Origin: a virus
Lineage: Duplodnaviria > Caudoviricetes
Strand: one strand, 5' to 3'
Length of the DNA stretch: 28,255 bases
Virus record (IMG/VR): IMGVR_UViG_3300035392_000113
Span: 1 to 28,255 of that record
Part shown: one piece after another, positions 1-28,255 of the stretch
Layout: the number at the start of each line of letters is the position of its first letter
Position numbering within the stretch: the first letter of the stretch is position 1
Translations under genes and position numbers: made by a program
The notes under the pieces: model-generated
Told to the model about the DNA's origin: nothing
The model's database searches: none
What the model saw: only the letters and a program-made list of their open reading frames with translations

Positions 1-798
1 ACTAATGCCATATTGCGTCATTAACGACTTCATTTCTTTCGTGGGTTCACCCATTCGTTGCATTACTGTCTTGAGTGAAGTTCCTGCATCAGACCCCGAA
101 GCAAACGCTGTAGCCGTTCCCGCAATAATGGTGTTAAAATCTCCTAATTCCATTCCCATCTGAGAAACCACCCCGCCCGCCGCCGATAATGCTAATTTAT
201 AATCATTTAGACTGAATTTAGTGGCTGTTGTTACCCCGACAATACCGTCAAAGGCTAATTGTAAATCATCGGCTTTTAACTTGAATAAATCCATCGAACT
301 CGTTGCAACTTCCGCCGCTAATCCAAAATTATTTCCTGTGGCATTAGCGAGAGCCACCGTACTCGCCGCTAACCCACCAAAGATTGCGTCTAAACTAGCC
401 CCGTTCCCCGCTAACATTTCAATCGCTTCCGCCGCCTGAGTTGTATTCACGACAAGATTAGGGTCAAGTGCTAAATCAAATATCAATTGTTTAAGTGGCA
501 TTACGTCATCTTTGGTTTTACCCATTTTAGCCGCAATAGACGCTAATTGAGCGTCTAAACTTACCGCCCCCGCTATTCCCGCCGTAAATGCCCCTGTCAT
601 CTCCCCAATACCCGTTGTAACGGCTGACGCAAGCGTTGTGACGGCTGAGGTCATTAAATTACCAATCAACACGTTAAACGCCCCGCCCATCGAGGCCGCA
701 CTAGAATCCGTAAAACTCTGAGCGTTTCGTAACCCCGCTTTTAACTGCTCATCATCAGCTATCAAATAAACAACAGCATCACCAAATGATATAGGCAT
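1..798 (-). CDS. Tail tape measure protein, N-terminal part (runs off the left edge)
   Basis: Not in the ORF track because it has no stop in the window. Manual translation from ATG at 798 (AAGGA upstream) is open to base 1: MPISFGDAVVYLIADDEQLKAGL...QAAEAIEMLAGNG...ATKFSLNDYKLALSAAGGVVSQMGMELGD...SGSDAGTSLKT, an Ala/Gly-rich TP901-type tape measure core downstream of the tail chaperones. Confidence 0.93.
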   Translation of the reverse strand, partial: MPISFGDAVVYLIADDEQLKAGLRNAQSFTDSSAASMGGAFNVLIGNLMTSAVTTLASAVTTGIGEMTGAFTAGIAGAVSLDAQLASIAAKMGKTKDDVMPLKQLIFDLALDPNLVVNTTQAAEAIEMLAGNGASLDAIFGGLAASTVALANATGNNFGLAAEVATSSMDLFKLKADDLQLAFDGIVGVTTATKFSLNDYKLALSAAGGVVSQMGMELGDFNTIIAGTATAFASGSDAGTSLKTVMQRMGEPTKEMKSLMTQYGIS

Positions 799-840
799 TT
801 GTAACATCCTTAAAATATACCATTTTCATCATTTACCCTA

Positions 841-869
841 TTGACAAATAATGATAACTATGGTATAAT
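841..869 (+). promoter_or_regulatory. Consensus sigma70-type promoter for the 919-1188 gene
   Basis: TTGACA (841-846), 17 bp, TATAAT (864-869) with a TG extension. Confidence 0.9.
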
Positions 870-918
870 GTATACATCAAAGTAAATCAATTAACTCATT
901 CAACAAGGAAAAACACTT

Positions 919-1188
919 ATGAAACTCTCTAAAAAATACGCTAAATTTCTTTCTGAATTACTCAAGGCTTACGACTCCAACGAGCCAATGAATTTCATTC
1001 AAATGAACCAAACCTCAATCAGTACCAAAAAAGAGATTGATGAATTGAGTAAATTAGGGTTAGTGAGAGTAAACGCTTACCGCACAGGATTTAGAATTGG
1101 GGTTTCAGGGTGGCAATATCTTTACGAGAACAAATTAGTTGAGTATGACAAAATGCCACAAACGGCAAAAGATAAAATTAACCAATAA
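919..1188 (+). CDS. Hypothetical protein (moron-like insert, possibly winged helix)
   Basis: 89-aa ORF with AAGGA RBS, own promoter and own terminator, antisense to the tail operon. Confidence 0.8.
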   Translation: MKLSKKYAKFLSELLKAYDSNEPMNFIQMNQTSISTKKEIDELSKLGLVRVNAYRTGFRIGVSGWQYLYENKLVEYDKMPQTAKDKINQ

Positions 1189-1204
1189 CTTGAGTGAGAT
1201 AAAC

Positions 1205-1243
1205 ACAAAAACCCTACCCTGTAATTTAGGGTAGGGTTTTTGT
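1205..1243. terminator. Bidirectional intrinsic terminator
   Basis: ACAAAAACCCTACCCT-gtaattt-AGGGTAGGGTTTTTGT inverted repeat with A/T tracts between convergent genes. Confidence 0.85.
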
Positions 1244-1545
1244 TATACACCGAAGGCAGCCCACGATTCATCATCATTTACGGCATTTTCGTCAATATCG
1301 GACGGGGTTGAGGTATCATTTTTCTTTCCGCCCATTAGTTCACCTAATAGATTGATAGTGAGCGTTGCTTGTTGTTTCATTTCCCACAATGTTCTACGTT
1401 GGTACGCTTGAGTGAGTTCGATTTGAGCGATTAAACTGAGATTGTCCCATTGCTCAAAAGACAAACCCATCGCTAAACTTAACTCAAAAAAATCTATGTC
1501 GTGGCGAAGCCACTCTTCGCCAACGACAGCAACTTTCCGAAAGGG
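1243..1545 (-). CDS. Tail assembly chaperone extension (gpGT-like, reached by -1 frameshift)
   Basis: The -1 frame is open from the slippery heptamer CCCTTTC (1545-1539) through the 1243-1470 ORF; lies between chaperone and tape measure. Confidence 0.75.
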   Translation of the reverse strand, partial: PFRKVAVVGEEWLRHDIDFFELSLAMGLSFEQWDNLSLIAQIELTQAYQRRTLWEMKQQATLTINLLGELMGGKKNDTSTPSDIDENAVNDDESWAAFGV

Positions 1546-1895
1546 TACGATTTACGGGCGCAAATAATGAACGCATCCGTTAATTCCTCATCGTTACTTT
1601 CTTCCATCAATCTTTCACGGTCTGCATTTATTTCAGGACTGTATTCAAATAGCAATTCCCGAATAATTTCAGGGGCTTTCGTTGCCATATTGAAAACTTC
1701 CTCAAAAATCTTTGTGGTATTATCTACCTTAACGGGGGGTGTTTCTCCCTCTTGAATAACTTCACTCTCATCTGTTTTACCCACATTGGTAATATCGGTT
1801 AAAGTTTGACGTACTTTCTCACGCCATTTATCCGCCTTATTGGGTGATAAACTTTTTATTTCAAACGTTTTTCCTGCAAGAATTATTTGGGTCAT
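1494..1895 (-). CDS. Tail assembly chaperone (gpG-like)
   Basis: Directly after tail tube; likely start MTQIILAGK at 1895 overlapping the tube gene stop (ATGA). Confidence 0.8.
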   Translation of the reverse strand: MTQIILAGKTFEIKSLSPNKADKWREKVRQTLTDITNVGKTDESEVIQEGETPPVKVDNTTKIFEEVFNMATKAPEIIRELLFEYSPEINADRERLMEESNDEELTDAFIICARKSYPFGKLLSLAKSGFATT

Positions 1896-2488
1896 GACAA
1901 TACGTCCTTCGTGTTCCGCCACATACGGAATAGTTGTTTACCTTCGGGTTGTTCTAAGTCAAAAAGTCCTTTAATTTCAAGGGCGATACCGATTTGTTCG
2001 TCTCGCTTTAACATTAACTCAGAACCGTTCAGAGCCATACCTTTGAAACAAATACGGGCAGGACGGCGAGTGCCTCTGTCATTCCAACCCGCCTCAATGC
2101 CCCACAAATAATCTTGAGTAGCACTTGACCCGCCCCCTTCCAATAATTCATAGCCTGGAACGGTGGTGGTGGGGTCAACGTCCAAATAGCGACCACCCCA
2201 CACGAGTTGTAAATTTTTAAGAGTGAATGAGTTGAGTTTTGTGCTAACAGTTAATTTTTGATTAACAATCTCAAAACCCACTTCGGCCATTGCACGGTCA
2301 TCTAATTTTTCTTTGAGAGTATTTTCTAACTTCACTGAAATACCACCCTCAGTCCCTCCAGGACTCTCCCAACCGTCAGGCCACATTCCCCCATAAGGCA
2401 AAGCAGGGGTCGGGTAAGCTGTTCCAGGTTGTGCAAGATATATTACACCGTGCGTTAAAGTAATTGTATATGGTTGTATCTTAGCCAT
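1892..2488 (-). CDS. Major tail (tube) protein
   Basis: 198 aa, W..PGGTEGGI pattern typical of siphovirus tubes, GGGAGA RBS, position before the chaperones. Confidence 0.85.
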   Translation of the reverse strand: MAKIQPYTITLTHGVIYLAQPGTAYPTPALPYGGMWPDGWESPGGTEGGISVKLENTLKEKLDDRAMAEVGFEIVNQKLTVSTKLNSFTLKNLQLVWGGRYLDVDPTTTVPGYELLEGGGSSATQDYLWGIEAGWNDRGTRRPARICFKGMALNGSELMLKRDEQIGIALEIKGLFDLEQPEGKQLFRMWRNTKDVLS

Positions 2489-2503
2489 TTTGTAATATCT
2501 CCC

Positions 2504-2833
2504 TTAACTGTAATACACCCCGATAGATAATCCTGTCGCATTTGTTGCGTCAAACCACATATACTGAGAGCCGATTTGATTATAATTCGTACTCAACCCC
2601 CCTAAAATAATACGGTCTGAGGCGGGAACTGTCACAACTTTGTCAGCCACTTCATTACCGTCAACTTTACCAGGATGGATTATCGTTACATCTTTCGCCA
2701 CAGTAGTTTGATTGTCTAACTCAACTAACACCGCCCCATTATTAGGGACACTAACCCCGTCAACAGTGAAAGTACTTAATACGGGTTTTAAGCCATTCGG
2801 GTCAATAAATTGCAAATTCAACACACTTCTCAT
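2504..2833 (-). CDS. Putative virion structural protein
   Basis: 109 aa, beta-rich, AAGGAG RBS, within the tail module. Confidence 0.65.
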   Translation of the reverse strand: MRSVLNLQFIDPNGLKPVLSTFTVDGVSVPNNGAVLVELDNQTTVAKDVTIIHPGKVDGNEVADKVVTVPASDRIILGGLSTNYNQIGSQYMWFDATNATGLSIGVYYS

Positions 2834-2836
2834 AAT

Positions 2837-3616
2837 TTAATCTCCTTTAACAAATAAGCCTGCAATGTTTTTACTAGATGGCCGATGGGGTTTACCCACC
2901 GCTTTACTCTTATGATGTATCGCCCAACAGTCCCAATTCACAAAACAGGTTTCTAAACCGTGTTGGGCGAATATGAGTTCTGTGTTACGACTCCATACAA
3001 CATCTTCGGTGGACGATTTAACCGTTTGGGTATTGTCAGTCCACTCATAATAGAAATAGGGTGGCGTGAGTTTGATGATACGCCCATCTTTAAGGGTGAA
3101 CCCTGTAAAAATTCTCATATCAATCGCCACTAATCCTGTTGCTAAAGCCGCTACAGGCTGTATCCCCACTAAATCTATCGATTCCTCTCGCTCATATTTC
3201 TTGAGTTGATAATTGGGATTGGGGTCGTTTGTCTGCATTGCCCCCCAACGAAAAACCATTACTTCCTCTAAAGGCGGTGCGCTACAATATGGGACGGCAA
3301 TTACTGTCGGGGCTTCGTCCCACCGTTCTAACATAAAATTCAGTGAACTTTCCCAAAATGTTACTTTTGGGTTAATGATGTCAGCCCCCATATCATCATC
3401 AGTCATAATTAAAATATCGATACCGTTCTGAATTGCCGTCTGTACCGCCCGATTACGACTCATAGTAATCGGGGTGTCAGCAATGTAATAACTCCCTAAC
3501 GACGCTATCCTTCGGTCATTAGCACAAACTAACTCCATTTCAGCCGCCCACCGACTTACGTCAGGATGGTCGCCTTTCATTGGAAAATGAGCCTTCATTA
3601 CTTTTAATTTATTCAT
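2837..3616 (-). CDS. GT-A fold (GT2-like) glycosyltransferase
   Basis: ITMSRNRAV...ILIMTDDDM (RN and DxD motifs), TGLVAID, TEDVVWS (catalytic ED), C-terminal AIHHK. ATG at 3616 (the track start 3625 is TTG). Confidence 0.8.
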   Translation of the reverse strand: MNKLKVMKAHFPMKGDHPDVSRWAAEMELVCANDRRIASLGSYYIADTPITMSRNRAVQTAIQNGIDILIMTDDDMGADIINPKVTFWESSLNFMLERWDEAPTVIAVPYCSAPPLEEVMVFRWGAMQTNDPNPNYQLKKYEREESIDLVGIQPVAALATGLVAIDMRIFTGFTLKDGRIIKLTPPYFYYEWTDNTQTVKSSTEDVVWSRNTELIFAQHGLETCFVNWDCWAIHHKSKAVGKPHRPSSKNIAGLFVKGD

Positions 3617-3980
3617 TGTTCTCAAAAATGATAGTGTAATATGCTAAAGCATAGTGCCACAATAGGTTATTATTAGTTTCGGTTCGTTGAATTGAGGGTT
3701 GTTCTAAACGAGCGGATAGAAACGCTTTGTCCTCATTGTTGAGGATGTCCGCTAAAAGAATATCAGCGTCAATGATATGAGTGAGTGAACTCCCATAAAT
3801 CTTGAATTGGCATTTAACGGTGAGGGTGGTTGAACTATCATTTTGTTTCCCCCCTCGTGTCTCAAAAGTGATAGCAACCCCATCGGTAGGTTTGTAATCT
3901 TTAGGTAAACTGTCAGTAGCGTAAACATTATTGAATTGAGTGAGTAAAAAATCTCGTAATTTCTTGCGCCAATTTACCAT
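3609..3980 (-). CDS. Tail terminator / tail completion protein
   Basis: 123 aa; VY..SLP, RGG and QFKIYG pattern; position after the neck gene. Confidence 0.7.
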   Translation of the reverse strand: MVNWRKKLRDFLLTQFNNVYATDSLPKDYKPTDGVAITFETRGGKQNDSSTTLTVKCQFKIYGSSLTHIIDADILLADILNNEDKAFLSARLEQPSIQRTETNNNLLWHYALAYYTIIFENNE

Positions 3981-4366
3981 TGTTCAACCACTTTTCCTAA
4001 AAACTGTTCACCCATCTCAAGTGCGCTGTATAAGAAATGGTCAGCTATCTCATTGTGAGCCGTGTAATCCGCCGCAATACCCACTAAAGCGTCATTCCCC
4101 TCTAAATCCGCCATACCGTTCACCCGATGAAATGACATATAACCCGTTTTAGATGACCGATAAAACCCCGATGGGGTGACTGACCCGTAAGTGTTTGTTT
4201 CTTGAGTGACTATATAAATTGTCTCTCGCATAACCCCACTATCAATTCGACCCACCGATTCAATGTTTTGACGAGTTTGTTCAGCAATCGCCTGCGCCAA
4301 TCCCCCAATGTTGAGGGCTTTATGGGCTTTTTGGATAACACCGTCAATATTGAATTTATTGCCCAT
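3974..4366 (-). CDS. Neck / tail completion protein (HK97 gp10-like)
   Basis: IDSGVMRETI (D[ST]G.L..SI-like), ADYTAHNE, FLYSALE motifs. Confidence 0.75.
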   Translation of the reverse strand: MGNKFNIDGVIQKAHKALNIGGLAQAIAEQTRQNIESVGRIDSGVMRETIYIVTQETNTYGSVTPSGFYRSSKTGYMSFHRVNGMADLEGNDALVGIAADYTAHNEIADHFLYSALEMGEQFLGKVVEQW

Positions 4367-5135
4367 ACGGTTTTCCTCTTAAGTAAGGGGCGTAATAAGG
4401 GATAGTGTTAGGTAGGGTTCTTTGTGGTACATTTAACGTAAACAATGACAAATTTGGTGCTGTACGCGGGTCAGGTGTAAAATTTACAAGTTTAGTATAA
4501 CGATGCTCGTCCCATCGTTTAGCGTTACTCATAATTATCTGATTTGGCGATGTACTATAGCCAATAAGCGTGTTATCGGATATGTAATTTGATGTCGCAT
4601 ACGCTGTATTAGTGTCATCATTGCCGTCAACCCATGACGCACCATCTAATGCAATCGCCACCCTACCCGTTGAAGATGTTGAACGCACGTAAGTCACATA
4701 AAGATGATACCATTTATTCAAAGATAACGCGGTATTTATTGTAGCAGTAGTTGGGTTAATCGAATTTGATTTGTTAAGCGATGCGACAATAGCTGATGAA
4801 GTGATATAAAAATAAAAATAAGCAGGATTGGGGGTTATCCAATAGAGGTAATTCAAATAATAAGTTCCAATTATAGGAGTTATCAAATATATCCAACACT
4901 CAAAAGAGAATCCAGGGTCAGATGTCACGCCAAAGATTCGTAAATCCCAATCACAATATCCATCGTTGTTAATTAACCCTCTGTTATTTAATTTAATACC
5001 TTGATTGGTATAAGTCATTTCACCCGTAAAAGGGTGAAAATCAGTCGTGTACCAAACGGGAAGGATTTCATTGGGTTTAATAGAGCGAGGCATATTTTTT
5101 CCAAAATCCAATTCCCATAACAATGAGTAAGCCAT
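4356..5135 (-). CDS. LamG / concanavalin A-like domain protein
   Basis: FSFECWIY, LSLNKWYHLYVTY, IALDG pattern of Laminin_G_3 domains; likely start MAYSLLW at 5135 overlapping the upstream stop. Confidence 0.75.
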   Translation of the reverse strand: MAYSLLWELDFGKNMPRSIKPNEILPVWYTTDFHPFTGEMTYTNQGIKLNNRGLINNDGYCDWDLRIFGVTSDPGFSFECWIYLITPIIGTYYLNYLYWITPNPAYFYFYITSSAIVASLNKSNSINPTTATINTALSLNKWYHLYVTYVRSTSSTGRVAIALDGASWVDGNDDTNTAYATSNYISDNTLIGYSTSPNQIIMSNAKRWDEHRYTKLVNFTPDPRTAPNLSLFTLNVPQRTLPNTIPYYAPYLRGKPYGQ

Positions 5136-5635
5136 TATACGTACACTCCCCATCGGGGTATCATCGTAATTATGTGGTCGGCGGCGGTGGTACTAAAGGC
5201 TTGATTCGTACCATTATAAACAACAGGCTGAACGTAACGCGCTATGGGGTAAATAGGCAATGTAATATAAAGCGTAGTTGTTACGGCATCACAAGCAATA
5301 AAGCCCAACTGAGTGAATTGAGGGGATTTTGCTAATAATGTAGCCCCTGCAATTGAGGTAGCGACCTCAGTATAACCGCCACTTCCCGTCCCTGTTAAGG
5401 CATTAGCCCATACTAAATAGAGATTAACAAAAGTTCCTGCGTTTGGGGCAACGGCGAATTTCCACGTAAAATGAAGTGCCATCTCACGAGGATAGCCCCC
5501 ATTACTCCACAAATCGGCTCTTGCTCCAATACAGGCGGTGGCAGCCGCTAATGACGTTAAGTTCGCCATTCCATACGTACCGCCTGACGGTTTCCACGTT
5601 ACGTTAGTCCCTTCTACGATTACCTCTTTACTCAT
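5135..5635 (-). CDS. Putative virion structural protein
   Basis: 166 aa, Thr/Ala/Gly-rich beta-type composition, GGAGG RBS, coupled to neighbours. Confidence 0.7.
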   Translation of the reverse strand: MSKEVIVEGTNVTWKPSGGTYGMANLTSLAAATACIGARADLWSNGGYPREMALHFTWKFAVAPNAGTFVNLYLVWANALTGTGSGGYTEVATSIAGATLLAKSPQFTQLGFIACDAVTTTLYITLPIYPIARYVQPVVYNGTNQAFSTTAADHIITMIPRWGVYV

Positions 5636-6090
5636 ACTATTTCCTCCCCCGTTACTAGTTGCTGTCTTGCAAAAATAATATCCATCTCAGATACCGCCCC
5701 AATACCCTCAACATCTAACACACTGCGCCTATTCATCTTGAGTGCCGTCAGCCCCGCCTTGTGAGCGTCAGTCAAAAAGGGGAAATAAACCATCATAACC
5801 AATAGCCCGTTAAAGGTGCTTAACGCTACATTACCCCATATTGCATTTCTGAAATTCTTTATTTCAAATAATACGGCTTTAAGTTGTTCAGGGGTGGCTT
5901 CATTTTGATACATCATTTCTACAGGATAGTTAAGAAAATTGGTACTTAAAAATCTATCAATCTCATTAACGGGAATATCGCCCTCTTGAGTTAAGGCGGT
6001 TAATTGAGTGACTAACTCTATGGGTGGTATATCGTTATACTCAGGATGTGCTAATAAAAAATCTGCTAATTTTTGAATCGTGGGTGTCAT
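5632..6090 (-). CDS. Hypothetical protein
   Basis: 152-aa ORF with 4-bp overlaps to both neighbours. Confidence 0.75.
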   Translation of the reverse strand: MTPTIQKLADFLLAHPEYNDIPPIELVTQLTALTQEGDIPVNEIDRFLSTNFLNYPVEMMYQNEATPEQLKAVLFEIKNFRNAIWGNVALSTFNGLLVMMVYFPFLTDAHKAGLTALKMNRRSVLDVEGIGAVSEMDIIFARQQLVTGEEIV

Positions 6091-6467
6091 TTTGTTACCT
6101 TAATTACTTGAATTACAATACCTGTCGACCCCTTGATGGGAGTTCCTGAAATGTTAAATAAAATGGGGTCAATCGGTTGTCCATAACGATGAGTTAATAA
6201 AATTTGGTCTAACCCTGAAATTTCAGTATCAATAGATAATCGGATTTCGGCACTCATTGTTGATACTTCGGTGTTACCCATAGTTTCGCCCACCGATTTA
6301 GGCTTAAAGCCACAGGCAACACCTACTATATCGGCAAACCCGTCCTCTTTATAACCGTAATTATCCTGTATGCCGTGTGTGTATTTTTTAATCGTAACAG
6401 TATCGTGGAGAGATGTCTGTTGAATGGAACGCAGTGCGGCTAAATCGGTGTCGGACAATATGGGCAT
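6087..6467 (-). CDS. Head closure (stopper) protein
   Basis: 126 aa; DTVTI...DNYG...VACGF...IRLSIDTEI...DQI pattern and position after the adaptor. Confidence 0.75.
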   Translation of the reverse strand: MPILSDTDLAALRSIQQTSLHDTVTIKKYTHGIQDNYGYKEDGFADIVGVACGFKPKSVGETMGNTEVSTMSAEIRLSIDTEISGLDQILLTHRYGQPIDPILFNISGTPIKGSTGIVIQVIKVTK

Positions 6468-6479
6468 TTTAGGAGAGGT

Positions 6480-6794
6480 CTAGTTCGTAATAATAACTTG
6501 ATAGTCTTTAACGGTTACTTTAGGGATTGATTTAACAATATGTCCTTTAGCTTTACTGAGACAACTTGTCCGTTGCTCTAAATATTGTTTATGTAATTGA
6601 CTTTTGTTAAATGTTCCCCCATCGGCACTAAAATCAAAGGCCATCACAGTAGCGGCTTTTTCAAGCCAAATGTCGGCAGCAACAGCATAAACATCATTGT
6701 TATTTTCCGTTAAGAGTTCAGTTAAAATCTCATCGGTGTAAATTTCTGATGATTGCTCATTGACTAATCGCCTTAATTTGGCAAGGTTACTCAT
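6480..6794 (-). CDS. Head-tail adaptor protein
   Basis: LRRLVNE...YTDEIL...DVYAVAADIW..KAA...DFSADGGTF.KSQL; size and position fit adaptors. Confidence 0.8.
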   Translation of the reverse strand: MSNLAKLRRLVNEQSSEIYTDEILTELLTENNNDVYAVAADIWLEKAATVMAFDFSADGGTFNKSQLHKQYLEQRTSCLSKAKGHIVKSIPKVTVKDYQVIITN

Positions 6795-7081
6795 TCAGCC
6801 GCCTTACGTCCACGTTTTTTCTTTTGAGGAATTTCTTCGTTATCAATTTCAAATTCCAATTCCAACGGCTCACTCTCAATTACATCATCATCAATTACAG
6901 GAGGTGTTGTAATTTCTTGAATACGGACGGTTTTAGATTGTGTCGTTAACACAATAGAGTCAGGATATTGCTCTAATACCCGTTTATACGTGGACTCTGT
7001 GATATTTAACACATTCCCATTTCGGCGTAATTTGTTATTTATCATTATCGGGGTTTCATTAACCACACGAATTTGTACCAT
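6791..7081 (-). CDS. Hypothetical protein following the capsid gene
   Basis: 96 aa, acidic stretch then basic tail KKKRGRKAAE. Confidence 0.7.
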   Translation of the reverse strand: MVQIRVVNETPIMINNKLRRNGNVLNITESTYKRVLEQYPDSIVLTTQSKTVRIQEITTPPVIDDDVIESEPLELEFEIDNEEIPQKKKRGRKAAE

Positions 7082-7098
7082 TTTGTTACCTTTCCCTC

Positions 7099-7135
7099 TG
7101 AGAGTGAGGTAATGTTAATCATTACCTCACTCTCA
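7099..7135. repeat. Perfect 16-bp inverted repeat just after the capsid stop
   Basis: TGAGAGTGAGGTAATG-ttaat-CATTACCTCACTCTCA; no U-tract. Confidence 0.85.
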
Positions 7136-7140
7136 ATTAA

Positions 7141-9525
7141 CTACGCAGTAATTTTGAAATAGCTGACTTTCTCAGGAACGGGGGCAGCGATAGCATTGTA
7201 CTCTACCACAAACCATTCTTGACTATCAATTAACAACCCTTGAGCGTCTCGCTTCATTTGAGGCCCCTTAAGTTGCATTGGTTTGAACACGGAGTACAAA
7301 ACCGCTTCCCGATTACCGACTAAGCCGTAACTGTCCGCCACTAAAGGACTTTGGAACACCTCAAGACCTTTGAAACGACCCACATTTCCTTCGGGAGTTA
7401 AAAAGCCATCTGCCCTCATACCCGCCGCAGTAAATGACGGTGAATTGGATAAACGGTCACAGTTTGATAAACTCAGTAACAAAAAGTCGGGCTTGTAAAA
7501 TCTATCACCCACCAAAGTTTTCGCCGTCCCAATCAAGTTAGTCAACGCCACTAAATCACCCACACCACTATTCCACGAACCTGCATTGTTGTTACGAACA
7601 GATAAAGCGGCACTCGTTGCTTCGGCAAATAACGCCCCATCAATCTTATTACGAATATCTAACACCAATGCCTCTAAGGTTCGTTTCAAGATATTATCAT
7701 TTGCTAACGCTTGAGTGAACAGGATTGATTCGTCTGTGAGTAACGTTGCTAATCGGACGGCAGTGGCGGTCATTGTAATCGGGGTTTGGGTTAAACCCGC
7801 CCCTTGAATACCCATACCCTCACCCTGTCTAATCGCCTCATAAACGTAATCTATCGCTAATACATCAGTGGGGACAATATCTCCCCCTGTAACGGCCATA
7901 ATTGTCCCATCGGTATATTTCACGATGTAATCATCGCCTTCAATTAAGGTGGTTACACCTTTTGTTACGACCACACTACCAAATGTAATTTGTGCGCCCA
8001 CTAATTTTACAGGTTTTTCTAAGGATACGATGGTTACGGCTTCATTAATGATAGTGACGGTTTTACCTGTATCACCTTTGAAATAACTGTAATAACGTCT
8101 TTCAATGGGGGCGGACATCATATCGGTAGCGAACATTCCCGTTGCAATCAAATCAGGGACGGCTTGAGCGATAACGCCTATCATCAATGAGTACGGTAAA
8201 TTCAAGTCAGCCGTTGTAACGGTATCGCTAAAGCGTTGATATTCGTTAATCAAGTTTCGCTTAATCTCACTGTTATTTAGAGCGTGGTCAAGATAACGGG
8301 CAGCAAAGGCTTCGTTGGCATTTTTCGGTTTGGTCATTTCCCATCGTTTACCGACAGAGGTGCGTTGCATACGGTCAATGAGTAACGTGGCGGGGCGCAT
8401 AAATTCAGGGTGTCCTGTTTCGTTCTCAAATACGGAACTAACGGCGATTTGACTTTTAACAACCGCCCCTTGATTGACTTTTGCGGTATCAACCATCACT
8501 TTCTCGAACATCTTGATTTGATTGACTACTAAAGCGGTTGCTTGTTCGGGACTGACGGGATTTAGAGTAAATACAGAATCTCTGATACCTTGTTTGGTTA
8601 CGACCTCAAATTTAGTTTTGTTTAACTCTAAATCAATCGCCTTGTTGATAGCATCGGTCAATTTGATTTTATCCGCTTCCGCCGCCTTTCTTTTATGGTC
8701 AGTTAATGAACTGAGTAAATCATCCGTCTCACTTAACCCTAAAGCGTCACGTAATGCTTTTTGTTCCTGCGCCACAATAGAGGCAATTTTTTGTTGATGT
8801 GCCTCTTGTTCTCTGCGGATTGCCTCTTGTTCGGCATCAGCAATTCTTTGAGCCGCATCTTGTTCTCTGCGGATTGCCTCTTGTTGCGCCTCATACTCTG
8901 CTACGATTTTATTGTATAAAGCGGGCATTTTAGTTTGAATACTCTCAACGTTATCATCAACAGGAGTTTGTACAGTTGTCATAATTTGTTTACTCTCCAA
9001 AGTTTGTACCCGCCCGTTGGCATCGGCGGGATTAAGTACGAAATCAAAACCTTCTAAATGCAATTCAGTCACTTGATAAGCAATATCGTTCATCATATCG
9101 ATGGGTTCTACCACCCCATACGCTCTCATTGAAATTCCTACCCGCAAACCCATCGCTATAAGATTCTCAATTTGTTTCCCTTTGTCGGGTGATAGTAACC
9201 CCGCCAATTCTACAATGTTGCCATTTAACGCAATACTCGTCCAATTAACGGCAACGTCCTCTAATTCTGCCTCATACTCAGGGTGGTCAATTTGTCCTGT
9301 CAATGAACCACCCGCCGCAAATTTGGCAATCATCTCGTCAATTGCGGCACGTAATACGGGTGTTGGATAAATACGCCGATTGGCATTGATGGTGTTTCCC
9401 GTAGTCCCAATTCCTGTAATGCGGCGTGGAGTAAGACCATTCCCTGCGGCATCTTTAAGTTTGGGCGAATCGACATTGAGCTTAACGCCATCTAGCGGCT
9501 CAATTATTTTTATAAGTTGTCCCAT
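7141..9525 (-). CDS. Fused prohead protease - scaffold - major capsid protein
   Basis: N-terminus has T4 gp21-type protease motifs (NANRRIYP, GQIDHP, GISMRAYG, FDFVLNPA); middle is coiled coil; C-terminus has HK97-fold capsid features (GRFKGLEVFQS). Start placed at 9525 because ATG 9549 lies inside an upstream hairpin. Confidence 0.88.
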   Translation of the reverse strand: MGQLIKIIEPLDGVKLNVDSPKLKDAAGNGLTPRRITGIGTTGNTINANRRIYPTPVLRAAIDEMIAKFAAGGSLTGQIDHPEYEAELEDVAVNWTSIALNGNIVELAGLLSPDKGKQIENLIAMGLRVGISMRAYGVVEPIDMMNDIAYQVTELHLEGFDFVLNPADANGRVQTLESKQIMTTVQTPVDDNVESIQTKMPALYNKIVAEYEAQQEAIRREQDAAQRIADAEQEAIRREQEAHQQKIASIVAQEQKALRDALGLSETDDLLSSLTDHKRKAAEADKIKLTDAINKAIDLELNKTKFEVVTKQGIRDSVFTLNPVSPEQATALVVNQIKMFEKVMVDTAKVNQGAVVKSQIAVSSVFENETGHPEFMRPATLLIDRMQRTSVGKRWEMTKPKNANEAFAARYLDHALNNSEIKRNLINEYQRFSDTVTTADLNLPYSLMIGVIAQAVPDLIATGMFATDMMSAPIERRYYSYFKGDTGKTVTIINEAVTIVSLEKPVKLVGAQITFGSVVVTKGVTTLIEGDDYIVKYTDGTIMAVTGGDIVPTDVLAIDYVYEAIRQGEGMGIQGAGLTQTPITMTATAVRLATLLTDESILFTQALANDNILKRTLEALVLDIRNKIDGALFAEATSAALSVRNNNAGSWNSGVGDLVALTNLIGTAKTLVGDRFYKPDFLLLSLSNCDRLSNSPSFTAAGMRADGFLTPEGNVGRFKGLEVFQSPLVADSYGLVGNREAVLYSVFKPMQLKGPQMKRDAQGLLIDSQEWFVVEYNAIAAPVPEKVSYFKITA
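8804..8885. repeat. 28-bp exact direct repeat in the scaffold region
   Basis: TCTTGTTCTCTGCGGATTGCCTCTTGTT at 8804-8831 and 8858-8885 (54-nt period, QEAIRREQ twice). Confidence 0.9.
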
Positions 9526-9534
9526 AATGTTACC

Positions 9535-9578
9535 AAAAAAAACGGGCATAGATTGAAGTAATTCACGCTATGCCCGTT
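9535..9578 (-). terminator. Terminator-like hairpin immediately upstream of the capsid gene
   Basis: Minus strand AACGGGCATAG-N16-CTATGCCCGTT running into a T8 tract. Confidence 0.65.
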
Positions 9579-9642
9579 GAGGAGGAACACCTCCCGATAG
9601 GTTTCTATTTATTTTTTATATAATACCACATTACTCAGATAA

Positions 9643-9861
9643 TCACAAAATCCTTTTAAGTTCTTTACATTTTCCCCTCAATTCTTTCAAAGTCAAATCT
9701 CCACGAATGGAATTATTTAGAATCCAATCGTAAATGATTGTTTCATCGTGGGTCATTCGGATATACCCTTGCTTTTTTAATTCAGGGTCAATGACTTTAA
9801 TAATATGGATTAACAATCGTCTTACGGTAATCCATACTTGAGGGCTTGTACTATCGTTCAT
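9643..9861 (-). CDS. Hypothetical protein
   Basis: 72-aa ORF overlapping the portal stop (ATGA). Confidence 0.65.
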   Translation of the reverse strand: MNDSTSPQVWITVRRLLIHIIKVIDPELKKQGYIRMTHDETIIYDWILNNSIRGDLTLKELRGKCKELKRIL

Positions 9862-11042
9862 TGTGTAACCGTATCTTTTGCTCCCAATAGACCCTGTAAG
9901 ATAATGGCATTAACCATTTCTTCATCATTGAACTTGATTTCGAGGGTTAAGTGAGGCGGCCATAAATTTTTAGCTAATAGTTGTTTTTCTATGAGTGGAG
10001 TGATTAAACTGTCAATGACCCATCTCCGTCCTGCCCTGACACGCATATAATACTGAGTGAGTTTGAACGGTAATCCACTATCAGATAAACTACCGCCTCC
10101 AGGCAGATAATCAAATAACACTGTCGGCGCAGGACTTGCCGCTAACATCGCCCTAACGTGCAACTCCACGTCATCTAACGCCCCAATACCACCCCCCGTA
10201 TTTAAGACCTCTACTCCCGCCCCCGCCCCACCTGTTACAAAATACTGCGCCACTGCCTCATAAGGATTTTCGATTGACATTTGATTTAAGGATTGATATT
10301 CTTGAATTTCTTGTAACGAATATCCTGTTAAGTGGTGAACCAATGTTTTTTGAGCGTAAAATAGGCGGTTCATTGAAACATTTTGTTCAGCACGTCCTAA
10401 TTTCTCAGCGGCATCAATTGCTGCCGCAAACGTAGGAGTACCATACCGACTTTTTTTTAAGTGATTATTACGAAGGTGTATCATTTGCCATAAAGGAAAC
10501 CATACCACTTCGGAGTCTTTGGGGGTATCGCCGTAATAATTATCGCTATAAAAGAACATTTTGGCGGGGTCGTAGGGAACGTCATTATCGTTGGTGTGAC
10601 GGTACATATACAGTTGGGCTTTTGAGGATAAGGCAACTATATCGCCTTCGCTGTTATAAGATACTTCGAGAAATACGTCACCATTTACGAAACAGTCTAT
10701 TAAAGGGATATTTAACTCACTGTTGAGATTTAAGCGTTTAATCATATCATCAATGATTTGTTGAGCCTTCTCTTTATTCTCACTCAAGACCGCATCCGTC
10801 ACCGTTACCGTAAATCCCGTCCCCATCAAATCTGACGCATACATCTGTATCGGCTCTGCCACTCTCGCATCACGAGCATATAACTCCCGACAAGACCGTA
10901 TGGTCGTTATCCGATTTCTAATCTCCCTGTCCTGTAACAAGCCTTTAGACATCTTATTTTGCGGTAAGTCTAACGTTGATGTTACATCTTGTTTGGTATA
11001 ATATTTCTTAAATAGATTGGCTAATGATTGGAGTATACCCAT
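9858..11042 (-). CDS. Portal protein
   Basis: FVNGDVFLE, MIHLR...RYGTP motifs, about 394 aa, upstream of head genes; ATG 11042 lies 7 nt after a TATAAT (11055-11050). Confidence 0.88.
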   Translation of the reverse strand: MGILQSLANLFKKYYTKQDVTSTLDLPQNKMSKGLLQDREIRNRITTIRSCRELYARDARVAEPIQMYASDLMGTGFTVTVTDAVLSENKEKAQQIIDDMIKRLNLNSELNIPLIDCFVNGDVFLEVSYNSEGDIVALSSKAQLYMYRHTNDNDVPYDPAKMFFYSDNYYGDTPKDSEVVWFPLWQMIHLRNNHLKKSRYGTPTFAAAIDAAEKLGRAEQNVSMNRLFYAQKTLVHHLTGYSLQEIQEYQSLNQMSIENPYEAVAQYFVTGGAGAGVEVLNTGGGIGALDDVELHVRAMLAASPAPTVLFDYLPGGGSLSDSGLPFKLTQYYMRVRAGRRWVIDSLITPLIEKQLLAKNLWPPHLTLEIKFNDEEMVNAIILQGLLGAKDTVTQ

Positions 11043-11094
11043 AAATAGCATTATACTCAGTAATTCTAATTTCAGCCAATAATGTAATACAAAT

Positions 11095-11121
11095 AAAAAG
11101 AGCCTTCGTAATGAAGGCTCT
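11095..11121 (-). terminator. Intrinsic terminator
   Basis: Minus strand AGAGCCTTC-attac-GAAGGCTCT-TTTT after the 11138 ORF. Confidence 0.8.
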
Positions 11122-11137
11122 ACTCACTCAATTTATC

Positions 11138-11404
11138 TTACTCCCACAGGTCGCTTTGATTAAAGCTATCGTAATCTAAGTCTAAATCGTCATCGTCAAG
11201 GGCATACCCCACTTCTAATTCAAGTTGAGTTTCTGCGGCCATTTTCTCAAGGGTAACGATACATTGCTCATACGTTACCCCTAACGGTATTACTTCGCCT
11301 TCTGCCTTAAAAGTTACAATCCCCTCAACTATTTTAAGGGTGAAGTTGTTGTAATAAAGGTCAGGGTAGTTTTGTTTTAATTTGTTCCTTAATTGTTCTA
11401 ACAT
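11138..11404 (-). CDS. Hypothetical protein with acidic C-terminus
   Basis: Likely start MLEQLR at 11404 after a GGGGG RBS. Confidence 0.7.
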   Translation of the reverse strand: MLEQLRNKLKQNYPDLYYNNFTLKIVEGIVTFKAEGEVIPLGVTYEQCIVTLEKMAAETQLELEVGYALDDDDLDLDYDSFNQSDLWE

Positions 11405-11405
11405 T

Positions 11406-11690
11406 TTATAACCCCCACAATTCTTTCGTAGCAGTTTTGTAAGCAGTTTCAATCATTTGAGCCTTCAAGACCGCCACATCTTGACTAATTAACTGCTGTA
11501 ACATCGGTATACTAATCCCTACCGTGATTTTGGAACTTTGAATGACCGTCCCATCGCTCACTGTGATGAACCCCTGAACTTCGGTGGCAGTCACGAGAGC
11601 CATTTCTACTGTTGCCGTCTCATCTAATTGCACTAACAATGTGTTGATTACTTTATCATAAACGTTTTGAATGATTTTATCGAATGTCAT
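11406..11690 (-). CDS. Hypothetical protein
   Basis: 94 aa, GAGGA RBS, own promoter. Confidence 0.75.
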   Translation of the reverse strand: MTFDKIIQNVYDKVINTLLVQLDETATVEMALVTATEVQGFITVSDGTVIQSSKITVGISIPMLQQLISQDVAVLKAQMIETAYKTATKELWGL

Positions 11691-11722
11691 TTTTTAATTC
11701 CTCTAATTGATTTGATGATACC

Positions 11723-11751
11723 ATTATACCATACTTATCTCAATTTGTCAA
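11723..11751 (-). promoter_or_regulatory. Consensus sigma70-type promoter
   Basis: TTGACA (11751-11746), 17 bp, TATAAT (11728-11723). Confidence 0.9.
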
Positions 11752-11811
11752 TAAGGAATATCTAATTTATCCAAACTTTAAGATTATTCTAATTTATATC
11801 AGTATCATTAT

Positions 11812-11840
11812 TTGTCAATAGGGGTAAAGTATGGTATAAT
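11812..11840 (+). promoter_or_regulatory. Sigma70-type promoter, divergent from the previous one
   Basis: TTGTCA, 17 bp, TG-extended TATAAT. Confidence 0.75.
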
Positions 11841-11869
11841 GGGATTATCAAAGAACAGAGGTAATTGAA

Positions 11870-12142
11870 ATGGCATTTAACTCATATCGTAAGGCTTATA
11901 ATTACAATTTGGTGAAGGCAACCCCATTAACTCAGTTAATGGGTTATGAGGTGGGATTAACAATATATCAAGAAATTGTGGGTGAGGTGTTGCGATTAGT
12001 GAGAGGTAACGTATTTGTACAAAGTGATGAAATCGGTAAAAAAGTGAAACGGGAAATGGTTCGCTTTGAACAATATCTAATTACTCAACTCACTATAAAT
12101 GCAGAATATGAATTTATGACCACTTATGAGATTAGGTATTGA
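11870..12142 (+). CDS. Hypothetical protein
   Basis: 90 aa, GAGGT RBS, own promoter. Confidence 0.75.
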   Translation: MAFNSYRKAYNYNLVKATPLTQLMGYEVGLTIYQEIVGEVLRLVRGNVFVQSDEIGKKVKREMVRFEQYLITQLTINAEYEFMTTYEIRY

Positions 12143-12167
12143 CAAACTAAAATAGTTATGTTATAAT
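12139..12167 (+). promoter_or_regulatory. Consensus promoter for the sRNA-tRNA transcript
   Basis: TTGACA (12139-12144), 17 bp, TATAAT (12162-12167). Confidence 0.9.
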
Positions 12168-12172
12168 GATTT

Positions 12173-12278
12173 ATGATAGTAAGCGAGTAACTTCGTTGAG
12201 GGTTAAGGCTAATAACCGCCTCGCAGTAATGACGAGTAACTTCGTTGAGGACAGGGCTAAGAACCACCTTACTATCAT
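12173..12278 (+). ncRNA. Putative structured small RNA with two repeated domains
   Basis: Closed by an 11-bp stem ATGATAGTAAG/CTTACTATCAT that starts at the predicted TSS; contains CGAGTAACTTCGTTGAGG twice (12184-12201, 12233-12250). Confidence 0.6.
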
Positions 12279-12281
12279 TAA

Positions 12282-12355
12282 GCGGACGTGGCGGAATTGG
12301 CATACGCGAGTGGCTTAGACCCACTATTTTGCAGGTTCGAGTCCTGCCGTCCGTA
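12282..12355 (+). tRNA. tRNA-Leu (anticodon TAG) with short variable loop, CCA not encoded
   Basis: Acceptor GCGGACG/CGTCCGT, Leu-type D arm GCGGAATTGGCATACGC, anticodon arm AGTGG-CTTAGAC-CCACT, variable ATTTT, T arm GCAGG-TTCGAGT-CCTGC, discriminator A. Confidence 0.9.
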
Positions 12356-12380
12356 CTGAGGGTGAGAGGCAGATATGGCT

Positions 12381-12704
12381 TTACTGAGAACTGCGGATTA
12401 ACGAGAGTTGAAAACAGAATTTCACAACTTCCCCGTCTAACTCACTTAACCTTTGGACGGACATATCTATCATTCCATCAAACACTTTACTGTTAAACCC
12501 ACTCAGTAATTGCCCCACAGCCCCGTCAGTCCATTCTACTCTCACGAAGGCAGTTGAGGATTGTACTTTGAATTTACCGCCGTATTCCTTGAGGGCTTGA
12601 CGGATTAACTTCGCCCCTTCAACGGGGAATATCAGGCGTGATGGGATATTTTTAATGTCATCTTGTTCGATAATAGTTGGTAACTTCATAATGTTATCAT
12701 TCAC
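12381..12704 (-). CDS. LPD29-like domain protein
   Basis: AKLIRQALK...KFKVQS...VRVEWTDG...FDGMID resembles the large polyvalent protein-associated domain 29 pattern; start may be ATG 12689. Confidence 0.65.
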   Translation of the reverse strand: MNDNIMKLPTIIEQDDIKNIPSRLIFPVEGAKLIRQALKEYGGKFKVQSSTAFVRVEWTDGAVGQLLSGFNSKVFDGMIDMSVQRLSELDGEVVKFCFQLSLIRSSQ

Positions 12705-12739
12705 TCAACTACTCGAATAATTCGAGTAGTTGAGTGAAT
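12699..12739. repeat. 41-bp palindrome (20-bp perfect arms, 1-nt spacer)
   Basis: ATTCACTCAACTACTCGAAT-A-ATTCGAGTAGTTGAGTGAAT. Confidence 0.95.
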
Positions 12740-12902
12740 TTGTTTGATTATAATTCCATTCGATAAGAGTGAATTGATTCCATTGTATCTAAATTTTCAA
12801 CGGTTACGATATTCTTGCAACCCGCACATTTCCCATTGTTCAGAAAAAATCAATGTAACCAAACATTGATTTTATCCAAACTTTAAGGTTATTTAGTTTG
12901 AG

Positions 12903-13103
12903 TTAAGAGTTATATTCAATATGGGGGAAATAGACTACCCACCCCATTCCTAAATTATCCCATCGGGACTGTTCAAATTCTTGAGTGAGCGAAGAGTCAA
13001 GGGTGATAATTTTGGCTGTTGCAACGGCCACGTTATCAAACCCAATACAATGCGCCCCAAACCTCCACCGTCCTGAGTAACTAAACGGCTCATACCCCGC
13101 CAA
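12903..13103 (-). CDS. Hypothetical protein or gene remnant
   Basis: 66-aa ORF with TTG start and no clear RBS; an in-frame ATG at 13145 is separated from it by one TAA. Confidence 0.35.
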   Translation of the reverse strand: MAGYEPFSYSGRWRFGAHCIGFDNVAVATAKIITLDSSLTQEFEQSRWDNLGMGWVVYFPHIEYNS

Positions 13104-13173
13104 TTCAATCGTTTATCTATAGGTATTTACCCCATTTGTTGTCATAACACAATAATCTCATTTTGTCAACTCA

Positions 13174-13202
13174 TTGACAAAGTAATTTATCTATGGTATG
13201 AT
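13174..13202 (+). promoter_or_regulatory. Sigma70-type promoter
   Basis: TTGACA, 17 bp, TG-extended TATGAT. Confidence 0.85.
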
Positions 13203-13223
13203 ATGACAAAGTGAGGTGGTAAT

Positions 13224-13673
13224 ATGGTAGAATATGACTTAATTAAGAAATTAGCAGATGATGGGTTGACGGATACGCAGATTGGTGAAGTGGTTGGGTT
13301 GACGGGGAAAGAGGTCGCTGCTCAATTGAGAGAAAATGGCTATTCGCTGACGGCTACGTTTGAGCAACGGGTGGCGATGAATAACGCGGGGTTTTCGATT
13401 TCAGAGATAGCCGATAGATTAAGAGTTAATCGGCAAGTTGTTCACGCTCAATTTAAGAGCCGTAAACAACCAATTATGAAATATCATTATCGTAACAGAT
13501 TACCGTTACCCCCCAAAGAAACGTTACTCAGTGACTATGCCAACGGACTGAGTATTATGGCAATTGCCAAAAAATACAAAGTGTGTGGTTACACTCGATT
13601 ACAACAACAATTCGCTGAGTGGAGCGTAGATACCACCGTTCACCGAAAAGGTGGTCGTAAGAAAAAAGCCTAA
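13224..13673 (+). CDS. Multi-HTH DNA-binding protein
   Basis: Three HTH-like repeats: GLTDTQIGEVVGLT, GFSISEIADRLRVN, GLSIMAIAKKYKV; GAGGTG RBS. Confidence 0.8.
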   Translation: MVEYDLIKKLADDGLTDTQIGEVVGLTGKEVAAQLRENGYSLTATFEQRVAMNNAGFSISEIADRLRVNRQVVHAQFKSRKQPIMKYHYRNRLPLPPKETLLSDYANGLSIMAIAKKYKVCGYTRLQQQFAEWSVDTTVHRKGGRKKKA

Positions 13674-13675
13674 CA

Positions 13676-13703
13676 AAAAAGACAGTCAATTGACTGTCTT
13701 TTT
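13676..13703. terminator. Bidirectional terminator
   Basis: AAAAAGACAGTC-aatt-GACTGTCTTTTT between convergent genes. Confidence 0.85.
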
Positions 13704-13706
13704 AAG

Positions 13707-15164
13707 TTAATTAAAGATGGGTTTAGGATGATATTTTGAAACAATCACTTGAATGATGGGTTTGGGTGTTGGTTCGTGGGCGGCGGCTAATGCTAATGCC
13801 CACGCCCAAAATTTATCGGCGTGATGTTTCTCAGTTTTATTGGTGTCAAACACTAAATTTTTACTTGCTGTAACAATGCGTTTAATGGAGTTGATTTGAT
13901 AAGCTAATTCACGGTCTGTCGGTAGTGGCGTTTTATGTTGAGAAATGAGCATTTTGGCGTTTGTTGCCCATAAAGCCTTACTTGCATTTGAGAACAATAC
14001 CCCTTCGGCCTTGTAAGGGAACGCCTTCCCTAATTTCTCCGCTAAATTCATGCCTAATCCGTTTCTATCAATAAAGAGTTTAACGATAGGTAACTTAGAA
14101 AGGGCATAACTTACAATGTCATATTGGTCATCAAAATCAACGTTGTCTAAACTAATCATTAACCGTAATGGATATGAGCTATCAACGGTTAAACCAATAA
14201 GAAAGAGTTCAGTCGTATTACGAGTTCGTCCAATGTCAAGACCTGCGGCAAAACTAATTTCTAAATGGTTTTTTAATAATTCGTCAATCGCCTCATACGC
14301 CGCAGTGGTATTTTTGTTAACGCAATCGGCTTTGAAACAAATGAGGTTATCGCTTGAAACGGTTCTAATCTCAGTAAATGAAATGAGACTTGTGGATTTA
14401 TCGGTGAACGAACATTCAAATTCTTGTTGAAATGATTCAATCGCCACATTTTGAAAAATTGACTTTAAGCGGTCATTACCAAATCTCTCAACTCTTTCAT
14501 CGGTGGGTAGAGTATGAGCAATTTTAATCGCCTCTTTCACATTGAGGCACATTCCAAACGTATGCCACCACGGGGTCTCTTTGCGTGAATACCCTGAGTA
14601 AGGTTGCAGTGTCTCAGTGAAGATTTCCCAAAACACCCCACTTGCCCCAAAAGGACTTGACCCAATGCGAACCCGTCCCCCCTTAGAAACAACAGGTAAT
14701 GACGCAGTGTAAATATCAAGGTCACTCTGAACGTGAGCAAATTCGTCAAGGTAAACGTTAAAGCGAGCTTTACCACGAGGGGCTTTAGACGGCAGACTTA
14801 TCAATCTAGCCCCATTGTCATACTCTAACCCTAATTGATTATTCACCACCAATTGCGGTAAACCCGATAACCGTAATCTCAAGTTATTCTCAATTTGACG
14901 AGCGTAACGGATTTTTTCAATCGCTTCGTTGTAATTGATAGACACAAAGAAACTTGACTGACCTTCTAAGAACGCATCGGCAACAGCTTCCGCCGATGCG
15001 GTGAAACTCCACGATACTTGACGGGATTTATTTTCAATTCTGAATTTTCCATCGTAACAGAAATGTTCAATTTGAAAATGTTCCCATCGTGCCGTCTCAA
15101 CTCCCGAAGCGGCGGGTAAATCTAAATTGTCTAACAAAAATTGCGCCCGTTTAGTCAATTTCAT
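13707..15164 (-). CDS. terL: Terminase large subunit (Mu gp28-like type)
   Basis: KSRQVSWS Walker A, VYLDEFAH Walker B, SSPFG coupling motif, FQQEFEC, GLDIGR and HADKFWA nuclease motifs. Confidence 0.95.
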   Translation of the reverse strand: MKLTKRAQFLLDNLDLPAASGVETARWEHFQIEHFCYDGKFRIENKSRQVSWSFTASAEAVADAFLEGQSSFFVSINYNEAIEKIRYARQIENNLRLRLSGLPQLVVNNQLGLEYDNGARLISLPSKAPRGKARFNVYLDEFAHVQSDLDIYTASLPVVSKGGRVRIGSSPFGASGVFWEIFTETLQPYSGYSRKETPWWHTFGMCLNVKEAIKIAHTLPTDERVERFGNDRLKSIFQNVAIESFQQEFECSFTDKSTSLISFTEIRTVSSDNLICFKADCVNKNTTAAYEAIDELLKNHLEISFAAGLDIGRTRNTTELFLIGLTVDSSYPLRLMISLDNVDFDDQYDIVSYALSKLPIVKLFIDRNGLGMNLAEKLGKAFPYKAEGVLFSNASKALWATNAKMLISQHKTPLPTDRELAYQINSIKRIVTASKNLVFDTNKTEKHHADKFWAWALALAAAHEPTPKPIIQVIVSKYHPKPIFN

Positions 15165-15573
15165 CAAATATCGTTAACGCCTCTTTCACTTGTAATGCCG
15201 CTTTATTTTGTCGTTCTGTCCATTCACTGAGACTCATTGTGACAACTTCAACGGGTTTGGTGTTCTCAAGTTCTAATTTTTCATTATAGCCCCGATTACG
15301 ACCAATGGTTTTGAGCATAAACGTAATCGCCCATGGTTGACCTTTCTGAACCGCAGCGATTAAATTTAACTCTGCTACGTCCAATACCTGTCCTCTCGCC
15401 GCATCGACTATTGCCTGTGCTTCAGGGTAATCTCTCAAGTAATGAAACATTGTGACGTGAGAGATTTTGAGATTTTTGGCCGCTAAATACACCCCACCAC
15501 GACAACGCTCTAATTCAGCGAGTATTACAGGTAATGGAATTTTCTTTTTTCGATTGCGTTTTTTCTTTTCCAT
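15151..15573 (-). CDS. terS: Terminase small subunit (HTH)
   Basis: HTH (GVYLAAKNLKISHVTMFHY), WAITFMLKTIGRNRGY motif, overlaps terL; start MEKKK at 15573 just after a promoter. Confidence 0.8.
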   Translation of the reverse strand: MEKKKRNRKKKIPLPVILAELERCRGGVYLAAKNLKISHVTMFHYLRDYPEAQAIVDAARGQVLDVAELNLIAAVQKGQPWAITFMLKTIGRNRGYNEKLELENTKPVEVVTMSLSEWTERQNKAALQVKEALTIFDEID

Positions 15574-15580
15574 ATAACAA

Positions 15581-15609
15581 ATTGTACTCATAACAATCAA
15601 CAGTGTCAA
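15581..15609 (-). promoter_or_regulatory. Sigma70-type promoter for terS/terL (leaderless)
   Basis: TTGACA (15609-15604), 17 bp, TACAAT (15586-15581), ATG 7 nt downstream. Confidence 0.8.
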
Positions 15610-15656
15610 TTTGTTATATGGATTAGATTATCTTATAATGACTGAACGGAGATACT

Positions 15657-16481
15657 ATGAATTACTATTGCCCTTATTGCTCAAATTACACGCCTATCAC
15701 CACCCCTATTCTTGCAGGTGGTTTATCAATGACTTGTATCCATTGCAAAAACGAAGTGATGATTTTGTTACATCCTGTCAACAGTGAGTTTTTCGGATTA
15801 ACAGACCGATTAAAGAAAATTTTGTTACAAGACGGAATTACTACGTTAACTCAATTATTGGAACAAAAAGATACTCTAACCTCAATTAAAGGGATTGGTG
15901 AAAAGAGTCTCACTGAGATTGATAATTTTTTTGAAAGTATGGGTATTGAAAAAACACCATCACTATTCGAAGGGTTTCTCAACAGTGGTGATGTTTTAGT
16001 TATCTGTGGTAATACAAGGATTGATACGGGGATTAAATTAATGAGGGCGGCGGTGTTAGCGGAATCATTTTTGGGTTTTCTCTGCACTAAGCAAAATGAA
16101 GTATTTTACATTACAGATGATAAAACCCCATTGTTGAATTATTCTTTTAATGAGAGTGAGATAACTCAAATGAATGAGCATTTGATATTACTTGACGGAA
16201 TATCCGATGACAGTATTAGTAAATTTTTAGCACTTTTAAGTCGTCCCATCAATCTCATTTGTCTTGACATCAACGGTTTTGTAGAGAATCAAAAACACCT
16301 ACTGTCTAATCTCAAGACAGAATGTCTCAAGTTCAGAACAGTAGGTGTTATTATCATCAATACTCCCTCTGCGTGGTTGATTGATAATGCAAACTCTGTT
16401 ATCTTTTGTGAAGATACAGAACTTAAATTATATAAAGATAATCAACTTACAGTATTTTCCAACGGTGAAACTGTGGAGTAA
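15657..16481 (+). CDS. Zn-ribbon + RNA polymerase alpha-CTD-like + degenerate RecA-like domain protein
   Basis: CPYC...CIHC; FGLTDRLKKILLQDGITTLTQLL...IKGIGEKSLTEI resembles alpha-CTD/HhH; LFEGFLNSGDVLVICG...VFYITDD...LICLD resembles an AAA_25/RecA fold without GK[ST]. Confidence 0.65.
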   Translation: MNYYCPYCSNYTPITTPILAGGLSMTCIHCKNEVMILLHPVNSEFFGLTDRLKKILLQDGITTLTQLLEQKDTLTSIKGIGEKSLTEIDNFFESMGIEKTPSLFEGFLNSGDVLVICGNTRIDTGIKLMRAAVLAESFLGFLCTKQNEVFYITDDKTPLLNYSFNESEITQMNEHLILLDGISDDSISKFLALLSRPINLICLDINGFVENQKHLLSNLKTECLKFRTVGVIIINTPSAWLIDNANSVIFCEDTELKLYKDNQLTVFSNGETVE

Positions 16482-16983
16482 AGAGGCATTTTTCCCATAA
16501 ATCTTTGCGCTCATAGTAAGTATTTAAGCCTTCAACCGTAAAATGCCCTGTTGCCCAAAACAGTTCGTCAATCGGTGTTATCCAATGCCCTGCTTGATAT
16601 TCTTCGTATCTCAGAATGTCATCTTTTTTGATGATACCACCATCTACGTCAACAGGGGCAACGTATTCAAAACCAATGACGGTTACAAGCGTATCAGGGG
16701 AACATTTATTAAACTCACAGAAAAAAGTTATAAACTGTTCAGGTGTCCATTTAGGGAATCCTTCCGCAATTACGTCTTGTTGAGTAATTAAATTCAACGG
16801 CTCATACCGATGTTCAGTCACTCTTATTTGACATAAATAACGAACCTTTTCCCCTTTCTTAAGCCCCTTGTCAATGGCGTTTAATATCTGCCCCACTTTC
16901 ACCTTATCCCACCCTAAACGGCGGGTTTTTGTTTTTGTACGGTATTCTATCTGAGGTGTAGTTTTGTGAAATGAAATGTTCAT
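16447..16983 (-). CDS. ASCH domain protein with C-terminal extension
   Basis: ISF...KTKTRR, EPLNLITQQDVIAEGF...FITFF...VTVIGFEY are ASCH/PUA-like motifs. Confidence 0.85.
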   Translation of the reverse strand: MNISFHKTTPQIEYRTKTKTRRLGWDKVKVGQILNAIDKGLKKGEKVRYLCQIRVTEHRYEPLNLITQQDVIAEGFPKWTPEQFITFFCEFNKCSPDTLVTVIGFEYVAPVDVDGGIIKKDDILRYEEYQAGHWITPIDELFWATGHFTVEGLNTYYERKDLWEKCLFTPQFHRWKIL

Positions 16984-17007
16984 TATGGTAGTAACCTGTA
17001 CAGTATG

Positions 17008-17101
17008 TGAGAGTGAGGGGAATCGAAACCCTTAAAGTTAGTTTTGAGTTAATTATTATGTCACTACGCTAACTGTGAGGAGTCCAATCCTCAACACTCT
17101 C
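17008..17101 (-). ncRNA. tRNA-like element with a 27-nt loop in place of the anticodon loop
   Basis: GAGAGTG/CACTCTC acceptor, GAGG-ATTGGACT-CCTC D arm, AGTTAG/CTAACT stem, AGGGT-TTCGATT-CCCCT T arm. Confidence 0.6.
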
Positions 17102-17170
17102 AGAATAACACGATTGTTTGATTTTGTCAATTATACCCTATAACCCCCCATTGTAGGGTCTCGTCTTACC

Positions 17171-17205
17171 ATAAAGGGTAGCTCAAAATTAGCTACCCTT
17201 TATTT
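17171..17205. terminator. Terminator hairpin downstream of the tmRNA-like gene
   Basis: ATAAAGGGTAGCT-caaaatt-AGCTACCCTTTAT inverted repeat. Confidence 0.75.
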
Positions 17206-17209
17206 CTAG

Positions 17210-17379
17210 TGGAGATGGCGGGTATCGAACCCGCGTACTACAGTCCTCACTAACTCATTCGCTGTAAACCATTAACCCTTCGCAAAACGGTTAATTTACC
17301 TTGAATAGTAGTCGCTATCGTGTTGCTGTGCGCCTTCGTGATAGCCTCTTAGACCGTAGGCGAAAACCATTTCATCCCC
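17210..17379 (-). ncRNA. Miniature tmRNA-like RNA (170 nt)
   Basis: 5' GGGGATG-AAATGGTTTTCGC-CTACGGTC ... GACTGTAG-TAC-GCGGG-TTCGATA-CCCGC-CATCTCC-A: acceptor stem with G3:U pair, stemless D loop, P2-like helix, T arm. Confidence 0.8.
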
Positions 17380-17393
17380 TAAATAATAAAACC

Positions 17394-17422
17394 ATTATAC
17401 TCTAATCATCATAGTTTGTCAA
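17394..17422 (-). promoter_or_regulatory. Consensus promoter for the tmRNA-like gene
   Basis: TTGACA (17422-17417), 17 bp, TATAAT (17399-17394). Confidence 0.9.
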
Positions 17423-17985
17423 ATAGGGTGAGTATATTTGAGCAATTCGAGTAAACGGGATTCAGGGTGTTTCCCTAACAGTTTCTTGAGTTTCTCATAA
17501 GTTTCGGTGGGGAAGGTTAAATTGAGTATCATTTCATCGGTAGGGACTTCGGGGGTGATGTTAGCGTCAGCTAACAATTCGTCAATCTCTTCGGGAAAAT
17601 AATAATCTGAAACATCTAAACCTTGAGTGATGTCGGCGTAAAGATTGGGGACATTTAGGGCATAATCAACTTTGGCGGTTTGATTGTCTGCGATGGTCAT
17701 TAAACGGCCTGTGGGGGTGTTAATGTCCACGTCAGTTCGTTCTATAATGACCATTTCATCGCCCTCTGTTTCAATGACCATTATCTCAGTAACGCCCATT
17801 TCTAAAGCGGCAGCGAAGGTTTTATTACCGCCCATAATGTTATCATTCATATCAAATAACAAAGGACGGGTAAATCCGTAATCGTTGATGGATTTTTTAA
17901 TGAGGGTTTTGCCTCGTTCAGTGCCATCGTTGTAATTGTTTGTGTCGGGTGTAACTTGAGTGACGGGTATGATTAAGTGAGACAT
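17419..17985 (-). CDS. ParB/Sulfiredoxin-like N-terminal domain protein (paralogue 2)
   Basis: NYNDGTERG..LIKKSI..YGF.RPLL.D....IMGGNKT...IADN pattern of phage ParB-like proteins. Confidence 0.75.
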   Translation of the reverse strand: MSHLIIPVTQVTPDTNNYNDGTERGKTLIKKSINDYGFTRPLLFDMNDNIMGGNKTFAAALEMGVTEIMVIETEGDEMVIIERTDVDINTPTGRLMTIADNQTAKVDYALNVPNLYADITQGLDVSDYYFPEEIDELLADANITPEVPTDEMILNLTFPTETYEKLKKLLGKHPESRLLELLKYTHPI

Positions 17986-18560
17986 AATTTTATAATGGCC
18001 TCTTCGGGAGTTGCAGCAAGTTTCGCTAACTCTGTTGTTACGAAAAAATATTCTTGTGAAGTAAACTCCAAATGAAATGATTTGTCTTTACTTGTCGCCC
18101 CCCCACCTTTTTTGGGTTCATCGGTTTCAGGTTGAATTTCACCAATAATTGCCACCAATTCCTCTTCGGTGAAATAAGGGGTTAAATCTAACCCCTTTTC
18201 GATATGATATAACAATTCCTCATTGGAAACGGCGTAATTGATTTCGTGAGTACGATTATCGGCTAACTTGAGTAACTGCCCCATTTCCGATTTGATACTC
18301 ACATCTTTACGGCGAACCGCTATTAACTGAGAACCATCACTTTTAACAAAAATAGCCTTCGTGAGATTAGAGGCAATCGCCGCACTGACCGTTTTATTAC
18401 CCCCCATCATCACTCTGTTACCATCAGCAAAACCACCACGCCCTAACCCCAATGTCGTAATGGATTGCGTTAATAAATGTTCCCCACGCATTGTCCCCTC
18501 ATTCAAATTGTGGTCATCTAAAATAACGGTACTTAAATCATCATAAACTATTTCGTCCAT
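17973..18560 (-). CDS. ParB/Sulfiredoxin-like N-terminal domain protein (paralogue 1)
   Basis: NLNEGTMRG..LLTQSI...GLGR...MMGGNKT...LADNRT; aligns with its neighbour. Confidence 0.75.
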   Translation of the reverse strand: MDEIVYDDLSTVILDDHNLNEGTMRGEHLLTQSITTLGLGRGGFADGNRVMMGGNKTVSAAIASNLTKAIFVKSDGSQLIAVRRKDVSIKSEMGQLLKLADNRTHEINYAVSNEELLYHIEKGLDLTPYFTEEELVAIIGEIQPETDEPKKGGGATSKDKSFHLEFTSQEYFFVTTELAKLAATPEEAIIKLCLT

Positions 18561-18868
18561 AATTGAGCATACCCCTCACTGAGTAACCACGCATTAATGT
18601 CAACTCCCTGTAACGTGGTTATATTTGCAATATAACGACCATAAACGTCTCGTTTATCCTTAACAGTGTCAATCATCACTGTCGTTCCCTCTATTTTCCC
18701 CTTCAATGCCTCATAACTCACTCTACCCGCCCCTGAACTCAACTCAGGGGCGTTAATCCGCCCTAACCGCAACCTCTGCTCTGTACTCACCCCAAACCCC
18801 AAATCTACCATCCCTATCACCGTATCACCATCTATCACCCGCTTTATTAACACCTTGTAATTATACAT
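18548..18868 (-). CDS. Thermonuclease (staphylococcal nuclease-like)
   Basis: RVIDGDTV, RLRLGRINAPE, DVYGRYIA, INAWLLSEGYA; GGAG RBS; no signal peptide. Confidence 0.92.
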   Translation of the reverse strand: MYNYKVLIKRVIDGDTVIGMVDLGFGVSTEQRLRLGRINAPELSSGAGRVSYEALKGKIEGTTVMIDTVKDKRDVYGRYIANITTLQGVDINAWLLSEGYAQLWTK

Positions 18869-19052
18869 CAATACTCCGTTTAACTTTAATTTTATGGGGC
18901 GATTATGATACCGTACTCCACGCCGATTCCAAAATCGGAATGAAACATTTCATCAAAAACCACCCACCCAAACTATTCGATTTTTGGGAAATATAATCAT
19001 CGTTATACCATAGTAATAACCTTAAAGTTTGATGAAAATAGGATTTACCCTA

Positions 19053-19081
19053 TTGACAAATACCAATAACTATGGTATAAT
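19053..19081 (+). promoter_or_regulatory. Consensus promoter heading the non-coding region
   Basis: TTGACA (19053-19058), 17 bp, TG-extended TATAAT (19076-19081); near-copy of the promoter at 832-878. Confidence 0.9.
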
Positions 19082-19196
19082 GGTATACATAAGAGAGTAA
19101 GTCAAACAGGAAGTGAGACGTATGAGCCACTACTGATTGAGGGTAGAGACCAAACTACCGTAAACAAAGAGCAAGTTGATAAACTACTCACTCATT

Positions 19197-19288
19197 GAAT
19201 AAACAAGAATAGACCTGAGCAACGTCACGAAAAGGCTTACCGAATGAGAATAAACAAGAATAGACCTGAGCAACGTCACGAAAAGGCT
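19197..19288 (+). repeat. 41-bp exact direct repeat, two copies
   Basis: GAATAAACAAGAATAGACCTGAGCAACGTCACGAAAAGGCT at 19197-19237 and 19248-19288. Confidence 0.95.
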
Positions 19289-19298
19289 CACTCAAGAA

Positions 19299-19433
19299 CT
19301 AAGGGGCGGCACTCTTAGAAAGACCTTAAGGGCAGTTTAGACTTTAAGGCACAAGACCTCAGAGGCGGCACTTTGAGGCAGAACAATACCCTTAGCGGCA
19401 TAAGGGTCAAAGACCAACGGGCGGCACTGTTGG
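19299..19433 (+). repeat. Array of five hairpins, four with a GCGGCA loop
   Basis: Hairpins at 19299-19318, 19324-19349, 19357-19378, 19388-19407 and 19414-19433. Confidence 0.9.
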
Positions 19434-19738
19434 CAATTAACAATAGCATATCGGTGCGATAGAGGGGATTAAGAGGTCGGTAACTCTCTCCCGCTAATGG
19501 AGCGATTTCATCAGGGCGCAGGATTTAATAGAGTTAGCGGGAGTAATAAAGTCCCGCTAACTCACTCAAGAATATGGTGGGTCATTTAATAAGCTGAGGT
19601 ACGCTTCGGTGAGGCAAGATGATTGACGGTACTTAGTTTCGATTTGTTGATGACTAAGGCAGAATCAATAATGGTGGTTCGAATCCATTCCCCGCTTGAC
19701 TAACATTTACACCTTAAACGGTTTACGATATAATTAAC

Positions 19739-20047
19739 GACTTAACAATCTAGTAACAATTAGTGATAGGATAATTGTGAAGTTGTTGTTAAGTCAGCTA
19801 ACATATTATTTTGATAACGGTTAAAAGAGAAATTATGTACGGGTGATGGGACTCTTCACAAACAGGGGGATATAGCGAACCCTTGAGATAACCGAAGGCA
19901 GAAACGGACTTCACTCATAGTATAAAAAGGCTAGAATAATTCTCCATTTGCTACGACCTCTATGTGCGAATAATGATGATTAGCATTTAATGACTTAATA
20001 ATCTAGTAAACGTAACTGATAGATTACGGCGAAGTTGTTGTTAAGTC
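19739..20047 (+). repeat. Duplicated ~57-nt hairpin module
   Basis: GACTTAAYAATCTAGTAA...TGATAG...GAAGTTGTTGTTAAGTC at 19739-19795 and 19992-20047. Confidence 0.9.
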
Positions 20048-20232
20048 ACTCACGAAACAACCTTTAACGAAAGTATAATTTTTCATCAGGTACATTACGG
20101 TAAGACCCATAACCGTACAGTTATAGTGGCGGGGGCATTAAGATGACATAATACCGTAATATAGTATACAAAGCTAGAATGATGAAAAATGGGCATCAAT
20201 ACCTCTTAAAATCAAAGGTCGTTAAGTGAAAC

Positions 20233-20261
20233 AACACCCTACTCAACTGAGTAGGGTGTTT
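20233..20261. terminator. Terminator hairpin between the ncRNA region and the convergent operon
   Basis: AACACCCTACTC-aact-GAGTAGGGTGTT-T. Confidence 0.7.
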
Positions 20262-20518
20262 AGTGTTATATCAGGATATTTCTGTTGTAATTTAACGAAT
20301 ATATCCCCAAACGTCACACAGACAATGTTTACGTTATGATTGCTGTAACCTTTACTTAAAGGGAATATGTTACGACATTCATTAAATGACCACATTTTTA
20401 CCGCCTCTTTTGTAGGCATTGTTACGATGTAGTTTTTAATCTCATTGTTATTTCCAATGACTGCCGTAATGGATACACTAAAAATGAGTTCGTGATATAA
20501 CTTTGCAATATCACGCAT
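20243..20518 (-). CDS. Hypothetical protein
   Basis: 91 aa, TAATG overlap with the dcd stop. Confidence 0.65.
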   Translation of the reverse strand: MRDIAKLYHELIFSVSITAVIGNNNEIKNYIVTMPTKEAVKMWSFNECRNIFPLSKGYSNHNVNIVCVTFGDIFVKLQQKYPDITLNTLLS

Positions 20519-21087
20519 TACAGCACTTTTGGTAAAGTAATACCCGTTTGTCCTTGATATTTCCCTTTACGGTCTAAGTAACTCACTTCACAGAGGGCAT
20601 CAGCTTGCAAGAACAACACTTGTGCAACGCCTTCATTGGCATAAATACGGGCGGGTAGGGGCGTAGTGTTGGAGATTTCAATGGTGATATAACCCTCCCA
20701 TTCAGGTTCTAAAACCGTCGGTGGTGAAACCAACCCACAACGGGCATACGTGGATTTGACGGTCATTAAGCCGATTAGATGACGAGGTATTTTAATGTAT
20801 TCAATCGTTCTTGATAAAACAAATGAGTTAGGCGGGGCAATGATAAATGTTCCCTTGTCATCTTTATGTAACACCCCATCAACAAAAGATAATTCATCAA
20901 AAGCTTTGGGGTCAATGACGATACCGTTAACATTGGTGAATATCTTAAATTCGTCCGCCGCACTCACGTCATACCCGTAACTTGAAAGACCAAACGAAAC
21001 TCTCCCTTTTCCCTGTTGCGTTTCAGTGAACGGAAATATCATCTCGTGTTCTAAAACTAATTGTTTAATTTGACTGTCAGCTAACAT
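20518..21087 (-). CDS. dcd: dCTP deaminase
   Basis: [56 protein letters not shown]; start MLADSQI at 21087. Confidence 0.95.
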
Positions 21088-21346
21088 AAACACCCCCTTT
21101 CTCATTGGCCTCAATAATGGCTTTACTCAAGCCCGATAACTCACTCTTAGTGCCACGTTTCCCCATTTCCAATAACTCCGTTAATATCCACGCATCATTA
21201 CGGTTTACCAAATCATACCCGTAAACTTTAGTGTGTGTCCTAATACTACGAACCATAATCTGTCGTTGTGATAATACTACCAAAAATAACATTATAGTCA
21301 ACCCAATCACAAAACTAAAACAATTTGTTACAATTATAACTGTCAT
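21077..21346 (-). CDS. Hypothetical membrane protein
   Basis: N-terminal hydrophobic segment; AGGAG RBS. Confidence 0.7.
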
Positions 21347-21437
21347 TTCAAGATACTCCTAAAAAGTCGTTTAATGAAATTATCAGGTTGATTATTCCAT
21401 AAACGCTTTAACAATTTAACTATTTCTTGAGTTTTTG

Positions 21438-21872
21438 TCATTTAATGATACTCCCTTTAAGTTCGTTATAAAGTTCCTCACTCATAAAATCTTGTTTCAA
21501 AAAATCAGGTTTTGTAATATCTACGATAATCCACGTCATCACTAAATCACAAAAGGTTATCATATAATACAGTCCATCAAATGTTTTAACAACATAAATC
21601 ATTAAGGTGGGAGAGATGTAATGACCGATAACGGCGATAATGAAGCTATCGGGTTTAAGTTCTCCGTTGTTGTGAAGTCGTTCAAACGGGAGTGTTGAGT
21701 TACTGAGTTCGAGCAGAGTGTAGATGTCGGCGATAATTCTTTGATAGGAGTGATAATAGGTGAGATACTGTTTACCGCCGATAAACAGACAGATAGCAGT
21801 AATGATTTTATCCTCAAACGAATTGCCGTTGAGGTCAGTTAGATGTTTTATGAGTTGTGGCGTTAAGGTCAT
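21438..21872 (-). CDS. Hypothetical protein
   Basis: 144 aa, AAGGA RBS. Confidence 0.75.
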   Translation of the reverse strand: MTLTPQLIKHLTDLNGNSFEDKIITAICLFIGGKQYLTYYHSYQRIIADIYTLLELSNSTLPFERLHNNGELKPDSFIIAVIGHYISPTLMIYVVKTFDGLYYMITFCDLVMTWIIVDITKPDFLKQDFMSEELYNELKGSIIK

Positions 21873-21888
21873 TTGAGTAAATCCTTAT

Positions 21889-21930
21889 AATAAAATAATC
21901 ACCCCATAATTATAGGGTGATTATTTTATT
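21889..21930 (-). terminator. Probable terminator after the replication genes
   Basis: AATAAAATAATCACCC-N10-GGGTGATTATTTTATT inverted repeat. Confidence 0.7.
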
Positions 21931-21937
21931 TAGTCAA

Positions 21938-22783
21938 TTACAGGGTTCGATAACTTTGCGTTATTTCGATAGGGATATGTCGCCATAGTTGTCCGAAAAT
22001 CCTATCGGCTACTGCGCCCCCCTGGTCAGCGATAGCCCCGTAATCCTCTGAGGGGTCATTACCAAACGCTGCCCAATAATCTGCCAATTGGAAGGGATTA
22101 CGATTTATCGTAATTATCATTGGTAATTTGCGACTATACCGATACTCAACTAAATCGTATAATTGTTCCATTACCCAACTTGAAGGTTTCCCTTTGTCGA
22201 GGTCGTCAATGAGTGAGATATGAGCGTGTTTTAGTTTATCCCACGAAGCATCGGCTAATACCCGTTTAGAGGCATTATTAAAGCCCTCTCGTGTCAACTT
22301 GAGTAACGCAGGCCAATTGGCGTATTTGGTTTTCCAAAAACGTTGTTCCATTAAATAAAAATTAGCCGCTACAGCCAAATGAGTTTTACCCGCCCCAAAT
22401 TTCCCTGAGAGTACCAAAAAATTCTTTTGTTTTGATTTAACTTCGTGACAATATTCCTGAACTTGAAATTTAACAAACGCGCCATCAACTAAATGTGAAC
22501 TGTTTTCGTTAAATGTGTCAAACGTACAATTTTTTAATTCGGTTGGAATTGAGGATTGTTTTATCAATTCCTCAACTTGACTTCGTTGTTCTCTTATCTT
22601 TTTTTGTTGCTTTTCTGTCTCACTCACTATGAGGGCGGCGGGACATTTACACTCAACTTTTCTGTAATATACTTTCGTTCCCATCTCTAAAATGCGAGCG
22701 TTTACAGTTTGATGACAAAGAGGACATTCCCACGTTGCGTCCTCTTTGCTCATCAAACCACCGATGATGTTATCGTATTTCAT
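21938..22783 (-). CDS. DnaC/IstB-like AAA+ helicase loader
   Basis: CPLC...CKC Zn site, TFDTF, Walker A GKFGAGKTHLA, Walker B LIDDL, LVEYRY...ITIN, ADRI. Confidence 0.92.
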   Translation of the reverse strand: MKYDNIIGGLMSKEDATWECPLCHQTVNARILEMGTKVYYRKVECKCPAALIVSETEKQQKKIREQRSQVEELIKQSSIPTELKNCTFDTFNENSSHLVDGAFVKFQVQEYCHEVKSKQKNFLVLSGKFGAGKTHLAVAANFYLMEQRFWKTKYANWPALLKLTREGFNNASKRVLADASWDKLKHAHISLIDDLDKGKPSSWVMEQLYDLVEYRYSRKLPMIITINRNPFQLADYWAAFGNDPSEDYGAIADQGGAVADRIFGQLWRHIPIEITQSYRTL

Positions 22784-23823
22784 TGTCTTAAAAACGCAGA
22801 ACGTCTTTGTTGAGCCTCCTGTTCCAATCTTTGGGCTAATGAACTTGTTTGGTTTGTTGTAACTTTCTTTTCTTGTTTTAATTCTAAAGTTAGATGTTTT
22901 TCGATAAGTTGTTTGGAATTTGGTAACTTGAATGATTTAGGATAGTGAGAGTAAAAAATAGCTCTAAACCCCCTAACCCACTCTAAAGGCTTTTTTGCCT
23001 CGATTAACTTCGAGGCAATATGAGTAATGTGTTTTTCGTACTCAGTAGTGATTTCTCCCCTGTACTCGTATAACTCAAGTAACGATTGACGATAAGCCAT
23101 ATTCGTATCATCAGCTAACTTTTGTTGATATTCTCGAAATATCAACAAATTACTCAAGTAATCCGATGGGCTTAAGGTACTTGTCCCATTATTTTTCCAA
23201 TGCCCATTAAACCATTGTGTCATTTGATGTAATTCGTCAAGCGTTACATTTAACTTTCGCAACCCTTTCGCCGCCTTCACTATCTCCCCCGCCTTTGAGG
23301 TAAATGTGCCTTCTCGCACCGTCCCTAAATCATCATCTAAGACGTTGCTTTTAACGAACCATAATTTACAGCCGATAGCAATCAGACGACTTATCTCAAG
23401 ATGTTCAGTACCCGCATCTGTAGTAACCTTACCTAATAATTTTTTATTGTAATAATAGTTTAACGCTACCCCAATGTTCTCTAAATGAAAGTCCCAATGA
23501 TTAGTATTACCCTCAATTGTTACACTTATCAATTGTGCCTCCACCAACACCTCTCTCACTAACCTTATTCCCCGCGAACTTAATCCCGTATAACGCTCTA
23601 TCTCTGTTAATGACGTTTTACCATTACCCCCATACGTGAGAAAAATAACTAAATTGAGTAATTTTTCTTCGGCAGGACTGAGATAGTACGATAACGGCTT
23701 GTGACTTTTCGGGTGTACTAAGGTGTATAGATGATTAGGGAACGGAGTGTAATCAAATAAACCCGCAGGCTCATTCATAAACCCCGCCCGTCCTAATGTT
23801 ATTACCTGTAATTCAACTTCCAT
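22780..23823 (-). CDS. Putative replication initiator / replisome organiser
   Basis: Winged-helix-like segment (SLTEIERYTGLSSRGIRLVREVLVEAQLI), coupled to the DnaC-like gene, AGGAGG RBS. Confidence 0.7.
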   Translation of the reverse strand: MEVELQVITLGRAGFMNEPAGLFDYTPFPNHLYTLVHPKSHKPLSYYLSPAEEKLLNLVIFLTYGGNGKTSLTEIERYTGLSSRGIRLVREVLVEAQLISVTIEGNTNHWDFHLENIGVALNYYYNKKLLGKVTTDAGTEHLEISRLIAIGCKLWFVKSNVLDDDLGTVREGTFTSKAGEIVKAAKGLRKLNVTLDELHQMTQWFNGHWKNNGTSTLSPSDYLSNLLIFREYQQKLADDTNMAYRQSLLELYEYRGEITTEYEKHITHIASKLIEAKKPLEWVRGFRAIFYSHYPKSFKLPNSKQLIEKHLTLELKQEKKVTTNQTSSLAQRLEQEAQQRRSAFLRQ

Positions 23824-23845
23824 AAAAACCTCCTTGATTAAATTT

Positions 23846-23873
23846 ATTATAGCTAATTATCTTAGTTTGTCAA
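23846..23873 (-). promoter_or_regulatory. Promoter of the replication operon
   Basis: TTGACA (23873-23868), 16 bp, TATAAT (23851-23846). Confidence 0.8.
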
Positions 23874-23968
23874 CTTGTTTAGGTATAGGTTTTGATTATA
23901 GCATCTCCCCCCGTTTTTTGAGAAAAACATAACCTTTTTGTTTTGTAACCTACTTAAAGTTATCTCTA

Positions 23969-23997
23969 TTGACAGAATAAGATAATTATGTTATAAT
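23969..23997 (+). promoter_or_regulatory. Consensus promoter (leaderless)
   Basis: TTGACA, 17 bp, TATAAT, ATG 6 nt downstream. Confidence 0.88.
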
Positions 23998-24003
23998 GGA
24001 GTT

Positions 24004-24972
24004 ATGAGAATAATGATATTGGTAAAAAATGAATTGATATATGCTGATGGGTGGATGTTAGCGGGTGACACTTTAACAGTGGCTTTTGCTGAACATTGGG
24101 ATAATGGGGGTTATAATCCTCATAAAGAGTATGAATTAAGGTTACAGGGGGTATCAAACGGTGACAAAATTTATGGGGACGGTAAGGGGATTGCAGCGAA
24201 GTTTGTGGCTGATGAACCTTACGTGTGGTCAGGGTATGAGCGTCCTCAATTCTTGAGTATTGGGAATCCGTATCTACCCGCTAAAGAGGTAGAGTTAGTT
24301 ATTCCCCCTGATGACAGTGAGGGTAAACGGCCTTTAGGGTACGTTGATTTTTACGATATTCTTACAACGTACCTAACCTCTCAAAAACCATATAGTTTCA
24401 TTTACGAGTTTCCTGAGAGTGAGCGAGAAAAAATATCAAATGTTATCTCGTGTTATAACCGATACACCCATTTAGCTTACCAACTGACTACAAACTTTCA
24501 ATACTCCCCTAACTTCTCGTGGCCTGATGCGTATATCGCCCCACTATACGGAGTGTTACATCGTTGTCATAAAAATACCCTTTATAACACTATCAGTTCA
24601 ATAAAAAACATTGTTAAATTTAATGATGTTGTCATTGGACGGGTAAAGGAAATACTCAAAGAAATTCACTTTGTTACAGGCGATTTAGATGTCGTTTGCA
24701 TTGATAAAAAGCGAGTTTTAGAATTTGGCGGATTATTAGCTCTCAGTAATTTTCTAAAAGGTTATGACATAGACGCTGAATTTCTTAACTCATTCGTACT
24801 CAGTGTTGGGAGTGTTAAAATCTATAACATACCGATACAGGTTAGAAACAAAGAGAAAGAACTTGTTGAAAGTCGCTCAAAATTTGAGTACGTCATCAAT
24901 TATAACACTCAAATTATTGTCTTAACTGATTTGAGCGATGTATTACAACAATTAAGACAGTGGGGGTATTGA
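24004..24972 (+). CDS. Hypothetical protein
   Basis: 322-aa ORF with own promoter; no family recognised. Confidence 0.85.
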   Translation: MRIMILVKNELIYADGWMLAGDTLTVAFAEHWDNGGYNPHKEYELRLQGVSNGDKIYGDGKGIAAKFVADEPYVWSGYERPQFLSIGNPYLPAKEVELVIPPDDSEGKRPLGYVDFYDILTTYLTSQKPYSFIYEFPESEREKISNVISCYNRYTHLAYQLTTNFQYSPNFSWPDAYIAPLYGVLHRCHKNTLYNTISSIKNIVKFNDVVIGRVKEILKEIHFVTGDLDVVCIDKKRVLEFGGLLALSNFLKGYDIDAEFLNSFVLSVGSVKIYNIPIQVRNKEKELVESRSKFEYVINYNTQIIVLTDLSDVLQQLRQWGY

Positions 24973-24997
24973 CAAACTGAGACTATAGGCTTATAAT
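24969..24997 (+). promoter_or_regulatory. Consensus promoter (leaderless)
   Basis: TTGACA, 17 bp, TATAAT, ATG 6 nt downstream, no SD. Confidence 0.88.
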
Positions 24998-25003
24998 GTA
25001 ATT

Positions 25004-25336
25004 ATGGAAAAAATAATCAAATTATATCAGGCGGTCATTGACCATAGGGATTACATTGTCCTTATGAGAAGGGATGGGCATTATCCTGTGAGAGTGAATA
25101 GCCTCACAGTTGAGGATGACGGTGTTTGGGTCGGTTATGGGGATACTGTAATAAATTTAACAGACGCTAAAGACATTGAAAATATGTTAAAGTCACTATT
25201 CGTATTTGAGTTAGATATGGATTTAGATGTTAGATTTATTAAGATTAAAGAAAAAATATCCTTAACTGAGTATATGAACAATATGGCACATAATCAGGGT
25301 ATTATCACAATGGAGCAATTTCTTAGTGAAACCTGA
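25004..25336 (+). CDS. Hypothetical protein
   Basis: 110-aa ORF behind a promoter. Confidence 0.8.
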   Translation: MEKIIKLYQAVIDHRDYIVLMRRDGHYPVRVNSLTVEDDGVWVGYGDTVINLTDAKDIENMLKSLFVFELDMDLDVRFIKIKEKISLTEYMNNMAHNQGIITMEQFLSET

Positions 25337-25772
25337 TATAAACATTTATTTTATCCCTTTTCCCGAATGGATAGTTCAAAGAGAATTTGGTGAATTATGG
25401 CAATCAATTCCTAAATGTCCAACCTACCTTAATATCAGAGAATGGTTTAGAACTTCCGTTCTTTTTGCAGGACGTAGACTTTATTTAGAGTTAAATGGGG
25501 TGAAGCGAGTGGATTGGTCGCTGAGTGCCAATGACTTCGGGGCATCGTTAGGCTGTCCAATGAACCATTGGCTACTCTACTCCACAATACCACTACTCTC
25601 AACTGAAATTAACTTCACTCAAGGTCTATACGGACGTGTCTCAAATAATAACGCTCATAAAATAACTAAAGTCTTATACAATAAAAACGCAATGATTGGT
25701 TATGAAATCAATGCCGTTAAAATTAACTGTGTTTACATAGATTTCAAAGGGGAATATGAGTTATTAAAATGA
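25326..25772 (+). CDS. Hypothetical protein
   Basis: 148 aa, GTG start with GGAG upstream, overlaps neighbours. Confidence 0.7.
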   Translation: MKPDINIYFIPFPEWIVQREFGELWQSIPKCPTYLNIREWFRTSVLFAGRRLYLELNGVKRVDWSLSANDFGASLGCPMNHWLLYSTIPLLSTEINFTQGLYGRVSNNNAHKITKVLYNKNAMIGYEINAVKINCVYIDFKGEYELLK

Positions 25773-26080
25773 GTGATATTAATATTTTGGTTAAGCAATT
25801 TAACGATTTCATTAAGAGTGAGAAACATATTGTATTATTTAGGGTATATGATACGTGGATTAAGGTGAGTAGTCCCATTCGTATTTTGAATAATTTGGAT
25901 GGTTATTACTCACTCTTAATTCGTGAAGCCGATGAACGGGTCAGCATCGGGCAAAGCGGAGTCTTGCTACCGTCAGTCCTCATATCACATACCCGCATTA
26001 TCCCCATCGCCGCCAAACCCCTAAAATGGTTAGGTCATAATCAATCTTACCCTAAAGATTACGACAATAAACAATCTTAA
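25769..26080 (+). CDS. Hypothetical protein
   Basis: 103 aa, ATGA overlap. Confidence 0.7.
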   Translation: MSDINILVKQFNDFIKSEKHIVLFRVYDTWIKVSSPIRILNNLDGYYSLLIREADERVSIGQSGVLLPSVLISHTRIIPIAAKPLKWLGHNQSYPKDYDNKQS

Positions 26081-26097
26081 AGTTCTCAATTTAATAG

Positions 26098-26126
26098 TTG
26101 ACAAATTGAGATTGTTGTGGTATAAT
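26098..26126 (+). promoter_or_regulatory. Consensus promoter
   Basis: TTGACA, 17 bp, TG-extended TATAAT. Confidence 0.9.
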
Positions 26127-26161
26127 GTAATGAGTAATCAATTAAACAAAGGATAATAAGG

Positions 26162-26608
26162 ATGTTAAAGAAACAGGGTGTTATAATTATAAGTCCTGAC
26201 GGACATAAATTTGAGATTGATGGGCAGAACGTGGTCGAACTTGAGAGTTCGTATAACGTTTACTCAGATGGTCGTAAGATTGGTTTTAGTAAGAAAAATT
26301 TGCGTGGGAAGGGGCAAAAGTGGGAAGGGTGGCGACTGTTATTAGGGGAGATTAAAGAACCACGCGTCTCAACTCAGTTAAACTTAGACCCTGTAATTAA
26401 AGTTGAACAAAGCCACTTATGGAATAATTACCGTGAATTAGCGGTAAAGTTTCAGCAAGTTTACAGAGATTACACTCGTTTAGAGAATGAGTATTTTTCA
26501 TCTAAAGATGGTGTAGTGAGTAATGAATTTCGACAGGTGGTTACTGAGTTTAATGAGTTGTTTGATTTATATAAGGAGGCACACAATGCGTTTTACAGCC
26601 GCAGCTAA
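26162..26608 (+). CDS. Hypothetical protein
   Basis: 148 aa, AAGGA RBS. Confidence 0.8.
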   Translation: MLKKQGVIIISPDGHKFEIDGQNVVELESSYNVYSDGRKIGFSKKNLRGKGQKWEGWRLLLGEIKEPRVSTQLNLDPVIKVEQSHLWNNYRELAVKFQQVYRDYTRLENEYFSSKDGVVSNEFRQVVTEFNELFDLYKEAHNAFYSRS

Positions 26609-26996
26609 TATCAGTCAAACCACAAACGGCCTCTTTGTCAGAACGACGCACGATGGGCGGTTACTCAGCGTTGCTACAGGGAAACCTGTCCCCCCTTGTG
26701 AAACAGAACCGTTATTAGCTCAATTGAGTGAGACTGAACGGGTAGCCTTCAATCAAGGGGCATCCATCATTGACGCTTATAAACGAGAGGGTTTTGTCCG
26801 CAAAATCGGGGCGTACATAATGCCCCACGCCATTACTGATGACGTTGCACGGTGTTGGCATTATGGGATGTACGGGAACGTAGTTCCTGTAAAACATATC
26901 GTCATCATCAATGGGAGTGAAGTGAAAGTCAATCGGCACGGACCAACTCCTAAAGTGACGAAATATCTACGTGACACTTATCGGGTTGGTTTATGA
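26586..26996 (+). CDS. Hypothetical protein
   Basis: AAGGAGG RBS supports start MRFTAA at 26586 rather than 26523. Confidence 0.8.
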   Translation: MRFTAAANISQTTNGLFVRTTHDGRLLSVATGKPVPPCETEPLLAQLSETERVAFNQGASIIDAYKREGFVRKIGAYIMPHAITDDVARCWHYGMYGNVVPVKHIVIINGSEVKVNRHGPTPKVTKYLRDTYRVGL

Positions 26997-27223
26997 GTGA
27001 ATTGTTAGCTGAATTAGAGTTAAGAGTAACGGAAATTCAGCGAGAAATTAGAGCTATACAGAAAGAATTAAATGTAATAAGTCTGTATAGCTCTAATAAC
27101 TTTCACGAAACCACCGCTATCTCTATGTCTCGAAAAATGGGACGTATTGCCTTTCTCGAAGGGCAAATCGCAGGGTTAGGTTACGCTTGTAGTCATATTG
27201 TTAAAGGGGAATTATGGAATTAA
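26993..27223 (+). CDS. Hypothetical coiled-coil protein
   Basis: 76 aa, ATGA overlap, heptad pattern. Confidence 0.7.
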   Translation: MSELLAELELRVTEIQREIRAIQKELNVISLYSSNNFHETTAISMSRKMGRIAFLEGQIAGLGYACSHIVKGELWN

Positions 27224-27518
27224 AAAGATTTCAGACACCGACAATAATTTGTGGGGATTAGGTGTTTTTGGAGATATACCATCGGTAACATTCTCAATCA
27301 ATGTTACGGGTGGTATATCTCGTTATTATCGGTACACTCCCCGTAGTTATCGGGCAATAGTGAAAGTTTTTGTTTATAAAGAGTTAGCGGTTAAAATTAA
27401 AATTCAAAGGACTGTACTTAGCGTTAATCGCTTAAAACCATTTAAGCGATTAGTAAGGGAGTTATACAATGATAATAAAGAACGGAAATATGTACGTAAA
27501 AGCCGTTTATTTTACTGA
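27198..27518 (+). CDS. Hypothetical protein, start uncertain
   Basis: Fills the gap between neighbours but has a TTG start; the best RBS-ATG (27214) is in another frame and stops after 15 codons. Confidence 0.4.
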   Translation: MLKGNYGIKKISDTDNNLWGLGVFGDIPSVTFSINVTGGISRYYRYTPRSYRAIVKVFVYKELAVKIKIQRTVLSVNRLKPFKRLVRELYNDNKERKYVRKSRLFY

Positions 27519-27867
27519 AATAAATGATAAACCCACTCATACAATTGTAATGACCCCTAACATCAATGAGGCGGTAGATTTTAGCAGAATACCCGCCCAA
27601 TCAGTGATTATAGGGAATGACTTATCAAGTGAGGCGATACGACAATTACCCCGACCTAATACTCAGTACGTGGTATTAGAGCATAAATATTGTTTGAATA
27701 TTTGGAATTGTCAGGCAGATTTATGTCGGATTATTGATGACCCATTTTCACTTGAGACAATAAATGTTTCTGACGAAATAATTGACCAATTGTTAATGGA
27801 AAATAATATCGCCATCAACATATCAGGAATATATCCGATACTTTATGATTCTAATAACGTTAGCTGA
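27469..27867 (+). CDS. Hypothetical protein
   Basis: 132 aa, GGGGAG RBS. Confidence 0.75.
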   Translation: MIIKNGNMYVKAVYFTEINDKPTHTIVMTPNINEAVDFSRIPAQSVIIGNDLSSEAIRQLPRPNTQYVVLEHKYCLNIWNCQADLCRIIDDPFSLETINVSDEIIDQLLMENNIAINISGIYPILYDSNNVS

Positions 27868-28132
27868 TTTAGCAGAGTTGAGTAATGCCCCGTTATCACA
27901 CGCGTTACTTGAAAAAATCAAAACACTTACTCAAGTAACGGACGCGATTCAATTCGAGGTCGTTTCCGTCATTCAAGTATTTTATGGTCTTAATTTTACC
28001 CATCGGGTAATCACCGTCAATGAGGAAAAAAGGGTTTATTGTTCCAATGACATCGTTCATACGGTGGACAACATATTACTAGAAATGGTAGGTGTGCAAG
28101 ATGAACCTTGTCCCGATTGTTTCCCCCAATAA
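27845..28132 (+). CDS. Hypothetical protein
   Basis: 95 aa, co-oriented overlap, C-terminal CPDC. Confidence 0.6.
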   Translation: MILITLADLAELSNAPLSHALLEKIKTLTQVTDAIQFEVVSVIQVFYGLNFTHRVITVNEEKRVYCSNDIVHTVDNILLEMVGVQDEPCPDCFPQ

Positions 28133-28255
28133 TCCGTTTTTAATTTCCATCAAAATGAGTAGTCAATTATGGTCTGCTCATAATATGACTACTCTTAAAA
28201 ATTGGCTCACTCAACTTAAAGGCAATGATTGTTTTGAGTTCGTCATTGACGATAC

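Follow-up and report, generated by a model that had tools for sequence, protein, structure and literature searches.

The stretch of DNA analyzed here (hereafter the window; 28,255 nt) contains a 170-nt gene for a one-piece RNA that is a conserved phage derivative of tmRNA with an alanine-type tRNA-like domain (TLD), and this RNA on balance probably acts as an alanine/SmpB competitor of the host tmRNA in the manner of the phage-borne DS6A RNA. A hairpin is predicted to lock the start of the message, which makes the competitor role likely. The window represents a whole linear IMG/VR virus record with an estimated completeness of 14%, whose genes encode terminase, portal-like, head protease/capsid, tail, ParB-like, and DnaC-like proteins and a dCTP deaminase; the RNA gene is flanked by a ParB-like gene on one side and by a second tRNA-like gene on the other. 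All nine sequencing runs listed with the stretch derive from microbial-mat DNA (six studies; four runs contain at least half of its words), and no RNA data set is among them. The gene is not an assembly artifact, since its sequence recurs without differences in one spanning contig of run X1 and an X6 contig is identical over positions 17195-17429.

An earlier note on this DNA had proposed a miniature tmRNA-like gene of 170 nt on the minus strand at 17379-17210, and the Rfam model RF00023 corroborates it with an end-to-end match over positions 17379-17207 (55.3 bits; E value, 2.4e-19; gathering cutoff, 47). ARAGORN, the other search program suggested there, missed the RNA with default settings and called only a tRNA-Leu in the window; lowered thresholds yielded noise only. 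In a near-identical phage (L002/L005/L091; scans led by proteins) the RNA is identical to that of the window, and a phage of about 80% identity (L003/L004/L092) retains it as a 173-nt version, referred to below as L004, which was confirmed by an exact contig of run X2. The L004 RNA scores 44.9 bits and thus falls below the RF00023 gathering cutoff. This class of RNA escapes ARAGORN, and Rfam catches such RNAs only marginally. The gene and its immediate signals comprise the following features:

17394..17422, minus strand: 12/12 match to the sigma-70 promoter consensus; overlaps the ParB-like gene upstream at its stop codon; retained in L004 at 5444-5472.
17210..17379, minus strand: tmRNA-derived one-piece gene, 170 nt, with G1 at 17379 and the discriminator A at 17210; CCA is not encoded.
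17373..17379, minus strand: 5' strand of the acceptor stem with G3; its A5-U68 pair is typical of Anaerolineae tmRNA.
17360..17372, minus strand: 13-nt stemless D loop; equivalents of U17, C18, and G19 retained, C instead of A20.
17351..17359, minus strand: 5' strand of helix 2a; one two-sided and three one-sided changes in L004.
17314..17345, minus strand: hairpin 1, in the place of pseudoknot 1; 6-bp stem with one two-sided change and 20-nt purine-rich loop (17/20 identical in L004).
17250..17312, minus strand: long arm (hairpin 2 plus its base), predicted in both variants; contains the resume-like motif and the putative tag frame; divergence near neutral.
17271..17295, minus strand: 7-bp stem in the long arm, in which putative tag codons 4 to 6 pair with the resume-like site at its positions -7 to -1; one two-sided and one one-sided change; unpaired probability, 0.02.
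17247..17288, minus strand: putative tag frame, from the Val codon at RNA nt 92 over 12 codons to TAG TGA; no Ala-Ala end; 13 codons and the same TGA in L004.
17238..17246, minus strand: 3' strand of helix 2a, pairing with 17351..17359 (9 bp).
17211..17237, minus strand: linker, T arm, and 3' strand of the acceptor; U for G333, A334 retained; 28 to 30 nt identical to the 3' ends of some Anaerolineae-class tmRNA genes.
17171..17203, minus strand: downstream 13-bp hairpin, terminator-like with a weak U tract; absent in L004.

All elements of the TLD are present, i.e., a 7-bp acceptor with G3:U70 and A73, the stemless D loop, helix 2a, and a 5-bp T arm, and the two usual GAC motifs read GCC and TAC. 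This anatomy, including the ACTA end, agrees in every point with the earlier description, and an alanine identity combined with the lack of an Ala-Ala-type tag is supported at the sequence level. The 170-nt RNA has a fold z score of -3.25 (1 of 200 shuffles equally good), and its 104-nt interior is predicted as two arms in both variants, with the pk1-pk4 pseudoknot ring absent; these folding predictions include no pseudoknots, proteins, or ribosome.

For comparison with chromosomal genes, a mixed set comprised 25 tmRNA matches in 28 genomes, of which the 23 with ARAGORN calls were used and 2 were dropped. A second set contained 44 distinct chromosomal tmRNA genes from the class of genome G068 (record titled Anaerolineae), based on 30 loci with the top Rfam scores and 15 loci chosen by their likeness to the 3' end of the query; 3 genes are shared with the mixed set, and one uncalled locus, one miscall, and duplicates were dropped. 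The acceptor sequence of the phage RNA is that of 42 of the 44 Anaerolineae-class genes and is found in the mixed set (n = 23) only in three Chloroflexota-titled members. Its last 28 to 30 nt match 208 of 401 genomes of the Anaerolineae class, several at 100%, and 0 of 201 genomes of the class of G061 (Sporomusa). An Anaerolineae host is therefore likely, judging from this signature at the RNA ends, and the phage dCTP deaminase has its nearest named relatives in Anaerolineales and Anaerolineaceae (3 with an organism name among the 12 members listed). The unpublished genome G424 provides the basis for none of these statements. The ACTA end, which had been pointed out as a deviation from ACCA, is correctly described but is no defect: 6 of the 44 Anaerolineae-class genes end likewise, and only 14 of the 44 encode ACCA. 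The chromosomal tmRNAs of this class are 350 to 426 nt long. A likeness of the phage RNA interior to the Anaerolineae pk1 failed against shuffles (26 to 169 of 200 equally good), and the interior is, as far as its sequence can tell, without recognizable homology to host tmRNA.

Among the SmpB contacts listed in PMC8363625 are U17, C18, G19, and A334, all of which are retained in both phage variants. Two positions deviate in both, with C for A20 and U for G333, and both A20 and G333 are invariant in the chromosomal genes (23/23 and 44/44; 3 genes shared). Unlike the two variants, the DS6A RNA also has A20. The C at position 20 may weaken SmpB binding.

Comparison of the window with L004 argues that the RNA is maintained for its structure. 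The surroundings of the gene differ by four unrelated ORFs, one of which encodes a GNAT acetyltransferase, and at the sequence level the RNA is therefore a conserved island amid changing neighbors. Between the two RNAs 137 of 177 columns are identical, compared with 36 of 63 fourfold sites in the adjacent gene, and identity ranges from 31/32 in the 3' part of the TLD and 32/37 in the hairpin 1 region to 44/70 in the distal arm. The 41 consensus pairs comprise 33 unchanged pairs, 5 with one-sided and 3 with two-sided changes, and none is broken. Of the predicted helix 2 and interior pairs of the window, 34 of 41 can still form in L004; random placement of the 31 substitutions kept 28.4 on average and as many as observed in 137 of 20,000 trials. 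The compensatory changes, the lack of any broken pair, and the conservation amid changed surroundings point to structural selection on the RNA, for which two sequences provide good but limited evidence: only two variants are known, their contig names carry one data set number, and the covariation amounts to three two-sided changes. The earlier note had named a decayed host ssrA fragment as the finding that would speak against it, and such a decaying scrap is rejected by the presence of both halves and the selected structure.

Scans for further relatives by flanking and core proteins and of genomes yielded no types other than those of the window and L004. Among 50 of the 78 terminase-related records searched with RF00023, the RNA was likewise present only in these two types; the three other matching records represent tRNAs or T-arm matches (one inspected). 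A paired profile of the 5' and 3' ends, applied to 206 loci, recovered only window-type copies, but it was insensitive and missed L004, too. In cultured phages and plasmids, no match spanned more than 31% of the RNA.

A resume-like motif that matches the consensus U85-A86-R-N-Y|G given in PMC2481249 is present in both variants, with the Val codon at nt 92 in the window and nt 95 in L004 and an in-frame stop in each; chromosomal resume codons lie at nt 89 to 98 in 22 of 23 genes of the mixed set and at a median of nt 90 in the Anaerolineae-class set. The 12-codon frame that starts at 17288 and ends in TAG TGA was found as previously described, and the distance from the motif to TGA is preserved between the variants despite two offsetting 1-nt indels. 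The putative tag peptides have 4 of 12 residues in common and end in Arg-Met-Ser and Leu-Ser-Glu, and an Ala-Ala-type degron end is present in no candidate frame of either variant. Apart from this stretch of 12 or 13 codons, no reading frame or peptide is conserved. The 32-codon frame at 17348-17253, which had been highlighted before, is indeed open; it is at chance level (1,669 of 5,000 shuffles), and in L004 a stop interrupts it after 10 codons. An alternative resume site, an Ala codon in the hairpin 1 loop (nt 49), is exposed but was rejected, as A86 is lost in L004 and the frame lengths differ.

The earlier observation that the resume-like context lies within a hairpin is borne out by both variants, in which positions -7 to -1 are predicted to be paired; where the motif carries an A-to-G change, the partner strand carries the corresponding U-to-C change. 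The unpaired probability of the site is 0.02 to 0.03, compared with chromosomal medians of 0.75 (n = 23; 1/23 below 0.1) and 0.72 (n = 45; 0/45 below 0.1), and opening of positions -6 to +9 costs 10.1 to 10.2 kcal/mol, compared with chromosomal medians of 5.2 and 5.7 and maxima of 8.3 (n = 22) and 7.4 kcal/mol (n = 43). Pairing around the resume codon has been proposed in PMC2481249 to abolish activity by blocking a frame-setting ligand; PMC13692277 raises the possibility that uS3 unwinds the RNA downstream of this codon. The earlier note had offered two readings, a tagger that does not lead to degradation and a decoy, and the decoy is now the better supported of the two: a compensatory change accompanies the conservation of the hairpin in which the motif is buried, and conservation does not extend to the long open frame.

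As a competitor, the RNA would be transcribed from its strong consensus promoter, processed by RNase P and 3' trimming, and completed by CCA addition. AlaRS would charge it, and the charged RNA would bind SmpB and EF-Tu, enter stalled ribosomes, and transfer alanine. Efficient resumption of translation on the phage RNA would not follow, because the bases at -7 to -1 that are to be read by SmpB are paired. The RNA would thus compete with the host tmRNA for SmpB, EF-Tu, and stalled ribosomes without adding a degron, and as a net outcome fewer stalled products would be tagged and proteolyzed by the host during infection. This whole chain, from charging through SmpB/EF-Tu binding to competition, is what we infer from two precedents and the features above: in vitro, a TLD alone with SmpB is capable of ribosome entry and polyalanine synthesis (as cited in PMC2481249), and the TLD-only RNA of DS6A is reported to inhibit tmRNA in Escherichia coli (PMC11915505, PMC4131195). 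An SmpB gene was not found in the three partial phage records. Several observations weigh against a competitor. A pure decoy has no need of a 104-nt insert and does not account for the conserved loop of hairpin 1; only 59 to 70 of 5,000 shuffles place the motif at its canonical position together with an in-frame stop, albeit by post hoc criteria; the C at position 20 might impair SmpB binding; the hairpin just 5' of the gene in L004 may reduce read-through; and the case draws on two variants and on fold predictions that omit pseudoknots, proteins, and the ribosome.

A functional minimal tmRNA is unlikely. Hairpin 1 would replace pk1, pk2 to pk4 would be gone, and hairpin 2 would open on the ribosome, so that translation would resume at nt 92 with the Val codon and terminate immediately ahead of helix 2a, releasing stalled phage proteins with a short polar non-degron tag. 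There is only a small chance that the RNA represents the smallest natural working one-piece tmRNA, pseudoknot-free and hairpin-gated with a polar tag of 12 to 13 residues, which would free stalled ribosomes and spare the products host proteolysis. The consensus motif occupies the usual chromosomal place in both variants, its distance to TGA is kept, pk1 is described as reducible to a hairpin (PMC4236655), and pk2 to pk4 as dispensable in vitro (PMC3985003). By criteria set post hoc, after inspection of the sequence, the motif at nt 88 to 98 with at least eight codons and a stop arises in 59 of 5,000 shuffles of the window RNA and 70 of 5,000 of the L004 RNA, but the motif at that position is found in 311 and 310 and the motif alone in 2,269 and 2,291, respectively. 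Moreover, a compensatory change elsewhere in the hairpin offsets both substitutions within the motif, a sign that pairing is under selection, and the only 41 nt from the codon to helix 2a together with a helix 2 of 9 bp would make a tight loading ring. The shortest message-bearing tmRNA in the alignment of 2005 has 250 nt (PMC1168896).

The RNA could also be a message-less alanine donor, an improbable reading in which repeated TLD-SmpB entry would eject broken mRNA and add at least one alanine, as proposed for CDS-less organellar tmRNAs, which amounts to rescue rather than inhibition. Polyalanine synthesis from TLD and SmpB in vitro (as cited in PMC2481249) and the conservation of CDS-less tmRNAs in mitochondria and some plastids reported in PMC11915505 are consistent with it, but no stop codon would be reached, so that release requires another factor, the sole tested phage TLD RNA was inhibitory, and the bulky insert is not explained. 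Decidedly improbable is a decoy or spare, together with the neighboring anticodon-less tRNA-like gene, against host defense nucleases that cut tmRNA or tRNA; this second gene is indeed conserved next door, and for some defense systems tmRNA binding via SmpB-like domains is predicted in PMC11090510, but no host genome or defense system is linked to the phage. Least probable is an attachment-site relic or attP whose last 28 to 30 nt would serve integration into host ssrA, with the remainder left over, since the complete 5' half, the paired helix 2a, and two hairpins with compensatory changes are kept, phage genes lie on both flanks in both variants, and a tyrosine integrase is found in 0 of 3 records (7 to 24% complete), against which stand the 100% identity of this end to tmRNA genes of several Anaerolineae-class genomes and the frequency of integration at ssrA noted in PMC11915505. 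An additional attP function may exist beside another role.

With respect to known systems, phage tmRNAs (79 unique) are described in PMC4131195 and PMC11915505; in the latter, the class "standard, no CDS" comprises 9 of 97,179 sequences. One of the closest parallels is the RNA of mycobacteriophage DS6A (JN698994, 28478-28560), which is likewise phage-borne and one-piece with G3:U70, a 13-nt D loop, and no recognizable degradation tag. Both RNAs share a 7-nt spacing between GG and the helix (chromosomal genes, 1/44 and 0/23) and a non-G at position 333 (0/44 and 0/23), and both end in ACTA. These oddities suggest that the RNA has converged on phage TLD RNAs or is related to them, with DS6A as the one comparator; a likeness between the hairpin 1 loop and the DS6A loop was not beyond chance (284 of 2,000 shuffles). 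The DS6A RNA has 83 nt and a 20-nt helix 2 loop, whereas the phage RNA, at 170 nt, carries a two-arm insert of 104 nt as well as a resume-like site; with 170 to 173 nt and its conserved structured insert, it exceeds the DS6A-type size (about 80 nt, little beyond the TLD). With the standard tmRNA of Anaerolineae it has in common the RF00023 match, the acceptor, the motif position, and, in some genes, the 3' 28 to 30 nt; it differs in its half length, the lack of pseudoknots, the 9-bp helix 2, the paired motif, and the lack of an Ala-Ala tag. The phage RNA is therefore a plain member of neither the DS6A-type class nor the standard tmRNAs.

Full-length phage tmRNAs, e.g., of cluster C and M mycobacteriophages, Streptomyces phages, and Bacillus phage G, are likewise phage-encoded near tRNA genes, but they are annotated with Ala-Ala-type tags, and their similarity to the phage RNA is limited to the last 28 to 53 nt. 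CDS-less organellar tmRNAs, given as about 189 nt in jakobid mitochondria and about 65 bp in Mallomonadaceae plastids (PMC11915505, PMC1168896), also retain the TLD without a usable tag frame; they are the sole tmRNA of the organelle and mostly permuted, whereas the phage RNA would be present alongside an intact host gene. Inhibition of the host RNA by a tag-less phage tmRNA has already been published (DS6A; PMC4131195, PMC11915505), and in the portions of the literature consulted a 104-nt structured insert is unreported. No phage tmRNA form of 150 to 200 nt was found in this literature, whose scope excluded most subscription papers, and the tables and full database of PMC11915505 may contain such forms.

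The phage RNA represents a natural intermediate between the full tmRNA (about 350 to 420 nt) and TLD-only RNAs (about 80 nt), and its two variants with compensatory changes bear on the minimal ring size that permits resumption. It is also relevant to the question of why phages carry tmRNA-like genes, be it rescue, protein sparing, or sabotage of host quality control. As a decoy, the RNA would moderately extend a phage strategy that is already published and apparently common; as a functional tagger, it would reset the minimal tmRNA.

Of the promoter and terminator previously assigned to the gene, the 12/12 promoter holds, as one of four such sites within 10 kb. The terminator does not: the hairpin at 17203-17171 is real (z = -4.86) but has no U run on the strand of the RNA and was not called as a terminator. 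In L004, a 57-codon ORF and a 13-bp hairpin intervene between promoter and RNA, and the arrangement of promoter, RNA, and hairpin is confined to the window. The L004 hairpin lies directly 5' of the RNA gene and may lower read-through. Near-perfect sigma-70 promoters with common flanks form a family in the window (11723-11751, 11812-11840, 12139-12167, 13174-13202, 17394-17422, and 19053-19081), and the 38-nt promoter motif occurs in many further contigs of the mat runs, which hints at more members of this phage group there.

The second tRNA-like gene (window, 17101-17008, minus strand; promoter, 17130-17102; L004, 6584-6667) was missed by default ARAGORN and in the window also by Rfam. It has a 7-bp acceptor without G3:U70, a 4-bp D stem, a T arm, a single long arm that lacks a normal anticodon loop, and almost no variable loop; it is 86% conserved in L004 with a net 9-nt change in loop length (fold z scores, -4.1 and -6.3), has no relative in cultured phages, and is possibly another tRNA mimic. 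Three extra tRNA-type genes (L004, 13796-14209, minus strand) accompany a tRNA-Leu(TAG) identical to that of the window, where tRNA-Leu (12282-12356, plus strand) is the only gene of this type. Directly upstream of the RNA, two tandem ParB-like/methyltransferase-N-terminal paralogues are located at 17419-18560 (minus strand). The region at 18900-20240, about 1.3 kb without ORFs of at least 50 amino acids on one frame set, is 81 to 91% identical in L004, exceeding many genes. Its 12/12 promoter (19053-19081, plus strand) precedes 625 nt that fold about 5 standard deviations better than 40 shuffles, and it contains 44-nt and 31-nt repeats and a T-arm-like end near 19680-19700; it has no Rfam match and is a candidate for a large structured noncoding RNA. 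An orphan protein of 274 amino acids (15657-16481, plus strand) with N-terminal Cys pairs shows a weak match to the RNA polymerase alpha-CTD (E value, 5e-5, just under the cutoff) and is a possible transcription effector. Finally, at 16943-16960, within the gene for a protein of 178 amino acids, a short patch resembling a compensated frameshift distinguishes the window from L005 and run X1.

Follow-up and report, generated by a model that had tools for sequence, protein, structure and literature searches.

Structured RNA modules in a tailed phage, probably of the decoy kind, and a pseudoknot at phage gene boundaries

Described phage RNAs and the present locus

To our knowledge, the large non-coding RNAs of phages are mostly without a function, and the RNA-based counter-defences have so far been single tricks, such as pseudo-ToxI and spare tRNAs. 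In published accounts, GOLLD and ROOL are RNA-only cages encoded near phage tRNA islands (10.1101/2024.12.08.627333), a phage pseudo-ToxI RNA suppresses ToxN (PMC5086642), and retron-Eco7 and PrrC are defeated by phage tRNAs (PMC11555353). Cas12a3 grips the T-arm and the acceptor stem of tRNA (PMC12851939), and Xrn1 is stalled by coremin motifs (PMC10321173, PMC10520033). Furthermore, a set of 8,495 phage candidate RNAs (PMC10690425) may include the pseudoknot or a hairpin module described below, and so may the RNAs of PMC5737381.

The locus compared here with these systems occupies positions 19053 to 20261 of the window (28,255 bases, the whole stretch of DNA that was analysed), a tailed-phage fragment with terminase, prohead protease-capsid, portal-like, tail tube, dCTP deaminase and DnaC-like ATPase proteins. 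The runs that contain this region are microbial-mat metagenomes, none of the seven listed being an RNA run, and prophage terminases of 53-59% identity belong to genomes whose labels include Pyrinomonadaceae, Caldilineaceae and Ardenticatenaceae. The RNA cluster is neighboured by a nuclease, two ParB-like proteins and the dCTP deaminase. A terminase search of viral_contigs returned 78 loci, among them the window's own phage (L002, 99.9%) and a sister phage (L001, terminase 85%), itself a genome fragment (CheckV 24%), in which the whole RNA locus lies at the same place.

Beyond these two phages, no relative of the whole locus was found among the 78 terminase-related viral loci. A search with a core 21-mer led to two loci, both of already-known phages; the ParB-like proteins led to two loci in viral_contigs and two in metagenome_contigs (L265 and L266, with 99.8-100% identity over the locus to the window's phage or to L001), hence to no new lineage, and a homologous-protein search (three loci) to no further relative. 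GenBank phages gave no match to the locus. Two sequence patterns for the loop-E hairpins matched at 67 and 115 loci, with stems that fit only in the known phages. There was likewise no relative of the locus in a DNA search of 301 genomes of one candidate host phylum, and no new lineage with the unit-B and loop-E models over 150 genomes each or with the unit-B model over 93 other loci. For the 322-aa early protein no relative was found that would extend the genome, and the contigs of four DNA runs held no informative variant within the region. Thus, apart from the pseudoknot, every module is known from two phage lineages only; the search for homologues advised by the sequence-only reading has yielded one informative relative, and two lineages are too few for an R-scape-type test. 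The same reading had not recognised a named family, and Rfam indeed yielded nothing for the region, whether E was allowed up to 1 or up to 10, and nothing in the sister phage.

Like GOLLD and ROOL (10.1101/2024.12.08.627333; PMC5737381), the locus is phage-encoded, several hundred nucleotides long and non-coding, with multi-way junctions and with tRNA genes in the same genome; unlike them, it is without an Rfam match, consists of separable modules that come and go, has two promoters, is known from two lineages and lies away from the tRNA cluster. A scaffold or self-assembling RNA of that kind, whose copies would be held together as a particle by T-loops, GG loops and bulged-G motifs, would agree with the phage origin, the size, the multi-way junctions, the tandem paralogous units and the tRNA and tmRNA-like genes of the same genome. 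On the other hand, the modules are short-range and separated by A-rich linkers, Rfam is silent, and gain or loss of whole modules between close relatives does not go well with one ornate fold. From module to module, conserved long-range pairing amounts to one 5-bp candidate, GUCAA/UUGAC, and we consider a scaffold rather unlikely. In the two sequences, the supported helices span at most about 190 nt.

The UG27 arrays (10.64898/2026.09.22.753630) share with the locus a phage setting and structure-conserved but sequence-diverse units that are gained and lost, whereas the locus has no reverse transcriptase in view nearby, contains several unit types, and its unit of 245 nt contrasts with about 135-167 nt. 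By analogy with UG27 arrays and their reverse transcriptase, the units might serve as templates or cofactors to a phage enzyme whose gene would lie beyond the known fragment; the variable arrays with copy gain and loss follow the UG27 pattern, and most of the genome does lie outside that fragment. Such templates are nevertheless highly unlikely in our view, as neither a reverse-transcriptase nor an RNA-ligase domain occurs in the scanned proteins of the window and the sister phage (a fragment of the genome), and as UG27 arrays adjoin their genes and repeat one unit type, while here a nuclease, two ParB-like proteins and dCTP deaminase adjoin.

By the tests run, the locus is not a GOLLD, ROOL, type III antitoxin, tRNA, CsrB-type RNA, STAXI or UG27 array. 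It is probably a structured phage non-coding RNA of the decoy kind, whose uncatalogued folds and modular build would be new. Hammerhead, hairpin ribozyme, Y RNA, T-box, ANTAR target, preQ1 and SRP, compared by their known features, were rejected, their core bases not being conserved and Rfam giving no hit.

Transcription signals and a pseudoknot at gene boundaries

In agreement with the sequence-only reading, the interval 19053-20261 holds no open reading frame of 60 aa or more; the ORF-free span runs from 18872 to 20242 and is the window's sole such stretch above 500 nt. Inspected by eye, none of 18 small frames (15-44 aa) combines a frame kept in the sister phage with an evident ribosome-binding site, and coding for small peptides was rejected on this ground. 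The perfect TTGACA-17-TATAAT promoter noted at the start of the interval is equally real: P1 (19053-19081, plus strand) has the perfect sigma-70-type consensus with an extended -10 and a predicted start near 19088, and both hexamers are kept in the sister phage. Since positions 14000-28255 hold six perfect promoter sites including P1, it represents this phage's ordinary promoter type. The description as one transcription unit turned out to be too simple, for it missed the inner promoter P2 (19706-19734, plus strand; TTTACA-17-TATAAT, 11/12 consensus), identical at 29 of 29 bases in the sister phage, which likely yields a nested RNA of about 500 nt; its predicted start coincides with the base of the first loop-E hairpin. 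A terminator-like hairpin of 13 bp (20233-20260, no strand assigned) separates the RNA cluster from the convergent genes. While this hairpin is present as claimed, its plus-strand U-tract is weak and it was flagged as a terminator on the minus strand only; the sister phage has a different, clean two-way terminator at the same place.

The two 41-nt repeats announced for the 5' part were confirmed at 19197 and 19248, with lengths of 41-44 nt, and are 98% alike. Each consists of an A-rich leader and a predicted H-type pseudoknot on the plus strand (repeat 1, 19197-19239, core 19212-19239; repeat 2, 19248-19290, core 19263-19290), and the broken remnant of a third copy (19169-19194, plus strand) precedes them, which is complete in the sister phage with AAC/GUU replacing GAC/GUC. 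Aligned over six copies, the pseudoknot has 3 bp in stem 1 and 5 bp in stem 2; 44 of 48 cells are paired (90% of the cells in stem 2), four pairs show two-sided change, and one in 500 shuffles was as high.

These repeats are not private to the system but belong to a pseudoknot that is general between phage genes. A pattern based on the core retrieved 14 unrelated viral loci, and a wider pattern gave 120 loci in half of viral_contigs, corresponding to an estimated 240 or so stretches overall, with about one match expected by chance (19.5 fixed bases, seven spacings, about 50 Gb assumed). In N4-like roseophages, too, the pseudoknot stands between genes, where it has no annotation. A set of 134 loci gave 135 matches, which, taken with flanks of 40 nt, condense to 76 lineages (GC 30-64%), of which the sister phage is one. 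The fixed positions of the pattern are unable to show covariation in this sample; the pair just outside it, an unselected fourth one, is Watson-Crick in 52 of the 76 lineages (shuffle mean 19, maximum 33), and the next pair further out in 18 only. With respect to placement, the pseudoknot follows a stop codon by at most 30 nt in 45 lineages against 14 on the opposite strand, precedes a ribosome-binding site and start in 29 against 4, and stands before a tRNA-like D arm in five.

Two GCGGCA hairpins near the pseudoknot were seen in no other lineage of the 76, and the loop-E model matched only L363, which is the sister phage again, among 80 pseudoknot loci and likewise among 100 loci. Rfam gave no match on the other pseudoknot copies. 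GP20-b was rejected, as another copy scored 13.1 bits against a cut-off of 36.2, and so was STAXI (RF01728), with none of five records over the cut-off and L001 and L002 both devoid of candidates. In the full text of the papers searched, the core had no match in any of four 14-nt forms, nor did word searches of the literature bring it up.

The closest described fold is the coremin motif, in which some ten spacer bases separate a 4-bp hairpin with a loop of 4-8 nt from a second hairpin, and whose Watson-Crick form pairs GGAG with CUCA (PMC10321173, PMC10520033). Like xrRNA-C and xrRNA-WCC, the phage pseudoknot has a hairpin of 3-4 bp, a loop with C in first position, an A-run spacer and a GAG-CUC pairing of loop and spacer as in the SPlV5 motif, and it resembles coremin also in its placement at gene and RNA boundaries. 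It differs in a GAC/GUC stem (GUC/GAC in coremin), a loop of 8-9 nt and a second stem of 5 bp. As for the 4 bp of the first coremin hairpin, this phage's copies show three pairs, and a fourth pair covaries in 52 of the 76 motif lineages. The loop, CUGAGCAA(C), departs from the consensus YGAD/YGNNAD of xrRNA-C, while the loop-spacer pairing of xrRNA-WCC is present, with C followed by UGAGC paired to GCUCA, although L1 is C, where G is required in the WCC cases described. No second hairpin adjoins directly as in coremin: the next one starts 8 nt beyond stem 2 in copy 2 (19290 to 19299), and no hairpin follows copy 1. Moreover, this pseudoknot sits in DNA phages, whereas the accessible text of PMC10321173 and PMC10520033 names no phage or bacterium for coremin. 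Because two defining features fail, the YG(NN)AD loop consensus and the adjacent second hairpin, the pseudoknot is not filed as coremin.

The repeats resemble type III antitoxins and pseudo-ToxI (PMC5086642, PMC12283969) as tandem predicted H-type pseudoknots of about 40 nt with an A-rich loop, a promoter upstream and a variable copy number. Unlike toxI, cptI and tenpI, however, they are accompanied by no toxin gene after the terminator, only by convergent genes, and have no ToxI-type match in Rfam; unlike type III antitoxin repeats, this pseudoknot is mostly single and lies between unrelated phage genes.

Modules and selection on structure

Between the two phages five modules are 88-95% identical, as compared with 48-64% at the fourfold-degenerate sites of five flanking genes. 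Identity is likewise high, 92%, over the 138 bases that precede P1 (127/138), so that recent exchange may inflate the identity of the 5' end and covariation is the better evidence. This applies to the 5' module (19102-19159, plus strand), an interrupted hairpin with a GGUAG/CUACC hairpin that adopts the same fold in both phages: 81 of its 88 bases agree with the sister phage, a weak piece of evidence for the reason just given, and compensatory changes number zero.

Sponge RNAs such as CsrB and RsmY contain several copies of a hairpin whose loop is invariant and whose stem is interchangeable, with GGA in the hairpin loops. The array at 19299-19433 (plus strand) shares with CsrB, RsmY and RsmZ several short hairpins with one fixed loop, variable stems and A-rich linkers, and differs from them by GCGGCA in eight of eight loops and no GGA, by fusion with unrelated modules and by being phage-encoded. 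Five hairpins with a shared loop had been described here; four do carry the invariant GCGGCA loop, on freely varying stems of 7-8 bp, but the fifth (19324-19349) has a 10-nt loop. Over 19295-19440 the folding z is -4.19, with none of 200 shuffles as stable. In the eight GCGGCA hairpins of the two phages all 56 pairing cells are kept and all seven columns contain two-sided changes around an invariant loop. The GGCA loops are only loosely D-loop-like, and the window contains one T-loop against four such hairpins.

The array is followed by a conserved multi-helix module (19445-19530, plus strand; 86 of 91 bases identical in the sister phage) with alternative predicted folds, whose GUCGGUAA loop at 19476-19483 resembles a tRNA D-loop. 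The next element (19531-19563, plus strand), a 12-bp hairpin with ACUCA behind it, had been read as a switchable helix. The window does offer the alternatives (CCCGCT at 19490, 19553 and 19691; AGCGGG at 19536); in the sister phage, however, the element is replaced by a hairpin of 12-13 bp with the same tail, a stem that cannot switch, and a conserved conformational switch was rejected for this loss. That ACUCA might serve some function as a 3' tail after helices is a guess.

The tRNA-like domain (19576-19697, plus strand) combines a 6-bp acceptor-like stem, a variable arm in the D position and a canonical T-arm, with GGUUCRANUCC at 19673-19689 as in tRNA and identical in the sister phage; an 11-bp stem with a 4-nt loop stands where the anticodon loop would be. 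All 26 predicted pairs are kept in the sister phage, with one compensatory and one one-sided change. The fold claimed earlier is thus borne out in its T-arm and acceptor-like stem, but anticodon loop and CCA are absent and the stability is that of shuffled sequence (z -0.2); the span 19576-19697 lacks the 7-bp acceptor stem and the 7-nt anticodon loop of a tRNA, and neither ARAGORN nor Rfam picks it up. Into the same transcript the sister phage has inserted four free T-arm hairpins, three with GGUU(C/A)AAGUCC and one with GGUGCAAGUCC, as well as additional pseudoknot-like units. Anti-defence phage tRNAs (PMC11555353) likewise have a strong promoter and are tRNA-like shapes made in excess, as is predicted here; unlike those working replacement tRNAs, the present shapes, without anticodon loop and CCA, could only distract. 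Both phages encode further tRNA shapes in which a normal anticodon loop is lacking, together with a tmRNA-like RNA of 173 nt, and a tRNA-Leu lies 6.7 kb from the RNA cluster.

Downstream of P2, two paralogous units of about 245 nt follow each other on the plus strand, unit A (19739-19985) and unit B (19991-20229). Each starts with a loop-E-type hairpin, at 19739-19795 (AGUAA/YGAA, GAUAG apex) and 19991-20048, and continues with a multi-junction domain with conserved GUAC, AUAGYAUA, GCUAGAA and ACCUCU, the last at 19956 and 20201. The two AGUA/GAA hairpins, already pointed out at 19739 and 19991, are sound (z -3.4 and -2.7); over the four copies of both phages AUCUAGUAA, GAAGUUGUUGUUAAGUC and the GAUAG apex are kept, while four of six inner pairs change on both sides. 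We take a sarcin-ricin loop to be defined by AGUA/GAA one pair below a GNRA tetraloop; a mimic of it was rejected, as AGUA/GAA in all four copies is followed by a stem of 5-7 bp and an 8-9-nt GAUAG loop. Unit B, 72% identical between the phages, has all 30 predicted pairs kept, with eight two-sided and four one-sided changes, against 38-53% pairing in slid controls, and its main helices are the same when each phage is folded alone. The next-best two hits of the unit-B model are unit A of both phages, at rough E values of 0.036 (sister phage) and 0.19 (window); MAFFT gave no alignment of unit A with unit B.

The conserved ACCUCU raises a different reading, in which the P2 units are trans-acting antisense RNAs that would control the translation of phage or host mRNAs by pairing with their Shine-Dalgarno sequences (AGAGGU/GGAGGU), the P1 modules being separate small RNAs. 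ACCUCU is kept in four of four units in spite of a likeness of only 58% between the paralogous domains, three of four single-sequence folds leave it largely unpaired, and GAGGU precedes the start of several phage genes. A seed of six bases is short, however, and it is predicted to be partly paired in unit B of the window; T-arms, loop-E hairpins and the GCGGCA array are left unexplained, so that we regard the antisense reading as doubtful.

Selection on RNA structure, as proposed from variable stems with kept pairing, is supported by unit B (30/30 pairs), the GCGGCA hairpins (56/56) and two-sided changes in several helices. Among pairs predicted from the window only, 13 are changed on both sides in the sister phage and still pair (null mean 2.8, maximum 10 in 5000), and 50 of 354 are broken, with a similar picture on the minus strand; RNAalifold structures from two sequences are partly circular, and the crude hairpin density is no higher in the region than elsewhere in the window. 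Selection on an RNA-like structure is, on this comparative evidence, well supported, and the locus very likely encodes structured non-coding RNA.

TCACTCA, which had been proposed to mark module boundaries, does stand at the five positions given (19188, 19288, 19562, 19911 and 20046) and is in local excess, with 5 copies in the region against 0.57 expected (P = 3e-4) and 6 against 1.3 in the sister phage. As a boundary signal it is weak, being a genome-wide word (31 copies over the two strands of the window; in coding DNA a 6-fold enrichment, 12 against 2.0 expected) that overlaps helix strands: the copies at 19188 and 19288 overlap stem 2 of the pseudoknot, those at 19562 and 19911 overlap 3' strands, and 20046 is a 5' strand that pairs with AGTGA at 20225. 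A private processing signal was rejected. One of the five copies is changed in the sister phage, and 30 of the 76 pseudoknot lineages continue with CAC after GGCT.

Since covariation is alike for RNA and single-stranded DNA, since the strand-neutral count of G-U against A-C is flat (28 to 29), and since TCACTCA resembles a DNA-level word, the structures might conceivably act as single-stranded DNA, in origin, recombination or packaging signals. Two conserved promoters point inward, however, a terminator closes the region, one-sided changes lead to G-U on the plus strand where helices are best supported, and motifs such as T-loops, AGUA/GAA and H-type pseudoknots whose loops are A-rich belong to RNA; we judge a role as DNA extremely unlikely. 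For the assignment to the plus strand itself, the basis is the promoters and the G-U pairs of helices picked by hand.

The locus might also be a loose collection point for independent, partly decayed RNA pieces, such as tRNA fragments and gene-boundary pseudoknots, with no common function. The general spread of the pseudoknot, the copy broken in the window, the odd tRNAs of the sister phage and identity that may stem from recent exchange would agree with it. Decay, on the other hand, gives neither two-sided changes without broken pairs nor invariant loops on new stems, and the inner promoter P2 is fully conserved; we take such a collection to be decidedly unlikely.

Possible function of the locus

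The anatomy of the locus, the covariation, the gain and loss of modules between the phages and the spread of the pseudoknot at gene boundaries are matters of observation. A set of decoy or scaffold RNAs, as proposed from the sequence alone, is a plausible function. As to what the locus does, the reading that we put forward, at a probability of roughly 45%, is a cassette of exchangeable decoy RNAs, likely guarded at the 5' end and likely made as two overlapping non-coding RNAs. It is suggested by fixed loops on free stems in several copies, by free T-arms and by non-decoding tRNA shapes, all of which look decoy-like. Host RNA polymerase would produce an RNA of about 1.15 kb from P1 and a nested one of about 500 nt from P2, with a common end at the closing hairpin, and the coremin-like pseudoknots near the 5' end would stall an RNase J-type exonuclease, such that the downstream modules accumulate. 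The payload would then consist of repeated fixed-loop hairpins, free T-arms, an anticodon-less tRNA shape and two copies of the 245-nt fold. Presenting many small RNA surfaces, it could titrate host proteins that recognise RNA shapes, tRNA-like or otherwise, among which regulators or defence nucleases that target RNA are the most plausible, and modules would be added or dropped as the host's set of such proteins shifts.

A more pointed version, which we advance as a tentative possibility, sees in the locus a plug-in RNA cassette for phage counter-defence, whose interchangeable decoy modules would be stabilised by exonuclease-blocking pseudoknots, a bacterial-virus xrRNA class present in many phages. 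If true, the cassette would be the RNA counterpart of an anti-defence protein island. As several uncatalogued folds are brought together in one expression unit, and as its parts differ between two close phages, the modules can be tested singly against RNases and defence systems. The pseudoknot, with its 26-30 nt and its frequent occurrence in unrelated phages, furthermore permits a direct test of exonuclease-resistant RNAs as a factor that shapes DNA-phage transcripts. A dedicated phage partner protein could lie outside the known genome fragment.

A separate feature of this phage concerns its coding DNA, from which GATC, CCGG, CATG, CCAG/CTGG and TTTAAA are absent or nearly so; their near-absence suggests that the phage may be under heavy restriction pressure.

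Short tmRNA-like RNA and tRNA-shaped RNAs

A tmRNA-like RNA of 173 nt was matched by Rfam on the minus strand of the window (17207-17379; 55.3 bits vs a cut-off of 47), with a perfect promoter upstream, and its counterpart lies at 5705-5880 (+) of L001, the sister phage that carries the same RNA cluster at the same place. Long stems are retained in the central portion, and the candidate tag peptides of the two phages, AQQHDSDYYSR and AQQSVAT, are unlike. The length is half that of a usual tmRNA.

The window also encodes a tRNA-shaped RNA at about 17009-17100 (-), served by a promoter-like site at 17130-17102, with a counterpart at 6584-6668 (+) of L001; both have a 6-bp D stem and a normal T-arm, and their anticodon loop is replaced by a large loop that is rich in A and U and varies in length. 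Inside the tRNA cluster of L001, of which the window's phage possesses only tRNA-Leu, two tRNA-like genes (14055-14130 and 13977-14051, both -) display a 4-nt GAAA or GCAA loop where the anticodon loop belongs.

Tandem motif beside tRNA-Leu and a second pseudoknot-like element

Between a promoter and tRNA-Leu, a tandem RNA-like motif (window 12175-12281, +; L001 about 14316-14210, -) is near-identical in the two phages and consists of two copies of CGAGUAACUUCG(U/C)UGAGG...GGCUAA..AACC, with a terminal stem closing both. Rfam returned no match to the motif, which may bear a faint likeness to a twister core.

In the viral loci L300 and L301, a second small pseudoknot-like element follows directly downstream of the match to the pseudoknot motif of the cluster's 41-nt repeats; situated between this motif and a scaffold-type gene, it weakly resembles the 3' half of Rfam GP20-b.

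Promoter regions, neighboring genes and word usage

In the window's phage, a promoter-region sequence recurs where divergent promoters lie (several sites: 19003-19017, 11718-11788 and 831-890), which points to one control element common to them. By position only, a weak ASCH-domain match (16447-16983, -; E 0.008, below cut-off) and a staphylococcal-nuclease homologue (18548-18871, -) are close to the RNA cluster, in L001 as in the window's phage.

The words with the strongest excess in the coding DNA of both phages are TGAG/CTCA and ACTCA, and GATC, CCGG, CATG, CCAG/CTGG, CGCG and TTTAAA are rare or missing, a bias that is possibly a by-product of restriction-site escape. The density of ACTCA reaches 5-6 per kb in the window and L001, compared with a median near 1.3 in the other loci collected by terminase similarity.

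Follow-up and report, generated by a model that had tools for sequence, protein, structure and literature searches.

A gene-free gap in the genome of a tailed phage holds five closely spaced hairpins, four of which present the same GCGGCA hexaloop on stems of different sequence, and this raises the question of what such an array does for the phage that carries it. An earlier note had proposed that it is a multivalent decoy for a host RNA-binding protein or defence nuclease, built like the CsrB/RsmY sponges and differing from them in specificity. Here we consider the structure of the array, its conservation in a related phage, the longer element to which it belongs and its likeness to known systems, and we weigh the decoy proposal against other explanations as the evidence on each of them is given.

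Genomic setting of the array

The window, by which we mean the whole stretch of 28,255 nt that was analysed, is a fragment of a tailed-phage genome, a linear virus contig with a CheckV completeness estimate of 14%. It encodes a tail tube protein (1892-2488), a portal-like protein (9858-11051), a terminase (13707-15167) and, on the minus strand, a protease-capsid (7141-9549); this last product is an 802-residue fusion of a head protease with a capsid-like part, and had three relatives among 8000 scored candidates. The array lies in a gap of 1.37 kb (18872-20242) that has no ORF of 50 codons. Its left neighbours are a nuclease and two ParB-like genes, and its right neighbours a dCTP deaminase and a helicase loader. 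The sequencing runs that hold the array region are microbial-mat metagenomes, all of them DNA.

The host assignment is tentative. Five of at least 120 terminase relatives carry an organism name, at 55-59% identity; two are Chloroflexota, two belong to a phylum that we take to be Acidobacteriota and one is a gammaproteobacterium. The 3′ end of a tmRNA-like gene in the window aligns closely with the tmRNA of the genomes G004 and G006, whose records name Chloroflexota groups, in a comparison restricted to the phylum Chloroflexota. The phylum of G004 was used as a working host only, and it is the basis of the 41-genome tallies given below. The dCTP deaminase was also tried as a host clue and proved uninformative, showing 55-61% identity to many phyla among the matches listed. 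The tmRNA-like gene is about 173 nt long, has its own promoter and occurs on the minus strand of both the window (17207-17379) and the related phage L121 (5704-5880); it keeps a tRNA-like domain with G3.U70, has 89 nt where the model has 290, and is possibly a decoy for SmpB or trans-translation.

Structure and strand of the hairpins

All five hairpins were present as the earlier note had written them, at 19299-19433 on the plus strand. H1 (19299-19318), H4 (19388-19407) and H5 (19414-19433) have stems of 7 bp and H3 (19357-19378) has a stem of 8 bp, each of the four capped by GCGGCA, while H2 (19324-19349) is a variant with an 8 bp stem and a 10-nt loop, which can alternatively be folded as a GGCA bulge below a 2 bp cap. 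The linkers from H1 to H5 measure 5, 7, 9 and 6 nt and are A-rich, with the AAGA that had been described as usual in them found in three of the four, and the GCGGCA copies are spaced 26-59 nt apart. That four different stems of 7-8 bp carry one and the same hexaloop was borne out and is not expected by chance: two or more stems of at least 7 bp sharing a hexaloop within 200 nt were seen in none of 1000 dinucleotide shuffles of the gap and in none of 60 shuffles of the whole window, against four observed.

The linker word CTCACTCA was considered as an RNA-specific signal and ruled out, as it ranks with the most frequent 8-mers of both strands across the genome; it is absent from three more distant relatives. 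It is related to TCACTCAA/TTGAGTGA, the commonest 8-mer on both strands (19 copies in the window and 28 in the L121 contig), which is possibly a genome-wide DNA signal.

The plus strand had been named as the functional one from the G:U pairs. This call holds, since the plus strand folds better than its shuffles (z -3.27; 0/200 as stable) and the minus strand does not (z -0.28; 75/200 as stable). In longer transcripts of both phages the loops are predicted to be unpaired at 0.92-1.0. The only plus-strand ORFs that overlap the array have 24 and 29 codons and 1-base indels separate it from its counterpart in L121, so the array is not coding; nor is it a leader, because the next substantial plus-strand gene lies only at 24004, and between the array and that position there is neither a plus-strand terminator call nor a plus-strand gene. 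An element that acts as DNA, whether as a single-strand origin, a cruciform or a recombination signal, would be in keeping with the retention of some hairpins when the plus strand is folded as DNA. However, the G:T pairs found in four of the five stems become A:C on the other strand, and the array is flanked by two consensus promoters and surrounded by tRNA-like and pseudoknot modules; we regard a DNA role as extremely unlikely.

Conservation of loops and stems in a related phage

A terminase search returned 78 loci, and the array was found in two of them. One, L122, shares 99.7% identity with the window; the other, L121, is a distinct phage whose terminase is 85% identical. Seven sequencing runs that were compared contained the window type and the L121 type only, and a search with the ParB-like gene likewise gave the same two phages as its only matches. 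The five flanking genes shared with L121 are identical at 209 of 377 four-fold sites (55%).

Against this background all 24 loop bases of the four GCGGCA hairpins are identical in the two phages, so that the loop is conserved in a homologue, as the earlier note had asked to be checked, while the stems covary. Seven of the 28 aligned stem pairs have changed (six on both sides, one from G-U to A-U), none is broken and one pair is cleanly lost; an alternative count, which leaves out the misaligned top of H3, gives five double changes. H1 differs by two double changes, H3 by a closing G-C that became A-U and by the lost pair, H5 by three double changes and the G-U to A-U replacement, and H4 is identical; the stem of H2 is identical as well, with apical bases that differ and one base gained. 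Counted by base, 13/56 stem positions have changed versus 0/24 loop positions (Fisher p 0.008, which is overstated because paired changes are not independent). Aligning the seven distinct hairpins, which are related copies and not seven independent trials, gave 49/49 paired cells and double changes at all seven pairs, and the six loop columns were the only invariant ones. When the array of L121 is folded in isolation H2 can mis-pair with H5, and the stem probability of H5 is 0.38 alone and 0.88 in the longer transcript. The comparison comprises two lineages only.

The hairpins are thus real, and selection has conserved their structure in a phage region devoid of genes; the pattern of substitution indicates that selection acts on the sequence of the loop and on the shape of the stem, not on the sequence of the stem. 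Two explanations of the loop by base pairing bear on this result. If the loops kissed each other through four G-C pairs around a G.G mismatch, oligomerising the RNA or forming a ligand pocket, their invariance would be explained, since self-pairing loops cannot drift singly, and two copies of the loop, taken as a free duplex, do pair at -7.5 kcal/mol. Nevertheless, the strain in the loops is left out of this energy, the terminal A takes no part in the pairing and is still invariant, H2 with its variant loop does not conform, and the complement of the loop is absent elsewhere in either transcript, and we hold kissing to be quite unlikely. The loops could instead act as antisense seeds and pair with UGCCGC in RNAs of the phage or the host; in the window, the capsid, portal, terminase and ParB-like genes have six such copies on their sense strand. 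Yet all six are 98-1937 nt inside coding regions, and the nine sites found outside the array on both strands are not striking when 4.7 would be expected in the window as a whole. A closed stem with a 6-nt loop makes a poor seed and the stems are not conserved, and an antisense role therefore appears highly improbable.

The array within a longer modular element

The region is preceded by P1, a plus-strand sigma-70 promoter with an extended -10 (19053..19081), which matches the consensus at 12/12 positions with TG in the window and at 12/12 in L121, and whose start site is predicted at about 19087-19088. Near-identical strong sigma-70 promoters occur in the window at 841, 11751, 13174, 19053 and 26098, some of them opposing structural genes. 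A second plus-strand sigma-70 promoter, P2 (19706..19734), matches at 11/12 positions in the window and in L121, and P1 and P2 have the same orientation in both phages.

Between P1 and P2 the two phages share a 5′ block, a pseudoknot, the array, a further structured block and a tRNA-like element, all on the plus strand. The 5′ block (19102..19159) is a bulged stem followed by a small hairpin and has the same predicted fold and a near-identical alignment in both. An H-type pseudoknot, of a motif widespread in phages, is present twice in the window (copy 1, 19212..19239, recognised as repeat D2 and by a pattern match; copy 2, 19263..19290), owing to a 51-nt tandem duplication specific to the window lineage. 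Downstream of the array, a conserved structured block ends in a 12 bp hairpin (19446..19563; inverted repeat I17) whose sequence has been replaced in L121 and is still paired. The tRNA-like element (19576..19697) has initiator-tRNA-like acceptor and T arms and a long hairpin in place of the anticodon loop; compared with L121, its 26 consensus pairs show no broken pair, one double and one single change. Its 3′ 23 nt are 96% like the ends of tRNA-Met(CAT), and ARAGORN makes no call. In the window it has an added hairpin inside the D-loop region. Names such as T-arm, D-loop and H-type pseudoknot are used here in their general sense and were not assigned by a database call.

Beyond P2 follow two diverged plus-strand units of about 250 nt (19734..20236; repeats D3, D6 and I1, and a four-copy alignment), each opening with a long internal-loop hairpin (19739-19795 and 19991-20047) in which the internal loop and a GATAG apical motif are conserved; among 17 scan matches, a fold matching this unit occurred in the two phages only. 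The gap ends in a terminator-like hairpin (20233..20260) called on the minus strand, and the hairpin there in L121 has its T-run on the RNA strand.

The array placed by the earlier note at 19294..19435 is present, but the element to which it belongs is larger and also comprises pseudoknots, a tRNA-like element and, in L121, free T-arms; the span given in the note covers one block of it. The array is likely to be the repeated, protein-binding part of a longer non-coding RNA that is predicted to start from P1. Whole modules differ between the two phages: L121 has four free T-arm hairpins and extra blocks, which the window lacks, and the window has the 51-nt pseudoknot duplication. The gap of neither phage matches any Rfam family beyond terminator-like chance hits.

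The pseudoknot motif has a wide distribution of its own. Its pattern matches about 130 viral contigs with a near-invariant core, and in 119 of the 120 loci listed (L439-L558) an upstream GAC, outside the search pattern, completes stem 1. The next, flanking pair of stem 1 is Watson-Crick in 33 of 57 variants versus 16.1 expected, i.e., it covaries. By eye, the motif stands before small genes and among tRNA genes, in a single copy in most other phages; in cultured phages it gave weak blastn matches, and there was no Rfam match in 20 loci.

The four free T-arm hairpins of L121 lie at 3015-3385 on the minus strand, two of them followed by CCA, with a putative pseudoknot, seen by eye, ahead. Also on the minus strand, L121 has two tandem tRNA-shaped genes (13977-14130) with a purine-rich tetraloop as the anticodon loop; they are absent from the window, where a tRNA-Leu and then a truncated tRNA-Tyr stand at that place. 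A conserved structured leader precedes the tRNA-Leu in the window (12172-12280), with a duplicated inner module within a long stem and a likeness to rRNA not above that of shuffles.

Alternatively, the hairpins could be stand-alone mimics of the tRNA D-loop beside free T-arms, a tRNA in parts for tRNA-directed nucleases or modifying enzymes, or a mimic of the D-loop/T-loop elbow. In 15 of 62 tRNAs of G004 and G006 the GG-centred D-loop hexamer ends in GGCA; nine of the 62, including two of the four tRNA-Met(CAT), are within one mismatch of GCGGCA, although none has it exactly, and the exact hexamer occurs in two of 32 phage tRNAs. GGCA is also found at the D-loop position in the phage tRNA-Leu, in the two anticodon-less tRNAs of L121 and in the tRNA-like element, and L121 has four T-arm and four GCGGCA hairpins. 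On the other hand, the rank of GCGGCA under a D-loop profile (35/4096) is mostly due to GG, as it is the 35th of 256 hexamers having GG. A 6-nt loop closed by a pair is unlike a D-loop, the hairpins are free, with no cloverleaf and no tRNA call by ARAGORN or Rfam there, one T-arm loop of L121 is without the C needed for docking, and the window, which has no free T-arms, keeps its four hairpins. We consider D-loop mimicry unlikely, and the likeness a weak clue to the identity of the binder.

Likeness to known RNA systems

CsrB and RsmZ carry several GGA stem-loops (PMC4894983), and the array resembles CsrB/CsrC and RsmX/Y/Z in that short hairpins share a loop motif on variable stems with single-stranded linkers, under their own promoter and with no downstream gene, although the transcript of the array is a predicted one. 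It differs in that the loop has GGC, not GGA, in that all six loop bases are fixed and in being phage-encoded among unrelated modules. GGA is absent from the array of either phage, which excludes the array as a CsrB/RsmY member; there was also no match to a CsrB/Rsm family in Rfam. CsrA was found in 6/41 genomes of the tentative host phylum (5/40 without the unpublished genome G044, on which none of the conclusions depends). The array may still act in the manner of CsrB/RsmZ.

RNA decoys in phages have precedents, to which the array bears a partial likeness. The pseudo-ToxI repeats of phage PhiTE are one (PMC3475682), and like these and other type III antitoxins the element consists of phage non-coding repeats with changing copy number; the 51-nt spacing of the duplicated window pseudoknot is near the 50-nt repeat length of TenpI (PMC12373285). 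Unlike them, the GCGGCA units are plain hairpins, the pseudoknot is single in most other phages and no cognate toxin is known. The tandem pseudoknots of 34-50 nt described for type III antitoxins are not a trait of the hairpins; the upstream pseudoknot forms a tandem of 51 nt, in the window only, and no Rfam antitoxin model matched. The Racr RNA anti-CRISPRs are a second precedent (PMC10651486), comparable in that these small phage RNAs have a promoter of their own and could act as mimics, titrating proteins of the host; the array, however, has no Rfam CRISPR repeat match and no repeat-like clusters among the hairpin-model matches, and its conservation is in the loop, not in the stem. The abiF motif RNA RCd22 shows that repeated hairpins can neutralise a nuclease (PMC12373285), and there, too, stem shape outweighs stem sequence, but the array has no RF03085 match and no abi gene downstream. 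Tandem small pseudoknots recall the STAXI RNA (RF01728), whose own are found in mobile elements (PMC2864571); the STAXI model gave no hit with an E value of 10 or less.

The array could also sequester a host antiterminator of the ANTAR type, whose binding sites are paired hexaloop hairpins. ANTAR targets are described as hexaloop pairs with a linker of 5-12 nt and conserved A1 and G4 (PMC3369931, PMC8934654, PMC8164766), and the search in PMC8164766 allowed single variants. The array has tandem hexaloops with G at position 4 in all eight loops of the two phages and linkers of 5-9 nt, within the range given in PMC3369931 (9 and 6 nt between H3, H4 and H5), and ANTAR domains occur in 21/41 genomes of G004's phylum (20/40 without G044). 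However, loop position 1 is G in all eight loops instead of the conserved A, and G1 and C5 could close a pseudo-triloop by a putative pairing of the kind that A1 has been suggested to prevent (PMC8934654). ANTAR sites fix two loop positions and not six; the stems of the array are longer, its units number four or five, and neither an overlapping terminator or ribosome site nor a downstream gene is present, and we find an ANTAR target very unlikely.

Searches for further arrays and for host counterparts

Pattern scans of viral contigs (9, 4, 5 and 38 of 64 parts) gave, after the hairpin filter, the two known phages only among the matches listed, and of the 17 matches of an 18-base metagenome scan two were real, both identical to the two known phages. 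Matches by blastn to cultured phages and plasmids were promoter-only or due to chance. A model of the hairpins (R1) found nothing above 19 bits in 79 sources besides the eight known hairpins, and two weak matches in 50 pseudoknot-bearing records out of at least 120 loci. The restriction of the array to two lineages holds for the parts scanned and the matches listed, and its rarity there does not amount to absence elsewhere. The literature, of which most subscription papers and supplements lay outside the scope, yielded no description of the loop, the pseudoknot or the phage cassette (PMC13692257 and PMC12409349 were without bearing), and the motif lists of large RNA screens could hold the pseudoknot or the array. 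With respect to the families compared, the GCGGCA array is uncatalogued, and it is under selection on its loop.

On the host side, the region 19088-19700 was compared by blastn with 401 genomes of G004's phylum, which returned seven tRNA-type 3′ ends (six called tRNA-Met) and one likely chance match. In 41 genomes of that phylum, including the unpublished G044 and with up to 150 candidates scored per genome, the hairpin model gave 39 scattered matches, of which the 25 inspected had no shared context; there were no CRISPR-repeat-like clusters among the model matches. The rRNA operon of G004 and the tmRNA and RNase P RNA of G004-G006 contained no natural counterpart of the hairpins. Mimicry of rRNA was also considered and rejected, as no module aligns to the rRNA operon, tmRNA or RNase P RNA of G004 better than 30 shuffles, the exception being the tmRNA-like gene to tmRNA.

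The confinement of the array to one phage lineage and the lack of a host counterpart in these searches would suit loops bound by a protein that the phage encodes, or by a factor that processes or stabilises the long transcript by cutting or protecting its modules, with the array as a scaffold. Such a binder could be missing from the contig, since the contig is only part of a genome. An RNA-binding domain was seen in none of the 43 window proteins, though, the hairpins are clustered and do not lie between modules, and operator-like copies at start codons of the window and L121 were not convincing, the nearest being one weak AT-only stem at 11870. For the same reason we rejected a model of operator plus decoy, and we judge a phage-protein site improbable.

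Interpretation

The explanation that we prefer, at slightly less than an even chance, is that the array acts as a multivalent decoy whose target is a single RNA-binding protein or nuclease of the host. A long RNA would be transcribed from P1 early in infection; the stem would be only a scaffold and the loop would be read by the protein, four-fold repetition would give avidity or capacity, and the target would be a host factor and not a phage factor. The other modules, namely the pseudoknot, the T-arms and the tRNA-like element, may serve other targets likewise. Selection on stem shape together with loop sequence points to a protein that reads a displayed loop; four copies 26-59 nt apart, a strong promoter and the lack of a downstream gene fit titration; and neighbouring compact mimic-like modules that come and go fit host-phage conflict. 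It is the selection pattern, copy number, promoter and module turnover taken together that favour the decoy.

The architecture is sponge-like, as first described, whereas a binding partner, a host target hairpin or an operator copy was not found in these searches, for which reason "decoy" is still an inference. Its main weakness is that the RNA which a decoy imitates would be expected in the host, and no such original came to light in the searched genomes; the search was possibly made in the wrong phylum, and covered up to 150 candidates per genome. Invariance of the loop is, moreover, also expected from self-kissing loops or phage-protein sites.

A wider reading, possible although rather doubtful, is that the region is a modular decoy cassette, in which one promoter would drive exchangeable mimic blocks with a different target for each, be it a host RNA-binding protein or a tRNA-directed defence nuclease, and with gains and losses like those of anti-defence genes. 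The pseudo-ToxI and Racr decoys considered here copy one host RNA; in this region several unrelated modules are strung together, close phages differ in which of them they have, and one module presents its fixed hexaloop four times. The pseudoknot, with more than 100 viral contigs and no Rfam match, is a separate lead. If the cassette reading were true, the GCGGCA array would define a new motif of protein-RNA recognition, possibly a D-loop mimic that stands free, and could lead to an RNA-binding protein or defence nuclease not yet characterised, from a host group that has been little studied.
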